This document shows, one piece after another, positions 1 to 64,000 of a DNA stretch of 64,000 bases; position 1 is the stretch's first letter, and the number at the start of each line of letters is the position of its first letter. Source of the DNA: Candidatus Parcubacteria bacterium (GTDB lineage Bacteria > Patescibacteriota > Minisyncoccia > JAHIHE01 > JAGLIN01). The DNA lies in NCBI GenBank assembly GCA_023132875.1, contig JAGLXN010000017.1, forward strand, positions 22,142 through 86,141, in the 5' to 3' direction. A program made the translations under genes and the position numbers. The notes under the pieces were generated by a model. It did not search any database and was not told the origin of the DNA. It saw only the letters and a list, made by a program, of their open reading frames with translations.

Positions 1-260
1 TTTCTAAGCGTATGTGATATTGGTTTTAGCTTTTTATTGTATTTCAGCATTGTTTATAAATTATTATTTGAAGAAACTTATTTGGAATTTTTGTTATATC
101 AGGTACGAGGAGAAAATCCCCCCAGCCCCCTTTTCCAAAGGGGGAGATATAGTTTTTTCCAAAACTATCTCTTTTAATTTCATAAACAAACGAATCTTCA
201 AATCCTTATCTTTCTTCTATAACTCTAACACACCCCCCAAAAAATACAAGATTTTAAGCA

Positions 261-290
261 AAAAAAGAACCACCGATGGTGGTTTTATTT
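261..290 (-). terminator. Rho-independent terminator downstream of the SIS gene (stem AACCACC/GGTGGTT, U-run on the minus-strand transcript)
   Basis: Perfect 7-bp stem with a 3-nt loop immediately after the stop codon at 289; A-run on plus strand corresponds to a U-run on the minus transcript. Confidence 0.6.
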
Positions 291-894
291 ATTCTAAATT
301 ACGATGCATTTCTCTGAGTTTTTCTGGAGTAATTTTGTCTTTTTTTATTATATATGCATTTAGCACTTCAAATAAAACAAGTGCTGTTAATTCAAATTTT
401 GTTCCCAACGGCATAATATTTTCTGGTTCCTCCGTGTTTCGTCCTGGAACTTCGATAACAATATCAGCTAGTTTTCCAATTGTGGATTCTTCTGGAAAAG
501 TTGTTACTACTATTAATTTTGCTCCTATCTCTTTTGCTGCTTTGGCAATACTTAATTGTCCTTTAGTTTCTCCCGAACCAGTAAACATTATTACTGCACA
601 ATCTTTAGAGATTCTTGGTCTAGTTGTGTCATCAATATAGTAAGCCTTTCCAACTATTTGCAACGCATGAAAAAGACGTTGAACAATAAACTGAGCAATA
701 AATCCAGACCTTCCAGCTCCTGTCGTAATTATAATAGGAGCTTTTTTTATCAACTCATAAATTTTCTCAAATTTTTCTTCTTGAGCAACTGAAATACTAC
801 CCGCATTAAAACTTATTGCGCTTATAAGCTCTTGGGCTATTTCGTGAAAGACTATTTCTTCTTCTGCTTCTTCTGCTTCTTCTGCTTCTGTCAA
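289..894 (-). CDS. SIS-domain sugar-phosphate isomerase (6-phospho-3-hexuloisomerase-like); N-terminal (AEE)n repeat
   Basis: ORF translation has the SIS motif IIITTGAGRSGFIAQ...MFTGSGET; N-terminal AEEAEEAEEE is encoded by a 9-bp tandem repeat TTCTGCTTC x3. Confidence 0.6.
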   Translation of the reverse strand: MTEAEEAEEAEEEIVFHEIAQELISAISFNAGSISVAQEEKFEKIYELIKKAPIIITTGAGRSGFIAQFIVQRLFHALQIVGKAYYIDDTTRPRISKDCAVIMFTGSGETKGQLSIAKAAKEIGAKLIVVTTFPEESTIGKLADIVIEVPGRNTEEPENIMPLGTKFELTALVLFEVLNAYIIKKDKITPEKLREMHRNLE

Positions 895-961
895 AGTACA
901 TTCCTCCTATTCTTATATTACCTTTATCTACACTCTAATCTTTTTATAAAAAATGTCAAAC

Positions 962-995
962 AAAAAACAATTTATACTAGTATAAATTGTTTTTT
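962..995. terminator. Perfect 16-bp palindrome AAAAAACAATTTATAC-TAG-GTATAAATTGTTTTTT, a bidirectional terminator-like hairpin
   Basis: Seen directly; U-runs on both strands; sits between the SIS gene start region and tRNA-Leu. Confidence 0.45.
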
Positions 996-1099
996 CTTAT
1001 GTGCCGGAGGAGGGAATCGCCACAGGGATAAACCCGTGGCGCCCCGTCGAATGACAGGAGCGAACCCTTTATAATTTTATACGATTACAATTTTAATAG

Positions 1100-1181
1100 T
1101 GCCGATGGTGGGAGTCGAACCCACAAGCCTTGCGGCACACGATTTTGAGTCGTGCATGTTTGCCAATTTCATCACATCGGC
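1100..1181 (-). tRNA. tRNA-Leu (anticodon CAA), type II with long variable arm; CCA not encoded
   Basis: Manual fold: acceptor GCCGATG/CATCGGC, anticodon stem CACGA/TCGTG with loop CTCAAAA, variable hairpin GCC-GCAA-GGC, T-arm GTGGG-TTCGACT-CCCAC. Confidence 0.85.
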
Positions 1182-1297
1182 GAATTCGTATAACATGTAA
1201 CGTGTAACTTATAACCTGTAATGCAATTTTTATCACACTCAGGTTACACGTTATACGTTATACGCCAACAATCTAACAATACAACAATTTAATGCTA

Positions 1298-1327
1298 TTT
1301 GTCAATTACAGCTGCATATATTATAAT
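1298..1327 (+). promoter_or_regulatory. Candidate sigma70-like promoter (TTGTCA, 18 nt, TATAAT) ending 6 nt before the parA ATG; a leaderless transcript is possible
   Basis: Hexamers read directly; no SD upstream of ATG 1334. Confidence 0.3.
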
Positions 1328-1333
1328 ATAAAT

Positions 1334-2098
1334 ATGATAATTGCTTTAGTAAACCAAAAAGGGGGAGTAGGAAAGTCAACAACTGCTGTAAATTTGGGGG
1401 CCTATTTGGTCGCGCATGATAAAAAAGTTCTTTTGATTGATATGGACCCGCAAGCAAACGCGACGACAGGACTTGGCTTTAGGCCGGAAAATATAGAAAA
1501 GAATATTTATGATGTTATTTCCGGAAAAACACTTCTTCAAGATGCTATTATAAAAACATCTTTATTGGGCTATAATATTGTTCCCGCAACGCAAGATTTA
1601 GCGGGAGCAACGGTTGAGCTTGTAGAAGCGACAGAGAGAGAATTCAAATTCTATAATGCGATTAAAAACATTAGAAATGATTATGACTATATTTTAATTG
1701 ACTGTCCGCCGAGTTTAGGACTATTAACCGTAAATAGCTTAGCTGCCGCGGACAAAATTGTTATTCCGATTCAATGCGAGTATTATGCCTTGGAAGGATT
1801 AAGCCAATTGTTAAATTCAATAGATTTAATTAAAACAAATCTCAAAGAAGATCTGAAAGTTATGGGCGCGGTTCTGACTATGTATGACAAAAGAAACCAG
1901 CTTGCGCATCAAGTTGAAAAAGAAGTTAGAAGACATTTCCCAGGATATGTTTTTGATGCTGTAATTCCAAGAAATGTCGCACTTGCCGAAGCTCCAAGTT
2001 TCGGAAAAACTATTTTGCAATATGCTCCTGATAGCGCGGGAGCAAGAGCTTATGATTATTTGGCGAGAGAAATGATAAAACTGGAATCTGGAATTTAG
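1334..2098 (+). CDS. parA: ParA/Soj chromosome partitioning ATPase
   Basis: Deviant Walker A KGGVGKSTTAVNLGA; start placed at the internal Met (MIIALVNQKGG); the six-frame ORF begins at 1292. Confidence 0.9.
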   Translation: MIIALVNQKGGVGKSTTAVNLGAYLVAHDKKVLLIDMDPQANATTGLGFRPENIEKNIYDVISGKTLLQDAIIKTSLLGYNIVPATQDLAGATVELVEATEREFKFYNAIKNIRNDYDYILIDCPPSLGLLTVNSLAAADKIVIPIQCEYYALEGLSQLLNSIDLIKTNLKEDLKVMGAVLTMYDKRNQLAHQVEKEVRRHFPGYVFDAVIPRNVALAEAPSFGKTILQYAPDSAGARAYDYLAREMIKLESGI

Positions 2099-2143
2099 AA
2101 TTTTTTCAATTTCAATCAATTTAAATCTTAGCTAATTTATTTT

Positions 2144-3025
2144 ATGATGAAAAAAACAAGCTTAGGAACAGGATTGTCTTCTTTGATTCCAAACAAATTA
2201 AATAAAGAAAATAATACTCCGTTAGAAAAGAAAAAGTTTTCTAGTTCTAATGAAGTGGTTAAAATTCCGATTGAAAATGTTGCTCCTAACCCAAATCAAC
2301 CAAGATATTATTTTGACGAAGATAATTTAAAAGAACTATCAGAATCAATAAAAGAGCATGGCGTTATTCAGCCCATACTTGTTACGAAAATAGGCAATAA
2401 TAAATATGAGCTTATAGCTGGTGAAAGAAGGCTTCAGGCCACAAAACTGGCAGGAATTAAGGAAATCCCGGCAATTGTCCGATTAGCAACAAATCAAGAA
2501 AAATTAGAACTTGCTCTTATAGAGAATGTCCAAAGGCATAATCTTAACCCGATTGAAGAAGCAAAAGCATATAAAAAACTTCAGACTGAATTTAATTTAA
2601 CTCAGGAAGAAATCGCAAAAAAAACGGGAAAGAGCAGGTCTGCGATTGCAAATATAGTAAGACTTTTAGATCTGCCAGTTGAAATTCAGCGGGGAATTAT
2701 TGAAGAAAAAATAACCGAAGGGCACGCAAGAGCAATTATTGGACTTAAAAATCCGGAAAAGCAACGGGCTTTGTATGAATTGATTTTAAAAAATAATCTT
2801 ACCGTTAGAGGTACTGAGAATAAGGCTAGAGAAGTTACCATACATACTCATAAAAGAAAAATAATAAAACAAACCGATTCGTACATCCAAGATCTAGAAG
2901 ACAAAATCCAACAAAAGCTCGGCACAAAGGTCCAAATTAAAAAAAGAGGCACTTCAGGAAAAATTACAATTGACTTTTTTTCAGAGGAGGAGTTTGAAAA
3001 GATAATCAAGATATTAAATCGTTAA
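2144..3025 (+). CDS. parB: ParB/Spo0J partition protein
   Basis: ParB box GVIQPILV...LIAGERRLQA and an HTH region; located directly after parA. Confidence 0.9.
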   Translation: MMKKTSLGTGLSSLIPNKLNKENNTPLEKKKFSSSNEVVKIPIENVAPNPNQPRYYFDEDNLKELSESIKEHGVIQPILVTKIGNNKYELIAGERRLQATKLAGIKEIPAIVRLATNQEKLELALIENVQRHNLNPIEEAKAYKKLQTEFNLTQEEIAKKTGKSRSAIANIVRLLDLPVEIQRGIIEEKITEGHARAIIGLKNPEKQRALYELILKNNLTVRGTENKAREVTIHTHKRKIIKQTDSYIQDLEDKIQQKLGTKVQIKKRGTSGKITIDFFSEEEFEKIIKILNR

Positions 3026-3169
3026 ATAGCAAAATATATCACCCATTACTATCTTTGCTTAATTCTAGCTAAAATTTTGGCTATTGACATATAATCTTAT
3101 TGTGATATTATAATGCTAATAATTTTGCCCGCATAATTTCGGGGCCTTTTTAATTGATAAAATAAAAAA

Positions 3170-3628
3170 ATGGTTAAGCAATTTATAACAGAAGAAGGTT
3201 TAAAAAAATTAAAAGAAGAGCTTAATTATCTTAAAACAGAAAAAAGACAAGAAATATCAAGAAGGATTCAAGCCGCAAAAGAATTAGGAGATTTGAGCGA
3301 GAACGCGGAATATTCAGAAGCAAAAGAACAGCAAGCGCTTAATGAAGGAAAAATCGCAGAAATGGAAGAAACACTTAAAAACGCTCAGACAATAGACAAC
3401 GATCATAATTCTAATATAGTTAGTGTTGGCTCTACTATTACAATAAAAAACGAGGGGAAAAAGCGAACTTATACAATAGTCGGATCAAATGAAGCAAATC
3501 CTTCCGAAGGAAAAATTTCAAACGAAACCCCCCTTGCTATATCTTTTTTAGGACATAAGGTTAGTGAAAAAGTTGAAGTTGAAACGCCAAAAGGAAAAGT
3601 GGAATATAAAATTATTAAGATAGAATAG
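3170..3628 (+). CDS. greA: Transcription elongation factor GreA
   Basis: N-terminal coiled coil with the GDLSENAEY motif; 152 aa. Confidence 0.85.
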   Translation: MVKQFITEEGLKKLKEELNYLKTEKRQEISRRIQAAKELGDLSENAEYSEAKEQQALNEGKIAEMEETLKNAQTIDNDHNSNIVSVGSTITIKNEGKKRTYTIVGSNEANPSEGKISNETPLAISFLGHKVSEKVEVETPKGKVEYKIIKIE

Positions 3629-4066
3629 TCTGATTATTTTTTGATTATAAATAAAAATTTAAGGAGATGAGAATATAAAAAATATAGAAAGCGATCCAAT
3701 TGATCTCTCGAGATTACCGGAGGGAAAATACACAGTAGTCGGAAAAGAAGAGAATTCTTCTTCTACTACTGCTATAGTAGAAAAAGTAAAAGATGGTAAT
3801 TCTTGTATACATAAGATTCGTTTTCCTATGTTTATAGGGTATCGTTTTGCTATGAAAAACACCTTTGAAATTAATGAAGAAGGAAAGTTAATGTGTTCAA
3901 AAAATTTACAAATATAACTCTGTGAAAAATAAAGCAGAGTATTTTTTTGACTAATTCTAAATAAAATAGTATTATTTATAAAGAATGTTGTTGCTTAAGG
4001 ACGACATTTACAAATATCCGCAAATATCATTTTCAGGCGGTTTTTAAAATAAATTTAACCAAACTA

Positions 4067-6145
4067 ATGATAAATGAACTAAAACAAGCTCGGCTTGATA
4101 AGCTGAATAAAATTAGAGAAGCAAGCGTAGATCCGTATCCCGCGAAATGCGGAAAAACGCATGCCATAAAACAAGCTCTTGATAATTTTGATAATTTTTC
4201 TAAATCAGAAAAGGAGATTGTTTTGGCAGGCAGAATTATGGCTATTCGCGGCCATGGTGGATCAACTTTTATTAATATTGAAGACGGCTCCGGAAAAATA
4301 CAGGTTTATTTAAAAAAAGACGAGCTCGGAGAGAAAAAATATCAATTTTTGGAGAATTTTGATTTAGGAGATTTTATTCAAGCAAAAGGCAGTTTATTTA
4401 TTACTAAGAAGGGCGAGAAAACTTTATTAGTCCAGAATTACAAAATTTTAACCAAGTCGTTGTCTCCTCTTCCGGAAAAGCGGCATGGCTTAAAAGATGA
4501 AGAAGAAAGGCTCAGAAAAAGATATTTAGATATTTTATTTGACTCGGAACTAAAAAAAGTATTTATTAAGAAAAGCATTTTCTGGAATTCAGTGCGCGAG
4601 TTTATGGTTGCAAAAGGATTTTTAGAAGTGGAAACGCCTGTTTTGGAAAATACTCCCGGAGGAGCCGATGCGAAACCATTTATTACTCATCATAACGCTT
4701 TAGACATTGATGTATATCTGCGAATCTCAGCGGGGGAACTGTGGCAGAAAAGATTGATGGTTGCCGGATTTGAAAAGACTTTTGAAATTGGAAGAATTTT
4801 TAGAAACGAAGGAATGGATGCTGAGCATTTACAGGATTATACGCAGATAGAATTTTACTGGGCCTACGCCGATTATAAAATGGCGATGGAATTAGTAAAA
4901 GAAATGTATTGCTATGCCGCTGAAAAAACTTTTGGAACTTTGGAGTTTCAAATTAAGGACTTTAAAATCAATCTTGGGAAAGAATGGAAGCGTTATGATT
5001 ATCGGGAAGAAATTAAAAAATTTACCGAAGTAGATATCTTGAAGACAGATTTAGATGAAATCAGAAAAAAATTAAGCGAACTGAAAATTAAATATGAAAA
5101 AAATTTAAATTTAGCGAGAGGAATTGACAATTTATGGAAATATTGCCGTCGAAAAATTGCCGGCCCCGGATTTCTTGTAAATATTCCCGTTATTGTTTCT
5201 CCTTTAGCGAAAAAACTTGAGGATAATCCAGAATTAGCGCAAAGATTTCAGCCTATTATCGCCGGCTCGGAAATGGGTAATGGTTATAGCGAGTTAAATG
5301 ATCCAATTGATCAGACGGAAAGATTTAAAGAGCAAATGAAATTACGGGAGGCAGGCGATGAAGAAGCGCAGATGATGGATAAAGATTTTATAGAAGCGCT
5401 GGAATTTGGCATGCCCCCGACAACCGGATTTGGTGTTTCGGAAAGGCTATTTTCATTTCTAATGAATAGACCGATTAGAGAGTGCCAGACTTTTCCGCTA
5501 ATGCGGCCGAAAGAGCTAAAAGTAAAAAATCATGAATCAGAAAAAAACAAAGTGGAAAATTATAATTTGGGAATTAATTCAAAGCAAGCTGAAAAAATTC
5601 TTGATAAATATATTAAAGATCCCATAACAAAACTTCATTGCATTGAAAGCAAGGCAATAATGAAAAAGACCGCCAAGCAATTAGGTGAAAACGAGGAGAA
5701 ATGGGGGATTGTCGGCTTGCTTCATGATATAGATTGGGAGTTGACAAAAAATAATCCAGGTGAACATTGCGTTAAAGCGATTAAGATATTAAAAAACGAA
5801 GGAGCTAATGATTTTTTAATTGAAACAATTGTTTCGCATGGTTATGGATGCGTAGATAATAAAAAATTTGAAGGCAAGAAAAGAACCACGAAAATTCAAT
5901 ATGCTCTAGCCGCATCGGAAACTTTAACTGGATTGATCATTGCTTCTGCTCTTATACAGCCCGACAAAAAGTTAGACAGCCTTTCTCTCAAATCTCTAAA
6001 AAAGAAGTTTAAAAGCAAGGGTTTTGCGGCTAATTGCGATAGAGAAATAATTAAAGAATGTGAAAAAATTGGAATAAGTCTGGATAAGTTTTTAGAAATT
6101 GGATTGAAAGCGTTACAGGAAATGAGTGAAGAAATTGGATTATAA
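4067..6145 (+). CDS. lysS: Lysyl-tRNA synthetase (class II, about 480 aa) fused in one ORF to a C-terminal HD-domain phosphohydrolase (about 190 aa, YqeK/HDIG-like)
   Basis: LysRS anticodon-binding and catalytic motifs (FRNEGMDAEHLQDYTQIEFYWAYADY; C-terminal ...FPLMRPK). It continues without a stop into H...LLHDIDWE...H...H, an HD signature. Confidence 0.85.
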   Translation: MINELKQARLDKLNKIREASVDPYPAKCGKTHAIKQALDNFDNFSKSEKEIVLAGRIMAIRGHGGSTFINIEDGSGKIQVYLKKDELGEKKYQFLENFDLGDFIQAKGSLFITKKGEKTLLVQNYKILTKSLSPLPEKRHGLKDEEERLRKRYLDILFDSELKKVFIKKSIFWNSVREFMVAKGFLEVETPVLENTPGGADAKPFITHHNALDIDVYLRISAGELWQKRLMVAGFEKTFEIGRIFRNEGMDAEHLQDYTQIEFYWAYADYKMAMELVKEMYCYAAEKTFGTLEFQIKDFKINLGKEWKRYDYREEIKKFTEVDILKTDLDEIRKKLSELKIKYEKNLNLARGIDNLWKYCRRKIAGPGFLVNIPVIVSPLAKKLEDNPELAQRFQPIIAGSEMGNGYSELNDPIDQTERFKEQMKLREAGDEEAQMMDKDFIEALEFGMPPTTGFGVSERLFSFLMNRPIRECQTFPLMRPKELKVKNHESEKNKVENYNLGINSKQAEKILDKYIKDPITKLHCIESKAIMKKTAKQLGENEEKWGIVGLLHDIDWELTKNNPGEHCVKAIKILKNEGANDFLIETIVSHGYGCVDNKKFEGKKRTTKIQYALAASETLTGLIIASALIQPDKKLDSLSLKSLKKKFKSKGFAANCDREIIKECEKIGISLDKFLEIGLKALQEMSEEIGL

Positions 6146-6151
6146 TTTTTT

Positions 6152-6601
6152 ATGTCTCAAACTAAAATTACAAATACAAAGCAGATATCGTACAACAAAA
6201 TTAAAGTGATGACATTTGGAACTTTTGACATTTTTCATCCGGGACATGAAAGTTTTTTGAAGCAAGCGAGAAAGTTTGGAGATTATTTGATTGTTGTTAT
6301 TGCCAGAGATAAAACAGTTGGAATAGTCAAGAAAAGATTTTCACAAAATAATGAAATTAATAGGCAGCGGGCTGTAGTAAAAAGCAATTTAGCAGATAAG
6401 GTAATTCTTGGAAGCTTGAAAGATAAATATCAAGTGATTAAAAAATATCAGCCGGAAATTATTTGTCTGGGTTATGATCAAACAGTATTTATAGAAAATT
6501 TACGGGAGAAGTTAAAAGAGTTTGGCATGGAAAAAACCAAGATTGTAAAATTAAAGCCTTATTGTTCAGAGAAATATAAATCGTCTAAATTGAGAGATTA
6601 A
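6152..6601 (+). CDS. Cytidylyltransferase-like HxGH nucleotidyltransferase (RibL-type FMN adenylyltransferase-like; NMNAT-like not excluded)
   Basis: GTFDIFHPGH motif; the true start is probably at Met 6209 (MTFGTFD). Confidence 0.55.
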   Translation: MSQTKITNTKQISYNKIKVMTFGTFDIFHPGHESFLKQARKFGDYLIVVIARDKTVGIVKKRFSQNNEINRQRAVVKSNLADKVILGSLKDKYQVIKKYQPEIICLGYDQTVFIENLREKLKEFGMEKTKIVKLKPYCSEKYKSSKLRD

Positions 6602-6611
6602 ATTTTTTAAT

Positions 6612-6657
6612 AGCACGTAGACGAGCACTGACTAAAAATGCAAATAAACACAGATAT
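6612..6657. repeat. Repeat family E copy (AACACTGA / AACACAGA 8-mer units) 12 bp after the stop
   Basis: GACGAGCACTGACTAAAAATGCAAATAAACACAGATA; related copies at 8026 and 16757. Confidence 0.5.
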
Positions 6658-6760
6658 TATTACTAACTTAATGGTATTCTAGAAATGATTTACACTGACG
6701 AAATTAAAACAATGCAACCGATTGTTTTAAATGGTGATTTAACAAAAATTAACTAAAATT

Positions 6761-8014
6761 ATGTTAGATATAAAATTTATAAGAGAAAATCTGAATATTG
6801 TAAAGGAAGAGATTAAAAAAAGAGGGATGAAAATTGACTTAGATTCTTTTCTTGATTTAGACGAGCAAAAAAGAGAACTTCAACAGGAAGTGGAAAATTT
6901 AAGAAAAAAACAGAATGAGGCAAATAAAACTATTTCTCAAAGTAAAGATAAAAAGATTATTTCGAAAATGAAAGAGGTTAAATTAAAATTGTCTGAGTTG
7001 GAACCAAGGTTAAAAAATTTAGAGAAAAAACTAAAAGATATTTCACTACAACTACCGAATATAACTCATGAAAGTGTGCCAGTCGGATCGGATGAATTGG
7101 GAAATGTTGTTGTGAAAAAATGGGGAGAAAAACCAAAGTTTGATTTTTCGCCGAAAGAGCATTTTGAAATAGAAAGCGTTAAAAATTTAATTGACACCAA
7201 AAGAGGCGCAAAGGTTTCAGGGACGAGATTTTGGTATTTGAAAGGCGACTTGGCAAGATTGGAATTTGCTCTAATGCAATACGCTCTTGAATTTTATTCC
7301 AATAAAGGATTTGAACCGATGATTGTGCCAATGCTGGTCAGAGAGCCGGCGATGTATGGAACAGGATTTTTTCCGGCGGAGAAAAATGAAATTTACAATG
7401 TTAACGCTGATGAGGATAATTTATTTTTAGTCGGAACAGCGGAAGTTCCACTAGCGGCTTACCATATGAATGAAGTTTTGGATTTAGAAAACGGACCTAA
7501 AAAATATATGGGCTATTCAAGCTGTTTTCGCAGGGAGGCTGGAACTTACGGCAAAGATATAAAAGGGATTTTGCGCGGGCATCAATTTAATAAAATTGAA
7601 ATGTTTATTTTTTGTAAACCGGAAGAATCTTGGAATTTGCATGAAGAATTATTAAAATACGCGGAAGAATTTTTACAGTCTTTGAATTTGCATTATCAAG
7701 TTTTAAATATGTGCACGGGCGATATCGGCGCGCCGAACGCAAAAAAATACGATATTGAAACGTGGATACCGGGGCAAAATAAATACCGCGAGACGCATTC
7801 TTGTTCTAACGATACTGATTTTCAAGCGCGGAGATTAAATTGTAAGTTTACTGATAAGGATGGAAAGAAAAAATTTGTCCATACTTTAAATAACACCGGT
7901 TGCGCTGATCTGCGAGTTTTGATCGCCATTCTTGAAAACTACCAACAAAAAAACGGCACCATTATCGTGCCGGAGGTTTTAAGGAAATGGATAGGAAAGG
8001 ATGTTATTGAATAA
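6761..8014 (+). CDS. serS: Seryl-tRNA synthetase
   Basis: N-terminal coiled-coil arm; class II motifs FRREAG and GTAEVPL. Confidence 0.9.
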   Translation: MLDIKFIRENLNIVKEEIKKRGMKIDLDSFLDLDEQKRELQQEVENLRKKQNEANKTISQSKDKKIISKMKEVKLKLSELEPRLKNLEKKLKDISLQLPNITHESVPVGSDELGNVVVKKWGEKPKFDFSPKEHFEIESVKNLIDTKRGAKVSGTRFWYLKGDLARLEFALMQYALEFYSNKGFEPMIVPMLVREPAMYGTGFFPAEKNEIYNVNADEDNLFLVGTAEVPLAAYHMNEVLDLENGPKKYMGYSSCFRREAGTYGKDIKGILRGHQFNKIEMFIFCKPEESWNLHEELLKYAEEFLQSLNLHYQVLNMCTGDIGAPNAKKYDIETWIPGQNKYRETHSCSNDTDFQARRLNCKFTDKDGKKKFVHTLNNTGCADLRVLIAILENYQQKNGTIIVPEVLRKWIGKDVIE

Positions 8015-8025
8015 TTCGACACAGA

Positions 8026-8122
8026 CGAACACTGACTAAAGGCACTGACAAACACAGATAAAAATTTAAAATAATCAGTGTTCATTTGTGCCTTTGGTCT
8101 GTGTTTATCAGTGTGCTATTAA
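8026..8122. repeat. Repeat family E, full inverted-repeat copy filling the serS-hydrolase spacer
   Basis: Arm CACAGACGAACACTGACTAAAGGCACTGACAAACACAGAT and inverted arm ATCAGTGTTCATTTGTGCCTTTGGTCTGTGTTTATCAGTGTG. Confidence 0.55.
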
Positions 8123-8128
8123 TTTAAT

Positions 8129-9031
8129 ATGGACAATCCCCAAACCAAAATCTCTGAAAAACAAATTCAAATCAATGGTTTGAATATAAATTATAAAACA
8201 ATCGGCGATGGGAAAATCCCGATTGTTTTGTTGCATGGGTGGGGAGTGTCAAGCGATAAATATACAGAATTAATAAAAATATTATACTCAATACTCAATA
8301 CTCAATATTCAATATTCATCCTTGATCTTCCCGGATTTGGAAAAAGCGACGAACCGAAAGAAAACTGGAATTTGGATGATTATGTTGAGTTTGTGGATGA
8401 ATTTATTAAAAAGACAAGTAGAAAAGGCGGATTTGAGTTAGTTAAAAATATATTAGAGAAAATGCAAGAAGGCTCCACAGGGCTATCGCCACAATGGAGC
8501 CAACGATCTTCTTGTCGACAAAAACTAGTCTTAATCGGTCATTCGTTTGGCGGGAGAATTGCGATAAAATATGCTGTGAAATGCCCTGAAAAAATTGATA
8601 AATTGATTTTAACCGGAGCGGCGGGAATTAAGCGTAAATTGACCGTAAAACAGAAAATATTCTTTATTTTGGCAAAAATAGGAAAGAAAATTTTTTCTTT
8701 GCCGTTAATTAATAATTTAGAAAAATACGCGCAAAAAATATTATACAAAGCTACTAAGGAAAAAGATTATTACCAAGCCAGCCCGAGGATGAAAGAAGTA
8801 ATGAAAAATGTTTTAGATGAAGACTTAACAGATTATTTAGATAAAATAAAAAATCACACTTTATTAGTTTGGGGAAAAGAAGACAAAACCACGCCTTTAG
8901 CTGATGGAAAAATTATGAATGAGAAAATTGAGAATTCCAAGTTAATTGTGGTTGATGACGCTAATCATAGTTTGCCATATCAGAAGGCTGAGAAGTTTGT
9001 GAAAATTGTGGAAAAGTTTATAAAAAAATGA
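8129..9031 (+). CDS. Alpha/beta-hydrolase fold protein
   Basis: HGWG oxyanion region and GHSFGG nucleophile elbow; carries two in-frame inserts (a heptamer array and a GC-rich hairpin). Confidence 0.75.
   Translation: MDNPQTKISEKQIQINGLNINYKTIGDGKIPIVLLHGWGVSSDKYTELIKILYSILNTQYSIFILDLPGFGKSDEPKENWNLDDYVEFVDEFIKKTSRKGGFELVKNILEKMQEGSTGLSPQWSQRSSCRQKLVLIGHSFGGRIAIKYAVKCPEKIDKLILTGAAGIKRKLTVKQKIFFILAKIGKKIFSLPLINNLEKYAQKILYKATKEKDYYQASPRMKEVMKNVLDEDLTDYLDKIKNHTLLVWGKEDKTTPLADGKIMNEKIENSKLIVVDDANHSLPYQKAEKFVKIVEKFIKK
8286..8320 (+). repeat. In-frame heptanucleotide tandem array (ACTCAAT x3, ATTCAAT x2) inside the hydrolase ORF
   Basis: Seen directly; encodes ILYSILNTQYSIF. Confidence 0.7.
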
Positions 9032-9050
9032 AGAAGCAGGTTCTGCTCCT

Positions 9051-9278
9051 TCATATAAACGTAAATGGATTTTCTATTGACTCTGGGTCAATTTTAGCCA
9101 ATATTAGCAAATACAGCGCCAAAGCTGCTGCTATTATTACTATTATTGGTATAACTACAAATGTACCAAGTTGATATGACAATAACATATTTGGCAATAT
9201 TAACGATGTTAGTATTCCTCCAATTAAAAACAGGAACGCCAAAATAGTAAAAATCGTATTTTTTATAAGTTCATCCAA
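9051..9278 (-). CDS. Hypothetical small membrane protein (2 TM)
   Basis: Hydrophobic 75-aa ORF. Confidence 0.35.
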   Translation of the reverse strand: MDELIKNTIFTILAFLFLIGGILTSLILPNMLLSYQLGTFVVIPIIVIIAAALALYLLILAKIDPESIENPFTFI

Positions 9279-9317
9279 TTTAAAACCTCCGAATTTAGTA
9301 TATATTAAATAAAATTA

Positions 9318-10898
9318 ATGTCAATTATTTTAATTACAATATTAATATTATTTCTCATCAAAATTGTCCGTGATAGCTTGTTTTGTGTTTGGCTTTGGCA
9401 GGTGAAAGAATATCGGATAGATCGGATGAAATCTTATTTGAGAGACGAGAAAAGTATTATTTATAAAAATATTAATTATTTATTTGTTTTGATTTTATTT
9501 TTTATTTGCATTTTGGTTCCACAGCCATTCGGGACTATGGAACTAATGATTCTTATTTATTTAACGCTTTTATTTTTTACTTTTACTTTTTACCAAATTT
9601 TAATAGAAATAAAAGATAGAATTTTAAAAAGACCAAAGTTGACTTTTAAGATAATTCTAATATTTTTCATAGAAGCCACCTTTTATTTTTCGTTCTTTGT
9701 ATTTTACTGGATTCCCGCATTCGCGGGAATGACAAGACCTGCGGTCTTGATCCTACTATTACTATTTATTTATCTCATCACTCCTTTTTTAATTGCTACA
9801 ATTATTTTGTTAACAAATCCATTTTTTAATTTCCAAAAAAGAATAATAAAAAAAAAAGCCACCGAAAAAATGAAGGGATTGAAAAAAGTAAAAGTTATCG
9901 GTATTACGGGCAGTTACGGAAAGACAAGCACGAAAGAATTTCTATATGCGATATTGAACCAGAAATATAAAGTTGTAAAAACAGAAGGGAATAATAATAC
10001 GAATATCGGCGTGGCTTATACTGTTTTAAATAAAGTGAGTGATAAATATGATTATTTTATCTGTGAAATGGGCGCTTATAAAATTGGCGAAATCGCAGAA
10101 ATTTGTAAAATAGTAAAACCGGAAGTTGGAATTTTAACAGGAATTAACGAACAGCATATTGATTTATTTGGGTCTATTGAGAATACGGTTAAAGCGAAGT
10201 TTGAATTGATTGAGGCGTTGCCAGAGAACGGATTGGCGGTAATAAATGAAAAATTAAAAAATCAAAATGGAAAATTACAATTTAAAATTAAAAATGTTAA
10301 ATATTTTTCTTTGAACAATGTAAATGATATTAAAGTTTGTCAGGATTATGTAGGGTTTAATTATAAGAACTATAAATTTAAAACTAATCTTCTTGGCAAG
10401 CATTATATAGAAAATATTTTATCTGCTATAATGATAGCAGAATGTTTGGGAATAAGTTTGGATGAAATTGCAAAAGCAGTAGAGAAAATAAAACCGACTG
10501 AATTTATGATAAGAAAATTATACGGTCCAAATAATTCTATTTTTATTGATGACAGTTATAGCGCAAATCCTGATGGCGTAATCGCGGCGCTTGATTATTT
10601 AGATGAAGCGTATCAAGATTATAAAAAAATAATTGTTTTTCCAGGGATAATTGAATTGGGAAACAAGTCAAAAGAAGTGCATCAAAAATTATTTAGTAAA
10701 ATAGATAAAATTTGCGACTTTGCTTATATACTGAATACAGAATACAGAATACAGAATACTAATAACAAATTTGTTTTTGAGAAGGATTTTAATAAAGTGG
10801 CGAGAATGCTGAAAAATAATCTCAACGAAAAATCTGTTGTTCTTTTTGAAAGCCGGGGAGCGGGAGTGGCGATGGGAAAAGTAAAAATAGAAAAATAA
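9318..10898 (+). CDS. MurF-like Mur ligase with an N-terminal polytopic membrane domain of about 190 aa
   Basis: Mur ligase P-loop GITGSYGKTSTKE and C-terminal DDSYSANP signature; the N-terminus is strongly hydrophobic. Confidence 0.7.
   Translation: MSIILITILILFLIKIVRDSLFCVWLWQVKEYRIDRMKSYLRDEKSIIYKNINYLFVLILFFICILVPQPFGTMELMILIYLTLLFFTFTFYQILIEIKDRILKRPKLTFKIILIFFIEATFYFSFFVFYWIPAFAGMTRPAVLILLLLFIYLITPFLIATIILLTNPFFNFQKRIIKKKATEKMKGLKKVKVIGITGSYGKTSTKEFLYAILNQKYKVVKTEGNNNTNIGVAYTVLNKVSDKYDYFICEMGAYKIGEIAEICKIVKPEVGILTGINEQHIDLFGSIENTVKAKFELIEALPENGLAVINEKLKNQNGKLQFKIKNVKYFSLNNVNDIKVCQDYVGFNYKNYKFKTNLLGKHYIENILSAIMIAECLGISLDEIAKAVEKIKPTEFMIRKLYGPNNSIFIDDSYSANPDGVIAALDYLDEAYQDYKKIIVFPGIIELGNKSKEVHQKLFSKIDKICDFAYILNTEYRIQNTNNKFVFEKDFNKVARMLKNNLNEKSVVLFESRGAGVAMGKVKIEK
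9709..9753. repeat. Repeat family B hairpin (GGATTCCCGC-ATTC-GCGGGAATGAC plus AGACC-TGCG-GGTCT) inserted in-frame in the murF-like ORF
   Basis: Palindrome read directly; translates to IPAFAGMTRPAV. Confidence 0.6.
10733..10760 (+). repeat. In-frame heptamer tandem array (GAATACA x3, GAATACT) in the murF-like ORF
   Basis: Seen directly. Confidence 0.7.
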
Positions 10899-10933
10899 AA
10901 AAAGAAGTGTAGCTTATTATTTAAACTAAACTT

Positions 10934-11164
10934 CTAATATCCCGAACTTTCAACGCAGCACGAATTATTTAATGGAAAACCTTTTATTTCAGATTCTATT
11001 CTTGAGACCCCATCTTTTGAAAATTCAAACTTTAATTTACATTTTGGACATTTTGGATTTTCACCATTTATTTTGAAGTTTTCGTCTCTTTCAAAATAAG
11101 GTTTTTCTTTTCCTTCTGTATCAATGTGCTGATAGCAATAAGGACATACTATTATCATTTTCAT
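10934..11164 (-). CDS. Small zinc-ribbon protein (CPYC...CPKC)
   Basis: Two CxxC pairs, 76 aa. Confidence 0.5.
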   Translation of the reverse strand: MKMIIVCPYCYQHIDTEGKEKPYFERDENFKINGENPKCPKCKLKFEFSKDGVSRIESEIKGFPLNNSCCVESSGY

Positions 11165-11205
11165 TCAATCTCCTATTATCTTTAATTTAATATATAATAT
11201 ACACT

Positions 11206-12471
11206 ATGTCAATATTCAAAAAATTCCAACCAATCGCATCTGCACTTGCGCCGAATTATACTGTTTGGGATCTTTTAATTTGTGATAAATATCTATTATT
11301 GCCTTGGAATTGGGGGAAACTGCAAGAAGGAAAAAATACCAGAAAACTGGAAAGAAAATTTTGCGAATATATGGATTCAAGGTGGGCAATTAGTTTTGAT
11401 AGCGGACGAAGCGGTTTATATACGATTTTGAAGTGTCTTGAAATTAAAGATTACGATGAAATAATACTACAAGCATTTACAACAGTGGCTCTCCCAAATG
11501 TTATAATGTGGTGCGGAGCAAAACCGGTTTATGTTGATATAGATGAAAAAACTTATAATATAGATCCAGATAAAATCGAAGAAAAAATTACAGATAAAAC
11601 AAGAGTGATTATTGTTCAGCATACATTTGGTAATCCAGTAGAAATGGACAGGATTATGAAAATTGCCAGAAATCATAATTTATATGTCATTGAAGATTGC
11701 GCGCATTCTTTGGGAGGGAAATATAAAAACAAAAAAACAGGGACAATAGGAGATATAGCTTTCTTTAGTTTTGGAAGAGATAAAATTATTTCTTCTGTTT
11801 CAGGAGGAATGGTTATAACGGCAAATCAAGAACTTGGGGGAAAAATAAAAGAATTTAGAGATCAAATGCCATATCCTAAAAAATCTTTAATAGTAAGACA
11901 GCTCTTGCATCCTATAATAACTTTTAAGGCTTTAAAATTATATTATTTTTTCAATATTGGAAAAATCATAATGTATTTATCCAGTAAATTTGAAATTATA
12001 ACAAAAGCTTATAGCAAAGAAGAAAAAATAAACCAAAAACCAGATAATTTTCCCGCAAAAATGCCAAACGCACTTGCCGGAATTGCACTACATCAGATGA
12101 AACTTATTAATAAATTTAATAGCCACAGAATAAAAATTGCAAATTTATATAAAGAAAAATTATCTGATAATATAAACATAAGTTTAACAAAATCAACCCC
12201 CGAATCAAAAAATATATTTTTATGGTATACTATCTTAGTTGAAAATAAAAAAGAACTTATTAAAAAAGCTCGAAAAAAACATATAATTTTAGGCAGTTGG
12301 TTTCCGCAGGCAGTTGGACCGATTGAAGTTGATGTTGAAAAATCTGGCTATAAAAAAGGCAGCTGTCCAATTGCGGAAAAGATAAGCTTGAAGTGCGTCA
12401 ATTTACCGACACATCATAATATAGACAATAAAGATGTTGAGAAGATGGTAAAAGTGATAAATGATTATTAA
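11206..12471 (+). CDS. DegT/DnrJ/EryC1/StrS-family PLP-dependent sugar aminotransferase
   Basis: DCAHSLGG...FSFGRDKIISSVSGGMV pattern. Confidence 0.7.
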   Translation: MSIFKKFQPIASALAPNYTVWDLLICDKYLLLPWNWGKLQEGKNTRKLERKFCEYMDSRWAISFDSGRSGLYTILKCLEIKDYDEIILQAFTTVALPNVIMWCGAKPVYVDIDEKTYNIDPDKIEEKITDKTRVIIVQHTFGNPVEMDRIMKIARNHNLYVIEDCAHSLGGKYKNKKTGTIGDIAFFSFGRDKIISSVSGGMVITANQELGGKIKEFRDQMPYPKKSLIVRQLLHPIITFKALKLYYFFNIGKIIMYLSSKFEIITKAYSKEEKINQKPDNFPAKMPNALAGIALHQMKLINKFNSHRIKIANLYKEKLSDNINISLTKSTPESKNIFLWYTILVENKKELIKKARKKHIILGSWFPQAVGPIEVDVEKSGYKKGSCPIAEKISLKCVNLPTHHNIDNKDVEKMVKVINDY

Positions 12472-12490
12472 TTAATCCTTCTTAGTATTT

Positions 12491-13519
12491 ATGAATATTA
12501 AAGAAATAACAAATAAATCCCAATGGGAAAATTTTGTTCAAGAAAACAAAGAAAGTACTTTTCTGCAATCTTGGAATTGGGGAGAATTCAATAGAAACAC
12601 AGGAGAAAAAATCTGGCGACTTGGAGTTTTTGACAATGAAGAACTTTTAGCAGTCGCGCTAGTTATAAAAGTAAACGCAAGGAGAGGATCATTTTTATTT
12701 GTTCCGCAGGGACCAATAATAAAGGTATTCAGTATTCAGTATTCAGTATTCAGTATATTAAATGAATTTTTTGATTATTTAAAAGATCTTGGAATAAAAG
12801 AAAGGGTTGGATTTATTCGCGTTAGTCCGATTTTAAAAAATACTGAAGAAAATTTGAATATTTTTGAAAAAGCAGGATTTAGAAACGCGCCGATTCATAT
12901 GATGCACCCAGAAACAACTTGGCTTTTAGATATTACAAAAAGCGAGGATGAAATTTTAAAAGGAATGAGAAAAACGCATAGAAATTTAATTCGTCGCGCG
13001 GCAAAAGAAGATGTTAAAATTATACAAAGCACGGATGAAGAATATCTTAAAGCGTTTTATGATATTCATATGGAAACTGTCCGGCGGCATAAATTTGTCC
13101 CGTTCCCCTATGATTATATAAAGAGCGAAACTGACGCGTTTAAAAACGACGATCAAATAAGCATATTTTCCGCAAAATATAAAGGTGAAATAATTTCATC
13201 CGCTATTATAATATTTTATGGAGAACAAGCTTTTTATCATCATGGCTCATCATCGTCAAAGTATTATAAAATTCCATCATCATATTTAAATCTTTGGGAA
13301 GCAATTAAGGAAGCAAAAAAAAGAGGAAAGAAGAAATTTAATTTTTACGGTATTGTTGAAAATAAGCCGAAACATCCTTGGGCTGGATTGTCAAAATTTA
13401 AAAAAGGATTTGGCGGACACCAAGAGGAACTATTACATTGCCAGGATTTGCCGTTGAATAGAAAATACGCGATTACATGGGTTGTTGAAACAATAAGGAA
13501 AGTTAGAAGAGGATATTGA
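12491..13519 (+). CDS. FemAB-family peptidoglycan interpeptide-bridge peptidyltransferase-like protein
   Basis: N-terminal QSW.WGEF signature region; GNAT-like size. Confidence 0.55.
   Translation: MNIKEITNKSQWENFVQENKESTFLQSWNWGEFNRNTGEKIWRLGVFDNEELLAVALVIKVNARRGSFLFVPQGPIIKVFSIQYSVFSILNEFFDYLKDLGIKERVGFIRVSPILKNTEENLNIFEKAGFRNAPIHMMHPETTWLLDITKSEDEILKGMRKTHRNLIRRAAKEDVKIIQSTDEEYLKAFYDIHMETVRRHKFVPFPYDYIKSETDAFKNDDQISIFSAKYKGEIISSAIIIFYGEQAFYHHGSSSSKYYKIPSSYLNLWEAIKEAKKRGKKKFNFYGIVENKPKHPWAGLSKFKKGFGGHQEELLHCQDLPLNRKYAITWVVETIRKVRRGY
12724..12751 (+). repeat. In-frame heptamer tandem array (GTATTCA x4) in the FemAB-like ORF
   Basis: Seen directly; encodes SIQYSVFSI. Confidence 0.7.
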
Positions 13520-13523
13520 TGGT

Positions 13524-13566
13524 GAATCAGGAATCAGGAATCAGGAATTATGAATTAGGAATTAAG
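13524..13566. repeat. GAAT-core heptamer array (GAATCAG x3, GAATTAT, GAATTAG, GAATTAA) right after the FemAB-like stop
   Basis: Seen directly. Confidence 0.7.
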
Positions 13567-13629
13567 AACTTTCTATTTTTATAAAAATGCTTAGATGTTT
13601 ATTAGAAATGTTTATTGTAATAGATAAAA

Positions 13630-13656
13630 GATTCTGAAACAAGTTTAGAATGACAA
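13630..13656. repeat. Repeat family B hairpin GATTCTGAAACAAGTTTAGAATGACAA
   Basis: Same hairpin as at 61007 and inverted at 60857. Confidence 0.6.
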
Positions 13657-13720
13657 AATTTGTAATTTTTAAAATAAATTCCATAGTTTCATATAACATA
13701 CAATCCATAATTCATGATTC

Positions 13721-14752
13721 ATGATCCGTAATTTCAAGTTTAGAAGAAAAAGAATAAAACCATGGCAGCGAAAACCAAGGATTTTTGCGAGTCACAAACC
13801 TATTTTTTTTAAAAAAAATAAAAGCGGTTCTGCTAAAAATCTTAAAAGGGGATTATTGATAGCGTTTGTTTTTTTTGTCGCGTATTTTATTTTTTTCTCG
13901 GAGTTTTTTATAATTAAAAAAATAGATATAAATGGAAACAAAACCATTTCCAATAAAAACATAGAAAAAATCATAAAAAATGAAAACTCAAATCCGATTT
14001 TAGCAATTTTTCCTGGAAATAATTTTTTTCTTACTAACGAGGAAAAAATAGAAAAAAAACTGCTTAGCGAGTTTTCAGAGATCAAAACAATAACAATTAA
14101 AAAAAAGCTTCCAGATACTATAAAAGCGGAGATTGTAGAAAAAAATCCTCTTATTCTTTGGTGCAGAACTGAAAGCTGTTATTATCTTGACACTGAAGGA
14201 ATAGCTTTTATGGCTGAAAGCAGTGATACAGAAGCATATAAAGACAAAAAATTTATAAAAATTATAGAAGAGGTAAAAATTAAAGAAGAGATAGAAGATG
14301 AATTAGAAAGAGAGAAAGAAGAAAAGGAAACTAAGCCAGTGTTTTTAGATAATATTCAAAATACAATTGATTCTGAAATTTCTGATAATCCAGAGCATGA
14401 TGAAAGAGAAAATGATAAAAAAAATGAAGACAAAAATATCATACTAGAACCAATAAAAATAAATGATAAGATCGCGAATGAAGATTTTATAAATTTTGTT
14501 TTTAAATTAGATAATAGCATTAAAAGCGACACTGATATAAAAATTAAATATTATAAGACAAAGGGAGTAAAAACAAGAGAGATAATCGCGTATTCAGATA
14601 AAAACATAAGAATTTATTTTAATACTGCAGATGACGCGAAATTACAAACAACATATCTAAAAGATTTTATGTCTAAAGGAATTGGTAAAAATGAAATAAA
14701 TACATTAGAATATATATACCTTAAATCTGGAAATAAGATTTTTTATAAATAA
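13721..14752 (+). CDS. ftsQ: FtsQ/DivIB-like cell division protein (TM + POTRA) with an acidic insertion
   Basis: TM segment followed by a POTRA-like pattern I.INGN...LPDTIKAEIVEKNPLILWC. Confidence 0.55.
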   Translation: MIRNFKFRRKRIKPWQRKPRIFASHKPIFFKKNKSGSAKNLKRGLLIAFVFFVAYFIFFSEFFIIKKIDINGNKTISNKNIEKIIKNENSNPILAIFPGNNFFLTNEEKIEKKLLSEFSEIKTITIKKKLPDTIKAEIVEKNPLILWCRTESCYYLDTEGIAFMAESSDTEAYKDKKFIKIIEEVKIKEEIEDELEREKEEKETKPVFLDNIQNTIDSEISDNPEHDERENDKKNEDKNIILEPIKINDKIANEDFINFVFKLDNSIKSDTDIKIKYYKTKGVKTREIIAYSDKNIRIYFNTADDAKLQTTYLKDFMSKGIGKNEINTLEYIYLKSGNKIFYK

Positions 14753-16360
14753 TTGAAATTTAAAATAATTAAAATGAAAAAAATACGAACAAGATTTGCG
14801 CCAAGCCCGACGGGATATCTTCATGTTGGAAGTTTAAGAACTGCGTTATATAATTATCTGTTTGCCAAACATAATAACGGCGATTTTATCCTGCGTATTG
14901 AAGATACGGATAAAGCAAGGTTTGTGGAGGGTTCTATTGAAAATTTAGTGAAAATATTGGACCTAATCGAGCTGAAATATAATGAAGGTGTATTTGTAGA
15001 TAATGACGGAAAAATCTCTCAAAAAGGCAATTTTGGGCCATATATACAATCTGAAAGGCTAGAAATATATAAAAAATATGTTGACAAGCTAATAAAAAAT
15101 GATTATGCATATTTTTGCTTCTGTAGTCAAGAACGGCTGGAAGAAATGAGAAAAGAACAGCAAGCGCAAAAAATGGCTCCTAAGTATGACGGAAAGTGCA
15201 GGGGACTGGATAAAAAAGAAATTCAAAGGCTTCTCGATAAAAAAACTCCCTATGTTGTTCGTCTAAAAACTCCGCAGGAAGGATTTACCGAATTTGATGA
15301 TCTAGTTTATGGAAAAATAAAAATTGAAAACAAGGTAATTGATGATCAAGTTTTGATGAAGTCCGATGGATTTCCAACATATCATTTGGCAAATGTCATT
15401 GATGATCATTTAATGGAAATTTCACATGTCATTCGGGGAGAGGAATGGCTTCCATCAACTCCAAAGCATGTTATTTTATATAAAGCGTTTGGGTGGGATA
15501 TGCCAGAGTTTGCTCATCTACCACTTCTTCTTAATCCCGATAAAAGCAAATTGAGTAAACGTCAGGGCGATGTCGCAGTAGAAAATTATCTAAAAAAAGG
15601 ATATTTACCAGAAGCATTGTTAAACTTTATATTATTACTTGGTTGGAATCCTAAAACTGAAGAAGAAATTTTTTCATTTGATGAAATGATAAAAAGATTT
15701 GATTTGTCTGGAGTTAATAAAACGGGAGCTATTTTCAGTGTAGAAAAACTGGATTGGATAAATGGAACGTATATTCGTTGTATGCCGCTTGAAGAACTTA
15801 CCGAACTTTGTGTTCCATATTTGATTGAGGCAGGATTGATAGAAAGAATTATGAATTATGAATTAAGAATAAAGAATAAAATTCAAAATTCAAAATTCTC
15901 CTCCCGAGGCGGATCAGCCTTGGGCTGGAAGATTCAAAATTCTGATAAGGAAGTAGATTTTGATTATTTAAAAAAAGTTATTGCGCTTGAACAGGAACGG
16001 ATGAAGAAATTGAGTGAGATAGGGGAGCTGGTAAAATTTATCTTTGTTGATAAATTAGATTATGATAAAGATTTACTGGTATGGAAAAAAATGAGCTTTG
16101 AAGAGGTAAAAAATAATTTAGAATTAGCTTATGATGAATTAGAAAAAATAGACGAGAAAGATTTTGTGAAAAATAATTTGGAAGAAGTTTTGAGAAATTT
16201 AATGGGACGAGAGGGGATTAAGACGGGAGAATTGTTATGGCCCTTGCGAGTAGCTTTGACTGGCCTGAAAGGATCACCAGGACCGTTTGAAGTGGCAAGC
16301 GTTTTGGGAAAGGGAAAAGCTTTAAAGAGGATCAGAAAGGTAATTGAATTATTGAGATAA
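14753..16360 (+). CDS. gltX: Glutamyl-tRNA synthetase
   Basis: HIGH (PSPTGYLHVGS) and KMSKS-like (KLSKR) motifs; contains an in-frame repeat insertion. Confidence 0.9.
   Translation: MKFKIIKMKKIRTRFAPSPTGYLHVGSLRTALYNYLFAKHNNGDFILRIEDTDKARFVEGSIENLVKILDLIELKYNEGVFVDNDGKISQKGNFGPYIQSERLEIYKKYVDKLIKNDYAYFCFCSQERLEEMRKEQQAQKMAPKYDGKCRGLDKKEIQRLLDKKTPYVVRLKTPQEGFTEFDDLVYGKIKIENKVIDDQVLMKSDGFPTYHLANVIDDHLMEISHVIRGEEWLPSTPKHVILYKAFGWDMPEFAHLPLLLNPDKSKLSKRQGDVAVENYLKKGYLPEALLNFILLLGWNPKTEEEIFSFDEMIKRFDLSGVNKTGAIFSVEKLDWINGTYIRCMPLEELTELCVPYLIEAGLIERIMNYELRIKNKIQNSKFSSRGGSALGWKIQNSDKEVDFDYLKKVIALEQERMKKLSEIGELVKFIFVDKLDYDKDLLVWKKMSFEEVKNNLELAYDELEKIDEKDFVKNNLEEVLRNLMGREGIKTGELLWPLRVALTGLKGSPGPFEVASVLGKGKALKRIRKVIELLR
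15846..15948. mobile_element. Repeat family A element (GAAT heptamers plus GC-rich core CCTCCCGAGGCGGATCAGCCTTGGGCTGG) inserted in-frame in gltX
   Basis: Core matches the copies at 36568, 50467 and 63030; encodes MNYELRIKNKIQNSKFSSRGGSALGWKIQNS. Confidence 0.65.
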
Positions 16361-16393
16361 AAAAAGAACACAGTCTTGCTGTGTTTTATTTTA
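16361..16393 (+). terminator. Rho-independent terminator after gltX (GAACACAG-tcttg-CTGTGTT plus T-run)
   Basis: Seen directly. Confidence 0.6.
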
Positions 16394-16405
16394 TGTTTAT
16401 GATAT

Positions 16406-16675
16406 TTATGGAATTCTGATTTCCATTTCTCTTTCAATCATTATTAATCCTTTTGGATCATCTTCAATTATTCCTATTGCTTCTATTATTTTCATCATTG
16501 CTCCATAAAATTTATTTTCTTTTATTAGGATTACTATTTCCTCTTTTAATTTTTGTATTTCTTCACTCTCTGCTTTTTCCGGGTCCATGACTTCATAAAA
16601 GCCATCTCTGGCTAAAATAGGAAGTTGCAATTCCCTTGCCATCTGTTCTCCTCGTGCTGTTAATTTAACTCTCAT
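16406..16675 (-). CDS. Hypothetical protein
   Basis: 89-aa ORF, no recognisable motif. Confidence 0.35.
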   Translation of the reverse strand: MRVKLTARGEQMARELQLPILARDGFYEVMDPEKAESEEIQKLKEEIVILIKENKFYGAMMKIIEAIGIIEDDPKGLIMIEREMEIRIP

Positions 16676-16756
16676 CTGATCTTATCCTCCTTTTTGTTTT
16701 GTTGTTATCATTATAGTAATGTATAAAAATATGTCAAGATGATTAATTCCAAAATC

Positions 16757-16862
16757 CAAATCAGTGTTTATTTGTATATTTGTCGGCACTTATCGGTATG
16801 CTATTGAATAATTAGACACAGAAAAACACTGACTTCCGGCATTGATGAACACAGATACTAAT
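16757..16862. repeat. Repeat family E copy (AACACWGA units in inverted arrangement)
   Basis: ATCAGTGTTTATTTGT ... GACACAGAAAAACACTGACTTCCGGCATTGATGAACACAGATA. Confidence 0.5.
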
Positions 16863-16929
16863 CTCCCAATTGAACAAACCCAAAAAATATGCTATAATTA
16901 AGACAGTTTAAATAATCATATTCATAAAA

Positions 16930-18270
16930 ATGGTTATAACTAAACACAAAAAGCTAACTATTACATTATTACTATTGGCGTCTTTTGTTGTGTCGCCATT
17001 TTTTGGCATAGAAATAAAGCAAAGCAAAGCAGATCTAGTAGAAGAAATTGAAGACCAAATAAACGAAAAAAGTGAAACAGTAAAAAATCTTGAAAATCAA
17101 GCAGAAGAATATAAAGATCTTATAAGAGGGCTTCGGATAGAAGAACAGAGTCTAGAAAATGAAATTGAGCTTCTTGACGCGCAAGTCGCTCAGCTTAATT
17201 TAGAGATTCAAACAACGCAGACTCAGATAGAACAAACAAATCTTGAAATAAATAATTTACTGCTAAGAATCCAGATAAAGGAAGAAGAAATTGAAAAACA
17301 GAAAGATATTCTGAAAAATTTACTGCGAGAGATAAATGCTTATGATAATGAAACAACGCTTGAAATTCTTCTTAAAAGCAAAGAGTTCTCAGAATTTCTA
17401 AATCAAGCTGAATATATGAACACAGTTGGAGGAAAAATTAAAGATGCTCTTGACGAGCTTAATTCAATAAAGCAAGAATTGGAAGAGAAAAAAGAAGAAA
17501 TGAAAGAAAAGAAAAATCAGCTTGAAGAATTAAGCAAAAAATTGTTGGATCAAAAAGAAATAGTAAACGCGCAAAAAAACGCGAAAGAAGCCTTGCTAAA
17601 AGAAACAAGAGGGAAAGAATATAAATACCAGGATTTACTATTCAATGTCAGGAATCAAAGAAAAACGATTTTAGGCGACATAAACAGGCTTAAAAGAGAA
17701 ATGCAGGTTGAGATCGCAAAAATCGCAGCTATGGCAGAAAGGCCTTCGGAAAATCTTGCGTCCACAAGCTGGTATTTTTCCCAAAATAATTCAAGATGGA
17801 AAGATATGACAATCGGACTTTCAAATTCTTCCGTTGATGATTATGGATGCGCTATTTCGTCCGTAGCAATGGTATTTAAATATTATGGGATAGACATAGA
17901 TCCTGGACGGCTTTCAAAACAGCCTATATTCTATTATGATTTAATTGTTTGGCCCAAACAGTGGAGATTTTTGGATTTAATCAAAAATTCATATCATAAA
18001 TCAGGCGGACTTACTAAGGCTGATTGGAATTTAATAGATCGTGAAATCGCCAGCGGACATCCAGTAATTGTATTTATTAAAGCGCTAGGAAGAGGCGCTG
18101 GACATTATGTCGTAATTCACAGCAAAGACTCAAAAGGATATATTGTCCATGATCCCGTCAGATGGAACGGCCAGAGCGGAGCTAATATATATCTTTCAAC
18201 AACAAGGAAATATATAGGTTCTATATATAAAACAAACACTGTTGTTGACCAAATGATCATTTATCATTGA
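16930..18270 (+). CDS. Secreted coiled-coil protein with a C-terminal papain-like cysteine peptidase domain (C39-like); PcsB/EnvC-like architecture
   Basis: Signal/TM segment, about 250 aa of coiled coil, then DYGCAISSVAMV...GHYVVIHS (Cys/His dyad). Confidence 0.6.
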   Translation: MVITKHKKLTITLLLLASFVVSPFFGIEIKQSKADLVEEIEDQINEKSETVKNLENQAEEYKDLIRGLRIEEQSLENEIELLDAQVAQLNLEIQTTQTQIEQTNLEINNLLLRIQIKEEEIEKQKDILKNLLREINAYDNETTLEILLKSKEFSEFLNQAEYMNTVGGKIKDALDELNSIKQELEEKKEEMKEKKNQLEELSKKLLDQKEIVNAQKNAKEALLKETRGKEYKYQDLLFNVRNQRKTILGDINRLKREMQVEIAKIAAMAERPSENLASTSWYFSQNNSRWKDMTIGLSNSSVDDYGCAISSVAMVFKYYGIDIDPGRLSKQPIFYYDLIVWPKQWRFLDLIKNSYHKSGGLTKADWNLIDREIASGHPVIVFIKALGRGAGHYVVIHSKDSKGYIVHDPVRWNGQSGANIYLSTTRKYIGSIYKTNTVVDQMIIYH

Positions 18271-18681
18271 TTTAGCTTCTTAGATTATAGCTTCTTAGCT
18301 TTTTAGGAATTATTTCAGGAATTTTTCAGGATGACAAAATAGAAATGATTTTTTATATTTTACGACATAAAGTTATAATATTTGAAATTAATAAAAGAAC
18401 TTTATGATAAAGATTTGGGCTTAATAATAAAAAGCAATTAATATAATAAAAAAAGATAAACCTAACAACTATACAGAAAAATTTATCCAGAAAAGGGATT
18501 TATCGTTTTTATTAGAAACTAAAGCTAAATTTAAGAACTAATGTCGTAAAAGCTACCTTGTGCGACATTACCACTAACTTTTTTTATCCGCTTCCCTAGC
18601 GGATTTTATGTATATATAACTGAATTGTTAATGTATGTCTTTATTATAATACTTTTAAAATTTGTGTCAAGAATACATTAT

Positions 18682-19035
18682 TTAAATAAACTTATTTATA
18701 AGTGCTCCAAATACTATAAGCGCTAAAGCGAAAATAAGCGAAAATAGTTTATTTATATTATGTTTAAAAACATCACGATCTGTTTCTTTTATTAAGTTTT
18801 TTAGCCCACCTTTTATTTTTAAATCTTTTTCAATTAACAATAAAAAAGTATCTGAAATCATCTCCCTCATTTTTGTTGCTTTTTCTGCTGTTTCACAAAG
18901 CGTGTCTGCTATTTTTTCGTTATTTCCAAACTTATCTTCTAATTGCTCAATCCTTTTCTTAACATTAATAATATCCTCACCATGTTTATCAAGGGATGTT
19001 GTTAGTTTATCTGGATCAAAATCATTCTTGGCCAT
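18682..19035 (-). CDS. Hypothetical tail-anchored protein
   Basis: 117 aa with a C-terminal TM segment. Confidence 0.4.
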   Translation of the reverse strand: MAKNDFDPDKLTTSLDKHGEDIINVKKRIEQLEDKFGNNEKIADTLCETAEKATKMREMISDTFLLLIEKDLKIKGGLKNLIKETDRDVFKHNINKLFSLIFALALIVFGALINKFI

Positions 19036-19061
19036 AAGGATTATTAATTAAGTTATTACTT

Positions 19062-19328
19062 TTATTCTGGTTTTTTTTTATCTTCAACAATAAGCCCCTC
19101 TCCTGGAATTAAAGCCTTTTTTTCATTTTTTTCTTGAATATAAAGAGTGCTATTTTCTGCTTGAACCATTACAGCAAGAGCAAATCTAAACACACCTTCT
19201 TTATCTTTAAATTTCCATTTTTCCTTAATCTTTTCAAGAACCGACAAATCACCATTATTTATATTAAATAGTAAACCTTCTAATTCTGCGATACTTTTAC
19301 TATCCTTTTTAATTTCATTTATTGCCAT
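19062..19328 (-). CDS. Hypothetical protein
   Basis: 88-aa ORF. Confidence 0.35.
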   Translation of the reverse strand: MAINEIKKDSKSIAELEGLLFNINNGDLSVLEKIKEKWKFKDKEGVFRFALAVMVQAENSTLYIQEKNEKKALIPGEGLIVEDKKKPE

Positions 19329-19459
19329 ATTTGTAATAAAATTAATTATTTATAAGCCAATAACCATGCAATAATTCTTACTAATTTCATTATAACACCT
19401 TTTGTAACACTTGACTATACAATTTTAACATTTTTATATTATTAGTCAATAATAATTAC

Positions 19460-19666
19460 TCATAAAAACATTTTCGCTCTTTTTTCTGCTTCTTTTGAAT
19501 TTAGTCTCAAATAAGAAAAAGCAGATATTGGATTGTTTTCGCTATGACCTAAAATAAATTGAATATCTTTAACTGTTCCGGATTTATCAAGAATATTATG
19601 AGCTTTTGCATGTCGGAATGAATGCGGGCTTATTTTTCTCTCAATCCCCGCTTCTCTGACAAATAT
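19460..19666 (-). pseudogene. Remnant of a tyrosine recombinase/integrase (C-terminal catalytic box only; no N-terminus, no start codon)
   Basis: Minus-strand translation VREAGIERKISPHSFRHAKAHNILDKSGTVKDIQFILGHSE... gives the HxxRH and LGH boxes; an upstream in-frame stop precedes it. Confidence 0.65.
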
Positions 19667-19731
19667 CTATATGAATAAACAATAATACCATTATATAGAT
19701 TTATTTATAATATATTTATCTAAAATAAAAA

Positions 19732-19758
19732 GTTGAGGTTTCATGTTTGAACCTCAAC
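19732..19758. terminator. Hairpin GTTGAGGTT-(9)-AACCTCAAC with flanking T/A runs
   Basis: Seen directly; overlaps the stop of ORF 19741..20160. Confidence 0.35.
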
Positions 19759-20160
19759 AGTTTTTTCTATCCCATATATTTTGGCAAGATCAAAGTACTC
19801 CCCATTAACCCAAAGCTTTACTGTCACATATATTATTTCGTCTCCAGGTATGTTAATAACATTTTCTAAATCACCATTATCATTTTTAGAAAACATTACT
19901 TCCATATGGACACTATTTTTATTAAGTATCTCCCCATAGGTTTTCCTAGTGCTAATTTCTGATATTTTAGCATGTATATTTTGGTTTTCAGAGAATTTAC
20001 CAGACACTTCTATAATAGAATACAACATTGTTCTATTGTCAGTTTTCTCAACTCTTATTGTAAGAGGAAGATCACTGAATTCCTCTTTGTATTTTATTGC
20101 ATCGTTGTTACTGTCTATCCATACCATTACCACGATTGCTAAAATTGCAATAATAGTCAC
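19741..20160 (-). CDS. Hypothetical membrane-anchored protein
   Basis: N-terminal TM segment, 139 aa. Confidence 0.4.
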   Translation of the reverse strand: MTIIAILAIVVMVWIDSNNDAIKYKEEFSDLPLTIRVEKTDNRTMLYSIIEVSGKFSENQNIHAKISEISTRKTYGEILNKNSVHMEVMFSKNDNGDLENVINIPGDEIIYVTVKLWVNGEYFDLAKIYGIEKTVEVQT

Positions 20161-20317
20161 TGCTCCAAGAATATTTTCTGTTTTCTTCTTAATAAGAATC
20201 CCTCCAGCATTAAGATTGTTTCATATATACAATCAATAATATACCAATAACATATTAAATAAAAAACGTCAATCCTATTAAAGTTAATTTAATTTAATAA
20301 ATCCTCCTCTGTAATAG

Positions 20318-21175
20318 TTATTTTTCTACTTCTTTACCTAACATCGCTTGTATTCTATTTTGTTCAACCACATATTCTATGGCTTTTCTGTGAATTTTCT
20401 CTTCAGTTGATTCAGTAATTCCTGCAATTACTTTTTTCTTTCTATCAATATATTCCTCTATCATTTCAAATAATTCTTCTTTATCTTCGTTTTTTTCAGC
20501 TAATTCATTTACATTATTCACCAACTTATTAAAATTCCTTTTTTCTTTTTCCGTAATTGTAAAATATAATATACTTTCTAAATTATTAATACTCGTAATT
20601 GCCTCGCTTTTTTCTTCTGATAATTTTTCTTTTGCAAAAATACCTTCTCTTTTTGTGTTGAAATCTTCTTTGTTAATTTCTTTTTGTTTTGTTATATCTT
20701 TTATTTTTGCTTCTATTTCTTCTTGTATCATTATTAATATTTCTGGATCTTCAATTTTTTCTATTAAGTTCTTCATATTATTCTTTTCTTCGTTTATTTG
20801 CGCGTCCTTTAATATTTTTCTAATTAATTCTTCCTTTTCTTCTACTTTCTGTTCTGAAAAATCATCTGCCATTTCTTCTTTTTTATTATAAGATTCTTTG
20901 AGATCATAATAATTGGCAATATTTTTTCTTGAATTTTTCATTTCTTTTATATAATCTTCTGCCTTATCTATATTACCAGAAAGTTCAATTCTATTAATCA
21001 TTTTTTCTATATCATATTTTTTCAATATTTCAAAATATTCAGCTTCTTTAATTATATTCTCTTTTTCTGATTCTTCTATTATTTTATCAATATCTTTTTC
21101 AGACGAACCACTACCGCCTTCAATATCAAAAGGATCTTCTTTCGGCATTTCATATTTTGGCATTTCATCGTTCAT
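20318..21175 (-). CDS. Hypothetical Glu/Lys-rich coiled-coil protein
   Basis: Low-complexity E/K-rich ORF. Confidence 0.4.
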   Translation of the reverse strand: MNDEMPKYEMPKEDPFDIEGGSGSSEKDIDKIIEESEKENIIKEAEYFEILKKYDIEKMINRIELSGNIDKAEDYIKEMKNSRKNIANYYDLKESYNKKEEMADDFSEQKVEEKEELIRKILKDAQINEEKNNMKNLIEKIEDPEILIMIQEEIEAKIKDITKQKEINKEDFNTKREGIFAKEKLSEEKSEAITSINNLESILYFTITEKEKRNFNKLVNNVNELAEKNEDKEELFEMIEEYIDRKKKVIAGITESTEEKIHRKAIEYVVEQNRIQAMLGKEVEK

Positions 21176-21197
21176 AATTTTTATATAAAAAATTAAT

Positions 21198-22181
21198 TTA
21201 TTTCAACTTAACATAATATTCAAAATAGGGATGTTTTTTAAAATATTCCAACTTTAATTTCCACTCCGGGTTTATGTCGCTCAATTTTTTTACTCTATCC
21301 CCTATCAATATCTTCGGATCTATAAATCTATTTTTCTTTTTCCACCTGTAATCATATTTATCTTTTTTAGGCACAACTCTTGTTTTGTGATAATCCAAGC
21401 TTTTCATTTTTTCTATAAGCTTATCTATGTCTTTATCTCTATTTTTTTCTATAATTTTTGTTATTTGCTCATCATTTTTTAAAAATAAGTCTTCTTTTTT
21501 TGCATATCCCCTATCAATAATTAACCCAATTATATCAGCAAGAATTTTGTGGTTCACGGTCCAAAAAACCGAAGACCAGACATTTTTATTTAAATTGTAA
21601 TAATGATTCGCGAAAAGATTTGCAAAAAAAGAATTATTAAAAACAAATTCCCTGTTTTTAATAACTAAAGAATCAGTAACTTTTCTTATAAGCTGAGGAT
21701 TCATTCCAAGCGGATCTCTCAGCATATAGTCAATTCTATCTGCCGCTATATCCGGAAGCTCTTTATCAAGCATAGTATGGCCGCAATTATTTACAATTTT
21801 TACAAGATCATATCTGCTCTTTTTTAAAACCCTGCCTATATTAGAGTCGGAAATTTTTTCAAGCAAAATACTGTCTGCGTATTCTTCATTTCCATCATCA
21901 GCAAAAACTATGTCCAAAACATGAGAAAAGGCTCCATGCGATATATCATGCAAGAGACCGGCCAGGCGCTCTTCTTCGTTTGCTCTAAACTTTTTCAACA
22001 GATAGTAAACTCCGACACTATGCTCAAATCTATTGAACTCTATTCCAAATAAAAAGGAATGCTTGAAAATTCCAAATTGAGAAATTTTCTTCATTCTCTG
22101 AAAATCTTTATCTAGAATAATTTCTTCGATCAACTTATCTTTAATTTCAATTTCTCCCCAAATTTTATCTTTTATAATCAT
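21198..22181 (-). CDS. HD-domain metal-dependent phosphohydrolase
   Basis: H...LLHDISHGAFSH motif. Confidence 0.65.
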   Translation of the reverse strand: MIIKDKIWGEIEIKDKLIEEIILDKDFQRMKKISQFGIFKHSFLFGIEFNRFEHSVGVYYLLKKFRANEEERLAGLLHDISHGAFSHVLDIVFADDGNEEYADSILLEKISDSNIGRVLKKSRYDLVKIVNNCGHTMLDKELPDIAADRIDYMLRDPLGMNPQLIRKVTDSLVIKNREFVFNNSFFANLFANHYYNLNKNVWSSVFWTVNHKILADIIGLIIDRGYAKKEDLFLKNDEQITKIIEKNRDKDIDKLIEKMKSLDYHKTRVVPKKDKYDYRWKKKNRFIDPKILIGDRVKKLSDINPEWKLKLEYFKKHPYFEYYVKLK

Positions 22182-22183
22182 TT

Positions 22184-23791
22184 TTAATATATCTTATCCC
22201 TTTCTTCTTTTATGTAATAAATCCACTCTTCAAAAACTTCCACAAAAGTTTTAAATGGAGCTTCAATTATGAAATCAAAAATAAAAACAAATACATTTAT
22301 ATTTGAAAGTTTTGTTGAAAGCCATTGTCCCATTCGCAAAATAGGAATCGAAAAAAGGTCCGTTGCGAATGTTATAATCCCCTCTTTCCTTTTAACAACT
22401 ACAAGCTCTCGCGCGTTCTGGCGTATTCTTATTCCAAAATAGCTCACAACGCTTAAAAAGAACAAGAACAGTCCGATGCTCATTATATTAAAATGCAATT
22501 GCTTGAGAAGAAAAATTATAATTCCAAAAGAAGCAAAAAACACTATGACATAAAAAAACTTAAATATTTTGTAAAAAAATGAGCTCCTATGTAAAATTCC
22601 TTTCATTATAAAAGGAGAGCTCGCGTATTTTCCATAGACCATTTCTTTAATTCCCTGCACTATAAGTTCCGTGTTTCTTTTACTCGGAACTTTAATGGTT
22701 ACAACAACTAAGAACATTAAAAGCGGCGGAAATATAATATTTATTCCAAGCGCGATATAATTTATATGGCCAATAATGTATTTATCAAATGGAAGTTCTA
22801 AAATAAACGCGAGGACCATCTTGGTTGTAAAAATATAAATTATACTTCTAATGGCGGCTCTCTTTAATTTTGTTTTTGCTTCCTTGTATTTTTTTACGCA
22901 AGATTCTTTTATCGCATCTTCAATATGAAGATGATGTGAAAATATCTTGTCTATATTATTTATATTTTTCCGGACCGCGTCTTCCATAATAGTAAAATAA
23001 GCAAGATTTTTCTTAACAAATTTTGAAAAATTCTCTCCCAATGGATCATTGATTTGTTTTTCTATATCTCCAATAAATACGTTTATATTCTTAGCCATAT
23101 TTATTATTAATTCTTCTGACGGAGCAAAAAACCATTCGGGGTGCTTTCTTTCAAATAATCTATATTCAATTAAAGACAAGTCGGACTTTATTAGATTGCG
23201 AAGCACCGCAATGTATATTTGAATTTTTCTATCTTCTTCGCTCATTAATTTTTCCGGAACTTTCAGTTTTTCATCAATTATTTTTTGAGCAAATTCAATT
23301 ATTGCGTTTTCTTTTTTATAAGGAGCTATTTTTTCTTCTATTTCACAAGCGGCAATTCCAATTATCCAATTGAATAAATATTCATTATCAATATTGTTTT
23401 CCTTTACGGCTTCTGGGATATTATTTATTAGTAAAGTATATTTTTCAATTATTTCTTTTATTTCTTCTATTCTTTTCTCTGGAATTTTTTCATTAGGCAG
23501 ATATCTTGCTCTTATCAATTCATTAATTAAAAACTTTGAAACATCAAGTTCATTTTTTTCCGTCATCAATCTTCTTTTTAGTATCCTTTCAATCGCGATT
23601 TTTCTAAGAAGATGCTCCTCTTGATAATCTACTGCATTTCTTAATTTCTCATACAAAAAAGCAACCTTACTTGAAACTTGATGAACTTTTACCTTTTCCT
23701 CGTCCGTCTCATTGTAAGTTTTTTCCAGATTTATAGCATCTTTATAATCTCTTATGAATTTTTCCGCTATTTCTGAGGCTTTTTTAGACAT
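22184..23791 (-). CDS. Hypothetical protein with C-terminal multi-TM domain
   Basis: 535 aa; hydrophobic helices in the C-terminal half. Confidence 0.45.
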   Translation of the reverse strand: MSKKASEIAEKFIRDYKDAINLEKTYNETDEEKVKVHQVSSKVAFLYEKLRNAVDYQEEHLLRKIAIERILKRRLMTEKNELDVSKFLINELIRARYLPNEKIPEKRIEEIKEIIEKYTLLINNIPEAVKENNIDNEYLFNWIIGIAACEIEEKIAPYKKENAIIEFAQKIIDEKLKVPEKLMSEEDRKIQIYIAVLRNLIKSDLSLIEYRLFERKHPEWFFAPSEELIINMAKNINVFIGDIEKQINDPLGENFSKFVKKNLAYFTIMEDAVRKNINNIDKIFSHHLHIEDAIKESCVKKYKEAKTKLKRAAIRSIIYIFTTKMVLAFILELPFDKYIIGHINYIALGINIIFPPLLMFLVVVTIKVPSKRNTELIVQGIKEMVYGKYASSPFIMKGILHRSSFFYKIFKFFYVIVFFASFGIIIFLLKQLHFNIMSIGLFLFFLSVVSYFGIRIRQNARELVVVKRKEGIITFATDLFSIPILRMGQWLSTKLSNINVFVFIFDFIIEAPFKTFVEVFEEWIYYIKEERDKIY

Positions 23792-23955
23792 AAAATGAAT
23801 ATTATAGTATTATAGAGTTATATTAGCCTGTTGATTGTGTTCGGTCAATAGGGCTGAAATAAAAGATTTTGTGAAGAATTATATGCTAATTCTTCGAAAT
23901 AAAACAAGTTTGAGATTTATATGGACAGGAATGTTCTAATTGTTAAGATCATATT

Positions 23956-24477
23956 ATGGAAATAATTACATCAATTATTATATTTCTTGCGATGTTAATA
24001 TTAATCCCATTAATGGGATTATTTATGGGACTAATTGCTTTAACCACATTAAATTCATTCGCATGGCTGTATGTTGCTGTGTTGGGATCACTTTTTGCTA
24101 TTCAAATTAAAATTCCAAAAAATATTCGCAATATCACAATAATAGCTTTGTCATTAGGAATCATAATGATATGGATATCATTATTTACTTCATATCAAAG
24201 ATTACCAGATGCTAATAGTCTAAGCAAACCGATAGCAACAGGAGGATTCCCAATTACAGTATTTGAATATCCGCCAGGCGCGTTAGGTAATAATAACCCT
24301 CCGATTGATAGCTGGGGATTATTTTATCTAAATCTAGTCTTTTGGATAATTGTTGGAACTGGCATTGCCATACTATTGCGTAAACACTTGAATAAGCGAA
24401 TATCCTATATCTTTCTTACTATGAGTATTATAATATCAATATATGGACTTGGATATATACTTATAAAATTTGACTAA
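23956..24477 (+). CDS. Hypothetical polytopic membrane protein
   Basis: 173 aa, 4-5 TM segments. Confidence 0.45.
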   Translation: MEIITSIIIFLAMLILIPLMGLFMGLIALTTLNSFAWLYVAVLGSLFAIQIKIPKNIRNITIIALSLGIIMIWISLFTSYQRLPDANSLSKPIATGGFPITVFEYPPGALGNNNPPIDSWGLFYLNLVFWIIVGTGIAILLRKHLNKRISYIFLTMSIIISIYGLGYILIKFD

Positions 24478-24573
24478 TTTACTATGAAAATATTCTTTTG
24501 GAACTTACGACAGAAAGAAAAAATGAGCTTAAAAATATTAGGCGAGATTTCTAATCATTAAAAAACAATTATC

Positions 24574-24741
24574 ATGCTTAGAGCAGTATGGATATTATTA
24601 TTAATCGCACTTAACGGAGCGTTAGTTATAATAATTCCTATAGCTATAATTTATCGTATAATAAAAAAGTGTTGGCCGAATTGGAAAATACTAGCAATCA
24701 CAGGATCTATCGGCGGAATTATCGCCGTATTCTTTTTGTAA
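24574..24741 (+). CDS. Possible small membrane protein (55 aa), below the ORF-track size cutoff
   Basis: ATG at 24574, stop at 24739; hydrophobic. Confidence 0.25.
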   Translation: MLRAVWILLLIALNGALVIIIPIAIIYRIIKKCWPNWKILAITGSIGGIIAVFFL

Positions 24742-24814
24742 TTGTTTTTTTAAAATAATTGACAAATTTTTGCGGGAACTGTTTTGTAAACAGTTCCAGA
24801 TGTTTCCAATAAAA

Positions 24815-24843
24815 GTAGGGACGGGTTTCAAACCCGTCCCTAC
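24815..24843 (-). terminator. Perfect 13-bp stem hairpin GTAGGGACGGGTT-tca-AACCCGTCCCTAC downstream of thiI
   Basis: Seen directly; U-run on the minus transcript. Confidence 0.6.
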
Positions 24844-24905
24844 GATAAAACAAAAGGGATAGATTGTAAATTCGCTCCCATGAAATAATTCTCTGAATTT
24901 TCTAA

Positions 24906-26180
24906 TTAGATCACTTCTGGTTTTATTTCAGCCATAATTCTTTCTGCAATTTCGTCAATCTTCAAATTTTCCTCTTGTTTAATAATATCTCTAAGCTTAG
25001 CTTTTGTTTCCGGATGTTTGGCAATTAAGAAACTGCAACAGTCCTGATATGGAAGAATTGATATTTCATAAGTTTTTATTTTTACAGCCAAATCAATAAT
25101 TTCCTGTTTATTCATCCCGATCAGCGGCGGGAATATTGGCAAGTTAGCGGAATTATAAATAACGCCAATGTTATCAAGCGTCTGCGAAGCGACCTGGCTT
25201 AAGCTATCACCAGTCACAAATCCTTTCGCTTTTTCTTTTTTGGCGATCATTTCCGCCAGTTCAAACATTATTCTCCTATAAATAATCATTCTGTTTTTTG
25301 CTGGAATTTTAGCAATAATTTCCTTTTGAAATTCTTCAAACGGAATTATATATAACTTTGATCTTCCCTGAAAACGGCTTAGTTTTTTAACTAAGCTTTT
25401 TATTTTATCATCGCCAGTATTATTGATAATCTTATTTTTAAAATGGACAAAAACAATTTTCGCTCCTCTCTTCATCATCATATAGCTTGCCACTGGACTG
25501 TCTATCCCACCAGAAAGCAAACTTACTAATTTCCCTGCCGTACCAACTGGCAGTCCGCCAATTCCCTTTATTTTTTCAAAATATATATAGCAATACTTAT
25601 GTCCTATATCTACGACTATTTCTATATCGGGATTATGAACATTAACTTTTAATTCTGTATTTTCCAAAACGGACTCCCCTACTCTAGCATTTATTTCCGG
25701 CGATTTAAATTCAAATTTTTTATCAGATCTTCTTGCTTCTATTTTAAAAGTTTTTATTTTGCCATTCTGATGGTTCGACAGGCTCACCATGACATTATCG
25801 TCATCCTGAGCTTGTCGAAGGATTGTCTTCTCATTCTCTTTTATATATAATCTCAAAAACTCAACTGTCTTTTTATTTATTTTTTCTAAATCTTTTTTTT
25901 CCGAAACCGCAAAATAGAAATTTGAAATCCCTGGAATATTTTCTAAGACCTCTTTTGTTTTTTCTAAATCAGTATTCTTATTTATTTCTATAATAATTTT
26001 CCCTCCGTCTTTATAAATTTTATCATATTTTATATTCTCTAAAAATTCTTTTATATTGCTAATCAACACACGCTCAAAAAAGGGACGATTTCCTCCCTTT
26101 AATGTAATCTCATCGTAATGGATTATTATGTGATTATATATATGAGTATACATAAGAATAATTATAATTATAGTTTCCAA
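24906..26180 (-). CDS. thiI: tRNA 4-thiouridine synthase ThiI (THUMP + PP-loop)
   Basis: PP-loop LSGGIDSPVASY; carries an in-frame family B repeat. Confidence 0.8.
   Translation of the reverse strand: METIIIIILMYTHIYNHIIIHYDEITLKGGNRPFFERVLISNIKEFLENIKYDKIYKDGGKIIIEINKNTDLEKTKEVLENIPGISNFYFAVSEKKDLEKINKKTVEFLRLYIKENEKTILRQAQDDDNVMVSLSNHQNGKIKTFKIEARRSDKKFEFKSPEINARVGESVLENTELKVNVHNPDIEIVVDIGHKYCYIYFEKIKGIGGLPVGTAGKLVSLLSGGIDSPVASYMMMKRGAKIVFVHFKNKIINNTGDDKIKSLVKKLSRFQGRSKLYIIPFEEFQKEIIAKIPAKNRMIIYRRIMFELAEMIAKKEKAKGFVTGDSLSQVASQTLDNIGVIYNSANLPIFPPLIGMNKQEIIDLAVKIKTYEISILPYQDCCSFLIAKHPETKAKLRDIIKQEENLKIDEIAERIMAEIKPEVI
25799..25827. repeat. Repeat family B-like hairpin CGTCATCCTGAGCTTGTCGAAGGATTGTC in-frame inside thiI
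   Basis: GC-rich relative to flanks; encodes RQAQDDD on the minus strand. Confidence 0.5.
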
Positions 26181-26280
26181 TGCTTATAGACACTTTCTTA
26201 CAATTGTGAGAAAGTGTCTATACTTAATTAAAAATTTGCTTTTGAAAAATATTAAAAATTAGAAATTAGAAATTTATCCA

Positions 26281-27459
26281 TTATATCCCTGAAATCTCTC
26301 TCAATTTTTTTACTTTCTCAACCAAAACTTTTAAAACAAAATCAATATTTTCTTTCGTCGCATCTTTTCCTAGGGTAAATCTTATGCTTGAATGCGATAA
26401 TTCAGGAGAAATTCCCATTGCCATTAAGACATGGGAAGGTTCTAAAGAAGGAGATGAGCAGGCAGAACCGGTAGAAACCGCTATCCCTTCCTGATCAAGC
26501 ATTATAAGCAAGCTTTCACCTTCAATTCCCTTAAAACTTATATTGGCGTTATGCGGCAAACGAAATTCTTTTGAACCATTAAGCCTTGTGTCCGGGATAT
26601 TTTTTAAAATCTCAGCAATAAAATAATCACGGAGTTTTTTTATTTCTTCTATTTTTTTTCTGTTTTTAGAAACTAGAGAAATAGTTTTTCCAAGTCCGAC
26701 AATTCCCGGCACATTGTGAGTTCCAGCACGGAGATTATATTCCTGTTCTCCCCCCTGCTGAATAGATTTTATTTTAGTTCCTTGTCTAACATATAAAGCT
26801 CCAACTCCTTTTGGCCCGTAAATCTTATGTCCCGAGATAGAAAGCAGATCAACGCCTAAATTATCAACATTGCAGTCAAGATAATTTACCGCCTGCACCG
26901 CGTCAATGTGAAAATATATCTTTGGCAGTTTATTTTTTTCTCTTTCTGAATTTATTTTTTTTAACATCTCCCCCATCTCGGCAATCGGCTCTATAGTTCC
27001 GACTTCATTGTTCGCATACATAATTGAAATCAAAATCGTGTTTTCTTTAATCGCTTTTTTAAAATCTTTCACACTTACCAACCCATTTCCGTTCACTTTT
27101 AAATAAGTTACTTCACTCCCTTCTTTCTCTACTGCCTTGCAAGAATTTAAAACACAATGATGTTCAATAGAGGAAGTAATTATATGGGGATTTTTAATAT
27201 TGCTTGCTTTTATTATTCCTTTTATTGTCATATTATTGCTCTCTGTCGCACCGCTTGTAAAAATAATTTCACTTGAATTACAACCCAAAAAATCAGCAAC
27301 TTGCTTCCGCGCTTTATCAATTGCTTCCGCCGCCTCTTGACCAAATTGATGAATGCTTGATGGATTACCAAATTTTTGGCTAAAATAAGGCATCATTTCA
27401 TTTAAAACTTCTTCATCTGTCGGCGTAGTCGCCGCATAATCTAAATATATTTTTTTCAT
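26281..27459 (-). CDS. iscS: Cysteine desulfurase (IscS/NifS class V aminotransferase)
   Basis: PLP-lysine region SGHKIYGPKGVGALYV; next to thiI. Confidence 0.8.
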   Translation of the reverse strand: MKKIYLDYAATTPTDEEVLNEMMPYFSQKFGNPSSIHQFGQEAAEAIDKARKQVADFLGCNSSEIIFTSGATESNNMTIKGIIKASNIKNPHIITSSIEHHCVLNSCKAVEKEGSEVTYLKVNGNGLVSVKDFKKAIKENTILISIMYANNEVGTIEPIAEMGEMLKKINSEREKNKLPKIYFHIDAVQAVNYLDCNVDNLGVDLLSISGHKIYGPKGVGALYVRQGTKIKSIQQGGEQEYNLRAGTHNVPGIVGLGKTISLVSKNRKKIEEIKKLRDYFIAEILKNIPDTRLNGSKEFRLPHNANISFKGIEGESLLIMLDQEGIAVSTGSACSSPSLEPSHVLMAMGISPELSHSSIRFTLGKDATKENIDFVLKVLVEKVKKLREISGI

Positions 27460-27487
27460 TGATAATTATTTTAAGAGGTAAAATTTT

Positions 27488-27518
27488 TGTCATTCTCGCG
27501 GATGCGGGAATCCAGGAG
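27488..27518. repeat. Repeat family B hairpin TGTCATTCTCGCGGATGCGGGAATCCAGGAG
   Basis: Imperfect palindrome ATTCTCGC/GCGGGAAT. Confidence 0.55.
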
Positions 27519-27549
27519 AAAAATCGTATAGCTTAATTATTTTTTTATA

Positions 27550-27999
27550 TTAGTTATTTATTTTCTCCCATTTTCTAATTACTTCTAAAGAAGAATCTCT
27601 AAGACTTTTTATTTGAATAAAATTTATTTCCTCTTGAAAAGTTTTAATAATTTCTTGATTTCTTTTATTACTTTCAAAATATTCCAAAGAAACAGACTGT
27701 TTATCGCAAGCAAAAATAATTTTTCTAATTCCAGCCCAGTAAGCAACTGTTAAACACATTAAACACGGTTCCAAAGAACTATACAATACACAGCTCTCAA
27801 GAGAGTTTTTCAATTTACTAAACGCTTTGTCAATTGCTTTTAATTCAGCATGTTTATAGTCTGGATAGACAGTGCTTATTTCAGATGATATAATTTTCCC
27901 ATTTTTTACAATAATTGCTCCGACAGGAAAAAATCCTTTTAAAAAAGATTCTTCTGATTTTTTTATTGCTGATTTTAAGTATTTAATATTTTCTTTCAT
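27550..27999 (-). CDS. CMP/dCMP-type zinc deaminase (TadA-like nucleoside/tRNA deaminase)
   Basis: HAE...PCxxC zinc-binding motif. Confidence 0.65.
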   Translation of the reverse strand: MKENIKYLKSAIKKSEESFLKGFFPVGAIIVKNGKIISSEISTVYPDYKHAELKAIDKAFSKLKNSLESCVLYSSLEPCLMCLTVAYWAGIRKIIFACDKQSVSLEYFESNKRNQEIIKTFQEEINFIQIKSLRDSSLEVIRKWEKINN

Positions 28000-28011
28000 T
28001 TTAAATTATTC

Positions 28012-28494
28012 CTATATTTTTAAAACTCCCAAACTCAACCCCGTCACAATCACGCCGGCAATCATTACTCCTAAAGAAATAAGAGGAAAAGCTTTTTTAA
28101 ACGGAATACCGAAAACAAAAGCAGCGAGAGCACCGCTCCAGCCGCCTGTGATAGGAAGCGGAATGGCAACGAAAGTTATCAGCGCCAGCGCTCCCCATTT
28201 TTCAAATTTTCCGTTATGTTTTTTTCTTGTATGTTCAAAAAGATAAATGAAAAATTTATTGAAAAATTCACACTTGGACATTAAATATTTTGAAACCGGT
28301 TCAATGTATTTTAAAATAAAAATTACGGGAATAATATTTCCGATAACTGCTAAAAAATATGCTTCAATTGGATTTAAATGATAAATACCGATAGCTACGG
28401 GAATAGCACCTCTTAATTCTGAAATGGGAAGCATTGAGATTATAAATGTAGCTATTTCTGGAGGAAAGTTATTAAAAAAAACTGTTAAATCCAT
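28012..28494 (-). CDS. Small membrane protein (COG2426 / small multidrug export-like)
   Basis: 4 TM; LPISELRGAIP motif. Confidence 0.4.
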   Translation of the reverse strand: MDLTVFFNNFPPEIATFIISMLPISELRGAIPVAIGIYHLNPIEAYFLAVIGNIIPVIFILKYIEPVSKYLMSKCEFFNKFFIYLFEHTRKKHNGKFEKWGALALITFVAIPLPITGGWSGALAAFVFGIPFKKAFPLISLGVMIAGVIVTGLSLGVLKI

Positions 28495-28499
28495 AAATT

Positions 28500-28600
28500 A
28501 ATAGTAATTAATTGTAACTTATTGTAATTGATAGTAATTTGTTGTAGAAAAAACTACAATTAATTACTATTAATTACGTGAAGCGAGTTTCCATAAGTTT
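28500..28600. repeat. Imperfect palindrome built from AATTGTA-type units (TAATAGTAATTAATTGTAAC ... CTACAATTAATTACTATTAATTAC)
   Basis: Seen directly. Confidence 0.5.
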
Positions 28601-28655
28601 CTTTACGCAAACAAAATATTTTTTATTGTTTTAATTGTACTGCGCAAGTTATCAA

Positions 28656-29672
28656 TCATTCTCCCAATATCCCCGCCGCTCTTTCTGGAATTATGGAACA
28701 AACCTCTATTCCAGTACTAAGTTCAAGTCCAGCCCATATATTTGTCTTTGGAAATATTTCAAAATGCCAATGATAATGATCGTAAATCTGCCCATTGCAT
28801 GGCGCAGTATGTAAAAATAAATTATAAGCCGGATCATTCAAATTCTTTTTCAATTTTGACAAGCAAAATTTCATTGCTTCCGCCAGTTTTACTTTTTGTT
28901 CATCCGTAATCCTTTCAAAATACGATAAATGCCTCTTTGGATAAATTCTCATCTCAAAGGGAACTCTTGAAACAAAGGGGCAAACAGCCATAAATTCCTC
29001 ATTTTCAAAAAGCAATCTTTTGCCGCTTTCTTTTTCCCATTCAATCATCGCGCAATGCACGCATTCTTTGTGAGCATTAAAATAGCTCTCACTGCCGTTT
29101 ATACTCCTGAAGACATCAGGATCAATTATAGGCATAGCGACTATCTGGCTATGGGGGTGTTCTATTGAAGCTCCCGCGTCATGTCCATAATTTTTGAATA
29201 TGGAAATATACTTTATATGTCTTCTGTTCATTAAGGCTAAATATCTTTCCTGATAAGCGTCTAGAATTTCAGCAACTTGTATAATTTCCATATCAGGAAT
29301 ATCTTTTTTATGATCTTCGGTCACAAGAACTTCATGATATCCGACTCCATCAATCACTTCAAACGGTCCGTGATCTCTTTTGTTTATATCTTTATATTCG
29401 GACGAAAGAGCTGGAAACTTATTTGGAAAAACCTTTAAACTCCAATCTCCGTCCTCTTTCATATACACCAATACATCTTTTTCTTGACTGGTTATATTTT
29501 CTTTACAAAACGGACAGTTTTTTTTATTTTCAACATCTTCTTTCTTTTCCTCTTCCTTTTTAGAAAAATCAGGCCGTTTACTTCTTTTAGTTGAAAACAA
29601 AACCCAGGTTCCGCTTACAAGATCTTTTCTAAGCTGGAAAAAGATACTTTCCCTTTTATTTTTAGTAGTCAT
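28656..29672 (-). CDS. galT: Galactose-1-phosphate uridylyltransferase (GalT, HIT-like)
   Basis: CPFC zinc motif and HPHSQ active-site motif. Confidence 0.65.
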   Translation of the reverse strand: MTTKNKRESIFFQLRKDLVSGTWVLFSTKRSKRPDFSKKEEEKKEDVENKKNCPFCKENITSQEKDVLVYMKEDGDWSLKVFPNKFPALSSEYKDINKRDHGPFEVIDGVGYHEVLVTEDHKKDIPDMEIIQVAEILDAYQERYLALMNRRHIKYISIFKNYGHDAGASIEHPHSQIVAMPIIDPDVFRSINGSESYFNAHKECVHCAMIEWEKESGKRLLFENEEFMAVCPFVSRVPFEMRIYPKRHLSYFERITDEQKVKLAEAMKFCLSKLKKNLNDPAYNLFLHTAPCNGQIYDHYHWHFEIFPKTNIWAGLELSTGIEVCSIIPERAAGILGE

Positions 29673-29795
29673 ATTTTTTCTTAATAAATTTATTTTAAAA
29701 AAATTATCATTCCTTATGGTTTTATTCTATCACAATCAAGCTTAAAACAAAACATATAGATAATATTTTATTTAGGCAAAAATTTCTAAATAATT

Positions 29796-30209
29796 TTATA
29801 TATCTTTATTATCCAAATAATCTTGCAAAATTATTCTTGCCGCCTCCTGATCTATAAATTCTTTTATATTTTCGCTCTTTACTCCCGCTTTTCTTAGATT
29901 TTCTTTAGCCATTTTGGAAGTAAAAATCTCATTTATTTCTATAATCGGTATATCGACATTTTCATTTAACTTAGCGGAAAACTCTCTTATATTTTTTGTT
30001 TGCACGCTTCCTCCCTTAAATCCGATCGGAATACCAAGAATTATTTTTTGAATATTTTTTTCTAAAATAATTTTTTTTATTTTCTCTATTAAATTTTCCG
30101 GAGATTTATTCTCAAGCGTCAAAAAACAGCTGGCCAATTTTTCGTTTTCATCTGAAATCGCCAAACCTATTCTTTTATCACCATAATCTATTGCGAGTAT
30201 TTTTGCCAT
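29796..30209 (-). CDS. ruvX: Holliday-junction resolvase-like YqgF/RuvX
   Basis: N-terminal LAIDYGDKRIGLA. Confidence 0.8.
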   Translation of the reverse strand: MAKILAIDYGDKRIGLAISDENEKLASCFLTLENKSPENLIEKIKKIILEKNIQKIILGIPIGFKGGSVQTKNIREFSAKLNENVDIPIIEINEIFTSKMAKENLRKAGVKSENIKEFIDQEAARIILQDYLDNKDI

Positions 30210-30221
30210 ATTTAGGCTTAA

Positions 30222-31058
30222 TCACTGAAATTTGTTCAAATTAAATAGTAATTTAATTTTTTCCAAACACATAAAATATCCCAAATAAAATTCATAAAGT
30301 CCTGTCCATAGTGAAACTTTTGCTGCAACGATACTTTTTTCTCCTTTTATAAAATTAACAATTGCTTTGTAAATTGTAAATAAAGGAAATAGGAAAAACA
30401 ATTTTCTTCTTATTCTTATTGGAAATGGATAATTATGATAATTATAATTAAATTTAGGAACATCATAAAAATTCTTAAGCAAACATTTTGCATGAGCTTT
30501 GGCGCGTTTTAATTGTTTAGACCTAAAATTACCATAACACCAATTGTTATATAGCGGCTGATGCTCTAATGGAATGCATACATTTTTTGTTTTTCCATAA
30601 GTTTGCATAATGCCATGCGTAACGCCGAGAAAAAACATTTTTGATTTTCTAAACAAAACTGGTTTATATGGCTTATTTTTTGTAATATATATTCGTCCGT
30701 TCCATAAGCGCCAAAGAAAAAAATAACCATCTACATCTTCATTTTTTATCAAACTGTTTATCTTAGAAGCATGTTGCGGCAACAAAAATTCATCAGCATC
30801 AATCTTTAATATCCAATTACCTTTTGCTTTTTGAAAAGCAAAAGGTAAATGTACCTCAGAAAATCCACAATGTTTCTTTTCAAATATTTTATCGGTATAT
30901 TTACGGCATATTTGTTCTGTTTTGTCTATAGATTTACCGTCTAAAACAATTATTATTTCATTGGCAATATTTTTGACACTTTCTAAACAATGTTCAATTA
31001 CCCTATCTTCGTTGTAAACAATAATACAAACACTTAATTTGTTAAACTTTTCATCCAT
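30222..31058 (-). CDS. Family 2 glycosyltransferase
   Basis: GT-A DxD region (ILKIDADEF) and N-terminal Rossmann-like segment. Confidence 0.7.
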   Translation of the reverse strand: MDEKFNKLSVCIIVYNEDRVIEHCLESVKNIANEIIIVLDGKSIDKTEQICRKYTDKIFEKKHCGFSEVHLPFAFQKAKGNWILKIDADEFLLPQHASKINSLIKNEDVDGYFFLWRLWNGRIYITKNKPYKPVLFRKSKMFFLGVTHGIMQTYGKTKNVCIPLEHQPLYNNWCYGNFRSKQLKRAKAHAKCLLKNFYDVPKFNYNYHNYPFPIRIRRKLFFLFPLFTIYKAIVNFIKGEKSIVAAKVSLWTGLYEFYLGYFMCLEKIKLLFNLNKFQ

Positions 31059-31076
31059 AATTACAGTCTCAAAAAT

Positions 31077-31853
31077 TTATTTTAATTCCGTCAAAATCTC
31101 ACACCCATCGTCTGTAACAGCAACCGTGTGCTCAAAATGCGCGGATAATTTTCCATCAGCTGTTCTGATCGTCCAGCCGTCATTATCGCATTTGATATAA
31201 TAACTGCCTTCATTCAACATCGGCTCTATCGCGAAAGTCATCCCGGGGCACAATTTTAAGCCAGTTCTTCTATTGCCGAAATTCGGCACTTCCGGCGGTT
31301 CATGAATTGATCTGCCAACTCCGTGCCCGACTAAATTTCTAACAACGGAAAAACCATTCTTCTCGGCGTATTTCTGCACGGCAAATCCAATATCCCCTAT
31401 TCTATTTCCGGGCTTCACTTGCTCTATGCCTTTAAATAAAGATTCTTTCGTAACCTCAATAAGCTTTCTTGCTTTCCTGTTTATCTTCCCGGCTCCAATC
31501 GTAATAGCGCTATCACTATGAAATCCTTTATATTTTACTCCCATATCAATACTGACAATATCTCCTTCTTTTATTATTTTATCATAAGGAAAACCATGAA
31601 CAATTTCATCGTTTATCGAAAAACAGATTATGGACGGAAAGGGCGCTATATTTTTACTTATTACATAATTCTTAAAAGACGAAATTACTCCATATTTTTT
31701 TACTTCTTTCTCAGTAATTTTTTCCAATTCATCTCCGGAAATTCCCGGCTCAACTTTTGAAGCCAGTAACTGTAAAATCTCCGCGAGAATTCTCCCGCTC
31801 TCTCTCATAATTTCTATTTCCGATTTTGATTTTATGTTTATTTTATTTTTCAT
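31077..31853 (-). CDS. map: Methionine aminopeptidase type I
   Basis: Pita-bread fold motifs (FHSD, GHGVG, EHTV). Start set at MKNKIN because the longer ORF N-terminus reads through the adjacent repeat element. Confidence 0.85.
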   Translation of the reverse strand: MKNKINIKSKSEIEIMRESGRILAEILQLLASKVEPGISGDELEKITEKEVKKYGVISSFKNYVISKNIAPFPSIICFSINDEIVHGFPYDKIIKEGDIVSIDMGVKYKGFHSDSAITIGAGKINRKARKLIEVTKESLFKGIEQVKPGNRIGDIGFAVQKYAEKNGFSVVRNLVGHGVGRSIHEPPEVPNFGNRRTGLKLCPGMTFAIEPMLNEGSYYIKCDNDGWTIRTADGKLSAHFEHTVAVTDDGCEILTELK

Positions 31854-31875
31854 TGTTTTATTTCTTGAATTATAA

Positions 31876-32012
31876 GTCATTGCGAGAAATAAAATTATCC
31901 GAAGGATAATTGAATGACGAAGCAATCCCGTAACTATGCTCCTCGCGTGTAGCCACGGGATTGCTTCGTCGCCTTCTTACTCGCTATGCTCGTTCGGGCT
32001 TCTCGCAATGAC
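31876..32012. mobile_element. MITE-like 137-bp element with 13-bp terminal inverted repeats GTCATTGCGAGAA/TTCTCGCAATGAC and an internal 15-bp inverted repeat
   Basis: Both inverted-repeat pairs seen directly; sits between map and adk. Confidence 0.65.
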
Positions 32013-32024
32013 AGTAATATATTT

Positions 32025-32684
32025 TTACTTTATATAACCAATGATCTCTTCAAAAACACCCTCCGCGCTCTGTTCTCCGTTTATTTTTATTAACATATTC
32101 TTGCTCTCATAATATTCAATAACCGGACTCAAAAGTTTTTTGCTCCATTCAAGACGATTTAAAATCTTTTCTGGCGTGTCATCTTCTCTTCTATAAACCT
32201 CGCTTCCGCAAATCGGACATTTTGTTTCTTCTTCTTTCACATCTTTTCCGACAATCAAGGAATGCCCACCTTCTCTGCATTGTTTTCTAATGGAAAGCCT
32301 TTTTACTGATTCTTCTTTTGAAATGTCCACATAAAAAACATAATCAATATTTCTTCCAACTTTTCTTAATTTTTCACTCCAAAATTCAGCTTCTTCCATT
32401 ATGCGGGGTGTTCCGTCAAATATAATCCCTTTATCTTGATCAAGTTCGTTTAATTTTTGTCCAAGTATTTTTTCTTTCATAAAACTCCACGGAATAATAT
32501 CCCCCTTTATATTAGTAATTTCATTTATTTTTCTGCCAGTGTCAGTGTCTTGTTTTGCTATATTTCTTATAATGGCTCCAGTCTCAAAAATCTGCAAATC
32601 AAATTTTTCCGCAAGCATTCTTGCCTGCGTTCCTTTTCCAGAACCCTGAGGACCCATAATGATAATGTCTATGTTTTTTTTCAT
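32025..32684 (-). CDS. adk: Adenylate kinase with zinc lid
   Basis: P-loop GPQGSGKGTQ; lid CxxC...C. Confidence 0.85.
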   Translation of the reverse strand: MKKNIDIIIMGPQGSGKGTQARMLAEKFDLQIFETGAIIRNIAKQDTDTGRKINEITNIKGDIIPWSFMKEKILGQKLNELDQDKGIIFDGTPRIMEEAEFWSEKLRKVGRNIDYVFYVDISKEESVKRLSIRKQCREGGHSLIVGKDVKEEETKCPICGSEVYRREDDTPEKILNRLEWSKKLLSPVIEYYESKNMLIKINGEQSAEGVFEEIIGYIK

Positions 32685-32706
32685 TTATTATCTCTTAAAA
32701 TATTAA

Positions 32707-32735
32707 TTGTCATTCTGAAATAAATTCAATGACAG
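32707..32735. repeat. Family B-type hairpin TTGTCATTCTGAAATAAATTCAATGACAG
   Basis: Inverted repeat TGTCATT/AATGACA. Confidence 0.5.
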
Positions 32736-32739
32736 ATTT

Positions 32740-33309
32740 TTATTTCCCGCATTCTTTCAAAATAATCCCCTTCACTTCTTCCACCGCCTCATCTAATTTC
32801 CCCTCATAATTAACCACTTGATAATCATAAATATCTTTATATTTCAACCATTCTTTTGCGTAATCCATTCTTCGCTGAATAAATTCTTCGCTTTCTCCGC
32901 GCTTTGATAATCTTTGCTTTAAAATTTCTAGTGATTGAGTTGTGATTAAAATAGAAACGACTCCGGACATTATTTTTTTAACCGTCATTACGCCTTTATA
33001 TTCAATTTTCCAAATTCCGATCTTGCCGCTACTAATAACTCTTTCAATTTCTTCATTAGTTACCCCATAAAATTGATTATTATCTTCTTCCGCGTATTCA
33101 AAAAACTTATTTTCTAAAATTCCTTTTTCAAATTCTTTTTTAGAGATAAAATAATATGGATCTTCAGCAAAAACATCTGAACGCTTTTTTCTGGTTGTTG
33201 TCGTTATTACTCTTTCAATTGAAAGAAATTTCTTTAGTCCTTCAATAACACTGTCTTCTCCCGCCCCCGATGGCCCGGAGATTATAAAAAGTTTATTTTT
33301 GGTTTTCAT
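32740..33309 (-). CDS. gmk: Guanylate kinase-like nucleoside monophosphate kinase
   Basis: P-loop GPSGAGED and TTTRKKR motif. Confidence 0.6.
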   Translation of the reverse strand: MKTKNKLFIISGPSGAGEDSVIEGLKKFLSIERVITTTTRKKRSDVFAEDPYYFISKKEFEKGILENKFFEYAEEDNNQFYGVTNEEIERVISSGKIGIWKIEYKGVMTVKKIMSGVVSILITTQSLEILKQRLSKRGESEEFIQRRMDYAKEWLKYKDIYDYQVVNYEGKLDEAVEEVKGIILKECGK

Positions 33310-33428
33310 TTTGTTTTTTAAAAATAATAGCCCGAAATAAATTCAGGCCGTCAACAAAATATCAATTATTAAAACTCTTAAAAAATAAAATTCTCATATT
33401 ATTATATTTATATCCTTGTTTTATATTT

Positions 33429-33472
33429 AACAATATAGCAATGGAACAATACAACAATTTAAATTACAATTC
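33429..33472. repeat. Repeat family C (ACAATACAACAAT motif cluster)
   Basis: AACAATATAGCAATGGAACAATACAACAATTTAAATTACAATTC. Confidence 0.5.
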
Positions 33473-34738
33473 ATCATAATCTCTCATCGTCAATTGTGAA
33501 TCAATCTGCCTGATTGACTCAAGAACAACACCCACAACGATCAAAACAGAAGCTCCGCCAACAGCTAAAGTCGTTATATTAGTTAATCCCTGCGCAATAA
33601 ACGGAATTACCGCGATTAAGCCTAAAAAAGCGGCTCCAAGAAAAGTTATTCTACCAAGAACTTTTCCAAGATATTCAGCAGTATTTGTTCCAGGCCTCAT
33701 ACCAGGAACAAAACCGCCATGTTTTTGAAGATTTTCCGCGACATTCTTAGGATCAAAAACAATTGATGTATAAAAATATGTAAATAAAAAAACCATAATA
33801 AAATATAGAACGCCATAAGTCAAGTTTCCTGGCTGGAAGATGTTGCTTATAAAAACAGCTGAACTGCTAATAGCTTCATTAGAGTGTCCAATAAAAAAAG
33901 ACGCCACAATTCCAGGAAAAAGCATTATAGACATAGCGAATATAAGAGGTATCATTCCAGCAGAATTAACCTTAAGCGGCAAAAAAGTGGAAACGCCTCC
34001 GGAAGTTTTATTTCCTCTAACACGCCTTGCGTAAGAAACTGGAATATTTCTTTGCGCTTCCGTAATAATTACAACTCCAAGAACCACAACAACAGACATA
34101 ATTAGCAAGCTTATTATACCAGGATATTTATCTGGAGTCATAGTAGCAATAGTCTGGCTTATTGCCATGGGAATACCAGAAACAATGCCGGCAAAAATAA
34201 TTAATGAGATGCCATTTCCAATTTTCTTTTCTGAAATAAGCTCTCCAAGCCACATTAGAAATATAGTTCCAGCAGTGATCAAAGAAATAGCGATAACCAT
34301 GTCAAATCTATCAATATTGCCGATAATCCCCTGATTTTTTAAAAGAGTGATCATCGCAAAACCCTGAAGCATTGCTAATGGAACAGTAGCGTATCTTGTA
34401 TACTGATTGAATTTCTGTCTTCCAGCTTCTCCGGCTTCCTGATACATTTCTTTTATTTGCGGAAATATCATTGTCAAAAGCTGCATTATAATAGAAGCGG
34501 TAATATAAGGACCGACTCCAAGCATTACTAATGAAAAATTCTCCATTCCTCCGCCGGTAAACGCGCTCAAAAGGCCAAGAAGCTGGTTGCTTTTGAAAAA
34601 ATCGCTCAATCTTTCAGCGTCAACTATTGGAATTGGGATATGCGCCGCTAAACGAAAAATAATAAGCATCACAGCTACATAAATTATTTTGTTTCTTAAC
34701 TCCCTGTCCTTAAAGACACGGATTAGTTTTTTGAACAT
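33464..34738 (-). CDS. secY: Preprotein translocase SecY
   Basis: 10-TM profile and conserved SecY segments. Confidence 0.9.
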   Translation of the reverse strand: MFKKLIRVFKDRELRNKIIYVAVMLIIFRLAAHIPIPIVDAERLSDFFKSNQLLGLLSAFTGGGMENFSLVMLGVGPYITASIIMQLLTMIFPQIKEMYQEAGEAGRQKFNQYTRYATVPLAMLQGFAMITLLKNQGIIGNIDRFDMVIAISLITAGTIFLMWLGELISEKKIGNGISLIIFAGIVSGIPMAISQTIATMTPDKYPGIISLLIMSVVVVLGVVIITEAQRNIPVSYARRVRGNKTSGGVSTFLPLKVNSAGMIPLIFAMSIMLFPGIVASFFIGHSNEAISSSAVFISNIFQPGNLTYGVLYFIMVFLFTYFYTSIVFDPKNVAENLQKHGGFVPGMRPGTNTAEYLGKVLGRITFLGAAFLGLIAVIPFIAQGLTNITTLAVGGASVLIVVGVVLESIRQIDSQLTMRDYDEL

Positions 34739-34744
34739 AGAATT

Positions 34745-34847
34745 ATATTGTTAAATTGTTGTATTGTTAAATTGTTGTATTGTTTTGCCTATTGCTTATT
34801 CAACGATTTAATCCAACAATACAGCAATGTAACAATATAACAATAAT
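34745..34847. repeat. Repeat family C, large palindromic copy (ATTGTTGTATTGTT x2 ... AACAATACAGCAATGTAACAATATAACAAT) upstream of secY
   Basis: Seen directly. Confidence 0.6.
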
Positions 34848-34853
34848 TTTTAT

Positions 34854-35285
34854 TTATATGTTTCTTATTTCCCCGCCCGCTTTCTTGATTTTTTCCTCGG
34901 CATTTTTAGATATTGCACATTCTTCAATAATAATTTTTTTAGTCAAATCTCCATTTCCAAGGATTTTAACTCTCGGCTTTATTTTGCTTATCAACCCCTT
35001 TTTTAATAAAATTTTAGCGCTTATAATATCCCCGTCTTGAAAATTATTTTCCAAAGCAGAAACATTAACTACATTATTTTTATCATATATACTCTTAAAT
35101 CCCCTTAGTTTCGGAGTTCTTCTAAAAAGCGGAGTCTTAGTTCCTTCAAAGCTTTTTCCCTTGCCTCCGCCAGACCTTGCTTTCTGTCCTTTTGTTCCGC
35201 GAGTAGCAGTAGTCCCATGGGGTCCGCCGCGACCGACTCGCTTCTTTGCTTTTTTCTTGCTCGGTTTTAATTGATGTAATTGCAT
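34854..35285 (-). CDS. rplO: 50S ribosomal protein L15
   Basis: Gly/Arg-rich N-terminus RVGRGGPHGTTATRG. Confidence 0.9.
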   Translation of the reverse strand: MQLHQLKPSKKKAKKRVGRGGPHGTTATRGTKGQKARSGGGKGKSFEGTKTPLFRRTPKLRGFKSIYDKNNVVNVSALENNFQDGDIISAKILLKKGLISKIKPRVKILGNGDLTKKIIIEECAISKNAEEKIKKAGGEIRNI

Positions 35286-35373
35286 AAAATCATTTTAACA
35301 TATAAACATACTAACATTTTAACATACTAACATTTATTGTTAAAATATTTGATTAAGCAAATAATATAACAAT

Positions 35374-36000
35374 TTATTTTTTCTTCTCTGTTTTTTTAGT
35401 ATTTTCTTCTTTTTTTTCTTCTTTTCCTATCTTTTTAGCCTGCTCTGCTTCCTTTGCTAATTTTTCTTCCGATTCCAACGCAATTTCTCTTGTTTTTTTT
35501 ATAGAAAATTGCTTCAAGGCTTCCATTGTCGCTCTGGCGTTATTTAACTTGCTTTTAGAGCCAAGCATTTTAGCAGAAATATCTTTAATACCCGCTAAAG
35601 AAACAACTGTTCTAACTGCGCCGCCAGCAACAATACCGTTACCTTTTACAGCCGGCTTTAAAAGAATTTTGGCGCTGCCTAATTTTTGATCAACTCGATA
35701 CGGAATTGTATTTCCAGTAAAATTCAACGTTATGAGGTTCTTCTTTGCATCAGCATAAGATTTCTCAGTTGCGATTCTCATATCTTTCCCTTTAGACACG
35801 CCAACCCCTACTCTTCCTTTCCTATCTCCAATAATAACGACTGTCCTAAAACTAAATCTTTTACCGCCTTTAACAACACGCGTTACACGCGCAACATCAA
35901 TAACTTTCTGATCAAATTCAGGCTTTTCTCTTTTTTTTCCTTTAAATGATCCTTTTTTAAATGGAGCCTTTGTAGCTACAGAATCTTCTTTTTTATTCAT
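35374..36000 (-). CDS. rpsE: 30S ribosomal protein S5 with K/E-rich C-terminal extension
   Basis: VTRVVKGGKRFSFRTVVIIGD motif. Confidence 0.9.
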   Translation of the reverse strand: MNKKEDSVATKAPFKKGSFKGKKREKPEFDQKVIDVARVTRVVKGGKRFSFRTVVIIGDRKGRVGVGVSKGKDMRIATEKSYADAKKNLITLNFTGNTIPYRVDQKLGSAKILLKPAVKGNGIVAGGAVRTVVSLAGIKDISAKMLGSKSKLNNARATMEALKQFSIKKTREIALESEEKLAKEAEQAKKIGKEEKKEENTKKTEKKK

Positions 36001-36132
36001 ATTTATTACAAATTAAATAATACAAGTTAAGTTTCACGCATCTCAGAAATCCGGTTATAGAGACACGATTAATCACATCTCTACAATCGGACTCCTGAAA
36101 TGCTCATATTTGAATTTCCTAGCAGTAGATTA

Positions 36133-36489
36133 CTAAAAAACCAATCCCTCTTCACGGGCACCTTCAGCTACTGCTCTTACTCTTCCGTGATATTTATAGC
36201 CTCCTCTATCAAAAATAACTCTGCTTATATTTTTTTCCTGAGCTTTTTTTGCAATTAATTTTCCAACTTCTTTCGCAGCGTCAATCTTTATTTTCTTTCC
36301 TTTAATCTCTTTTTCGCTTGCGCTTGCCAAGGTAATTCCTAAATCATCATTAATCAGTTGAACAAATAATCCCTTATTGCTTCTAAATAAATTTAAACGC
36401 GGAGTTTCTGCTGTACCAATAATCTTAGAGCGAACTCGTTTATGCCTTCTTGTCTTAGCTTGTCTTTTTATTATTTCCTTATTTTTCAT
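36133..36489 (-). CDS. rplR: 50S ribosomal protein L18
   Basis: C-terminal [24 protein letters not shown]. Confidence 0.9.
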
Positions 36490-36545
36490 AAAAATATTTT
36501 GTTATAAAATTCTTAAAGTTTCTAATTTCCAAAATAATTTGAAAA

Positions 36546-36615
36546 TTTTGTCATTGAAAATTGATTGCCGGTCCAAGGCTGGTCCGCCTCGGGCGGAAAA
36601 ATTAGAAATTGAAAA
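36546..36615. mobile_element. Repeat family A copy (TTTTGTCATTGAAAATTGATTG-CCGGTCCAAGGCTGGTCCGCCTCGGGCGG-AAAAATTAGAAATT) in the rplR-rplF spacer
   Basis: Near-identical over about 70 nt to the copy at 50443..50512. Confidence 0.65.
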
Positions 36616-36616
36616 T

Positions 36617-37165
36617 TTACTCTCCTGTTCCCGCGACTTTCTTTCCAACTTTCCTTCTTACATGCTCTCCTAAATACCTTATCCCTTTTCCTTTATATGG
36701 TTCTGGCTTCTTTTTACTTCTTATATCAGCAGCAATTTGTCCTACAAGCTGCTTATTTATTCCAGCTATGGTAATAATATTTTTTTCAACATTAAATTCT
36801 ATTCCTTTTGGAGCTTTAAATATTACTAAATGTGAAAAGCCAAGACTAAGTTCCAGATCATTTCCTTTTTGAACTACCTTATACCCAACTCCTTGTATTT
36901 CAAGTTTTTTTTCAAATCCTTTTTCCGCTCCTTCAATCATATTAGCAATTAATGTTCTAGAAAGTCCCCAAATAGCATAATTTTTTTTTGTATTATTTTT
37001 TACAGATACTATAATATGATTGTCTTTAATCTCAATAGACATTTTTGAATCAATTTTATCAGTAAGCTCTCCTTTGGGCCCCTTGACAATAACTTCATTA
37101 TCTTTACTAACAGAAAATGTGACTCCTGATGGTATGTTTATTGGCTGTTTTCCTATTTTACTCAT
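36617..37165 (-). CDS. rplF: 50S ribosomal protein L6
   Basis: Conserved L6 sequence, tandem alpha/beta domains. Confidence 0.9.
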   Translation of the reverse strand: MSKIGKQPINIPSGVTFSVSKDNEVIVKGPKGELTDKIDSKMSIEIKDNHIIVSVKNNTKKNYAIWGLSRTLIANMIEGAEKGFEKKLEIQGVGYKVVQKGNDLELSLGFSHLVIFKAPKGIEFNVEKNIITIAGINKQLVGQIAADIRSKKKPEPYKGKGIRYLGEHVRRKVGKKVAGTGE

Positions 37166-37211
37166 AATTTAAAATGTTTATATGTTTATATGATTATATG
37201 ATTATATGATT

Positions 37212-37601
37212 TTACCACACTTCAAAAATAACTTCTCCACCAAGCCCTTTTTCTTTTGCTTCTAAATTAGTCATGACACCTTGATGTGTTGAAATAATAG
37301 AAAGCCCATATCCGCCAAGTATTTTTGATACTTTTTTCTTATTAATATATCTTCTTTGACCGGGTTTACTAACTCTTTTAATTTCGGATATTGCATAATT
37401 ATCACCAACTTTTTTTAATACAACTTCTAAAGTTATTTTAACTCCTTTTTTATGTTGAATTACATCTTGAATATAACCTTCTTTTTTAAGGATTTTTGCC
37501 AAGGCTAGCTTAAATTTAGAAGAAGGCATTAACACGGCCATATGATTGGCTCTTTGTGCATTTCTTATTCTTGTTAGCATGTCCGATATTGGATCAGTCA
37601 T
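37212..37601 (-). CDS. rpsH: 30S ribosomal protein S8
   Basis: MTDPISDMLTRIRNA N-terminus. Confidence 0.9.
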   Translation of the reverse strand: MTDPISDMLTRIRNAQRANHMAVLMPSSKFKLALAKILKKEGYIQDVIQHKKGVKITLEVVLKKVGDNYAISEIKRVSKPGQRRYINKKKVSKILGGYGLSIISTHQGVMTNLEAKEKGLGGEVIFEVW

Positions 37602-37607
37602 ATTTTT

Positions 37608-37705
37608 GAATATTGAATTATGAATTTAGAATTACGAATTACGAATTACGAATCGACGATATTTTACAATCTTCATGATTCATAATTCATAATTCATAAT
37701 TCATC
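37608..37705. repeat. GAAT-core heptamer arrays in inverted orientation (GAATTAC x3 ... ATAATTC x3) in the rpsH-rpsN spacer
   Basis: Seen directly. Confidence 0.7.
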
Positions 37706-37706
37706 T

Positions 37707-37892
37707 TTACCAACTACTCTTTTTTAATCCAGGTATTTCTCCGGTACTTGCCAGTTCTCTTACACAAATCCTACACAGATCAAATTTCCGTAAATATCCA
37801 TGTTTTCTACCGCATTTCCAACATCTTCTAACGATACGGCTTGAGTATTTTGGTTTTTTTTGAGTTTTTGCTATTAGCGCAGTTCTTGCCAT
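37707..37892 (-). CDS. rpsN: 30S ribosomal protein S14, zinc-binding type Z
   Basis: 61 aa; CxxC...CxxC. Confidence 0.9.
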
Positions 37893-37944
37893 GTTTGTTT
37901 AGTTTATATTCTTAAAATCTTAAATCTTGTAAATAATTAACTTT

Positions 37945-38499
37945 CTATTTTTCTTCAACAATAGGAAATCCTATATTTTTCAATAATTTATAGCCTTCTT
38001 TATCATTCTTTGCAGAAGTGGTTATATTAATTTCCATACCAAAAATATTTTTTATATCATCTTTCGCCACTTCAGGAAAAATAATGTGTTCTTTTATTCC
38101 AATACTGTAATTGCCGTTTCGATCAAATGATTTTCTGCTAAGACCGCGAAAATCTCGAACCTGTGGAAGAGCAATATTAATTAATCTGTCCAAAAATTCA
38201 TACATTCTCGCCCCCCTTAAAGTTACCATCAACCCAACAGGCATTCCTTTTCTTGTTTTAAAATTTGAAATTGCTTTTTTTGCTTTTGTGATAACAGGCT
38301 TTTGTCCTACAATCGTTTCAATGTCTTTTGCTATTTTTTTTAGATCGTCTTTATTGTCATTAAGAATTCTTCCAAGTCCCAAATTTACAACAACTTTTGT
38401 TATTTTAGGAACAGACATAACATTTTTATAGCCAAATTCTTTGGTCATTTTATCAACAACTTCAATTATATATTTTTCCTTTAATCTTGCTTTATACAT
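37945..38499 (-). CDS. rplE: 50S ribosomal protein L5
   Basis: Conserved L5 sequence. Confidence 0.9.
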   Translation of the reverse strand: MYKARLKEKYIIEVVDKMTKEFGYKNVMSVPKITKVVVNLGLGRILNDNKDDLKKIAKDIETIVGQKPVITKAKKAISNFKTRKGMPVGLMVTLRGARMYEFLDRLINIALPQVRDFRGLSRKSFDRNGNYSIGIKEHIIFPEVAKDDIKNIFGMEINITTSAKNDKEGYKLLKNIGFPIVEEK

Positions 38500-38563
38500 A
38501 AGATCATTTTTAATATTTTAATATTTTAACAATATCATACTAATGTTAAAACGTCAGTGCTAT

Positions 38564-38890
38564 TTACTTCTCAATCTGTATATCAATATTTTCCTTGCAT
38601 TTTTTGCAAATTCTGTGCTTTTCTCCATTTTCTAAAACCAAATATCCAATTCTTGTCTGTTTGTTGCATTTTGGACAAATCATAGAAATATTAGAAATGT
38701 TAATCGGCACGGGAACTGTTATTTTCTGTCCCTTTTCTCCCTGCCTTCTTGCTTTAATATGCTTTTTTATAAAGTTGACACCCTCAACAACAACCCTGTT
38801 TCTCTCAGAAATTACTTTTATAACTTTACCTTTCTTTCCCTTATCTTTTCCAGTAGTTATGATTACTTTGTCATTGGTTTTAATTTTCAT
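38564..38890 (-). CDS. rplX: 50S ribosomal protein L24 (KOW) with a Cys4 zinc-ribbon C-terminal half
   Basis: KOW motif GKDKGKKGKV; C-terminal CPKC...CKKC. Confidence 0.85.
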   Translation of the reverse strand: MKIKTNDKVIITTGKDKGKKGKVIKVISERNRVVVEGVNFIKKHIKARRQGEKGQKITVPVPINISNISMICPKCNKQTRIGYLVLENGEKHRICKKCKENIDIQIEK

Positions 38891-38936
38891 AATCTTATAA
38901 CTTTCTACTTTATAAACTTTATAAACTTTTAACTTG

Positions 38937-39308
38937 CTATAGCACTTCCGGAGCTAGGGAAACTATTTTCATAAAGCCTTCATTTCTTAATTCCCTTGCA
39001 ACGGGTCCAAAAACACGAGTAGCTTTCGGAGTTATTTTATCTTTATCAACAATAACAACAGCGTTATCATCAAAGCGTATATAGGAACCGTCTTTTCTTC
39101 TAAATTTTTTCTTCTGTCTAACAATCACCGCTTTAGCAACTTCACCTTTTTTAACTTGTCCTCTTGGTTCAGCCGCTTTTATCGAAACTACAATGACATC
39201 GCCAATATAAGCATATCTTCTTCTCGTTCCGCCAAGAACCTTGATACACTTTACTAACTTTGCTCCTGAATTGTCTGCGACTGCAAGTTTGCTTCCTTGT
39301 TGAATCAT
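38937..39308 (-). CDS. rplN: 50S ribosomal protein L14
   Basis: [18 protein letters not shown]-terminus. Confidence 0.9.
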
Positions 39309-39379
39309 AAATATTAATTATTTTTATTGTTTATTTTCAAGAAATATATTTCTAAACCAACTTTATGAACTTTACAACT

Positions 39380-39643
39380 TTATGAACTTTTTACTTCTTT
39401 CGCTATCCACTTCTTTTCCTTGCTTATCGGCTTGATTTCAATAATTTTAACCTTATCTCCAATTTTAAATTTATTCTCTGCATCATGCGCTTTGTATTTC
39501 TTGCTTACTTTATATTTCTTTCTGTATATTGGATGCATTTTTAACCTATCAACCTTAACTACAACCGTCTTATCCATCTTGTCGCTTATAACAACTCCGA
39601 TCTTCCCTTTTGTATTATTTTTTTCCTTATTGTCTTTATTCAT
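39380..39643 (-). CDS. rpsQ: 30S ribosomal protein S17
   Basis: OB-fold S17 sequence. Confidence 0.85.
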
Positions 39644-39656
39644 ATATTTAACTATA

Positions 39657-39857
39657 TTATTTTTTGTTATTTACTCTCTTTTCCTTTAAAACAGTTTTTA
39701 CCCTTGCAATAATTTTTTTTGTCTTTTTTATTTCACTATAATCTTTCAATTGCCTATTCGCAAGAGAAAACCTAAAACCTTTAAGCTTCTCTTTACTATC
39801 TTTTACAAGAATTTGCAATTGTTTTTCTGATTGTTCTCTTAATTCTTTAGCTTTCAT
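39657..39857 (-). CDS. rpmC: 50S ribosomal protein L29
   Basis: 66-aa helical protein in the conserved position between rplP and rpsQ. Confidence 0.8.
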
Positions 39858-39885
39858 TTTTACCTTGAATTATGAAATTATAATC

Positions 39886-39975
39886 TTAGTTTACTTAGTG
39901 TAAATATTAGTTTTTTTGTGTTTAATATAGAAAACACGAAAGAAACTAATGTTCACACGAAAGAAACTAATTTTG
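39886..39975. repeat. Repeat family D palindrome (TTAGTGTAAATATTAGTTT ... ACACGAAAGAAACTAATGTTCACAC) in the rpmC-rplP spacer
   Basis: Copies also at 43437 and 44832. Confidence 0.6.
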
Positions 39976-39984
39976 AAAAATTAT

Positions 39985-40395
39985 TTATTGCTCCTTGGAA
40001 ATAAATTTTGTTTTTATGGGAAGTTTATGGCTAGCTCTTCTCATCGCTTCTTTTGCCACTTTCTCTTCAACTCCATCCATTTCAAAAATTATTTTTCCCG
40101 GTTTTACCACTGCCGCAAAATGATCTAAACTTCCCTTTCCACTACCCATGGGAACTTCTGCCGGTTTTCTGGTAATTGGCTTGTTTGGAAAAATTCTTAT
40201 CCATATTTTTCCGCCTCTTTGAACATATTTTGTCATTGCTCTTCTTGCCGCTTCAATCTGACGGCTCGTAATCCAAGAAGTTTCAAGTGATTTCAAAGCA
40301 AAAGATCCAAAAGAAATACTGGCTCCTCTATGCGCTTTTCCTCGCATTCTGCCTTTTTGTTGTTTTCTGTGTTTTACTTTTTTCGGCATTAACAT
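39985..40395 (-). CDS. rplP: 50S ribosomal protein L16
   Basis: [17 protein letters not shown]-terminus. Confidence 0.9.
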
Positions 40396-40421
40396 AAAAT
40401 CATTTTAACATATAAACATAA

Positions 40422-41075
40422 CTATACACTACGATTTTTTTCTTCAAATACTTCACCCTTATATATCCAGACTTTTATGCCGATTGCGCCATAAGTAGTA
40501 CGAGCAGTATATTTCGCAAAATCAATGTCAGCTCTTATAGTCTGTAATGGAATCTTCCCGTCGCTCAACCATTCGGTTCTAGCCATCTCAGCTCCATTTA
40601 ACCTTCCAGCAACTGTGATTTTTATTCCTTGCGCTTGCTTATTTTGCATAGTTCTTTCCATTGCTTGCTTTAATACTCTTCTGAATGGAATTCTTTTTTC
40701 AATTTGTTCCGCGACTGCCTGCGCGACTAATTTAGAACTTAATTCGGAATTTCGAATTTCAATTATATTTACTTTCACTTCTGTTTTTCCGTTTATTTTC
40801 TTGATTATTTCCGCTTTTAATTCTTCCGCGCCAGTACCGCCTCTGCCTATTACAATTCCGGGTCTTGCAGAATATACATTAACAACCACATTATTTGAGG
40901 ATCTTTCAATTATAATATCTTCTACTGCGGCTTTCTTTAATTTTTCCTCTAAAAAACTGCGCAATTCTATATCTTCACGCAAATACTCCCTGTAATTGCT
41001 GGAATTAAACCATCTTGATTTCCAGTCTTTTATTATACCTAATCTATGCAAAAATGGATTTATTTTTTTTCCCAT
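40422..41075 (-). CDS. rpsC: 30S ribosomal protein S3
   Basis: KH domain sequence GRGGTGAEELK. Confidence 0.9.
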   Translation of the reverse strand: MGKKINPFLHRLGIIKDWKSRWFNSSNYREYLREDIELRSFLEEKLKKAAVEDIIIERSSNNVVVNVYSARPGIVIGRGGTGAEELKAEIIKKINGKTEVKVNIIEIRNSELSSKLVAQAVAEQIEKRIPFRRVLKQAMERTMQNKQAQGIKITVAGRLNGAEMARTEWLSDGKIPLQTIRADIDFAKYTARTTYGAIGIKVWIYKGEVFEEKNRSV

Positions 41076-41084
41076 ATTTATAAT

Positions 41085-41573
41085 CTAATCTTTATTTATA
41101 TTATTTTTTCTTGCTGAAGATGTTTTAACTTTTTGGCTTTTGTCAGTTTTTATTTTTTCTTTTTTTTCTTCTTTAATTTTCCCAGTATCTACGTCTTGAA
41201 TAGCTGAATTCTTTTTCTTTTCTTCTTTGACTGTCTTATCTTTAAACTTATCTAAAATTATAGTGATATGGCTTGTTCTTTTGTTTATGCTGGATGCTCT
41301 TCCCATTGCCCTAGGTATCCATCTTTTTAATGTTGTTCCTTCATTTACAAATATCTTTGAAATATATAAATTATTCTCACTTAAATTAAAATTATGCTTT
41401 GCATTTGCAATCGCTGAATTTAATAGTTTTAAAATCGGTTGTGATGATTTTTTATTTATGAATTCTAATTGAATTTTAGCACTATTAATATCCATGCCTC
41501 TTATAACATCAGCAATTAATCTTACTTTTCTTGGTGAAATTCTTAGATTCCTTAAATGTGCTTGAACTTCCAT
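41085..41573 (-). CDS. rplV: 50S ribosomal protein L22 with K/E-rich C-terminal extension
   Basis: L22 core followed by a low-complexity tail. Confidence 0.85.
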   Translation of the reverse strand: MEVQAHLRNLRISPRKVRLIADVIRGMDINSAKIQLEFINKKSSQPILKLLNSAIANAKHNFNLSENNLYISKIFVNEGTTLKRWIPRAMGRASSINKRTSHITIILDKFKDKTVKEEKKKNSAIQDVDTGKIKEEKKEKIKTDKSQKVKTSSARKNNINKD

Positions 41574-41644
41574 ATATTAAAATTAAATATTTCTATATAA
41601 ATTTATAAAACATTATTATCTACAAAGTTAACTAATAACTCTAG

Positions 41645-41926
41645 CTACTTCTTTTCTAATTCTTTCTGCATTTTACCGCCGTGTTTGACAAATTTCTTCG
41701 TTGGAGAAAATTCACCGAGTTTGTGTCCAACCATATCTTCTGTCACAAAAACCTCTATGTGCTGTTTCCCATTATGAACTCCAAAAGTAAATCCCGCCAT
41801 CTCTGGAGAAATTACAGAGTTTCTTGCCCATGTCTTAATAACAGTCTTATCGCCTGTTTTTAAATTACTGATTTTTTTCATTAATTTCTCATCTATATAA
41901 GGGCCCTTTTTTAGTGATCTTGACAT
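41645..41926 (-). CDS. rpsS: 30S ribosomal protein S19
   Basis: [12 protein letters not shown]...HNGKQH. Confidence 0.9.
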
Positions 41927-41932
41927 ATCATT

Positions 41933-42052
41933 TTATTGTTATATTGTTCTATTGCTAAATTGTTATGCATGGCACATATTCACAATTATATTATTATATT
42001 ACAACTATTGAATTACTATGCATAACAATAGAACAATAGAGCAATACAACAA
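41933..42052. repeat. Repeat family C large palindrome (TTATTGTTATATTGTTCTATTGC ... GCATAACAATAGAACAATAGAGCAATACAACAA) between rpsS and rplB
   Basis: Seen directly. Confidence 0.6.
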
Positions 42053-42053
42053 T

Positions 42054-42884
42054 TTATTCTTCTTCTTTCCTTTTCTTAAAATTATTTATACGTTTATTTT
42101 TCTTTCTAGTCTTAAATCCAAGCGCGGGCTTTCCCCATGGAGTTTTTGGATGTTTGAGTCCAATAGGCTGTCTTCCTTCTCCTCCTCCATGAGGATGATC
42201 TACAGGGTTCATCGCGCTTCCCCTAACTTGAGGCCTTTTACCCATCCACCTTGATCTCCCAGCTTTTCCAATTACAATTTTATTATGGCTTATATTACTT
42301 ACCTGTCCAATAGTGGCAAAAGAATTTTCAGGAATTAATTTGACTTGCCCGGAAGACAAGCTTACATGAGCATAACCGCCTTCCATTGCTGTTAGTTTTG
42401 CATATGATCCAGCAGATCTTGCCAATTGACCACCTTTTCCTGGAAATAACTCGACATTGCTTATAATAGTCCCTGAGGGAATATTTTTAAGAGACATCCT
42501 ATTTCCAATTTTTATCGGAGCACTCTCAGAAGAAATTATTTTATCTTCTTTTTTCAATCCTTCTAAAGCAATAACATATCTTTTCTCTCCGTCAGCATAC
42601 GCAACTAAAGCAATAAATGCCGTCCTATTTGGATCATACTCAATAGCTTGAACTTTTGCCGGAATGTCAAATTTATTCATCTTGAAATCAATTATTCTAA
42701 ATCTTTTCTTTGCTCCGCCCCCTCTATGCCTAATTGTTATTTTTCCAGCACTTCCTCTGCCTACCTTTCTTGTTTTTTTCCCAAGCAAACTTTTTTCAGG
42801 ATCTTTTTTGTCTAATGTAGAAAAATCATAACTCATCATTCCTCTTCTACCCGGAGATGTTGGTTTGTATTTTTTTACTGCCAT
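42054..42884 (-). CDS. rplB: 50S ribosomal protein L2
   Basis: [16 protein letters not shown] motif. Confidence 0.9.
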
Positions 42885-42912
42885 ATTATTTAAAATTAAA
42901 TCAAAATTATAT

Positions 42913-43413
42913 TTATTTCGCTTCTTTCATTAGATCAATTGTATTCCCTTTGGCCAACTTAACCATTGCTTTTTTATATCCGCTTTTAACTCCTGGTTTT
43001 CCTTTAAATCTCTTAGGTTTAGATGGAACACTAATAACATTAACACTAATAACCGAAACTCCGTATAAACTTCCAATAACTTTTTTTATTTCCGACTTAT
43101 TAGCTTTGTCAGAAACAACAAAAACATACTGATTTTCATTAGAAAGATTGAAAGTTTTTTCAGAAATATGAGGCTTTTTTACTAAATCAAAATAATGATT
43201 TGGTATTTTATCTTTCGAAATCTTCTTGACTTTTATAATTTTTGCAGACGGTTTACTTTTTTTCTTATCTCCTATTTCTTTCTTGATCGTTTTTTCATCA
43301 ATCGCCTTTTTTTCTTTAGTATCTTTCTTTTCTTTAGTATCTTTCGAAATTACTGCGTCTTTCTTCTCGTCTTTATTATCTTTCTTTTTTATAATTTTAT
43401 TTAAAATACCCAT
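42913..43413 (-). CDS. rplW: 50S ribosomal protein L23 with long Lys-rich N-terminal extension
   Basis: C-terminal L23 core [18 protein letters not shown]. Confidence 0.8.
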
Positions 43414-43436
43414 AGTTTTAAGGTTATGCTATTTCA

Positions 43437-43520
43437 ATTTTAGTTTGTTTAGTGTAGATATTAGTTTTTTTAGTGTCTTCTTCATAAAACACGAAGGAAA
43501 CTAATATTCACACTAATTAA
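43437..43520. repeat. Repeat family D palindrome in the rplW-rplD spacer
   Basis: TTAGTGTAGATATTAGTTT ... AAACTAATATTCACACTAA. Confidence 0.6.
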
Positions 43521-43531
43521 ACGAAGCGCTT

Positions 43532-44164
43532 CTAAATTTTCTTATAAGTTTCTTCTATCTTCTTAATCCCCTCTTTATTGATAACCAAAAATTTATTTTT
43601 TAATAAGTCTGCTACATTCAAAGAATCACTGGCAATCATTGAAATATTAGGAATGTTTTTTACTGATTTAAATATACAATTATCCTTTTTATTTAAAGAT
43701 AGTAAAACCTTTCCATTTATCGGTAATTTTCCAAAAGCGCTACTCATTGATTTTGTTGAAACTTTATTCAATTTTGGATCATCTAAAATTATCAGCTCCT
43801 TATCTCTTACCTTTGAAGACAAAACCATGTAAAGAGCTTTTGTCTTCATTTTCTTGTTTATTTTCTTGCTATAATTTCTTTCTATAGTAGGACCAAAAGT
43901 AACTCCCCCGCCTTTCCAAATTGGAGACCTGGTTGAACCATGTCTTGCTCTTCCTGTTCCCTTTTGTTTCCATGGTTTTTTCCCTCCACCTCTAACTTCT
44001 CCCCTGTCTTTTGTGTCAGCTAAAACTTTTCTTGAATTTGAAATATGCGCTACATACGCCTGATGAATCAAGTCGTCTTTTACTTTCATTCCAAAAATTT
44101 CTTCCGGAAGCTCTACTTCTCCAGTTTCTTTTCCTTCTAGATTGTAAACCTTAATTTTTAGCAT
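43532..44164 (-). CDS. rplD: 50S ribosomal protein L4
   Basis: Conserved L4 sequence. Confidence 0.9.
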   Translation of the reverse strand: MLKIKVYNLEGKETGEVELPEEIFGMKVKDDLIHQAYVAHISNSRKVLADTKDRGEVRGGGKKPWKQKGTGRARHGSTRSPIWKGGGVTFGPTIERNYSKKINKKMKTKALYMVLSSKVRDKELIILDDPKLNKVSTKSMSSAFGKLPINGKVLLSLNKKDNCIFKSVKNIPNISMIASDSLNVADLLKNKFLVINKEGIKKIEETYKKI

Positions 44165-44187
44165 AATATTTATAAACTTACCTTTTT

Positions 44188-44805
44188 TTATCTAGTAACT
44201 ACTTTCATCAATCCGCCTATATTTCCTGGAACTGAACCTTTAATTAACAACAAATTTTTATCTTTGTCAATACTAACGATTTTAAGTCCAAGCTGAGTAA
44301 CCTGTTCTCCTCCCATTCTTCCGGCCATCTTTTTTCCTTTTATTACATGTTCAGGAAACGCGCTTCCGATAGATCCTCCTTTTCTATTACTGTGTTTTTG
44401 TCCATGTGATGCCGGTCCTCCTTTAAAACCATGTCTTTTCATAACGCCTTGAAATCCTTTTGCTTTTGAAACTCCAATCACTTTTACTTTATCTCCCGCT
44501 TCAAATATTGAAATATCTACCTTGTCTCCCAATTTATACTCCTTATCAGAATTCTCTGTTCTAAATTCTTTAATATATCTGAATTTACCTAAATCTTTCA
44601 AGTGTCCCATAAGAGGTTTATTAATCTTTTTCTTTTCCAAAAAACCAATCTGAACTCCTTCGTAACCGTCTTTTTCTTTCGTTATAATTTTTGTCACAAC
44701 ACAAGGACCTGCCTGCACTAAAGTAACAGGAATAACTTCCCTCTTCTTTTCATTGTCCATAAACACCTGGCTTATTCCTATTTTTTTTCCTAAAATAAAT
44801 TTCAT
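44188..44805 (-). CDS. rplC: 50S ribosomal protein L3
   Basis: Conserved L3 sequence. Confidence 0.9.
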
Positions 44806-44831
44806 AGTTTTTTAAATCGCAATTTTTTAAC

Positions 44832-44910
44832 TTTAGTTTTTTTAGTGTAAATATTAGCTTCTTCTGTGTTTTCTATAGAAGACACTAACAAAACTGATAT
44901 TTACACTAAA
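44832..44910. repeat. Repeat family D palindrome in the rpsJ-rplC spacer
   Basis: TTTAGTGTAAATATTAGC ... CTAACAAAACTGATATTTACACTAAAG. Confidence 0.6.
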
Positions 44911-45087
44911 GCAAACCAATCCAGATAGCAAAGTTTAATATAAACAACAAAAAAATCAGATAATTAAACCAATCTTAACCGTTATTATCCGATTTATAAA
45001 TTGGCTAATTCAGTATGCTTAAGACTATTATTTAACCGGAAATTTCTGACAAAGTCCAGCAATAAGCACTTAAACTAGCATATAAAC

Positions 45088-45178
45088 AAATTGTTATATT
45101 GTCAAGTTATTATGCATAGCATAATAACACGCAATGTTACCTGACAATATAACAATTTAGCAATTTGACAATTTAATA
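45088..45178. repeat. Repeat family C palindrome (TTGTTATATTGTCAAG ... CCTGACAATATAACAA) just downstream of rpsJ
   Basis: Seen directly. Confidence 0.55.
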
Positions 45179-45514
45179 TTACATCTTAATTTCTATAGAA
45201 ACTCCTGCTGGCAAATTCAAATTTGTCAGAGAGTCAATTATTTTAGGATTAAGATCAAAAATATCAACAAGTCTCTTGTGAACCCTCATTTCATACTGAT
45301 CTCTGGCATCTTTGTGAACAAATGTTGAACTATTTAACGTGAACTTGCTAATTTCAGTAGGTAAAGGAACCGGACCCCTAACAGAAGCCCCGCTTCTTAA
45401 GGCAGTTTCAACTATTTGCTTTGCTGACTGATCAATAACCTTATGATCATACGCTTTAATTTTTACTCGAATCTTCGGCTTTGATTCGCTTTCTTCATTA
45501 GTTTTTTCTGCCAT
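45179..45514 (-). CDS. rpsJ: 30S ribosomal protein S10
   Basis: Conserved S10 sequence. Confidence 0.9.
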
Positions 45515-45579
45515 TTCGGTTTAAATTGAACTTAATTATTATTTATCCTATTAATTGCTTATTATTAAAACATCTATAA

Positions 45580-45612
45580 AATAAAATAAGAAGATAAAAA
45601 TCTTCTTATTTT
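45580..45612 (-). terminator. Hairpin AATAAGAAGAT-aaaa-ATCTTCTTATT overlapping the tuf stop, followed by U-rich sequence (terminator/attenuator between tuf and rpsJ)
   Basis: Seen directly. Confidence 0.4.
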
Positions 45613-46805
45613 ATAATTTTAGTCACAACTCCTGCTCCAACAGTTCTTCCGCCTTCTCTGATCGCGAATCTCATCCCATCTTCCATGGCCACATTTGAAA
45701 TTAATTTAATAGTCAATTTTACAGTATCGCCTGGCATAACCATTTCTGTTCCTTCAGGTAAAACCACATCTCCTGTCACATCAGTTGTTCTTATGTAAAA
45801 TTGCGGTTTATATCCTGAGAAAAATGGAGTATGTCTTCCACCTTCTTCTTTTGTTAGAATATATACTTCGCTTTCAAACTCTGAATGAGGAGTAATTGAT
45901 CCGGTAGCAGCCAAAACCTGTCCCCTTTCAACCTCTTCTTTTTTAATGCCTCTAAGCAGAACGCCCGCATTGTCTCCAGCCTGACCTTTGTCCAGCTGTT
46001 TATTGAACATTTCAACTCCCGTCACAACTACCTTTTTTGTATCTTTAATTCCAACGAGTTCTACTTCTTCATTTACATTAACAACTCCTCTTTCAATCCT
46101 TCCGGTAACAACGGTTCCTCTTCCTTCAATTGAAAATATATCTTCAATAGGCATCAAAAACGGCTTTTCAATATCTCGTTTCGGTTCTGGAATCTTTTCA
46201 TCAAGAGCTTTAACAATTTCTAGAATAGGATTACATTTTTCGCATTCTGCTTTTCCACAAGAACATTCAAGGGCCTGAAGAGCGGATCCTCGGACAATAG
46301 CAGTATTTTCTCCGTCAAATTCATATTTTGTTAATAATTCTCTAATTTCTTCCTCAACAAGATCAATTAGTTCCGCGTCATCAACTTGATCAACTTTATT
46401 TATAAAAACAACAATTTCAGGAACGCCAACTTGTCTGGCAAGCAAAATATGCTCTCTTGTTTGAGGCATAGGACCATCAGTCGCGGCAACAACAAGAATA
46501 GCGCCGTCCATCTGAGCAGCGCCAGTAATCATGTTCTTGATATAATCAGCATGTCCCGGACAGTCCACATGAGCATAATGCCTTGTATCTGACTCATATT
46601 CCTGATGAGAAGTAGCAATCGTAATGCCTCTTTCTTTTTCTTCAGGTGCGCTATCAATTTCGCCAACACCTTTTTTTGAAGCGTTCTTACCAGACGCGGC
46701 CAAGCAAGCAAGCATAGCTGCTGTTAGAGTCGTTTTGCCATGATCAACATGACCAATTGTTCCTACATTAATATGTGGTTTTGATCTATCAAATACTTCT
46801 GCCAT
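45606..46805 (-). CDS. tuf: Elongation factor Tu, with a CxC-x4-C-x2-C insertion in domain I
   Basis: [10 protein letters not shown]-loop, [12 protein letters not shown]; unusual [11 protein letters not shown] segment. Confidence 0.9.
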
Positions 46806-47164
46806 TTTATAAGTCTCCTTTTAAAAACTAAGATTAGAAAGCTTATTACTCTTGAAACTTAGTTTATAAGATTAATTTTTAAAAATTAGATACTTTAAGT
46901 TAAATTTTAAACAACATATACATATTAGCACATACAAAAAATTTGGCAAGTGCTTAGGGCTTAAGTAAAAATAACTCATTCACTTCACATTCAAATTCAC
47001 ACCATCTAAACTTTTAAAAATTTTCAAAATAGCTTGCTATTCTTCAATTTTTTAAAAGCTTATCTATCGCAAATTTAAACGCGAATTAAACAACTTATTT
47101 TTACTTAAGTCCTTAGATTTATTATCTAAATTATAATACACATTATTAATACTTTTGTCAAATA

Positions 47165-47482
47165 TTATAGCTTCTCAACCACAATTTCATTATTTATTCC
47201 CTTTTTACTATTTTTTTCTTTAAAATCATCAAAATCATTTTTAATCTCAAACTGTTTTAACTTTCTTTCATTTTGTCTAGTTTTCCAAATTTCAACATCT
47301 TTATTTACCTTCTCTTCTACCTTTTTTCCGGGATTAGCAACGGCATGGTCAATCTTATCAAAATTAATATATTCATCAATATCTATAATCACAAAAACCG
47401 GCTCTCCGTCTTCAACTATAATAGCCTTTCCTCCAATGATCTTTATAAGCTTTTTTATTTTATCAAAACTGTTTTCAGTCAT
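47165..47482 (-). CDS. Hypothetical protein
   Basis: 105-aa ORF. Confidence 0.4.
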   Translation of the reverse strand: MTENSFDKIKKLIKIIGGKAIIVEDGEPVFVIIDIDEYINFDKIDHAVANPGKKVEEKVNKDVEIWKTRQNERKLKQFEIKNDFDDFKEKNSKKGINNEIVVEKL

Positions 47483-47837
47483 ATTATAATTTCTAAAATA
47501 ATTTTAATTGCTTAAGCACTTATACAGACTAGCACAAATATTTTTTCTGTCAACCCCGCTTCTAAATTTTACAAAATAGTATAACGAGAGTAAACTATCT
47601 CAAGTAATTAAGATAATTGGTATTAATCAAACGGTTATGTAAAATTTAGAACGGGGTTAAGTGTTTTTATCAGAATTTTATTAGACCAAGACAGACTCTT
47701 AAAAAAAGAGAAAATTATATAGCTTCGCTTTTATAAAAAATCTGTTTAACAGCTAAATTGCGTATGCGCAAAAGGCTTAACTCAGAAGAATGGAACCAAT
47801 ATTATAGTATATAAAACCTATTCAATACCACAAAAAA

Positions 47838-49811
47838 CTATCTAACATTTTCCCCTTTTAAATATAAGCCCAATTCATAGTCCGTAACAATTATTATATC
47901 TTCCCATTTATAGCCGTTGGAGATAAATACATCGGCGCTTGTTATCCATCTTTTATTTCCGTTTTCTATTAAATATACTTTGGGATCGGAGCCTTTTAAA
48001 AGTTTTTTGTCAAAATTGAAATCAGAACTTGTAACATCTTTTCCGTTTGAATACGAATTCAATTCATAATCCGTAACAATTATTATGTCTTCCCATTTAT
48101 AGCCATTTGAAATAAACACGGCAGGGCTTGTTATCCATCTTTTATTTTCGTTTTCTATTAAATACACTTCAGGACTTGATCCTTTTATTAAACTCCCGTC
48201 TGGCTTTAAATCAAAACTTGCTTTTATATTTTCTCCGTTGGGATATAATTCAAGCTCTAAATCTGTAACAATTACTATATCTTCCCATTTATAGCCATTT
48301 GAAATAAACACGGCAGGGCTTGTTATCCATCTTTTATTTTCGTTTTCTATTAAATAGACCCTGCTATCTTTCAGCGATTTTAGAAGAGAATCATTTTTAT
48401 ATTTATTGCTTTTAGCAATTTCTGCAGAAATAGAAAAAGAATATTTATTAATATTATTTCCAAAACCGGAAGTTTTTTTATGGCTTATTGGAATTATTGT
48501 AACAGAAGAGATATTTCTGTCCGAGCAGGAAACATAAAAATCAGAATTTTGCTTATCGTCCAAATTCAATTCGCCGATTTTTTTTGTTCCGTCCTCATAA
48601 GATATAACATAAGAAACAGAAAATTGCCCTATATCTTGTCCGTCAAAATTAATTTTAATTTTATTTTCATTTGCGCAATTTTTTTCCGCTATATCAAGTT
48701 CATAATATCCATTACTCCAATCTTTAATAGAATCATTTATATTTATTGTAACGACGGAGTTTAATTCATAAACATCTTTTGGCTGGATGTGAAAATTTTC
48801 ATAATTAAGATTTTTATTTTGATAGCTATATTTGCTATCCAATGATGTTCCGTTTATATAATTAGTTATAACCCAGTCTTTAAATACAGATTGAAAGGTG
48901 TCATTTTTATAATATAAATCTGATAACGCCTTATTAATGCTTTGAATTCCAACTTTATTATTATCTACCATTCTTTTAAATATTTCTTTCCCGAAACGAT
49001 CGGCTAAGTACTGGGAAAATAAGTTAACGGAAGAATAATCGTATATTTTATTCTGCCACTCCGTAAGCGAATCAACCGGATCAATTTCAAAATTTTTAAC
49101 TCTTGCCCTTAAATTGCTGCCCATATAATCATCGTCATAGCCTATCGCCGTAGAAGCATATTCCGACCTTGCTTCATTCAGCCATATATCGTCTGTAATA
49201 TTTCTTAATTTAGTTTTATGATACCAAGTGATCATATGCTGAAATTCATGCGCGAGAAAACTTTTTATTCTATTATCGCCTATAAAAGATATATTCAAAT
49301 AAACCATCTCTCTTTCGTTGCTTCTTTCGCCGGCTACTTCATCTTTTCTGTATTCATCGCTTGGATTGAAATATCCCCCGATATTTTCTTTTGTCTTTGT
49401 AAAAAGAATTGTAATTTTGCTGTCATTGTCAATCCCTGGATTCCATTCATATCCAAATGCTTCTCTTGTTTTTGGGTACACCGTATTGTCAAAATCTAAA
49501 ACTAAAGAATTTAAATGCGAATTAAATTCTAATTTGGAATTTCTTGATAAATTATTATAATAATCGTCTTCAACATAAAAATATGCGTTTACTCCGATTT
49601 TTTTTAAAGTCGCCGTTATTTCCAAACGCTCGCTGGAATCATAAGAAAGATCAACTAAAAATACTTTATTTTCTTCAAGCTCATTCGCTTTTGCGCTTGG
49701 AATTGCAGTTAATGAAATAATAAATAATAAAACAATACAAAAAAACAGCTTTAATCCTAAAACCGCCAACTCACCCCTCCTGTTAATATTTCTATTTTTT
49801 ATAAATCTCAT
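47838..49811 (-). CDS. Secreted/membrane-anchored putative zinc metalloprotease (HExxH) with three C-terminal tandem repeats of about 62 aa
   Basis: N-terminal hydrophobic anchor; HEFQHMITWYH motif; 3 x VYLIENxNKRWITSxxVFISNGYKWEDIxIVTDxEL. Confidence 0.6.
   Translation of the reverse strand: MRFIKNRNINRRGELAVLGLKLFFCIVLLFIISLTAIPSAKANELEENKVFLVDLSYDSSERLEITATLKKIGVNAYFYVEDDYYNNLSRNSKLEFNSHLNSLVLDFDNTVYPKTREAFGYEWNPGIDNDSKITILFTKTKENIGGYFNPSDEYRKDEVAGERSNEREMVYLNISFIGDNRIKSFLAHEFQHMITWYHKTKLRNITDDIWLNEARSEYASTAIGYDDDYMGSNLRARVKNFEIDPVDSLTEWQNKIYDYSSVNLFSQYLADRFGKEIFKRMVDNNKVGIQSINKALSDLYYKNDTFQSVFKDWVITNYINGTSLDSKYSYQNKNLNYENFHIQPKDVYELNSVVTININDSIKDWSNGYYELDIAEKNCANENKIKINFDGQDIGQFSVSYVISYEDGTKKIGELNLDDKQNSDFYVSCSDRNISSVTIIPISHKKTSGFGNNINKYSFSISAEIAKSNKYKNDSLLKSLKDSRVYLIENENKRWITSPAVFISNGYKWEDIVIVTDLELELYPNGENIKASFDLKPDGSLIKGSSPEVYLIENENKRWITSPAVFISNGYKWEDIIIVTDYELNSYSNGKDVTSSDFNFDKKLLKGSDPKVYLIENGNKRWITSADVFISNGYKWEDIIIVTDYELGLYLKGENVR
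47871..48360. repeat. Three tandem direct repeats of about 188 bp (high nucleotide identity) encoding the C-terminal protein repeats
   Basis: CAATTCATAGTCCGTAACAATTATTATATCTTCCCATTTATAGCC ... recurs at about 47871, 48058 and 48249. Confidence 0.8.
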
Positions 49812-50037
49812 CTATTTTTTATTTTTTGAGACATTTAGAAGTATAGTGTCTTTCAATGCGACCGCATGGAAAAATGCTATATCTAATTTTTATTCATTTT
49901 CATTTCTAACAATCTTGATAAAGAAGGATATTTATAAATAACTTTTGTTTTTAAGTAAACTTTTTTCGTATCTTCAAATGTAAACTTTTGCGGTTTCATA
50001 ATTCATTATTCATTATTCTAAATTCAAGATTCAATCA

Positions 50038-50113
50038 TGGAGCGGGTAACGGGAATCGAACCCGTGTCTTCAGCTTGGAAGGCTGACATAATAAGCCACT
50101 ATACGATACCCGC
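50038..50113 (-). tRNA. tRNA-Gly (anticodon UCC), CCA encoded
   Basis: Manual fold: acceptor GCGGGTA/TACCCGC, anticodon stem TCAGC/GCTGA with loop CTTCCAA, T-arm ACGGG-TTCGATT-CCCGT, 3' CCA. Confidence 0.85.
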
Positions 50114-50184
50114 GGACACCTGTCTATTATAACAAATATATAGAAATTATCAATACGCCCAAAACAATTAAATGTAGATATCGA

Positions 50185-50305
50185 TTCTATGGACAATTTT
50201 CAATTTTCAATTTCTAATTTTTATTGAATTTCTAATTTCTTAATGATTAAATCCAAAACTCAAAGCACCAAATTCCAAATAAATTCAAACATCAAAATTC
50301 TAAAC
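50185..50305. repeat. Degenerate heptamer array (CAATTTT x2, CAATTTC, TAATTTT ...) between tRNA-Gly and the ATPase gene
   Basis: Seen directly. Confidence 0.5.
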
Positions 50306-50442
50306 TATTAAGACTTGCGCGTTTCACAATTCGGAGCGTCCTAACTATTTTAAACTTTGTTTTGAATTTGTTATTTTGGTCATTGTAATTTATTTGTTAT
50401 TTGTGATTTTGAATTTATGATTTATCCAGTTGTTTAAAAATT

Positions 50443-50512
50443 TAGTCATTGGAAATTGATTGTCAACCCAAGGCTGATCCGCCTCGGGCGGAAAAATTAA
50501 AAATTTTATAAT
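50443..50512. mobile_element. Repeat family A copy (TTTAGTCATTGGAAATTGATTG-TCAACCCAAGGCTGATCCGCCTCGGGCGG-AAAAATTAAAAATT) downstream of the ATPase gene
   Basis: About 70-nt match to 36546..36615. Confidence 0.65.
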
Positions 50513-50533
50513 GAGCTAACACTTACTTTTTGT

Positions 50534-53047
50534 TTATAAATTTTGTTTTCTAATGTTGCTCTGAACTGTTGGCTTTACCCTAACCTCCGATCTTTCCAAT
50601 ATCTCCCTCTCTATAATTTCTCTATTTTTGCCAAATTTCAGAGTTGAAAGCTGTTTTATGGCTTCTGCAACTTCCGCGCTTCCTTTTTGCGGCGGATAGG
50701 TTGCCATATTAAATCCTTGGCTTATTGTGCCTCTTATCATCATCTTAATATAAGCGTTAAAATTATCAATATTTATCAGATCCTGTTCGTTAAAAACAGG
50801 CTTGAATTGTTTTGCCATAAACTCAGCGTCTTCCGGTCCAATTCGAAAAGAAATCATTGTTCCAACATTTCCAAATACAGATTTTTGTATTTCTTCAGGA
50901 AGCTGTCCCAAGAACTGATGAGCAATATTCAGCGATAGCCTGTATTTTCTCGCTTCTGAAAGAATTGTTGAGATGCTGTCAGTCGTGAAATTCTGAAATT
51001 CGTCAATATAGAAATAAAAATCTTTTCTTTCTTCCTGAGGCATATCAGTTCTACTGAGCGATGCGACTAAAATTTTTCCAACTATCACAAGACCAAGCAA
51101 ATAGGCGTTCATTTCTCCGATCTTTCCTTTTGAAAGATTGACAAGCAGAATTTTTTTGTTATCCATAATTTCCCTGAAATTGATAGAGCTTTTCTGCTGT
51201 CCGATAATAGGACGCATCGTATCATTAGAAATAAATTGTGTCAGCTTGCTTGTTATATAAGGAACCATATTAGCCAGCGCGGCTTCTCCTCCAGCCTTTT
51301 GAGCTTCTTTTTCCCAGAAATTTTTCACGGTAAAGTTTTCACATTTTGACAATTTGTATTTTCTAAATTCTTCATCGGCAAGCACTTTTGAAATTTCAAT
51401 TAAAGTCGAGCCTGACGCTGGATCATCCATAATTAAAAGCATCGCATTTCTCATATATTGCTCAAACATAGGACCGCCTGTTGCTTTTAAGTCATAAAGC
51501 TTGTCAAATATCTTTATCATTTCATTTATAACGAAAGTTTTTTGTTCCGGATAATTTTCATCATATTCAAGAAGATTTAATCCCATTGGTTTTTGAACAT
51601 TTGACGGATCAAACAGGACCACGTCTTCGGCACGCTCTTTCGGCACGCAGCCTAAAGCGTCTTCCACAAGATCGCCATGCGGATCAATAACGCAGAGCCC
51701 TTCTCCATTTTGTATATCCTGCCTTATTAACTCTCCTAAAAATCCAGATTTACCCGTTCCAGTTTGTCCAATTATATACATATGCCTTCTGCGGTCTTCT
51801 TTCTCTATTTTAATTATTCTATCTTCTCCTCTATGCGTATTATGCCCCAAAATTAAGCCTTCATTTGGAATATCAGAAGGCGCGGAAGCTTGTTTTGCTT
51901 TCAGCCATTTTACTTGCGGAGTAGCGGTCGTAGAAATTGGAAAATGAAACAAACTTGCCAGTTCCTCCGTATTTAAAATTATTTTTCTTTTCTTTTCAAA
52001 ATTTCTAAATATAAAATTATATATGGTTCTGTTTAAAAACCCCGCTTTATTTAAAAATGTTTCTTTAACATTTAGCGAATTAGAATCCGGCAAATTAAAC
52101 TGAGAAAAAGAATTTTCAAGCTCTTTTAACAGAGTTTCGGCTTTTTCTTTTGTTCCAGCTGAAGTAACAAGGCGCACATTGATTTCAAAGCCAATTTTGG
52201 TTGATTTTGCCTCTACCGCTTTCATAACTTCTTCCTGCGATGGCGTTAAATTTACTTTTACCTCCTCTTTTTGCTGATCTTCCGCTGATTTTCCTCCCGC
52301 GCTTATTATTCCTATAAATTCTTTTAATACTTTAACTGGCAAAGAAGGTTTTCCCTGTTCGCCGAATCCTTTGCCTTTTTGCATTAGTTTCATTCTTTCT
52401 TTACTCTCGCTCTGCCAAGAATTGCCGGATGGTTTTATCACAAATTGGAGAGCCGCTCCTTCTCCGATTGGAATCTTGCTAAGCGCGTTTGTCATGCTTG
52501 AAAGCGGATCGGCTTCAAGATGCTGATATGTTTTTATCGGAAAAATGTCATTTCTTTTTAGCATCATATATGAAGCCGCTGATCCTCCATCTGGCACAAA
52601 AATATTATAGTCTTCTATCTGCGTTATTTCCGCGTCGGCATAAAAACTGTGAATTTGTTTTTCTATGATAGATTGAAATTTTTTTGGAACCGAAACATAG
52701 AAAAATATCTCATTGCTGTCAATCGGAGTGGCAATTTCAAAAGACAAATAAAATGGACCATAAATGATTTTCTTAAGCATTTCTTCCCTGATATTGCTCA
52801 AGCTCGCGAAAAGCTGCTCCATTACGGAAATATTCTCTTTTTCTTTTTCGCTTTTATTTTGCGGCTGATCTTCTATTATTCTTGGAACAGAGACTTGCAA
52901 CACGATCATATTAAGAGATCTTGTGATTTTTCCAGTGCTAGAAAGCCTCATTTTTACATAAATAAACACAACTATAAAAATGACCAGTGCGATTGCAAGA
53001 TCTAAAAGACCAATTTCGATTATATAATTGCTTATAAATAGTTCCAT
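50534..53047 (-). CDS. Membrane-anchored VirB4/VirD4(TraG)-family type IV secretion/conjugation-like AAA ATPase
   Basis: N-terminal TM; Walker A IIGQTGTGKSGF; DPHGD; Walker B FYFYIDEFQNF; C-terminal ARKYRLSLNIAHQFLGQL resembles the T4CP/VirB4 C-terminal Q-x-x-x-Q motif. Confidence 0.65.
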   Translation of the reverse strand: MELFISNYIIEIGLLDLAIALVIFIVVFIYVKMRLSSTGKITRSLNMIVLQVSVPRIIEDQPQNKSEKEKENISVMEQLFASLSNIREEMLKKIIYGPFYLSFEIATPIDSNEIFFYVSVPKKFQSIIEKQIHSFYADAEITQIEDYNIFVPDGGSAASYMMLKRNDIFPIKTYQHLEADPLSSMTNALSKIPIGEGAALQFVIKPSGNSWQSESKERMKLMQKGKGFGEQGKPSLPVKVLKEFIGIISAGGKSAEDQQKEEVKVNLTPSQEEVMKAVEAKSTKIGFEINVRLVTSAGTKEKAETLLKELENSFSQFNLPDSNSLNVKETFLNKAGFLNRTIYNFIFRNFEKKRKIILNTEELASLFHFPISTTATPQVKWLKAKQASAPSDIPNEGLILGHNTHRGEDRIIKIEKEDRRRHMYIIGQTGTGKSGFLGELIRQDIQNGEGLCVIDPHGDLVEDALGCVPKERAEDVVLFDPSNVQKPMGLNLLEYDENYPEQKTFVINEMIKIFDKLYDLKATGGPMFEQYMRNAMLLIMDDPASGSTLIEISKVLADEEFRKYKLSKCENFTVKNFWEKEAQKAGGEAALANMVPYITSKLTQFISNDTMRPIIGQQKSSINFREIMDNKKILLVNLSKGKIGEMNAYLLGLVIVGKILVASLSRTDMPQEERKDFYFYIDEFQNFTTDSISTILSEARKYRLSLNIAHQFLGQLPEEIQKSVFGNVGTMISFRIGPEDAEFMAKQFKPVFNEQDLINIDNFNAYIKMMIRGTISQGFNMATYPPQKGSAEVAEAIKQLSTLKFGKNREIIEREILERSEVRVKPTVQSNIRKQNL

Positions 53048-53293
53048 AATAAATTAATTTTATAATTTTTAAATTTTTAAATTTTTAAAATAAATCTTAA
53101 TTTTTAATTTTTAAACACGAAATTAAAATGTTTATTAAATTAAGTAACAGATTAGATATAGCAATTTAAAGATCTTGAACTAAATTCAGAGCCTGTCCTG
53201 AATTCAGTTCAGGAATGACGGATGCTTCGCATCTCGTAATTAAAAATTTAGTCATTAAAAATTATTTAAAAATTATAAAATTTAAAAATTCTA

Positions 53294-53728
53294 TCATATA
53301 TCTTTCAGCTTCCCTTTTTTCACAAGCTCCTCATGAAGTTCCCCTATCAGCCTGTCATGCAGTTCATCCAAAAGATAAGCGTCATTTAAGCTTCTCGCGA
53401 CTTTTATGCTATGGCTTATACCTTTTTCAAACGCTAAAACCGCGAGTTTTTTCACTTGTCCCGCTGTATCTAAGTTTTTTAATTCTTCTATATCCTTTTT
53501 AAAATTCTTTTTATCTTCTTTATCAGCAACTATTGTTTGCGCCTGTGTAGAGCTTGGAACTGTCGGCAAAGATTGCTCTTGGATATTCTCTTTTGTTATT
53601 TCCGCCTCTTTTATTTCAATCCCAGAACCTTCCGCTTCAATTCCAAGAGCCGCCTTTTTCTTAGAAAGTTCTTTCTCTAATTTTTCAATTTCTTGAATAT
53701 TAGGATTTTCATTATTTATTTCAGACAT
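53294..53728 (-). CDS. Hypothetical acidic protein
   Basis: 144-aa ORF. Confidence 0.4.
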   Translation of the reverse strand: MSEINNENPNIQEIEKLEKELSKKKAALGIEAEGSGIEIKEAEITKENIQEQSLPTVPSSTQAQTIVADKEDKKNFKKDIEELKNLDTAGQVKKLAVLAFEKGISHSIKVARSLNDAYLLDELHDRLIGELHEELVKKGKLKDI

Positions 53729-53763
53729 AGTTTTAAAAGTTTAAAGTTTATAAAGTTCATAAT

Positions 53764-54918
53764 TTATTTGCTTTCCTGACCATATTTATAATCCGAAAAA
53801 AACCACGCCCAATCTGGGACTTTCCCAGTTCCGGTAATCCAAGCCATAAAACCGTCTCTTTTTTTTTCATCTATCAAAGTATATCCAGCCATAAGACATC
53901 CTATTATCGCGGCTGATTTGACGGCGCCGGCAAGTTTAAGCATAATTCCGGTTTCCGCTATCACTTCAGCGGCTGGTGCCGCCAAAGAAACAAATCCTAC
54001 CGCCAAGGCAATGAGAGTCGCGTATTTCAATAATTCCGGATGGTCTTTAAGAAATTTAAGAAATTTTTCAAGCAAATCGCCTTCTTCTTCGCCAAGCCTT
54101 TCTAGTCCCTTATCAAAAAACAAAGCTGCCTTTTCAAGATTTTCAATTTCCACAATGCAGTAAGCATGATTCTCAAGCAGTTTATCGGGATTATCAAGCT
54201 TAGCTTCTATATATTCAAGTTTTCTAAGATCTATTTCATTTTTAATGACTGTCGAAAGAGATCCGAGAATTCCCATTAATTCTTCTTTTTCGTCTTTTTC
54301 AAGTAGATTGCAGACTTCGTTCTGACTCAAAAGATTTTTAAATTTTTCTTCCATATCTTTATATTTTTCAGTGCTTTCCTTAACAGCCTTTTTAATTTCT
54401 TTTTTCTTTTTCGCAACCTCAATCCTTGATTCTTCAATCTCTCTTTTTCCTTTTTTGAATTCAAACCTTTCTTTAAATTCAAGATCTTTCTCTTCAATGG
54501 CATCTTCTTTTTTTTCATCATCTTTCGTCTCCCACTCAGCAATTCTCCTATTATTCTTTATATCTTTCTCTACCGCCATCCCAATTTCTTCCACTATTTT
54601 TTCTTCCTTAGACGTTAATTTCTCTTTGTTATCTCCCATCATCTTACTGAGTATTTCTTTATGATCTTCTTCCGATATTTCTGTTTCAAAATCAGACAGA
54701 TTTTCCTCGCTGTCTCTAACGTTTTTTCTTCCTTCTTTTATGATTTCATCAGCTTTAGGATTACCCTGTTCTTCTTCTAAAATTTCTTCAATATTTTTTT
54801 GACTTTCATTTACATTGCATGAATCAGATTTAATTTGAGTTTCTATATCTTCAGCTGTTTGATTTTCCGCGCCTTGCTCTGATGCTGTTTCTAACAGTTT
54901 TTTATCTGGATTTTTCAT
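53764..54918 (-). CDS. Hypothetical Glu/Lys-rich protein with C-terminal two-helix hydrophobic hairpin
   Basis: 384 aa; C-terminus ...LIALAVGFVSLAAPAA...AAIIGCLMAGYTLI. Confidence 0.45.
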   Translation of the reverse strand: MKNPDKKLLETASEQGAENQTAEDIETQIKSDSCNVNESQKNIEEILEEEQGNPKADEIIKEGRKNVRDSEENLSDFETEISEEDHKEILSKMMGDNKEKLTSKEEKIVEEIGMAVEKDIKNNRRIAEWETKDDEKKEDAIEEKDLEFKERFEFKKGKREIEESRIEVAKKKKEIKKAVKESTEKYKDMEEKFKNLLSQNEVCNLLEKDEKEELMGILGSLSTVIKNEIDLRKLEYIEAKLDNPDKLLENHAYCIVEIENLEKAALFFDKGLERLGEEEGDLLEKFLKFLKDHPELLKYATLIALAVGFVSLAAPAAEVIAETGIMLKLAGAVKSAAIIGCLMAGYTLIDEKKRDGFMAWITGTGKVPDWAWFFSDYKYGQESK

Positions 54919-54927
54919 AGTTTTATA

Positions 54928-55122
54928 TTAAAATTTTTTAATTTTATCTCTCGCTTCTTTTATCTTTTTTTTATTAATCAGATTTATCGCTCTTTCAATT
55001 AATTTTGACTGTTTTCTGATTAAAACAAGCATTTTAGAGTGAAATTCATTAAACAGCTTATTCAGCTTTTCATTTTTCCTCTTATCACTGTCTGATTTAT
55101 TGTCCATTTTGATATAATTCAA
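54928..55122 (-). CDS. Hypothetical small basic protein
   Basis: 64-aa ORF. Confidence 0.3.
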   Translation of the reverse strand: MNYIKMDNKSDSDKRKNEKLNKLFNEFHSKMLVLIRKQSKLIERAINLINKKKIKEARDKIKKF

Positions 55123-55128
55123 AGTTTT

Positions 55129-55440
55129 TTATGCTTCAATTTTTAATTTGATATCTAATAATTCGTCCTTGGTTATTTTTACTTCTTCGTCAAAGATTTT
55201 CTTTGCGTCAGGATTTTTCGCAATCAAAAATTCTTCCATTTTTTCAAGATCGTTTTTAGAAACCGCCTCAAACTCCGTGATTTCCTCCTCGCTGAAGTTT
55301 TCCATAATTTTCGCTCCGGCTCTCTCACTTATAAGCTCCAATACTTTTGTCAAAACTTCATTTTTATTTTCTTCCGGCATTGAATCCAAATTAAGAGATT
55401 CAATCAGATATTTTGTTGTTTTTTCATCAATTAGTTTCAT
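55129..55440 (-). CDS. Hypothetical small acidic protein
   Basis: 103-aa ORF. Confidence 0.35.
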   Translation of the reverse strand: MKLIDEKTTKYLIESLNLDSMPEENKNEVLTKVLELISERAGAKIMENFSEEEITEFEAVSKNDLEKMEEFLIAKNPDAKKIFDEEVKITKDELLDIKLKIEA

Positions 55441-55464
55441 ATATGCAATTTATATTATTAGAAA

Positions 55465-58400
55465 TTATTTTTTCGTTTTCACATCTTCAATAATATTTTT
55501 TAGATCAATTATTGATAAATCTTTGTCTTTATTTAAAATATTTTCTATTATCTGTCTATGTTTTTCGTTATTAATTTTATCTTTAATTTCAACAACTTTT
55601 AGTAATTTTTGATTATCTGACGAAACTTTGTTTAATTTCAATTCTAATATTTTTATAATTTTGTCAAGATCTTTTGTTTTTACACCATTTGATAAAAGTA
55701 TTCTTGATATTTCTAATTTTTTTGCAGTTTCAATTTCAACTTGATTATCTTCTGTCTCATCATTTTGATCTGAATCAAGATTATCTCTATAAGTTTTTAA
55801 TTCATCATAAATTTCTTTTACCTCTTTAACTGCCAGATCTTTAATTCCTTCTTTTTCTAATAATTCTTTTAATTTTTTATTATTAATACTGTCTTCCATG
55901 CCATTCTTAATAAGTTTACCAATTTTTTCGCCCTCATTAACAAAACTTGCAAAACCAACCAACGCGCCTAATTCTTGAACTGCTTTTTCGTCATTTTTTA
56001 GTTGTTCTATTATTTCTATCTTAAATTTATTAGAATCGCTATCTTGCTGTTCGTTAGTTTGATTTTCATTAGTTCTTATAGATTCTCCTTTATCTCTAAT
56101 CTTCTCTTTAAAGATATCTTCAACTTTACTGAGCATTTTATTTAGATATTCTTTTGGATTATTCAGATCATCAGGAAGTTTTTCAATTTTTATTCTTGAT
56201 TTTTCAAAAAATAATTCAATATTTCTACGCTTATTTTCAATATCATCTTCAGCATTTATTCTTCTAAGAACATTTTTAATATTTATTGTGTAAGCATCTT
56301 TTATTATTTCTTCGGTTTTATTGTTAAAATCAGGAGAAAGACAATGAATATCTTCTAGCACTGTTTCAAATTCATTCGCCAATCCTTGTTCTGAAATTGA
56401 ATTTAAATCTTTTCTCTTTCCTCTGCTGAACATTTCATTTACTCCAGATATTGTTTTTACTTTTTCTGCTTTTTCCTTCTTTTTAAATGGATCTTTTAAT
56501 CTTTCTCTAACAGCATTTTTAACGGCATTCCCCAATTTTCCGACAGACGGAAATGTTCTTCTTTGCTTTTTGCTTTTTTGCATCTTCATCTCTAGTCCCA
56601 TTTTCAACATTTTAGTCGCGTTTAAAAGCGCAAAGCTATCTTCGCATCGTTCTCGCGCTCCTAAAATACCTTCTTTTACGGATTTTCCGATTTCTTCTTC
56701 TAAACTGCGAACATGATCTGTAAATATAGCAGAGCTCTCATCTAACACTATTCCTATTTCCAATTCTTCAATTCTTTCTATTATTTTTCTTTCTTCGTCC
56801 GTTAAATCTTCCCACGGAATAGAAAGTATGTCTTTATTTTCTTTTCTTAATTTTTCTATTTCAATCGTCTTTCTTAAAGATTCCTTCCTGGCTTCGTTTA
56901 ATTCAAATTTTTTAGGTTCTTTGATTTTATCTTTCGCCGGTTTTTCTCCTGTTTTATCTTCTTCCGGTTTGTCTTCTTGCGATCCCTCCTTAATTTTCTT
57001 CGCGCTTATCAATAAGCCTAAATATTCTTCAAATTCTTGATATTTATCTATTTTAGAAATATCTGCACTTCTACCGTCAGCTTCTTTCTCAATATCTTCT
57101 AAATATTTTTTAATCTTTTCTATTTCCTTGTCCAATTTTTCAGGGCTCATTTGTCTAACGTCTTCTTCACTTTCAGTATTTGGAATTTTTTCAAGTATCT
57201 CTGGCTGTTCTGTTTGGACTGCTTGATTTTTTTCAACAGCAACATTAATGCCATTTTCTTTAAAATCTATATCGATATCATAATAAATTTCATTTTCATA
57301 ATATAAACAAACCAAAACAGAATCTTCGGACTTTTTATGCACATTAAATGCTTTTAAAGAATCTGGCAAATTATAATCTGAACCTATCTCCTCATAAAGA
57401 ATAGTAAGCGCAGTTTTCCAATTACTTTCTATTTTTTCTCCTTTTTCCTCGTTTAAAAAAGATCTCATTTTTTCAAGCCGTTCTCTTTCTAATTCATAAT
57501 ATTTTTCATTATTGTTTTCTGAACCTTCTAAAATTCCTTCTGCTTCTATAGACTGTACTCCGCTTCCTTTTTCTATTTTATCCAAAAGTTCGTCAAATAA
57601 TCCCATAATAATATCATTTATTCTTTTTCTGTTTTCTTTGTTATCTTCAAGCTTAAAGTCTTCAAGTATACTCTTAATATCTTCGTCAATGCTATTTTTA
57701 ACAGATTCTCTAGCTTTTTCTTTTCCCTCGTTTTCATAAACTTCTCTTAATGAACTTCCATCTTCAAATTCTTCCTCTACAGCACCTTTTATAGAGTCCT
57801 CTAAATTTTTCCAATTTTTCTCAATATCTTCTTCTTCGGTTTTTGCAATTATAGTTTTAGGTTTTTCTTGTTCTATTTCTTTAGTTTTTTCAATACTCTC
57901 AAATTTACCCTCCAATTCACTTAAAATCCCATATCCAATCACCTTGTATGATGTTAAAATTTCGTTCTTATTTTCTCTGCTTTTTATTTTGAAATTAAAA
58001 CTGTCAAGCAATTCTTTGTCTTTAGGATCCATATTTTCAATAGTAAGATCTCGAATCTTATTTTTGATTTTTTTAGTATATGATTTTTTGTCACTACTTT
58101 TTTCATATTCTTCTTTCAATATTTCATAAACATTATCTTTAAGCTCATCCCATTTTTCTTCTTCTATTTCATTTTCTGTTTCATTAATTACCGGTCTGTT
58201 TTCTGGTCCTGTTTTTTCTTCTTCTGGTTCCTGAACCGATTTTACATCTTCTGGTTCTGTTGTTTCTTCTTCTAAAGAATCTTTTTCATCAAAAATGCCG
58301 CTACTTTCTTCTAGCGCTCTAATCTCTTTTTCAATCTCTTCTATTCGTTTTCCTGTTATCTCTTTTAAACTGGGACTACCAAGTTCCTCTTTTTCTCTAC

Positions 58401-58836
58401 GCAATTTAGCAAGATCACGGTTTAATTGTTTTAATTTTTCTTCCTTTCTCTCATTTTCTATTTCCAGTTCTTGAACTGATTCTATATTTTTCGGTTCTGT
58501 TTTTTCAGTTTCTACTTCTGGTTGCTCTGTTGATTCATTTGTTGTCACGCTTTTTATATTTCCATTAGAAAACTTTTCCTTCGCCTCGTTTATTTTAATA
58601 ATTCTTTCTGTTTTTAATGTTTCTATTCCTTTCGCCCAGCCTTTTGGTGTTTTTTCTCTTAAATCATCAATTCTTTCATCATATGATTTATTAATTTCAT
58701 ATAATTCTCTATTTAGCTCCTCGGCTTGTTTCGTTTTTATTGTTTCCTTACCTGAAAATTTCTTTTGTAAATCTGAAATATCAAATGTTTTTTCTTTTTT
58801 AGTTTTTCTGGCTGTTTCAAATTGATTTCTTCCCAT
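55465..58836 (-). CDS. Giant (1123 aa) Glu/Lys-rich coiled-coil protein, no signal peptide
   Basis: Continuous ORF with low-complexity heptad-like E/K composition. Confidence 0.5.
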   Translation of the reverse strand: MGRNQFETARKTKKEKTFDISDLQKKFSGKETIKTKQAEELNRELYEINKSYDERIDDLREKTPKGWAKGIETLKTERIIKINEAKEKFSNGNIKSVTTNESTEQPEVETEKTEPKNIESVQELEIENERKEEKLKQLNRDLAKLRREKEELGSPSLKEITGKRIEEIEKEIRALEESSGIFDEKDSLEEETTEPEDVKSVQEPEEEKTGPENRPVINETENEIEEEKWDELKDNVYEILKEEYEKSSDKKSYTKKIKNKIRDLTIENMDPKDKELLDSFNFKIKSRENKNEILTSYKVIGYGILSELEGKFESIEKTKEIEQEKPKTIIAKTEEEDIEKNWKNLEDSIKGAVEEEFEDGSSLREVYENEGKEKARESVKNSIDEDIKSILEDFKLEDNKENRKRINDIIMGLFDELLDKIEKGSGVQSIEAEGILEGSENNNEKYYELERERLEKMRSFLNEEKGEKIESNWKTALTILYEEIGSDYNLPDSLKAFNVHKKSEDSVLVCLYYENEIYYDIDIDFKENGINVAVEKNQAVQTEQPEILEKIPNTESEEDVRQMSPEKLDKEIEKIKKYLEDIEKEADGRSADISKIDKYQEFEEYLGLLISAKKIKEGSQEDKPEEDKTGEKPAKDKIKEPKKFELNEARKESLRKTIEIEKLRKENKDILSIPWEDLTDEERKIIERIEELEIGIVLDESSAIFTDHVRSLEEEIGKSVKEGILGARERCEDSFALLNATKMLKMGLEMKMQKSKKQRRTFPSVGKLGNAVKNAVRERLKDPFKKKEKAEKVKTISGVNEMFSRGKRKDLNSISEQGLANEFETVLEDIHCLSPDFNNKTEEIIKDAYTINIKNVLRRINAEDDIENKRRNIELFFEKSRIKIEKLPDDLNNPKEYLNKMLSKVEDIFKEKIRDKGESIRTNENQTNEQQDSDSNKFKIEIIEQLKNDEKAVQELGALVGFASFVNEGEKIGKLIKNGMEDSINNKKLKELLEKEGIKDLAVKEVKEIYDELKTYRDNLDSDQNDETEDNQVEIETAKKLEISRILLSNGVKTKDLDKIIKILELKLNKVSSDNQKLLKVVEIKDKINNEKHRQIIENILNKDKDLSIIDLKNIIEDVKTKK

Positions 58837-58945
58837 ATTTTTAACTTAAACTAATAAAATTTTATTTAAAATAAACCTCTTAATTTCTAACCCGCGTAAA
58901 CACTAAAGAATATCACAATTTTACAAAAATGTCAATACTTGAAAT

Positions 58946-58985
58946 TATTAACAATTTAACAATACAACAATGAAACAATGCAATT
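58946..58985. repeat. Repeat family C copy (ATTAACAATTTAACAATACAACAATGAAACAATGC)
   Basis: Seen directly; lies between the exchanger stop and the giant-protein operon start. Confidence 0.5.
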
Positions 58986-60007
58986 CAAACCACCCCAAAT
59001 ATCTTAGTCAGAAACAGAATATAAAGTACAAGATACATCATTCCTTCCCAATTATATATCTTTCTTGAGATGCCGGAAAATATATATAGAATCGTGGCGG
59101 CAATCAAAAATGGAATTCCTATGTAGAAAGTTGTGTCATCAACGTTAAGATCTGCTATAATCGCGGGAACGCCAACAACCATTAAAGCGTTAAAAATATT
59201 TGAGCCAAAAACATTTCCAAGAGCGATCTCGTATTTTTTCTTCATTGCCGCTCTGACAGAAACAACAAGTTCAGGAAGAGACGTTCCAATCGCCACAGCG
59301 CTCATAGCAATAACGGCTGTTCCAATATTTAAATTGTCAGCGATATTAATTAAAGATTCTACGGTATATTTTGCGCCGATATATATGAAAAAGGCGCTTC
59401 CTATTAAAGTAATAAAAACCCCAAGTTCTACTTTCGGCTTATAATTCCACAGTTTTTTTAAAAATCTAATTCTGCTTGCTTTTGTTGGAGGGAATATAAA
59501 TTCTTCATGGTTTTTACTAATTTCAGCTTCTTTGTGGTTTATTATAGATCTTTCTTTTCTTGAAGAAATAATATAAAAAAAATATATTCCATATGTCAAC
59601 AATAAAATAAAACCTTCAATTGAACTGACCTTTTTATCCATCAACACAAAAAATAAAATGGCTGTTGCGGTGGCGAGAAGAGGAAGATCAAGATTGATCA
59701 AGCTTCGTTTTATGCTCATTTTTCTTGCGACCACAGAAGCAACTCCAATAACAAGCAAAATATTCGCGATATTAGACCCGACAGCATTCGCAGTCACAAT
59801 TTCAGTCTGTCCCTCAAAAACCGCGATTATTGATGTCGCGAGCTCAGGAAGAGATGTTCCTATGCTAACAATCGCAACTCCAATAATAAAGGGAGAAATC
59901 TTCATTGATAAACCAATTTTCTCGCTGCTTTCCGTAAAAAAATCAGCTGACTTTATTAAAATTATCAAACTTACAATAAATACCGCTATCCAAAATAATA
60001 GATACAT
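58985..60007 (-). CDS. CaCA-family Na+/Ca2+ exchanger membrane protein (YrbG-like)
   Basis: Two alpha-repeats GTSLPEL; 10 TM. Confidence 0.75.
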   Translation of the reverse strand: MYLLFWIAVFIVSLIILIKSADFFTESSEKIGLSMKISPFIIGVAIVSIGTSLPELATSIIAVFEGQTEIVTANAVGSNIANILLVIGVASVVARKMSIKRSLINLDLPLLATATAILFFVLMDKKVSSIEGFILLLTYGIYFFYIISSRKERSIINHKEAEISKNHEEFIFPPTKASRIRFLKKLWNYKPKVELGVFITLIGSAFFIYIGAKYTVESLINIADNLNIGTAVIAMSAVAIGTSLPELVVSVRAAMKKKYEIALGNVFGSNIFNALMVVGVPAIIADLNVDDTTFYIGIPFLIAATILYIFSGISRKIYNWEGMMYLVLYILFLTKIFGVV

Positions 60008-60045
60008 AGTTTGTTTGGTTTATAAAATTTGTTATCAATATTAAA

Positions 60046-60729
60046 TCAAAGAGATCTGTCAGTTTTGCTTGCTGAAGGCGAAGGTGTGTTTCTTAAATCT
60101 GATCCTTTGCTTTTGTACTTATATGGATTACTTTGTCCTGTTATCCCTCTTTTAAGCTTATCAATATCTCTTTTTCCAAATTCTTTTCTCATTTTTTTTA
60201 TGTCAATTCCTTCTTCTGTTACTTTTTTAAATTTAGTTCCTGTAAATCTTTTACTTTTAAATCTTCTTGTAAATTCATCAAAATCCTTCTTTTTTAAAAC
60301 TGACTTTGTCGGATTATAAGCCTTTACGGCTCTTAAGAAGTCCATTTTTTTCTTCAAAGAAACTCCGTGCACTTTATGTAAGGCTTTTTCCATCTTCTTT
60401 GTTCCGCTTAAGCCAAAATCATTAAGCCTGTTATGCCTGAAAACTTTTAATTTATGATCATAGGTTTTTTTCTTTACCATGATTAGCTGGCCGCCTATCA
60501 TTTTTTGTTCTTGTTCGCTTTCTTTCTCCGGCTTTTTTTCTTTTTCCCTATCTTTTCTTGATCTCTCTACTGCTTCTTTTTTTCTTTCTTCATATTCTTC
60601 CCTCTCTTTTTCTAATCTATCTATTTCTTTTTGAAATTCTTTATTTTCCCTGTCCATTTTATTACTATTTTCTTCCTGACTTTCTATTCCACTATCGCTT
60701 TGTTCATTTTTTTTATCATCATCATCCAT
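60046..60729 (-). CDS. Hypothetical Glu/Lys-rich protein with basic C-terminus
   Basis: 227-aa ORF. Confidence 0.4.
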   Translation of the reverse strand: MDDDDKKNEQSDSGIESQEENSNKMDRENKEFQKEIDRLEKEREEYEERKKEAVERSRKDREKEKKPEKESEQEQKMIGGQLIMVKKKTYDHKLKVFRHNRLNDFGLSGTKKMEKALHKVHGVSLKKKMDFLRAVKAYNPTKSVLKKKDFDEFTRRFKSKRFTGTKFKKVTEEGIDIKKMRKEFGKRDIDKLKRGITGQSNPYKYKSKGSDLRNTPSPSASKTDRSL

Positions 60730-60856
60730 ATTTTTAATCTAAGCTATATTTAAGGCTAATTTCTATTAAATTATACCATTTATGGAGAAAAACGGCAATA
60801 GCAAATCATATAAACATTTGAACATATCTGAATGATAACTCATTGTTCCAAAGAAT

Positions 60857-61032
60857 TGTCATTCTGAACTCGTTTCAGAATCTTTCTGTTGCTACATTGA
60901 ACAATCCTATAAAGCATCAAACGCTTTACTAAATTGAAAATACAATAATTGTAATATGATTCTTGGCGTTGTTGCAAATAGGATAAATTATACCTAACAG
61001 AAAATAGATTCTGAAACAAGTTCAGAATGACA
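60857..61032. mobile_element. 176-bp MITE-like element flanked by inverted family-B hairpins (TGTCATTCTGAACTCGTTTCAGAATC ... GATTCTGAAACAAGTTCAGAATGACA)
   Basis: Both terminal hairpins seen directly in opposite orientation. Confidence 0.6.
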
Positions 61033-61050
61033 AAGCTAAATTAATTCATC

Positions 61051-62118
61051 CTATAATTCAATTTCACAGCAAAACTTTTTTAACGCTTCTTCTGAATAAT
61101 ATTTCAGCAATAATTTATTATACCATAAATCAAAAACATACTCTTGATTAGTTTTAGAAATAGCTCGTCCTTCTTTCTCTGAAAGTTCAAAATTAATTTT
61201 AGCCGCCGGAAAATCTTCAACTTTGAGTATTTCCAATCTCAGAGGTAAATTTTTACTAATTTTTCGAAGCTCAAACAAAAAACTTTCCAGTTTTTCTTTC
61301 GCTATTTTTTTATCATAGACATAAGCTGGAACATAAGCATAAAAATCAGCGCCCAAATCAATTAAAAATTTTGCGGCTTCAAACTGATTTTTATAAAACT
61401 TTTCTTTTGCCCCTGTTATCAGGCTAAAATCCTCTTTTACTGTTCCTTTAAAACATCCTACGATCCCGACATTTTTTTGGCTTAAAACTTTTTCAAGTTC
61501 ATTTTTTTGTTCTTTCATAATTTCTATGGCGGATAAATTCGTATCAATCCACAAATACGAGTCTTCAGATTTTTTCATCATCTCATTATAAAGATCAATA
61601 ACAATTTCAGGAATAATCATGCACTCTCCCCCGCTTATTCTTATTACATTCATTGCCTCTTTTGAATCTTTTTTTATTCTTAAAAATTCTTCAACGATTT
61701 CTTTAGCGCTGAAAAATCTTCCGTATCTTTTATCCGCCGAATTAAGTTCGCGAGGAACAAAACAATAGTTGCACGAATAATTGCATCCCGCGACTTGCAT
61801 CGTGAAAACTTTGCTAAATTCCGCAAGGCTTCTTTTTAGATTATAAGCTGCTGAATATGTCGGGTTTTGGAATTCAGTTCTTTTAAATCCATTCTTTCTC
61901 AGCCCCAAAAATTTATCAGACCATTTTTTCTTTTCGCTTGCCTTGACCCATCCCGGTTTATCAATATAATCTTTATATCTGAAATAATCAGTAAGAACTT
62001 TCCGTTCTCCCGGATCCTGCCCCGCTCCGCCAATTTTTGCAAGCAGATATTTATTATCTCTTATTAATTTTTTTCTGAGCATTCGCGCTCTTTGGCTTGG
62101 GTTAAACATAAAAATCAT
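61051..62118 (-). CDS. Radical SAM enzyme of unknown specificity with about 100-aa N-terminal extension
   Basis: CNYSCNYCF (CxxxCxxC) and ISGGE SAM-binding motif; the true start may be the second ATG (62109). Confidence 0.65.
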   Translation of the reverse strand: MIFMFNPSQRARMLRKKLIRDNKYLLAKIGGAGQDPGERKVLTDYFRYKDYIDKPGWVKASEKKKWSDKFLGLRKNGFKRTEFQNPTYSAAYNLKRSLAEFSKVFTMQVAGCNYSCNYCFVPRELNSADKRYGRFFSAKEIVEEFLRIKKDSKEAMNVIRISGGECMIIPEIVIDLYNEMMKKSEDSYLWIDTNLSAIEIMKEQKNELEKVLSQKNVGIVGCFKGTVKEDFSLITGAKEKFYKNQFEAAKFLIDLGADFYAYVPAYVYDKKIAKEKLESFLFELRKISKNLPLRLEILKVEDFPAAKINFELSEKEGRAISKTNQEYVFDLWYNKLLLKYYSEEALKKFCCEIEL

Positions 62119-62319
62119 TTTAACATATAAATAATTGCTATTTCATTTCTTTGGACGAGTCCTTAGTTTCATAAATTGTTCTATAAAATTATTCTGCATG
62201 TATTTGCAATCTGTTTCTTATTCTCCTATTCGCGCGAATTAGAGAATAGAAAACAAGAAATAAATTTTTTTATTGTTTTATTGTGCTAATTATGATATAG
62301 TTATTAAGGAGGGAATAAG

Positions 62320-62637
62320 TTGGCTCTAACCGTAGTAATTGAAAATTATACAAAACCAAAAAAAATAGTAACATTGGAAGATTTTCGTGGTTCAAAAAAC
62401 GATAAAAATATATGCGATCATTGCGGGAGAAAGGTTGATAAGGTTGATGATGAGAACAAACAAGAGCACGAATGTAAAACATGCCATAACAAATTTACGG
62501 GAAGAATATTGACATGTGTAAACCCAAGATGTAATCCAGTAATCTTTTTTTGGGAAGTAAAGGGTTTAACGGTAACAACATGTTCTCAATGTGGATTGAA
62601 TAATTGTAAAGAAGTTCTTCGCAATGTTGAAAACTAA
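62320..62637 (+). CDS. Small cysteine-rich (10 Cys, paired CxxC) zinc-ribbon-like protein with a canonical strong SD and TTG start
   Basis: AAGGAGGG 6 nt upstream of TTG at 62320; CDHC...CKTC...CVNPRC...CSQC. Confidence 0.45.
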   Translation: MALTVVIENYTKPKKIVTLEDFRGSKNDKNICDHCGRKVDKVDDENKQEHECKTCHNKFTGRILTCVNPRCNPVIFFWEVKGLTVTTCSQCGLNNCKEVLRNVEN

Positions 62638-62692
62638 AGTAGAAACATTTTGAAGGGTTTAATTCTACAACATTGGAATTTTAACCCTTTTT

Positions 62693-63532
62693 TTATTTTT
62701 TCAAAACCATCCACCCAAATTTTATCGTCGCGTTATAAATTCGTTTTATTCTTCGCGGATTCAAGATCAATCGCCACAGCCATTCCAATCCCAATTTTTG
62801 GAAAATCAATGGCGCGCGTTTGACTTCACCAGATATAAAATCAAACGATCCGCCGACTCCAATTGCCAGCTTTACGCTTGGCAATTTTTTTAAGTTCTCA
62901 TAAATCCATTCTTCCTGTTTAGGAACGCCAAACGCAACGAGTATTATATCTGGTTTTGTTCTATTTATCCGCTGAATTAATTCTTCATTTAACTTATGAA
63001 ACTTATTATTATAAGAATTTGGAATTTTTCCTCCCAAGGCGGACCAGCCTTTGGCTGGGAATTTGGAATTTTGAGATTTATTTGGTATTTGGTATTTGGT
63101 ATTTGGTATTTCAAACCACATTCCCTCCTCCGCGCCCACGATATTTAAACGATCATACTTTTTAGATAAAACTTTTGCGGCTTCTCCCGCTATCCCTTCT
63201 CCCGCTCCTAATAAATATATCTTTTTACCTTTTATAAGTTCAGATTCACAGATTTTATAAATTAAATTAATACCCGTAATTTTTTCGGGCAATGTTTTAT
63301 GATTTAAAAATTTGTTCGCAAATAAAATTCCTGTTCCATCCGGAATAATAATATCGGCTTCATTTATAATTTTTTTAAAGTGATTATTTTTTCGAGCTTC
63401 AACAACCATTTCTGGGTTTAGTGTTACAATATAATGTTGTTGATCCGATAATAAAAAACTCTTGATTTTTTCAAGAACTTCTTTTGTTGTAATCTTATTT
63501 ACTTTTACATCTAATATTTTTTCATAATTCAT
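62693..63532 (-). CDS. WecB/TagA/CpsF-family glycosyltransferase carrying an in-frame family A repeat insertion
   Basis: N-terminal WecB/TagA-like region IIIPDGTGI; insertion encodes EIPNTKYQIPNKSQNSKFPAKGWSALGGKIPNS. Confidence 0.65.
   Translation of the reverse strand: MNYEKILDVKVNKITTKEVLEKIKSFLLSDQQHYIVTLNPEMVVEARKNNHFKKIINEADIIIPDGTGILFANKFLNHKTLPEKITGINLIYKICESELIKGKKIYLLGAGEGIAGEAAKVLSKKYDRLNIVGAEEGMWFEIPNTKYQIPNKSQNSKFPAKGWSALGGKIPNSYNNKFHKLNEELIQRINRTKPDIILVAFGVPKQEEWIYENLKKLPSVKLAIGVGGSFDFISGEVKRAPLIFQKLGLEWLWRLILNPRRIKRIYNATIKFGWMVLKK
63015..63112. mobile_element. Repeat family A element (core CCTCCCAAGGCGGACCAGCCTTTGGCTGGG plus ATTTGGT x4 heptamers) in-frame inside the wecB-like gene
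   Basis: Core matches 15899, 36568 and 50467. Confidence 0.65.
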
Positions 63533-63556
63533 AATTTATTCTTTAAACCTAAGAAG

Positions 63557-64000
63557 CTAAGAAGCTAGCTCAAAACTCTCAACTAATTTATATTTTTCTA
63601 TGTTCGGCCTAAGCTGGCTTTCTATAATTTCTATGCTTTCGGCTTTAAATTTCATATTTTTTAAAACAATATTCGTTTGCTTTCCTTTGAGCTGATTTCC
63701 CCTGGCGCGCGCAAGAGTGATGTGCGGTTTGAATTCGCGATCTTCCATTTCAAATCCGTAAAATTTTAAGTTTTGTTCCATAGCGCGTTTTAGCTTTATA
63801 AGATTTGCGTCTATCAAAACCGTCGCCCAAAACATTCTTGCTTGAACAGGATCCGGTCCTAAAACTATTCTATCCAGACACATATCAAAAGGCTTAATTT
63901 CCGAAGCGGTTTTTTCAACCGCCAATAAAATTAATTCTAACTCTTTTCTGTCCACTTCTCCTAAAAATCTGACTGTTATATGCAGTTTATAAAAATTTGT
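63557..64000 (-). CDS. 2'-5' RNA ligase / 2H phosphoesterase (LigT/ThpR-like), N-terminus beyond the window edge
   Basis: Second H-x-T-x motif (HITLARARG) inside the ORF; the first (LHITVRFLG) is in-frame upstream of the GTG at 63955, with no stop before the edge. Confidence 0.6.
   Translation of the reverse strand, partial: TNFYKLHITVRFLGEVDRKELELILLAVEKTASEIKPFDMCLDRIVLGPDPVQARMFWATVLIDANLIKLKRAMEQNLKFYGFEMEDREFKPHITLARARGNQLKGKQTNIVLKNMKFKAESIEIIESQLRPNIEKYKLVESFELAS

What the first reader, a model, noticed from the sequence alone, without database searches (positions are those of the whole stretch)
36546..36615. Near-identical 70-nt family A copies in intergenic DNA (rplR-rplF spacer; copy at 50443..50512 downstream of the ATPase gene)
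TTT(T/A)GTCATTG(A/G)AAATTGATTG..CCAAGGCTG(G/A)TCCGCCTCGGGCGGAAAAATTA(G/A)AAATT is almost identical at two loci 14 kb apart. One locus is inside the otherwise compact spc ribosomal operon. The GC-rich core forms a CCGCC-TCG-GGCGG hairpin. This suggests recent mobility, or a functional small RNA or processing site.
Basis: seen in the sequence. Interest (0 to 1): 0.5.

Follow-up and report, generated by a model that had tools for sequence, protein, structure and literature searches.

The report
Thirty-base double-hairpin mobile repeat
The two look-alike spacer sequences are copies of an apparently undescribed 30-base, two-hairpin DNA repeat found across the ultra-small Patescibacteria, which inserts cleanly into spacers and even in frame into essential genes, and which in other genomes sits next to small GIY-YIG nuclease genes beside serine tRNA genes.

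Summary
The two sequences match at 59 of 70 bases, but the second copy is at 50441-50510, 2 nt from the coordinates given.

The conserved unit is a 30-nt core, YCAGCC-NAA-GGCTGR + TCCGCC-TYG-GGCGGA: two abutting 6-bp hairpins. The window holds exactly four copies. Two are intergenic (36568-36597, 50463-50492). Two lie in frame inside gltX (15899-15928) and a tagA-like gene (63029-63058).

The same core occurs in at least 118 genome contigs, nearly all Patescibacteria. 107 of 123 instances with full flanks carry both hairpins, with compensatory changes.

Relatives with empty sites show a precise 30-nt (10-codon) insertion without target duplication. Orientation relative to transcription is random. 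80 other spc operons have no copy. There is no terminator signature, and the stop-containing variant is excluded from ORFs. It therefore behaves as mobile DNA that is translated when inside genes, not as an spc-operon RNA signal or an intron.

In other genomes a copy lies 6-35 nt upstream of an 80-100 aa GIY-YIG nuclease gene, inside a truncated tRNA-Ser 5' fragment, with an intact tRNA-Ser downstream. An independent GIY-YIG-based sample showed this for 7 of 7 queries. That the nuclease drives mobility is inferred, not shown.

The parts
36568..36597 (+). Element copy 1 (30-nt core, CCGGTCCAAGGCTGGTCCGCCTCGGGCGGA). It lies in the rplF-rplR spacer, 19 nt after the rplF stop and 78 nt before the rplR start, antisense to the operon. 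Hairpin 1 is degraded; hairpin 2 is intact.
   Evidence: 46.8 bits, E 9e-9
36546..36615 (+). The 70-nt block of the finding: AT-rich left arm TTTTGTCATTGAAAATTGATTG + core + right arm AAAATTAGAAATTG.
   Evidence: 59/70 identical to 50441-50510
50463..50492 (+). Element copy 2 (TCAACCCAAGGCTGATCCGCCTCGGGCGGA). It lies 41 nt after the stop of the TraG/VirD4-like ATPase gene and 349 nt from tRNA-Gly. Hairpin 1 has one mismatch.
   Evidence: 49.8 bits
50441..50510 (+). The second 70-nt block in correct register with 36546-36615.
15899..15928 (-). Element copy 3, in frame inside gltX. It is read on the + strand as SSRGGSALGW. It carries the rare C1/A15 mismatch, which avoids a TGA on the coding strand.
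63029..63058 (-). Element copy 4, in frame inside the tagA/wecG-like glycosyltransferase gene. It is read on the - strand as PAKGWSALGG.
14753..16360 (+). Host gene gltX (glutamyl-tRNA synthetase). The element sits in an AT-rich, heptamer-coded low-complexity linker between the catalytic and anticodon-binding domains.
62693..63532 (-). Host gene, WecG/TagA-family glycosyltransferase. About 38 extra residues (aa 143-182) relative to solved TagA; 10 of them are the element.
36617..37165 (-). rplF (L6), upstream neighbour of copy 1.
36133..36489 (-). rplR (L18), downstream neighbour of copy 1.
50534..53047 (-). 837-aa TraG/VirD4/HerA-like ATPase gene, upstream neighbour of copy 2.

Best explanation
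The finding is two of four copies in this window of a 30-bp GC-rich dispersed repeat specific to Patescibacteria (CPR bacteria). Its consensus is YCAGCC-NAA-GGCTGR immediately followed by TCCGCC-TYG-GGCGGA. Either DNA strand, or an RNA copy, folds into two abutting 6-bp hairpins with 3-nt loops.

It behaves as a small non-autonomous mobile DNA element:
- It enters as a discrete 30-bp unit, in either orientation, with no target-site duplication. It mostly lands in AT-rich heptamer tracts (T at -2, RAA at +1 to +3).
- It persists only where it is harmless: in spacers and in variable linkers of proteins.
- Inside genes it is read through as exactly 10 extra codons.

In the rplF-rplR spacer it is a co-transcribed passenger, not a conserved operon signal.

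The most likely driver is inferred, not shown. It is a family of 80-100-aa single-domain GIY-YIG nucleases. In many Patescibacteria the nuclease gene is preceded at 6-35 nt by a copy of this element lodged in a truncated tRNA-Ser 5' fragment, and is followed by an intact tRNA-Ser. I propose that the nuclease acts on the folded double hairpin and that repair copies the element to new sites. Solo copies such as those in this window would then be its miniature derivatives, much as REP sequences relate to their RAYT transposase.
For: Shown:
- Four copies in the window, 0 expected by chance.
By record title these are overwhelmingly Patescibacteria of many classes.
- 107 of 123 instances with full flanks carry both hairpins. 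The other 16 include chance hits in high-GC genomes outside this group.
- Positions 1 and 15 covary: C-G 56, T-A 49, C-A 2.
- On 42 distinct variants, 96.2% of cells are paired and 4 pairs change on both sides. 0 of 500 shuffles reach these values, and slid controls collapse.
- Diverged members keep both stems, e.g. TGGGCCCAAGGCCCA+CCCGCCATGGGCGGG and CCAGCCCGAGGCTGG+TCGGCCTTGGGCCGA.
- Empty sites: the syntenic relative L120 reads ...AAAATTC|AAAATTC... where the window has the 30 nt. TagA homolog P0122 lacks exactly PAKGWSALGG, while P0121 (95% identical) has it.
- No strand bias relative to transcription.
- Evidence for translation: the T/A variant, which has TGA in phase 0 in both orientations, occurs in 2 of 25 copies inside ORFs against 47 of 82 outside (p=7.6e-6), and both of those are in other phases. 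The gltX copy has a C at position 1 that breaks the stem but turns TGA into TGG. Phase 0 is used in 17 of 25.

GIY-YIG link:
- The top gene cluster next to elements is a GIY-YIG family (Pfam PF01541, E 1e-12 to 1e-17).
- 8 of 12 such genes lie within 140 nt of a copy (p=2e-7).
- Loci sampled by the GIY-YIG protein alone show the module [tRNA-Ser 5' fragment + element] - GIY-YIG - tRNA-Ser for 7 of 7 queries.
- 31 of 124 instances of the core lie within 200 nt of a tRNA, against 5.2% of locus positions (p=2e-13).
Against: - No transposition event, enzyme activity or recent (near-identical) filled/empty pair has been seen. The closest empty sites are in genomes only 80-83% identical in protein.
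- The window has no GIY-YIG gene, and the rest of the 831-kb source scaffold could not be read. Whether this genome encodes the proposed driver is unknown.
- The GIY-YIG sample came from homologs of one element-adjacent gene, so it shows a conserved module, not causation. The element could equally be a 5'-UTR or DNA structure serving that gene.
- The depletion of the T/A variant in ORFs could be confounded by lineage.
- All four window copies are degenerate, so at least here the element is not demonstrably active.
- 13 of 43 intergenic copies lie within 20 nt after a stop codon. This would also fit a REP-like role at mRNA 3' ends.
- Some record titles name other phyla; I did not verify those taxonomic labels.
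Confidence: 0.7

Rival explanations
1. A host-beneficial, REP-like RNA/DNA structure. The hairpins would stabilise upstream mRNA, act as a processing or partial termination site, or bind a nucleoid protein, and copies would be kept by selection at gene ends, including between rplF and rplR.
For: Strong, conserved GC hairpins in an AT-rich genome. Compensatory changes keep the stems. 13 of 43 co-directional intergenic copies lie within 20 nt after the upstream stop, including copy 1 at 19 nt. The element stands in the 5' UTR of GIY-YIG genes.
Against: Random orientation. No U-tract terminator. Absent from 80 other spc operons. 25-38 of 107 copies lie inside ORFs. The window copies have degraded stems. 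Origin by insertion is shown at two sites.
Confidence: 0.12
2. A REP/PATE-type element moved by an HUH (Y1) single-strand transposase of the IS200/IS605 or RAYT kind, which also inserts hairpin-bearing DNA without target duplication. The GIY-YIG association would be incidental.
For: No target duplication, no terminal inverted repeats, a hairpin at each end, and insertion in either orientation.
Against: No GTAG or CGTC tag at either end of the consensus (tags as defined in PMC3733652). No recurrent transposase-like gene among ORFs within 1.5 kb of 105 copies; the only recurrent mobile-type neighbours are the GIY-YIG genes and, in 4 loci, a large recombinase-like ORF that I did not annotate. 30 bp is far below the known minimal IS608 ends (from memory).
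Confidence: 0.1
3. A miniature intervening sequence removed at the RNA level (an intron-like element) from tRNAs and mRNAs.
For: The length is exactly 10 codons. Copies lie inside tRNA-like sequence at D-loop and anticodon-loop positions and inside essential genes. The two hairpins bring the element's ends together.
Against: Removing the 30 nt in silico (with shifts of up to 4 nt either way) restores a tRNA in 0 of 124 cases. The tRNA-like flanks are truncated fragments lying beside intact genes. Stop-codon avoidance and frame bias in ORFs argue for translation. No known bacterial machinery would do this.
Confidence: 0.03
4. A host DNA signal kept by selection: an uptake sequence, a recombination site or a protein-binding site.
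For: Near-identical sequence across deeply diverged classes.
Against: About one copy per 16 kb in this window. The copies arise as insertions rather than by point mutation. They are degenerate here. Placement is irregular and orientation shows no bias.
Confidence: 0.05

Closest known systems
REP / REPIN sequences with their RAYT transposase (Enterobacteria, Pseudomonas)
   Same: Short (20-40 bp) GC-rich palindromic dispersed repeats. No target duplication. Many solo copies, plus copies next to a single small nuclease-type gene that is the presumed driver. Often located just after genes.
   Different: Two tandem hairpins rather than one. No GTAG/CGTC tag. Not restricted to extragenic DNA. Sequence conserved across a whole superphylum rather than one species. 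The neighbouring gene is a GIY-YIG nuclease beside tRNA-Ser, not a Y1 HUH transposase.
Rickettsia palindromic elements (RPE)
   Same: Palindromic repeats that insert in frame into essential protein genes and appear to be translated as extra loops. Also found in spacers and near RNA genes.
   Different: RPEs are about 100-150 bp and confined to Rickettsia (from memory). This element is 30 bp, adds exactly 10 codons, and is nested in AT-rich heptamer-coded low-complexity tracts.
IS200/IS605-derived miniature elements (PATEs)
   Same: No terminal inverted repeats, no target duplication, a hairpin near each end.
   Different: No Y1 transposase partner seen. Much shorter. Target preference (T at -2, RAA after) is only weakly defined.
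Free-standing GIY-YIG homing endonuclease genes, e.g. phage T4 SegB in the tRNA gene cluster
   Same: A small mobile GIY-YIG gene lodged among tRNA genes, with partial duplication or co-conversion of flanking tRNA sequence (T4 SegB: PMC13096335 abstract and memory).
   Different: The Patescibacteria proteins are only 80-100 aa (catalytic domain alone). Each carries a conserved double-hairpin repeat upstream, and that repeat also exists as hundreds of solo copies. No homing has been shown.
Neisseria Correia elements, Coxiella QMITEs and other bacterial MITEs
   Same: Small non-autonomous repeats that are co-transcribed with genes and sometimes extend or interrupt ORFs (PMC5896051, PMC3184786).
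   Different: Those have terminal inverted repeats and target duplications and are 100 bp or longer.

Membership tests
REP / REPIN-RAYT | Imperfect palindrome of 20-40 bp present in many copies | tested here: met
   30 bp; two 6-bp stems; 4 copies in 64 kb; at least 118 contigs
REP / REPIN-RAYT | Conserved GTAG or CGTC tetranucleotide at one end | tested here: not met
   The consensus ends are YCAGCC... and ...GGCGGA; no such tag within or next to the element
REP / REPIN-RAYT | Extragenic location | tested here: not met
   25 of 107 (strict count) to 38 of 107 copies lie inside long ORFs
REP / REPIN-RAYT | Associated Y1 (RAYT) transposase gene flanked by copies | tested here: inconclusive
   Clustering of ORFs within 1.5 kb of 105 copies gave no obvious Y1 family; the recurrent neighbour is GIY-YIG. 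Only the GIY-YIG cluster was scanned against Pfam, and whole genomes were not searched.
MITE | Terminal inverted repeats | tested here: not met
   The ends are CCAGCC and GGCGGA. The flanks show no inverted complementarity above the shuffled control.
MITE | Target-site duplication | tested here: not met
   Net insertion is exactly 30 nt in gltX (DNA) and 10 aa in TagA. The flanking direct repeats are pre-existing heptamer tracts.
Rickettsia palindromic elements | In-frame insertion into protein-coding genes, tolerated as an extra peptide | tested here: met
   gltX and tagA copies are in frame. Stop avoidance and frame bias are seen. Translation itself has not been observed.
Rickettsia palindromic elements | Element of about 100-150 bp belonging to the RPE sequence families | tested here: not met
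   30 bp. The host range is Patescibacteria, not Rickettsia. No sequence comparison with RPE families was run; the RPE size and host range are from memory.
IS200/IS605-type miniature element | No TIR, no TSD, hairpins near both ends | tested here: met
IS200/IS605-type miniature element | Insertion 3' of a fixed tetra- or pentanucleotide, and a TnpA(Y1) partner | tested here: inconclusive
   Only T at -2 (68/107) and A at +2 (95/107) are enriched. No partner was seen.
Intrinsic terminator | GC-rich hairpin followed directly by a U tract | tested here: not met
   0 terminator-like sites at either intergenic copy. The usual flanks are T-rich before and A-rich after.
tRNA / mRNA intron | Removal restores a functional gene | tested here: not met
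   0 of 124 tRNAs restored by in-silico excision. ORFs stay open with the element in place.
Known RNA family (Rfam 15) | Match at or above the gathering score | tested here: not met
   Only two tRNAs in the window. Best weak hit is CRISPR-DR58, 19.9 bits against a threshold of 38.
GIY-YIG homing-endonuclease cassette | GIY-YIG ORF adjacent to the repeat and to its target gene | tested here: met
   True in other genomes. Not true in this window.
GIY-YIG homing-endonuclease cassette | Endonuclease cleaves the empty allele and is copied in by repair | not testable with these tools
   Needs biochemistry or genetic crosses

The most novel reading that the evidence does not exclude
The 30-bp double hairpin is the cis-acting partner of a previously unrecognised kind of bacterial mobile DNA. 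It would be driven by a minimal (about 80 aa) GIY-YIG nuclease that lives beside tRNA-Ser genes. The relationship would parallel REP-RAYT but use a different enzyme class. Its solo copies would continually seed exact 10-codon insertions into essential proteins throughout the Patescibacteria.
Probability: 0.35. Interest if true: 0.8.

Novelty: new variant of a known kind. Interest (0 to 1): 0.62.

Why it matters
Patescibacteria have tiny, streamlined genomes, yet they carry many unexplained insertions.

This element gives a concrete, sequence-defined marker, and it gives testable questions. First, how does 30 bp of DNA enter a genome without target duplication? Second, is a catalytic-domain-only GIY-YIG nuclease enough to move DNA? 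Third, how much of the length variation in proteins of this group comes from translated repeats?

There are also practical consequences:
- The element and the tRNA fragments beside it can mislead gene and tRNA annotation.
- The repeat is a likely cause of assembly breaks.
- Filled and empty sites could serve as strain markers.

For the spc operon itself the result is negative: the spacer sequence is a passenger, not a conserved regulatory signal.

Tried and rejected
1. tRNA mini-intron. Many flanks looked like tRNA halves. However, ARAGORN after removing the 30 nt (shifts of -4 to +4) restored none of 124. The flanks are truncated duplicates lying next to intact tRNAs.
2. Known RNA family. Rfam at gathering and at permissive thresholds gave nothing.
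3. Terminator or promoter. The scans were at background level.
4. Closing helix formed by the flanks. No complementarity above the shuffled control.
5. Target-site duplication. The perfect 14-nt direct repeats beside some copies looked like a duplication, but the empty sites show they are pre-existing heptamer tracts.
6. Other double-hairpin families in the window. A structural scan found none beyond this one.
7. An empty rplF-rplR spacer in a close relative. The metagenome scan returned only relatives with L18 at most 64% identical. They have no copy, but they are too distant to serve as an empty-site pair.
8. A first fuzzy-regex scan missed one copy and was replaced by a Hamming scan and a covariance model.
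9. Literature. Neither the sequence nor REP/MITE-type repeats in Patescibacteria were found in the searchable library. This does not prove that the element is unpublished.
10. Phage carriage. Only one viral sequence (two identical contig pieces) has a copy.

Full report
OBSERVATION.
Both reported sequences are present. The repeat finder pairs 36519-36610 with 50414-50505: 92 nt at 80% identity. The GC-rich core is far beyond chance: 0 matches in 100 shuffles.

A covariance model built from the family and run without filters finds exactly four copies in the window:
- 15899-15928 (-)
- 36568-36597 (+)
- 50463-50492 (+)
- 63029-63058 (-)

ANATOMY.
The conserved unit is 30 nt: YCAGCC-NAA-GGCTGR directly followed by TCCGCC-TYG-GGCGGA. 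That is two abutting 6-bp stems with 3-nt loops. The consensus folds this way on both strands: -11.9 and -12.2 kcal/mol as ssDNA, z -3.9 and -4.3.

Each of the four window copies has one weakened stem. The two intergenic copies also share AT-rich arms: GTCATTGRAAATTGATTG on the left and AAAATTARAAATT on the right. These arms occur nowhere else in the window. This is why they look like a 70-nt family.

SURROUNDINGS.
The S10/spc gene order runs on the minus strand. Copy 1 lies 19 nt after the rplF stop and 78 nt before the rplR start, antisense to the operon. Spacers in this operon are 13-154 nt long and full of AT-rich 7-8-nt repeats, so it is not compact. In 75 other spc operons the rplF-rplR spacer has a median of about 8 nt.

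Copy 2 lies 41 nt after the stop of a TraG/VirD4-like ATPase gene.

Copies 3 and 4 lie inside ORFs, in frame. One is gltX (Pfam catalytic and anticodon-binding domains). The other is a WecG/TagA glycosyltransferase gene. Alignment to solved structures places both in regions with no counterpart in the solved proteins: about 31-36 extra residues in GluRS and about 38 in TagA.

DISTRIBUTION.
By record title these are almost all Patescibacteria of many classes: Moran-, Pacei-, Uhr-, Falkow-, Magasanik-, Wolfe- and Nomurabacteria and others. Some assemblies carry other taxonomic labels that I did not verify.

Of 123 instances with full flanks, 107 carry both hairpins. The other 16 include chance hits in high-GC genomes outside this group. 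The flanks are unrelated between genomes. Best protein hits place the window itself in the Paceibacteria. Its source is an 831-kb metagenome scaffold.

STRUCTURE IS CONSTRAINED.
Positions 1 and 15 covary almost perfectly: C-G 56, T-A 49, C-A 2. On 42 distinct variants, 96.2% of cells pair and four pairs show changes on both sides. No shuffle out of 500 reaches the observed values, and sliding the partners destroys the signal.

The sample was ascertained with a fixed core, which limits this test. However, diverged members found by Hamming or model scans keep both stems through compensated changes.

IT IS AN INSERTION, AND A CLEAN ONE.
GluRS homologs at 83% identity (P0002) read ...NSKF|KIQNS..., where the window protein has ...NSKF-SSRGGSALGW-KIQNS.... 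At the DNA level the syntenic locus L120 reads ...CAAAATTCAAAATTC|AAAATTCAAAATTCTG..., and the window has exactly the 30 nt at that junction.

TagA homolog P0122 (80% identical) lacks exactly PAKGWSALGG, while P0121 (95% identical) has it.

The net gain is therefore 30 nt with no target duplication. Direct repeats do abut many copies: the longest shared string between the flanks averages 5.57 nt against 4.04 +/- 0.11 in the control. These are the heptamer tracts into which the element inserts. Flanks show 7-nt periodicity, with T at -2 in 68 of 107 and A at +2 in 95 of 107.

The same protein loops in other Paceibacteria carry the element in the other orientation or frame (SAQGGPALGW; PPEANQPWAD). 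They also carry other small palindromic families.

NOT AN ORIENTATION-SPECIFIC RNA, A TERMINATOR OR AN INTRON.
- Orientation relative to transcription is even: 21 same and 22 opposite in co-directional spacers, 18 and 20 in ORFs.
- None of 80 other spc operons has a copy.
- Rfam gives nothing.
- There is no hairpin-plus-U-tract at either intergenic copy.
- I first suspected a tRNA mini-intron, because many flanks look like tRNA halves. In-silico excision restores no tRNA in 124 cases.

TRANSLATED WHEN IN GENES (INFERRED).
The T/A variant creates a TGA in phase 0 in both orientations. It makes up 47 of 82 copies outside ORFs but only 2 of 25 inside (p=7.6e-6), and both of those are in other phases. 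The gltX copy has the rare C at position 1. This breaks the stem but turns the would-be TGA into TGG. Phase 0, which encodes Gly/Ala/Ser/Pro-rich peptides, accounts for 17 of 25. Lineage effects could contribute to these patterns.

THE LEAD ON MECHANISM.
Instances of the core are enriched near tRNA genes: 31 of 124 lie within 200 nt, against 5.2% of locus positions (p=2e-13). They often sit inside a truncated copy of the neighbouring tRNA.

Clustering all ORFs within 1.5 kb of copies gave one recurrent mobile-type family: 80-100-aa single-domain GIY-YIG nucleases. 8 of 12 such genes in the element-sampled loci lie within 140 nt of a copy (p=2e-7).

The recurring layout has three parts:
1. A 5' fragment of a tRNA (usually Ser) interrupted by the double hairpin, in either orientation.
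2. After 6-35 nt, the GIY-YIG ORF.
3. After a few more nucleotides, an intact tRNA of the same type.

As an independent test I sampled loci by the nuclease protein alone. Its homologs are 70-80% identical across several classes. All seven queries showed the same module, for example L218: GGAGAGGT[element]GGCTGAGT...ATG-GIY-YIG...GGAGAGGTGGCTGAGTGG (tRNA-Ser). One pair of loci encoding the identical nuclease protein (L212 and L213) differs by the element plus 20 nt. Loci with tRNA-Tyr carry a different double-hairpin element in the same position.

The window has no GIY-YIG gene.

INTERPRETATION.
What is shown:
- A superphylum-wide, structurally constrained 30-bp repeat.
- It arises by precise insertion without target duplication.
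- It has no strand preference.
- It is tolerated in spacers and in protein linkers.
- It is tightly associated with a GIY-YIG/tRNA-Ser module.

What is inferred:
- That it is translated.
- That the GIY-YIG nuclease moves it, perhaps by cutting the folded hairpins. From memory, each loop with its closing pair has the C-NNN-G form preferred by the I-TevI catalytic domain.
- That the solo copies here are miniature derivatives.

For the spc operon, the element is a passenger. It may incidentally add a stable hairpin to the mRNA.

COMPARISON AND NOVELTY.
The element works most like REP sequences with their RAYT partner, and like Rickettsia palindromic elements. It fails defining features of REPs (no GTAG/CGTC tag, not extragenic, no Y1 gene seen). 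It fails those of MITEs (no inverted termini, no target duplication). It also fails those of RPEs (size). Free-standing GIY-YIG genes in tRNA clusters have a precedent in phage T4 SegB (PMC13096335).

I found no description of this sequence, or of such repeats in Patescibacteria, in the searchable literature. One paper lists GIY-YIG genes among horizontally transferred Patescibacteria genes (PMC12455944).

I rate it a new variant of a known kind: small palindromic mobile repeats, here with an unusual candidate driver.

Noticed in passing
window 10726-10759, 13524-13568, 33428-33461, 35283-35334, 37608-37652, 63075-63110 and most other spacers: Nearly every intergenic spacer holds AT-rich tandem repeats with a 7-8 nt period (GAATTAC, ATACAGA, GGTATTT, CATNNNAA, AACAATNN). 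The same heptamer tracts also occur inside genes as low-complexity peptides such as IPNTKYQIPNKSQNSKF, and they are where the 30-nt element lands.
   Followed up: partly
window 60856-60894 / 60995-61033 (inverted pair, 100 nt apart) and 13618-13657: A second small repeat family with ends TTGTCATTCTGAAC...GTTCAGAATGACAA. In TagA homologs of other genomes, peptides that this sequence would encode (CHSELVSES, VILNLFQNL) appear in the same variable loop.
   Followed up: partly
window 9702-9735 (inside ORF 9318-10898, in frame as WIPAFAGMT) and 27487-27520 (intergenic): A third palindromic family, GGATTCCCGC-NNNN-GCGGGAATGACAA. The relative L120 has YWISVFMGVT at the same place, so this is not a simple presence/absence insertion.
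   Followed up: partly
L122:2109-2318 (gltX of relative P0012; the insert lies at about 2210-2240), aligned to window 15899-15928: At the same spot where the window has the 30-nt element, another relative has a different or decayed 24-nt GC-rich insert encoding TCPREALG. This suggests a recurrent insertion hot spot or an old insertion.
   Followed up: partly
L100:330-1084: A tandem duplication of [tRNA-Tyr 5' fragment + a different GC-rich double hairpin (CCCACCGCCTTCGGCGGGG...) + GIY-YIG gene], followed by an intact tRNA-Tyr. L009 has the same layout. The module is therefore not limited to tRNA-Ser or to this one repeat family.
   Followed up: partly
L090:6623-7024: A GIY-YIG gene of the module is itself interrupted by two other small palindromic repeats (GTCATTCCGGGCTCGATCCGGAATC and CTGAATCAAGTTCAGGATGAC).
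   Followed up: no
window 47838-49811 (ORF, minus strand), repeats at 47843-48379: A 657-aa ORF contains three tandem copies of a 156-nt unit (74-100% identical, about 190-nt spacing).
   Followed up: no
L120:15717-17013: The syntenic relative carries Zot-like and rolling-circle Rep (REP_ORF2-G2P) genes downstream of the region shared with the window. This may be an integrated inovirus-like element that is absent from, or different in, the window.
   Followed up: no
L203:6537-6566 and L204 (IMG/VR contigs): One viral sequence carries a full copy of the element. It appears to lie inside an acidic, repetitive ORF (judged by eye) and is again flanked by heptamer-like repeats (ACTTTCT).
   Followed up: partly
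window 50290-50345: GC-richer patch AGACTTGCGCGTTTCACAATTCGGAGCGTCCTAAC between tRNA-Gly and copy 2. Its reverse complement vaguely resembles a tRNA D-arm/anticodon-arm fragment. Neither ARAGORN nor Rfam calls it.
   Followed up: no

What the first reader, a model, noticed from the sequence alone, without database searches (positions are those of the whole stretch)
37608..37705. GAAT-core heptamer arrays populate intergenic spacers, including spacers inside the ribosomal operon
GAATATT GAATTAT GAATTTA (GAATTAC)x3 is followed by the inverted (ATAATTC)x3 between rpsH and rpsN. Similar GAATxxx or xxxATTC arrays occur at 13524..13566, 13700..13735, 15846..15898, 37174..37213 (8-mers), 49985..50035 next to tRNA-Gly and 63062..63112. 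A periodic 7-nt unit with an invariant GAAT suggests a sequence-specific process such as a nickase or primase site, or a small-protein binding array. Simple AT-rich drift seems less likely.
Basis: seen in the sequence. Interest (0 to 1): 0.5.

Follow-up and report, generated by a model that had tools for sequence, protein, structure and literature searches.

The report
Slippage-built heptamer hairpin repeats in spacers
The GAAT heptamers between two ribosomal-protein genes are the two arms of a fast-evolving hairpin made of short tandem repeats, an AT-rich version (in a tiny uncultured Patescibacteria genome) of the enigmatic heptamer repeats already known from Xanthomonas, Nostoc and Beggiatoa, not a nickase or primase site.

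Summary
Period-7 and period-8 tandem arrays are 30-300 times commoner than in shuffled sequence. GAAT is only the commonest of several cores: CAAT octamers, ATGTTA and ACTTTA also occur. Two of the listed sites lie inside genes.

At 37602-37706 the mRNA strand folds into a roughly 30-bp stem (-35 kcal/mol, z -7). It runs from the rpsN stop codon to about 27 nt before the rpsH start.

Close relatives carry the same architecture in the same spacers but with other units, or with a different number of whole units. Equally AT-rich relatives have none.

Arrays also sit in frame at orthologous sites in femAB, murE, gltX and a hydrolase gene, with lineage-specific units.

My best explanation is that these are simple-sequence arrays built and homogenised by strand slippage, with inverted copies giving foldback hairpins that are tolerated in transcripts. 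They match the heptamer repeat class of Xanthomonas GGGAATC, Nostoc STRR and Beggiatoa TAACTGA, but cannot form G-quadruplexes.

A sequence-specific GAAT process is not supported. A function at the mRNA level is not excluded.

The parts
37672..37704 (-). Stop-proximal arm of the focal hairpin. On the mRNA (minus) strand it reads TGAATTA x3, TGAATCA, TGAAGAT and begins 3 nt after the rpsN stop codon.
   Evidence: (I15/I17)
37629..37653 (-). Paired part of the start-proximal arm: (TTCGTAA)x3 on the mRNA strand. It pairs with the TGAATTA units through three G-U pairs. The whole stem-loop spans 37629-37702.
   Evidence: sense -35.0 kcal/mol, z -7.0; antisense -23.4 kcal/mol, z -3.6
37602..37628 (-). 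Unpaired leader of degenerate ATTC-type units (TTCTAAA TTCATAA TTCAATA TTCAAAAAT) running up to the rpsH AUG. No Shine-Dalgarno motif. It is homologous to the leader of L289/L290, so it is older than the stem.
37166..37211 (-). Single octamer array between the rpsH stop and the rplF start: AATCATAT x3, AAACATAT, AAACATTTT on the mRNA strand. The closest relative L287 has two fewer whole units.
13523..13568 (+). GAAT heptamer array (GAATCAG x3, GAATTAT, GAATTAG, GAATTAA) straight after the femAB stop codon. The 96%-identical relative L284 has exactly 3 fewer units with identical flanks.
13700..13735 (+). Partner ATTC-type array abutting and overlapping the ftsQ start codon. It is the inverted arm of 13523-13568.
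   Evidence: (I18/I20)
15843..15898 (+). In-frame GAAT array followed by an inverted AAAATTC array inside gltX, between the catalytic and anticodon-binding domains.
15898..15931 (+). GC-rich twin mini-hairpin (TCTCCTCCCGAGGCGGATCAGCCTTGGGCTGGAAG) nested in the gltX array. It is absent from the orthologues in L285 and L286.
49985..50035 (-). GAAT-type heptamer array (read on the minus strand) just 3' of tRNA-Gly (50038-50113, minus strand).
63079..63111 (-). Perfect TATTTGG x4.7 array (plus strand), in frame in a WecG-family glycosyltransferase gene. It lies next to GGAATTT units and a copy of the GC-rich mini-hairpin (63026-63061).
12725..12756 (+). Perfect in-frame (GTATTCA)x4.6 array in femAB, encoding KVFSIQYSVFSI. 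The same site carries heptamer arrays with other units across many Patescibacteria.
10728..10759 (+). In-frame (GAATACA)x4.6 array in the Mur ligase gene. The orthologous site in L286 has (AAGAATC)x4.7.
8284..8318 (+). In-frame (ATACTCA)x3 (ATATTCA)x2 array in an alpha/beta hydrolase gene. The orthologous site in L286 has (CAATTTT)n.
34743..34845 (-). Octamer hairpin filling the rplO-secY spacer. On the mRNA strand the arm after the stop codon is ATTGTTnn x4 and the arm before the start codon is AACAATnn x5.
   Evidence: (I10/I14/I16)
41934..42053 (-). Octamer ATTGYYnn/RRCAATnn hairpin filling the rplB-rpsS spacer. It is 89% identical to that of L003, against 66% identity at 4-fold sites.
   Evidence: (I6)
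45070..45176 (-). Octamer ATTGTC/GACAAT hairpin upstream of rpsJ.
   Evidence: (I8)
1187..1290 (+). Heptamer GTnTAAC/GTTAnAC hairpin followed by AACAATnn x3, running up to the start codon of the gene at 1292.
2084..2101 (+). Short GAAT heptamer array overlapping the stop codon of the gene 1292-2098.

Best explanation
The GAAT heptamers are the two arms of a foldback repeat. It is one instance of a lineage-specific population of 7- and 8-nt tandem arrays.

Anatomy, shown directly: on the polycistronic mRNA strand, TGAATTA units start 3 nt after the rpsN stop codon. They pair with TTCGTAA units through three G-U pairs to give a stem of about 30 bp. Some 27 nt of older, unpaired, G-poor ATTC-type units then run up to the rpsH AUG, which has no Shine-Dalgarno sequence.

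Dynamics, shown by comparison with relatives: arrays gain and lose whole units, and variant units spread within an arm. Whole hairpin modules are replaced between genomes whose S8 proteins are 91-95% identical. This has inflated ribosomal-operon spacers from about 30 nt to about 100 nt.

Mechanism, inferred:
- The arrays are simple-sequence repeats created and kept homogeneous by replication strand slippage in 7-8-nt steps.
- The opposite arm arises by intrastrand template switching or inverted copying of an existing array. In this window the left arm is the inverted copy of the ancestral leader unit.
- Modules can be copied between spacers.

The arrays persist only where they are tolerated. 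In spacers, a self-folding insert keeps the stop and start codons close together and leaves a free leader. In proteins, they sit in frame in permissive loops.

They are most likely selfish or neutral products of this mutational process. If they have a role, it would be at the mRNA level (intercistronic stem-loops), not a GAAT-specific DNA enzyme site. They are the AT-rich counterpart of the heptameric repeat class known from Xanthomonas, Nostoc and Beggiatoa.
For: Non-randomness and period specificity.

Hairpin: one search gives -35 kcal/mol and z -7.0, with 0 of 200 shuffles as stable. Across 67 spacers of at least 60 nt in six genomes the mean z is -4.4. The stems span from the stop codon to 0-13 nt before the start codon.

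Not AT drift, and lineage-specific:
- Arrays per 10 kb: window 4.4, L003 11.3, L004 7.5, L005 9.2, L009 3.1. Equally AT-rich L006, L007 and L008 have 0.
- Median spacer length is 88-161 nt against about 30 nt.

Whole-unit slippage seen directly:
- The 13523 array has 6 units in the window and 3 in L284 (FemAB 96% identical), with identical flanks.
- The rpsH-rplF array has 2 more units in the window than in L287.
- The L284 femAB array alternates GTATTCG and GTATTCA at a 14-nt spacing.

Module turnover:
- The rpsN-rpsH spacer holds GAAT (window), AACAAT (L287, S8 95% identical), AGTATTA (L288-L290, L009) or AAAGT (L003, L004) hairpins.
- Modules are present in one genome and absent in another at L23-L2, S3-L16 and S8-L6.
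- Two L003 spacers share a right arm that is identical at 35 of 36 positions.

An ancestral leader is shared by the window and L289/L290.

Coding arrays sit at orthologous sites with different units. The femAB site is periodic in 28% of 80 loci, against 0-5% for every other segment of the gene.

The same architecture is published for Xanthomonas and Nostoc: heptamers, convergent pairs, placement next to stop and start codons, transcription, and rapid length variation. A polymerase-slippage explanation for the heptamer size is cited there.
Against: Some features look selected rather than neutral:
- The rplB-rpsS hairpin is 89% identical between the window and L003, where 4-fold sites are only 66% identical.
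- Short arrays of 4.6 units stay perfect, at constant length, at the same coding sites across deep divergence. Pure slippage under a reading-frame constraint explains this only awkwardly.
- Sense-strand folds are more stable than antisense folds in 40 of 66 spacers (p = 0.02), with 323 against 209 G-U pairs. At the focal hairpin the difference is about 12 kcal/mol. This hints at selection on the RNA, although strand composition could produce the same bias.

Other gaps:
- Nine near-identical locus pairs showed no copy-number change, so slippage is not extremely fast.
- Template switching and the route by which modules are copied between spacers are inferred, not shown.
- No transcript or read-level data were available.
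- GAAT-core heptamers recur in unrelated lineages. That recurrence is unexplained.
Confidence: 0.55

Rival explanations
1. The array hairpins are functional post-transcriptional elements of polycistronic mRNAs in a lineage without Shine-Dalgarno sequences. The roughly 30-bp stems could act as RNase III-type processing or stability sites, or as translational-coupling devices that hold the stop and start codons together. The single-stranded arrays in front of start codons could be landing or binding sites for S1 or cold-shock-type proteins. MacGregor proposed this for the TAACTGA repeats.
For: - Stems run from the stop codon to 0-13 nt before the start codon, and about 27 nt of G-poor leader is left unpaired.
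- Almost no gene in the window has a Shine-Dalgarno motif.
- There is a sense-strand G-U bias.
- The rplB-rpsS hairpin and the leader portions are conserved above the neutral level.
- In the rplB-rpsS hairpin the arm before the start codon is better conserved than the arm after the stop codon.
- The published analogues sit in the same places, including inside r-protein operons.
Against: - Close relatives that also show no Shine-Dalgarno motif in the spacers read (L006-L008) manage with spacers of about 30 nt and no arrays.
- Which spacers are filled differs from genome to genome, and modules of unrelated sequence replace one another.
- The same arrays occur inside ORFs.
- With ancestral spacers of about 25 nt, any insert necessarily abuts the stop and start codons. 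A convergent palindrome also shows the same arm order on either strand. Placement and polarity therefore need no selection.
Confidence: 0.25
2. The hairpin modules are non-autonomous mobile elements of the MITE, REPIN or foldback type. Their inverted ends are built of tandem sub-repeats, and a transposase encoded elsewhere in the genome moves them.
For: - The same family occupies different spacers in different genomes.
- Copies share multi-unit signatures and an ATGCAT motif near the loop.
- Whole modules are present or absent between genomes.
- GC-rich mini-hairpins clearly move, appearing at new loci in strains 85-96% identical.
- Arm length is fairly uniform, at about 4 units or 32 nt.
Against: - No target-site duplications were found at filled versus empty spacers, or around the GC-rich inserts, which sit in phase inside arrays.
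- No transposase was found among the 20 window proteins scanned against Pfam; most of the other ORFs can be placed by position in the r-protein operon.
- Unit number varies by slippage, and units differ at orthologous coding sites. A cut-and-paste element does not predict either.
Confidence: 0.15
3. GAAT every 7 nt would be the recognition array of a sequence-specific DNA enzyme or binding protein, such as a nickase, a primase or a small DNA-binding protein.
For: - GAAT/ATTC is the dominant core at period 7.
- It recurs in Portnoybacteria L018, in a GC-rich viral contig L211 and in Xanthomonas GGGAATC.
- Units keep a conserved core with 2-3 variable positions.
Against: - Orthologous spacers and orthologous coding sites use unrelated units in close relatives.
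- The same genome has several other core families.
- No strand bias independent of gene ends could be shown.
- No candidate protein was identified.
Confidence: 0.04
4. The in-frame heptamer arrays are contingency loci. Gain or loss of one 7-nt unit would shift the reading frame and switch cell-envelope genes on and off.
For: - The unit length is not a multiple of 3.
- The arrays are perfect.
- Several hosts are cell-wall genes: femAB, murE, a WecG-family gene, and mraY in L083.
Against: - An array also sits in gltX, which is normally essential (established knowledge).
- Every homologue recovered keeps the same in-frame length.
- Near-identical pairs show no length polymorphism.
- Arrays of 4-5 units are short for efficient switching.
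Confidence: 0.06
5. The arrays act through G-quadruplex or i-motif formation, as was proposed for the Xanthomonas and Nostoc heptamers.
For: The placement is the same, and arrays are typically about four units long.
Against: Units such as GAATTAC, AACAATnn and ACTTTAA carry a single G or none, so no G-tracts exist.
Confidence: 0.01

Closest known systems
Heptameric intergenic repeats of Xanthomonas (GGGAATC) and Nostoc (GGGGAYT, the classical STRR sequences), as described by Rehm et al. 2015 (PMC4692102)
   Same: - Tandem heptamers with a conserved core and variable positions.
- Mostly a few units per array, with a preference for four reported.
- 70-75 convergent inverted pairs per genome that can form stem-loops.
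- Located between co-oriented ORFs.
- The G-bearing strand lies within 50 bp after a stop codon, and its complement within 50 bp before a start codon.
- Occasional occurrence inside ORFs.
- Extensive length and sequence variation between close species.
- Function unknown.
- The Xanthomonas unit even contains GAAT.
   Different: - The units here are AT-rich with at most one G, so the proposed G-quadruplex cannot form.
- Several unrelated unit families, and 8-nt periods, coexist in one genome.
- The arrays fill spacers inside the ribosomal-protein operons.
- In-frame arrays are conserved at orthologous coding sites.
- The host is a Patescibacteria genome whose main scaffold is 0.83 Mb.
TAACTGA direct repeats of marine Beggiatoaceae, some Cyanobacteria and Bacteroidetes (MacGregor 2015, PMC4679880)
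   Same: - Heptamer arrays of 2-6 copies ending within a few nt of start codons that lack Shine-Dalgarno sites.
- They occur inside ribosomal-protein operons and occasionally within ORFs, MurG among them.
- Their phylogenetic distribution is patchy.
- A post-transcriptional role has been suspected.
   Different: - That system has one fixed unit sequence genome-wide.
- It consists almost only of direct repeats, with a single inverted case.
- No hairpin architecture or unit turnover was reported.
REP/REPIN and MITE-type intergenic palindromes, and eukaryotic foldback elements whose inverted ends are made of tandem sub-repeats
   Same: - Dispersed hairpin-forming modules of about 100 nt in spacers, including inside operons.
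- Family members at different loci.
- Co-transcribed with the flanking genes.
- The arms of foldback elements are likewise built of short tandem units.
   Different: - No conserved genome-wide sequence.
- No target-site duplication and no associated transposase was seen.
- The arms change by whole-unit slippage.
Rickettsia palindromic elements (recalled from general knowledge, not tested here)
   Same: Small repeats inserted in frame into protein-coding genes at permissive sites, as well as in spacers.
   Different: Those are elements of about 100-150 bp with a fixed consensus, not short-period tandem arrays. No sequence relationship exists.
Tandem repeats of Borg elements (PMC9879509, abstract only)
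   Same: Pervasive, lineage-specific, fast-evolving perfect tandem repeats in both spacers and ORFs.
   Different: No 7-8-nt period and no inverted pairing are mentioned for the Borg repeats. (That repeat units inside Borg ORFs are multiples of 3 is recalled from general knowledge, not read here.)

Membership tests
Heptameric intergenic SSR class (Xanthomonas GGGAATC / Nostoc STRR) | Tandem heptamer units with a conserved core, in strong excess over chance | tested here: met
   23 GAAT-N3 triples against 0.08 expected, and period-7 arrays 11 against 0.03 expected.
Heptameric intergenic SSR class (Xanthomonas GGGAATC / Nostoc STRR) | Mostly non-coding, between co-oriented ORFs, close to stop and start codons with the G-bearing strand after the stop | tested here: met
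   arrays near stop codons have G>C in 25 cases against 7, and arrays near start codons have C>G in 24 against 9. Distances are 0-8 nt from the stop and 0-13 nt from the start. Searches agree.
Heptameric intergenic SSR class (Xanthomonas GGGAATC / Nostoc STRR) | Frequent convergent inverted pairs able to form stem-loops | tested here: met
Heptameric intergenic SSR class (Xanthomonas GGGAATC / Nostoc STRR) | G-tracts allowing G-quadruplex formation | tested here: not met
   The units carry one G or none. This feature belongs to the proposed mechanism rather than to the repeat architecture.
Heptameric intergenic SSR class (Xanthomonas GGGAATC / Nostoc STRR) | Repeats are transcribed | not testable with these tools
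   No transcript data were available. Transcription is inferred from the position inside the r-protein operon, where no terminator-like sites were found.
TAACTGA repeat system (Beggiatoaceae) | The unit sequence is TAACTGA | tested here: not met
   The units are GAATnnn, AACAATnn and others.
TAACTGA repeat system (Beggiatoaceae) | Arrays end within a few nt of start codons lacking Shine-Dalgarno sites, including inside r-protein operons | tested here: met
   compared with the published description read.
MITE | Terminal inverted repeats flanked by a target-site duplication | tested here: not met
   Inverted arms are present, but no duplication was found at filled versus empty spacers. The GC-rich inserts sit in phase inside arrays without a duplication.
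REP/REPIN | One conserved palindromic sequence of 20-40 nt, in many copies, with a cognate RAYT transposase | tested here: inconclusive
   Families share cores and some multi-unit signatures, but there is no fixed consensus. No transposase was found among the 20 window proteins scanned. The rest of the 831-kb scaffold could not be searched.
Intrinsic transcription terminator | GC-rich stem followed by a U-tract | tested here: not met
   5 terminator-like sites in 33000-46000 against 5.9 expected, none at the array hairpins. The stems are AT-rich and have no T-run.
Phase-variable contingency locus | Repeat unit not a multiple of 3, inside an ORF | tested here: met
   7-nt arrays lie in femAB, murE, gltX, the hydrolase gene and the WecG-family gene.
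Phase-variable contingency locus | Unit-number polymorphism that shifts the frame among close strains | tested here: not met
   All homologues keep the in-frame length. Near-identical pairs do not differ. Read-level data could not be examined.
Known RNA families (Rfam 15) | Match at the family's gathering score | tested here: not met
   Only the two tRNAs pass. Permissive hits are sub-threshold matches to generic microRNA hairpin models.
Slippage-driven simple-sequence repeat | Alleles differ by whole repeat units with unchanged flanks | tested here: met
   The window has 6 units and L284 has 3 at 13523-13568. The window has 2 more units than L287 at 37166-37211. A variant unit recurs at a 14-nt spacing in L284 femAB.

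The most novel reading that the evidence does not exclude
The arrays could be a maintained system rather than junk. Short heptamer arrays stay perfect, at constant length, at the same in-frame sites of femAB, murE, gltX and a hydrolase gene, while the unit sequence itself turns over. Some intercistronic hairpins are also conserved above the neutral level. Together these could mean selection for the periodic nucleic-acid structure as such. One example would be tiling by a repeat-register-tolerant RNA chaperone or regulator that replaces Shine-Dalgarno-based control in these reduced genomes. Because the arrays cannot form G-quadruplexes, this would also overturn the G4 explanation offered for the Xanthomonas and Nostoc heptamers. 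It would point instead to one shared, still unknown mechanism behind the heptamer repeats first described decades ago.
Probability: 0.15. Interest if true: 0.8.

Novelty: new variant of a known kind. Interest (0 to 1): 0.55.

Why it matters
Heptamer repeats next to bacterial genes (STRR, GGGAATC, TAACTGA) were first described decades ago (recalled from general knowledge), and both papers read here still call their function unknown.

This Patescibacteria lineage shows the same architecture with AT-rich units that cannot form G-quadruplexes. Whatever explains the class is therefore unlikely to be G4 formation.

The lineage also offers an unusually clean comparative series:
- Array-free and array-rich sister genomes with the same base composition.
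- Whole-unit slippage caught between strains 95-96% identical.
- Module replacement in a fixed spacer of the ribosomal operon.
- Orthologous in-frame arrays whose unit sequence evolves in concert.

That makes two questions testable: how such repeats arise, and whether they do anything.

Practically, these arrays inflate spacers and insert peptides into conserved enzymes of candidate-phyla genomes. They can mislead gene callers and alignment-based phylogenies.

Tried and rejected
1. **AT-rich drift.** Rejected. Relatives L006-L008 have the same G+C and no arrays. The shuffles preserve local composition.

2. **Long-range pairing between the murE and femAB arrays.** The murE array (AGAATAC)n and the femAB array (GTATTCA)n are nearly complementary in the window and lie 2 kb apart. 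The units do not co-vary as complements in L083 or L286. Rejected.

3. **Arrays as accumulated target-site duplications of the GC-rich mini-hairpins.** Rejected. The inserts sit in phase inside arrays of normal total length and carry no duplication (L139, L140).

4. **Arm order as evidence of selection by translation.** The arm after the stop codon bears G and the arm before the start codon bears C. I withdrew this as evidence. A convergent palindrome shows the same order on both strands, and short ancestral spacers force inserts against the stop and start codons.

5. **Intrinsic terminators and known RNA families.** Nothing found.

6. **Copy-number polymorphism among nine near-identical metagenome locus pairs.** None seen. 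Those loci hold few arrays, so the test was weak. Closer relatives of the window then did show it.

7. **A sharp four-unit mode.** Core-spaced runs are mostly 4 units. A strict near-perfect-run detector gives a monotonic distribution instead, so I claim only 'typically 3-6 units'.

8. **Sense versus antisense G-U asymmetry as proof of RNA-level selection.** The effect is significant but modest, and it is confounded by strand composition.

9. **Transposases in the window.** None among the 20 ORFs scanned against Pfam.

10. **Literature on such arrays in Patescibacteria.** Nothing found in the searchable library.
Full report
**Source and setting.**
The window (31% G+C) matches an 831-kb metagenome scaffold, ENA ERZ23498665 ZHAN22-2 scaffold_1. 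A genome scan with its S8 protein places it among Patescibacteria (Paceibacterota-type) MAGs. NCBI's label for its FemAB protein is truncated to 'Candidatus Ande...'.

Positions 33.4-45.5 kb hold the S10/spc ribosomal-protein operons on the minus strand. rpsN is 37707-37892 and rpsH is 37212-37601. The finding therefore lies in the 105-nt spacer 37602-37706.

Yes. The plus strand reads GAATATT GAATTAT GAATTTA (GAATTAC)x3 GAAT, then 18 nt, then ATGATTC (ATAATTC)x3.

- Three GAATs at 7-nt spacing occur 23 times in the window against 0.08 expected. None of 100 shuffles reaches 23.
- Tandem Repeats Finder gives 11 period-7 arrays against 0.03 expected in block-wise dinucleotide shuffles. For period 8 the figures are 7 against 0.2.
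- With a strict detector on the window and five related loci, runs of at least 3 units are in excess only at periods 7 (38 vs 2.4) and 8 (28 vs 0.2). Period 5 shows no excess (18 vs 19) and period 6 only a small one (13 vs 7).
- GAAT/ATTC is the commonest core at period 7 and ATTG/CAAT at period 8.

Corrections to the finding:
- Two listed sites are inside genes, in frame: 15846-15898 in gltX and 63062-63112 in a WecG-family glycosyltransferase gene.
- The 37174-37213 octamers have no GAAT.
- Further arrays were missed, including in-frame ones in a hydrolase gene (8284-8318), murE (10728-10759) and femAB (12725-12756).

**Anatomy.**
The two arrays at the focal site are inverted copies of each other. 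On the mRNA (minus) strand, TGAATTA units begin 3 nt after the rpsN stop codon and pair with TTCGTAA units.

- The fold is a near-perfect stem of about 30 bp (window 37629-37702), with -35.0 kcal/mol and z -7.0. No shuffle folds as well.
- The other strand folds to only -23.4 kcal/mol (z -3.6), because three G-U pairs become C-A mismatches.
- The last 27 nt before the AUG (37602-37628) are unpaired ATTC-type units.

The same plan recurs through the window. An array sits right after a stop codon, its inverted partner ends 0-13 nt before the next start codon, and the stem spans the spacer. Examples are the rplO-secY, rplB-rpsS, femAB-ftsQ and tRNA-Leu spacers.

Across 67 spacers of at least 60 nt in six related genomes the mean folding z-score is -4.4. 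Almost no gene in the window has a Shine-Dalgarno motif, and the arrays themselves form the leaders. No terminator-like sites or known RNA families coincide with the hairpins.

**Comparison with relatives: the spacers.**
- Arrays of period 6-9 number 4.4 per 10 kb in the window, 7.5-11.3 in L003-L005 and 3.1 in L009. They number zero in the equally AT-rich relatives L006-L008. AT-richness is therefore not the cause.
- Array-bearing genomes have median ribosomal-operon spacers of 88-161 nt, against about 30 nt in array-poor relatives.
- The orthologous rpsN-rpsH spacer keeps the architecture but not the sequence. It holds AAAGT/ACTTT units in L003 and L004, AGTATTA/TACTTAA in L009 and L288-L290, and an ATTGTT/AACAAT octamer hairpin in L287, whose S8 is 95% identical.
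- L289 and L290 share with the window only the last ~32 nt before the AUG. The unpaired ATTC-type leader is therefore older, and the window's stem is a lineage-specific addition whose left arm is the inverted copy of that leader unit.
- Whole modules are present in one genome and absent in the next: L23-L2 is 31 vs 134 nt, S3-L16 29 vs 166 nt, and S8-L6 49 vs 203 nt.
- Two different L003 spacers carry right arms identical at 35 of 36 positions, which implies copying between loci.

**Direct evidence of slippage.**
- The GAAT array at 13523-13568 has six units in the window and three in L284 (FemAB 96% identical), with identical flanks.
- The rpsH-rplF octamer array has two more units in the window than in L287.
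- In L284 the femAB array alternates GTATTCG and GTATTCA, so the variant unit recurs at a 14-nt spacing. That pattern suggests a multi-unit duplication rather than independent point mutations.

**Arrays inside genes.**
All four simple coding arrays have orthologous counterparts in the syntenic relative L286, each with a different unit:
- hydrolase: ATACTCA vs CAATTTT
- murE: GAATACA vs AAGAATC
- femAB: GTATTCA vs AGTTCAA
- gltX: GAATTAT/AAAATTC vs ATTACAA/AAAATTC

FemAB homologues 67-96% identical all have the same length. All show a 7-residue-periodic peptide at this site that back-translates to heptamer arrays differing by single substitutions applied to every unit: GTATTCA, GTATCCA, ATATCCA, ATATCAA, GTATCAA, ATACCAA (DNA confirmed for several loci).

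In 80 metagenome femAB loci, 28% have strong 7-nt periodicity at residues 70-100. Every other 30-residue segment shows 0-5%. This is concerted evolution at a long-lived permissive site.

GC-rich mini-hairpins sit nested in phase inside such arrays without target-site duplication. The window has four copies of one such element, two of them in frame in gltX and the WecG-family gene. They appear and disappear between strains 96% identical.

**Interpretation.**
Taken together, the arrays behave as simple-sequence repeats that expand, contract and homogenise by strand slippage in 7-8-nt steps.

- Inverted arms most likely arise by template switching or inverted copying. This step is inferred.
- Modules are then copied or replaced among spacers by a route I could not establish.
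- Their placement against stop and start codons needs no special explanation. Ancestral spacers were only about 25 nt long, and a convergent palindrome shows the same arm order on either strand.
- They appear to survive where they are harmless: as self-folding inserts that keep stop and start close and leave a G-poor leader free, and in frame in tolerant protein loops.

Some observations argue for more than neutrality:
- The rplB-rpsS hairpin is 89% identical between the window and L003, where 4-fold sites are 66% identical.
- Sense-strand folds are more stable than antisense folds in 40 of 66 spacers (p = 0.02).
- Short coding arrays stay perfect over deep divergence.

An mRNA-level role in processing, stability or coupling therefore stays open at roughly one chance in four.

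**What is known.**
The closest published systems are these.
- Heptameric repeats of Xanthomonas (GGGAATC) and Nostoc (GGGGAYT). They share the core-plus-variable unit, a reported preference for four units, 70-75 convergent pairs per genome, location between co-oriented ORFs next to stop and start codons, transcription, rapid variation and unknown function.
- The TAACTGA repeats of Beggiatoaceae. These are heptamers abutting start codons that lack Shine-Dalgarno sites, including inside ribosomal-protein operons and occasionally in ORFs.

The present case meets the architectural criteria of that class but not the G-tract criterion. It adds octamer families, multiple cores per genome and conserved in-frame sites.

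Similar convergent GAAT-type arrays also occur in a Portnoybacteria MAG (L018), in Verrucomicrobia loci with other units (L064) and in a GC-rich viral contig (L211). I found no description of such arrays in Patescibacteria in the searchable literature.

**Verdict.**
- The GAAT-specific enzyme idea is not supported.
- This is a new, G4-incapable variant of a known but unexplained repeat class.
- Slippage is now directly documented. Function remains unresolved.

Noticed in passing
window 15898-15931 (+), 36557-36598 (-), 50455-50495 (-), 63026-63061 (+): There are four copies of a GC-rich twin mini-hairpin with core GGCGGAYCAGCCTTKGG, against 0.01 expected. All four are embedded in heptamer arrays. 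Two are in frame, in gltX and in a WecG-family gene. A related copy sits at a different locus in L285. Different GC-rich mini-hairpins nest in the femAB arrays of other Patescibacteria (L097, L112, L134, L139, L140).
   Followed up: partly
window 13633-13660, 60856-60894, 60995-61033, 32705-32735, 27485-27520, 53175-53215: A second dispersed palindrome family of the form GTCATTCTGAA...TTCAGAATGAC. In L284 a GC-rich mini-hairpin is inserted in the loop of the 13633 copy and is absent from the window. L004 and L005 spacers hold many relatives of this family.
   Followed up: partly
window 39880-39970, 43440-43525, 44830-44910: Three related long hairpins (TTAGTGTaaATATTAGTTT ... AAACTAATATttACACTAA) occupy the rplP-rpmC, rplD-rplW and rpsJ-rplC spacers. 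They form a further hairpin family with sub-repeats of about 9-10 nt.
   Followed up: no
window 6602-6660, 8012-8121, 16761-16860: Another hairpin family built of CACTGAC and CACAGAT words lies between plus-strand genes. A related sequence is in the L286 hydrolase-murE spacer.
   Followed up: no
whole window, 60 nt upstream of each gene: Shine-Dalgarno motifs are almost absent. tuf, with AAAGGAGA, is a clear exception. Several ribosomal-protein genes are preceded by a recurrent AAAATGAT(n)TT just before the ATG (rplO, rplE, rplP, rpsS). The same motif precedes rplF in relatives.
   Followed up: partly
window 33310-33463 and L005 10415-10518: The secY-gmk spacer keeps a single ATTGTTnn x4 array after the secY stop codon. 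It is followed by a strongly conserved AAATATAATAATATGAG... segment in genomes whose 4-fold sites are only 45% identical, possibly a promoter. A similar array precedes a TTGACA-17-TATTCT match at 58890-58984.
   Followed up: no
window 47881-48356: A 189-nt tandem repeat (2.5 copies, 82% identical) lies inside a 657-residue ORF (47838-49811) that has no Pfam match.
   Followed up: no
window about 18.3 kb: Gene orientation converges and cumulative GC skew peaks near 18.3 kb, which may mark the replication terminus. The neighbouring 18.3-20.3 kb region holds small ORFs with no Pfam match.
   Followed up: no
L211 640-740 and 10755-10845; L190 6326-6357: A GC-rich viral contig carries AT-rich convergent GAATGGT/AATTCTA heptamer arrays between genes.
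   Followed up: partly
L018 738-863, 1735-1806, 2204-2281, 2826-2915, 3914-4025: A Portnoybacteria MAG whose S8 is only 55% identical has heptamer-only convergent arrays in its ribosomal-operon spacers, several with AGAATTA/TAATTCT units. The Verrucomicrobia locus L064 (58% G+C) has a TGGAGCAT/CACTCCAC pair at 1895-1966.
   Followed up: partly
L003 1618-3226: The rplC-rplD spacer is about 1.6 kb in L003 against 26 nt in the window. This is an unexamined insertion inside the S10 operon.
   Followed up: no
L083 12770-12806: A perfect (TCAATAT)x5.4 array lies in frame in a Glycos_transf_4 (MraY-type) gene of another Patescibacteria contig. This is a further cell-envelope gene carrying a coding heptamer array.
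   Followed up: no

Follow-up and report, generated by a model that had tools for sequence, protein, structure and literature searches.

The three related palindromes in the S10 operon are probably copies of a small, non-coding, imperfectly palindromic repeat of the MITE or REPIN-like kind, here named family D, that belongs to a Paceibacterota (Patescibacteria/CPR) lineage. Judged from their sequences, the copies resemble insertions specific to this lineage more than they do a conserved regulatory element, because family D is absent from the same junctions in relatives.

Family D copies in the S10 operon

Pfam assignments confirmed the S10 operon gene names previously given to this region, with every gene on the minus strand of the window (the 64,000-nt stretch analyzed here): rpsJ (45179-45514), rplC (44188-44805), rplD (43532-44164), rplW (42913-43413, with its ATG at 43413), rplP (39985-40395), and rpmC (39657-39857). 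The rplP-rpmC, rplD-rplW, and rpsJ-rplC spacers measure 127, 118, and 373 nt, respectively. An earlier note had placed related palindromes of ∼85 nt in these spacers, and profile, 16-mer, and folding analyses recovered all three (n=3), each on the minus strand. Copy 1 (39886-39970) is an 85-nt imperfect palindrome in the rplP-rpmC spacer, with unit matches at 39886 on the plus strand and at 39934 and 39955 on the minus strand; copy 2 (43440-43525), of 86 nt, lies in the rplD-rplW spacer and starts 6 nt past the rplD stop codon; and copy 3 (44833-44919), of 87 nt, occupies the 3' end of the rpsJ-rplC spacer. A profile built from the copies matched the three sites with E = 1e-21 to 1e-26. The 16-mer TTAGTGTAAATATTAG (≤3 mismatches) matched six arms, all at the three copy sites, and its 9 matches in the whole window compare with 2.25 ± 1.5 in shuffled sequence, where none of 100 shuffles reached 9. 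The same sequences recur in the independent assemblies L002, L003, and L017, and family D is therefore no assembly artefact.

Contrary to what had been claimed, the copies are not identical: ungapped identity is 60-79% in direct and 78-82% in inverted orientation, the arms of different copies differ by at least 17%, and whole copies differ by ∼20-40% ungapped. Family D takes up nearly all of the rplP-rpmC and rplD-rplW spacers. The claim that the repeat expands its spacers stands only in part at rpsJ-rplC, where family D is present but explains just ∼110 of the 373 nt. In every relative that lacks family D, this spacer still measures 231-496 nt, and it is long even without the repeat because it contains a structured core (44940-45079), conserved in relatives, with a terminator-like hairpin (U7 tract).

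All three copies fall within one 5-kb operon, and no convincing profile match was found elsewhere in the ∼73 kb read of the 831-kb scaffold, including 9.5 kb beyond one side of the window (L015). That copies 2 and 3 should also fall among the operon's 10 of ∼72 spacers has a probability of roughly p = 0.02, which is unexpected under random dispersal. No coding capacity was seen in family D, the overlapping open reading frames being spurious antisense ones only. Rfam searches at gathering thresholds returned two tRNAs and no match in family D, and at E values up to 5 they returned, for 39600-45600, just sub-threshold microRNA-precursor matches of the kind given by generic A+T-rich hairpins.

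Comparison with relatives

The orthologous junctions were compared in related genomes. The family D profile was positive in the source genome and in the 99%-identical strain L003, and negative in L004-L011. An L29 look-up returned matches from the same strain group only. In the comparison set without family D (seven relatives, with gene DNA identities of 71-94%), the spacers at the same junctions are short (28-31 nt) or unrelated in sequence. The L16-L29 spacer, of 127 nt in the window, is 29, 69, 69, 29, and 28 nt in relatives (28-29 nt in L004, L010, and L011), and the L4-L23 spacer, of 118 nt in the window, is 149, 82, 147, 47, 31, and 31 nt (31 nt in L010 and L011), its sequence in L004, L006, and L007 being unrelated to family D. 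Thus, family D shows the presence/absence polymorphism at orthologous junctions that characterizes MITEs. Against L004, the genes are 84-94% identical and the L23-L2, L2-S19, and L29-S17 spacers 85-93% identical, whereas the L4-L23 spacer is just 50% and the L16-L29 spacer 20% identical. The comparison with close relatives that had been proposed as a check did not reveal the same spacers with diverged sequences; the long spacers there are unrelated, with identities of 20-53%, at or below chance. At L4-L23 and L16-L29 the alignments indicate that the difference is one of replacement, not of divergence, and the junction comparison as a whole shows that the copies, read from these alignments, were inserted, or replaced older spacer sequence, after the split from relatives with ∼90% identical genes.

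The earlier suggestion of recent MITE proliferation is upheld as regards insertion, both by the empty or otherwise filled junctions and by a further copy at an unrelated locus (L012, below). Its "recent" part is unsupported, because divergence among the copies (at least 17% in their arms) exceeds that between the host and its nearest relative without family D (∼10% in genes). The copies would instead descend from a family that is older and had already diversified, having arrived by transposition or through recombination with other copies, and recent duplication of one copy from another would not be the origin of the three.

Turnover of family D is fast. The window and L003 differ by ∼47 scattered SNPs in 5.7 kb (a background of ∼0.8%), whereas the hypervariable stretch 44806-44876, comprising the 3' arm of copy 3 and its flank, holds 18 clustered ungapped differences. 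Inversion of the copy 3 centre, of the kind known in Correia elements, was considered and rejected, as by eye it did not convert the window allele to the L003 allele.

Architecture of the repeat

Each arm of family D consists of a 21-nt unit, TTAGTTT-nn-TTAGTGT-n5, present twice in tandem. As in bacterial MITEs, the element is short (MITEs being under ∼500 bp) and non-coding and has inverted-repeat arms, which are 32-40 nt long and 78-81% complementary. The unit TTAGTTTnnTTAGTGT repeats at 21-nt steps inside the arms (39934/39955, 43440/43461, and 43489/43510), and it is the best-conserved portion of all five copies. A one-sided, non-palindromic tail of ∼20 nt is directed at the next gene. In copy 1 this tail (39865-39885, minus strand) reads ATTATAATTTCATAATTCAAG on the mRNA strand, has a counterpart in the L012 copy, and stops 7 nt short of the rpmC ATG; in copy 2 the aligned tail (43417-43439, minus strand) is diverged, reading ATTGAAATAGCATAACCTTAA, and ends just ahead of the rplW ATG; and in copy 3 the aligned tail or flank (44806-44832, minus strand) reaches the rplC ATG.

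The L012 copy lies at 5950-6061 of a Paceibacterota MAG contig (JAGLOZ010000053), between genes for a 176-aa protein and a prepilin peptidase. Its arms show the same four motifs, and its homology runs on into the tail, which points away from the direction of transcription of the flanking genes; blastn aligned L012 5953-6061 to window 39971-39865 with 75% identity over 109 nt (E = 1.7e-12). In a possible two-tailed 135-nt form of this copy, the outer 14 nt match at 11 of 14 positions as an inverted repeat that is unpaired in the minimum-energy fold, which is a tentative observation. A search for the palindrome-core pattern among GTDB species representatives gave this one true match and a chance match in a Bacillota contig (L013); JGI metagenomes gave a G+C-rich chance match only (L014), and IMG/VR gave nothing. 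Phage and plasmid collections searched by blastn with copy 1 returned no match. Literature searches on MITEs, or on the spacers of ribosomal-protein operons, in CPR/Patescibacteria found nothing relevant, and no paper on such repeats in CPR genomes.

No clear target-site duplication was seen at the three window copies. A possible TTCAA duplication at copy 1, as well as a possible 6-nt ATACTT on either flank of the L012 copy, may be chance matches in DNA of ∼69% A+T. None of the 20 window ORFs scanned contained a transposase domain.

Predicted hairpins and possible roles

On either strand, the copies are predicted to fold much more stably than shuffled sequence does (z = -4.4 to -6.0), each as a single hairpin of 27-35 pairs. 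The predicted sense-strand stems of copies 1, 2, and 3 have 34, 31, and 27 pairs, respectively, with small internal loops, which would suffice for RNase III, whose substrates span about two helical turns (at least 20 bp). The copies lie inside the operon on the transcribed strand and would therefore be co-transcribed. The transcripts are predicted to fold into imperfect hairpins of 27-34 bp that end ∼25 nt upstream of the next start codon (24-28 nt in the three copies), leaving the ATG unpaired. By analogy with Correia, ERIC, and REP elements, the most likely consequence would be RNase III cleavage and/or protection of mRNA ends, and processing of the predicted stems by RNases, as had been suggested earlier, is plausible.

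A rival reading is that the hairpins are selected intercistronic punctuation, namely sites of processing by RNase III or another RNase, or of mRNA stability, which would divide the long S10/spc transcript into segments that decay at different rates. In relatives, other hairpin families would serve the function that family D serves here. The predicted stem length, the spacing from the next ATG at all three sites (n=3), and the unpaired ATG agree with such a role. So do the long hairpins found in 9 of 22 spacers of the 28-47 kb translation-gene cluster, compared with 2 of 20 spacers elsewhere in the window; the other hairpin families carried by relatives at the same or neighbouring junctions; and a palindrome in the L2-S19 spacer that is 89% conserved across relatives, on a par with genes. 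However, relatives do without family D at these junctions, some of their spacers being only 28-31 nt, and the repeat is therefore dispensable; the L012 copy sits at an unrelated locus with its tail opposed to transcription; and the antisense strand of the three window copies folds as well as, or slightly better than, the mRNA strand. Further, no compensatory changes were found (0 of 34 pairs). The two arms of one copy are no more alike (59-76% identity) than arms taken from different copies (up to 83%), and copies 1 and 2 and the L012 copy have the same arm-specific differences in common. A comparison of pairs and arm identities thus gave no sign that selection maintains the hairpins, and we consider selected punctuation unlikely, though with a real if minor chance of being correct. 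A strand bias in G.U pairs was considered as a pointer to the functional strand and discarded, as the strands differ little (3-4 kcal/mol) and the pattern varies from copy to copy.

More speculatively, and with a smaller chance still, the ribosomal-protein super-operon of a Paceibacterota clade may be "punctuated" by interchangeable hairpin cassettes for processing and/or promotion of transcription that are recombined between strains, such that family D would be one allele of a modular and mobile means of post-transcriptional control over ribosomal-protein stoichiometry in reduced genomes, and not junk. The hairpin module families seen in this region, which on this reading are built from short tandem units, are family D and the ATTGTT, GAATTAT, and AAAGTT types.

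Returning to family D as a mobile repeat, its better-preserved copies may also serve as internal promoters through a TTTACA-16-TATAAT pair spanning the 3' arm and the tail. In copy 1 this promoter-like site (39877-39904, minus strand) matches the consensus at 11 of 12 positions, with the -35 hexamer in the 3' arm and the -10 hexamer in the tail, upstream of rpmC, and it is the top-scoring sigma-70-like site in 39000-46000, although the host's promoter consensus may differ. That family D is mainly a portable promoter, whose outward TTTACA/TATAAT would split the S10 operon into sub-operons, is nonetheless improbable. Consistent with it, the L012 copy has identical hexamers and spacing even though 6 of 16 spacer positions differ, the L003 allele of copy 3 reads TTTACA-16-TAGAAT, and such promoters are documented for Correia elements and other MITEs (PMC10969869). 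Against it, the hexamers of copies 2 and 3 are poor (TCTACA-16-TGAAAT and TTTACA-16-TAAAAA, respectively), and promoter-like sites in the region (36) do not exceed expectation (28.3 ± 4.5 in shuffled sequence). Moreover, what lies ahead of the L012 site is a convergent gene and a terminator-like hairpin, so that it has no obvious target.

A still less probable alternative, modelled on the multiple end-binding sites of Mu, Tn7, or Tn402-type transposons, is that family D is a DNA-level array bound by a transposase, a nucleoid protein, or a regulator, with eight TTAGTKT half-sites per element, two per 21-nt unit, phased at ∼10 bp in inverted arms. While the regular recurrence and the conservation of TTAGTTTnnTTAGTGT would fit such an array, the phasing could simply reflect an origin in which one unit was duplicated in tandem. 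Neither a candidate binding protein nor a transposase was found nearby, a 5-bp duplication was not seen, and the ends of family D are not the TG...CA typical of the Mu/Tn7/Tn402-type superfamily. Finally, the attenuator role raised in the earlier note, or more broadly an attenuator/terminator or a ribosomal-protein autoregulatory site (L4/S10-leader-like), has in its favour a stable hairpin within a ribosomal-protein operon, but it is largely refuted and highly improbable, as (i) the mRNA strand has no U-tract past the stem, reading ACUAAGAUUAUAAU, ACUAAAAUUGAAAU, and ACUAAAGUUAAAAA there, (ii) a terminator scan gave nothing at the three copy sites, in contrast to the genuine-looking U7-tract terminator in the same spacer region, (iii) the same element precedes three unrelated cistrons and is not conserved in relatives (absent from L004-L011), and (iv) no Rfam leader family matched.

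Relation to known elements

The integron attC site and the parS site were tried as identities for family D and rejected. An attC site has RYYYAAC at its 5' end and GTTRRRY at its 3' end; family D reads TTAGTTT...AAACTAA on both strands, in the opposite order. The parS site had been considered in view of parAB genes in the window and the arm sequences TGTTCACAC and GTGTGAACA, and it was rejected because these form no contiguous 16-bp palindrome.

Correia elements number in the hundreds and have both a TA duplication and an IHF site. Family D resembles these Neisseria elements (Correia/NEMIS; ∼100-150 bp, non-coding, with inverted-repeat arms) in its size and its place just upstream of start codons, as well as in its long predicted stem and promoter-like -35/-10 pair, both recognized here from sequence alone. 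It differs from them in having three copies in ∼73 kb, all in one operon, no evident duplication, and arms composed of tandem 21-nt units. Most Correia elements are found immediately upstream of genes and are transcribed with them; they contain sigma-70-like promoters and, in transcripts, form hairpins that are cut by RNase III at the TIRs (PMC10969869).

REPINs are inverted doublets of short palindromic units that form one long hairpin, are intergenic and often inside operons, and leave no target duplication (PMC3116915); family D is similarly an inverted pair of repeated units that would form one long hairpin, with no evident duplication. REP units are 20-40 nt, are marked at one end by a conserved tag (GTAG or CGTC), and are associated with a RAYT gene (PMC3733652). 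Family D has no such conserved tag (GTAG arises in copy 2 alone, via a single substitution), no Y1 transposase was found among the scanned window ORFs, and its known copy number is tiny. The ERIC/IRU, RUP, and BOX repeats of enterobacteria and pneumococci are also small, palindromic, and intergenic, are transcribed with their neighbours, and can change mRNA levels, as ERIC elements do (PMC10969869, PMC3049150, PMC3184786). Unlike these repeats, which are abundant and conserved across species, family D is known from one strain group and one copy in another MAG, and it shares no sequence similarity with them.

Phage T7 early mRNA contains intercistronic RNase III sites, whose cleavage leaves a protective 3' stem. 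As long imperfect hairpins between the cistrons of a polycistronic mRNA, the family D stems may be alike in mode of action; the T7 sites, however, are functional and conserved and do not constitute a repeat family, whereas family D is dispensable in relatives.

If the interpretation of family D as a MITE or REPIN-like repeat is correct, its significance is mainly descriptive, in that small palindromic mobile repeats would colonize even the most conserved, highly expressed operon of an ultra-small CPR genome and would turn over between strains that are 99% identical. Should a processing or promoter role of the hairpins be borne out, the architecture of a CPR ribosomal-protein operon would have been rewired by mobile hairpin modules. 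On the practical side, family D spacers break assemblies, and they could be used as strain markers.

Family D repeats in the S10 operon

The window, taken from an 831-kb metagenomic scaffold (ENA ERZ23498665), has a G+C content of 31%, and its nearest protein relatives bear the names Patescibacteria, Parcubacteria or Paceibacterota. The minus strand encodes the str/S10/spc gene cluster, in the Pfam-confirmed order rpsJ, rplC, rplD, rplW, rplB, rpsS, rplV, rpsC, rplP and rpmC. Family D, a palindromic repeat, occupies three spacers of this cluster: copy 1 (39886-39970) in the 127-nt rplP-rpmC spacer, copy 2 (43440-43525) in the 118-nt rplD-rplW spacer, and copy 3 (44833-44919) at the 3' end of the 373-nt rpsJ-rplC spacer. 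The three copies, first recognized in an earlier note, were confirmed by (i) a core 16-mer that matched six arms at the three sites, a count unreached by any shuffle of the window, (ii) profile E-values of 1e-21 to 1e-26, and (iii) folding on both strands (z = -4.4 to -6.0) that is far stronger than in shuffled controls. Further, the same sequences recur in the independent assemblies L002, L003 and L017, and the copies are therefore real. They are not, however, the identical inserts that had been described, since their ungapped identity is only 60-82%. A profile search of the window and 9.5 kb beyond it gave no further convincing site. Among 185,579 species-representative genomes, the palindrome-core pattern identified one true extra copy, in the Paceibacterota MAG JAGLOZ010000053 (L012), where it has a 176-aa gene on one side and a gene for prepilin peptidase on the other, outside any ribosomal-protein operon; this MAG and the window also have the ATTGTT and GAATTAT repeat families in common. 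No family D was found in JGI metagenomes, IMG/VR, or phage and plasmid collections.

Each arm of the element comprises two tandem 21-nt units (TTAGTTT-nn-TTAGTGT-n5; steps, for example, at 39934/39955, 43440/43461 and 43489/43510), so that each element contains eight TTAGTKT heptamers, spaced at about 10 nt. The palindrome is not perfect, and its imperfections are inherited: copies 1 and 2 and the L012 copy have in common a 5' arm of "G-type" (GTGTGAAYATTAGTTTC.TTCGTGT) and a 3' arm of "A-type". Because the homology between copy 1 and the L012 copy extends ~20 nt beyond the palindrome (ATTATAATTTCATAATTCAA versus AATATAATTTCGTAATCCAA), family D has a tail and a polarity. In all three window copies, the tail is directed at the downstream gene and stops a few nucleotides short of its ATG, which places the end of every palindrome 24-28 nt upstream of the start codon. 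The stop codon of the preceding gene is only 14 nt away from the start of copy 1 and 6 nt from that of copy 2, and these two spacers are therefore nearly all element. In copy 1, the 3' arm and tail together make TTTACA-16-TATAAT, an 11/12 match and the top sigma-70-like site in 39000-46000. The same pair is found in L012, and the copy 3 allele of L003, a 99%-identical strain, reads TTTACA-16-TAGAAT; the pair is weaker in copy 2 and in the window allele of copy 3.

Lineage-specific insertion and rapid replacement

S10 operons were compared across eight relatives, whose L3 proteins range in identity from 99% to about 80%. In a profile search, family D was found in L003 and was missing from all the other relatives compared. 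The L16-L29 (rplP-rpmC) spacer is only 28-29 nt long in L004, L010 and L011, and holds a 69-nt hairpin of a different family in L006 and L007; the L4-L23 (rplD-rplW) spacer measures 31-47 nt, or 82-149 nt with unrelated sequence. Between the window and L004, DNA identity is 84-94% in genes and 85-93% in the L23-L2, L2-S19 and L29-S17 spacers, whereas the L4-L23 and L16-L29 spacers, both filled by family D, are just 50% and 20% identical, respectively, a result of insertion or replacement rather than gradual divergence. Family D insertion is thus lineage-specific at three intercistronic sites, and the MITE-like insertion proposed earlier is supported. A "recent" proliferation, as had also been suggested, is not supported: divergence between copies is at least 17% in the arms and about 20-40% over whole copies, exceeding the ~10% divergence of the host from L004. 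The copies are therefore not recent mutual duplicates and, judged by their sequences, must derive from an older, already diverse family.

Turnover between strains is evident at copy 3. Over 5.7 kb, about 47 scattered substitutions separate the window from L003, and the 3' half of copy 3 with its flank to the rplC ATG (44806-44876) carries 18 additional ungapped differences. Such clustered replacement, at copy 3 and at L2-S19, looks from sequence like the outcome of recombination, either with another copy or with a different lineage. Family D is a non-coding palindromic repeat with polarity, belonging to an older family and subject to rapid replacement.

Identity, spread and possible roles

Family D most resembles bacterial MITEs, such as Correia/NEMIS, and REPINs in its form and likely behavior. 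It has the size, inverted repeats and presence/absence polymorphism of MITEs and lacks the GTAG/CGTC tag of REP/REPIN elements, and is therefore best placed among small palindromic intergenic repeats in general, outside any named family. The element probably spreads in a non-autonomous manner or via recombination between copies. Transcribed within the operon, it would form an imperfect hairpin of 27-34 bp, which is predicted to be long enough for an RNase III substrate and mRNA-end protector; Correia and ERIC elements are documented to act in this way (PMC10969869). It may also provide an internal promoter. Among five family D copies, none of the 34 consensus pairs showed compensatory changes, arm identity within a copy (59-76%) was not above that between copies (up to 83%), and the antisense strand folded as well as the mRNA strand. 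Nothing points to structural selection beyond the ancestral palindrome, in a comparison whose five sequences afford low power.

Random dispersal does not explain the clustering of the three known copies in one operon. The element may have spread locally, may prefer or be tolerated in this highly transcribed region, or may be under selection. A functional "punctuation" of the operon by hairpins has a low probability; it is kept alive by the concentration of long hairpins (stem score >=19, spacers >=50 nt) in the translation cluster at 28-47 kb (28000-47500), where they occur in 9 of 22 spacers, compared with 2 of 20 in the rest of the window. The hairpins that fill these spacers belong to several families. 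The attenuator reading in the earlier note fails, along with that of a terminator: the family D stem has no U-tract after it on the mRNA strand and a terminator scan was blank at these sites, whereas a hairpin with the look of a true terminator, U7 tract included, lies 30 nt upstream of copy 3. A conserved ribosomal-protein leader is ruled out by the absence of family D from relatives and from Rfam matches, and attC and parS sites were both dismissed.

Other features of the ribosomal-protein cluster

Apart from family D, the rpsJ-rplC spacer has a core of ~140 nt (44940-45079, minus strand) that is kept in 7/7 related genomes examined, and the spacer accordingly spans 231-496 nt in every relative. 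Within the core, a long hairpin (GCTAGTTTAAGTGCTTA...TAAGCATACTGAATTAGC), three of whose pairs show compensatory changes, precedes a terminator-like hairpin that has a U6-8 tract. Unmatched in Rfam, it is a candidate ribosomal-protein leader, attenuator or small RNA between rpsJ and rplC. In relatives, the whole leader is bracketed by ATTGTT and AACAAT runs.

A second hairpin family has arms in which the 8-nt unit ATTGTTnn or its complement is repeated in runs (41927-42053, 33310-33463, 34739-34853 and 45070-45178). Its L2-S19 member, loop included, shares 89% identity with its counterparts in L004 and L007, which is gene-level conservation; in L003, this 127-nt palindrome is swapped outright for a different 211-nt sequence. 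The 7-nt tandem repeat GAATTAT/TTCATAA forms arrays at 37602-37706, 13543-13727, 15844-15898, 49995-50034 and 63521-63539, some as inverted arms, which upstream of rpsH make a 74-nt hairpin. One GAATTAT-type unit is included in the copy 1 tail, and a GAATTAT-like run lies within the L012 prepilin-peptidase ORF. A G+C-rich motif of ~65 nt (TTTTTCCGCCCGAGGCGGAnCAGCCTTGG...CAATCAATTTyCAATGAC) occurs twice on the minus strand, at about 36550-36601 in the spacer that follows the L6 gene (36617-37165) and at about 50455-50500 in the 722-nt spacer upstream of a fusA-like gene.

The 359-nt spacer upstream of tuf (46806-47164) contains a predicted hairpin of ~158 nt with the top stem score of the window, as well as promoter-like TTGACA-17-TATTAT and TTGCCA-16-TAATAT pairs, read by eye. 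L007 (GCA_034660995.1) carries two ORFs, encoding an Amidase_6 protein and a 275-aa protein, between rplC and rplD, and a methyltransferase and HinfI-like restriction gene pair between the fusA-like gene and tuf (insertions at 10362-11943 and 4312-6713); the ribosomal-protein cluster of this clade therefore also tolerates gene-sized insertions. L23, encoded by rplW (42913-43413), is 166 aa long, of which ~75 aa form an N-terminal extension not covered by the Pfam domain; the DNA encoding it contains 18-nt direct repeats (43288-43407). The extension is variable, L23 length ranging from 136 to 187 aa among relatives. Lastly, a 105-aa ORF without a Pfam match (47165-47482), between the fusA-like gene and tuf, keeps its position in relatives, at a length of 102-105 aa (118 aa in L011).
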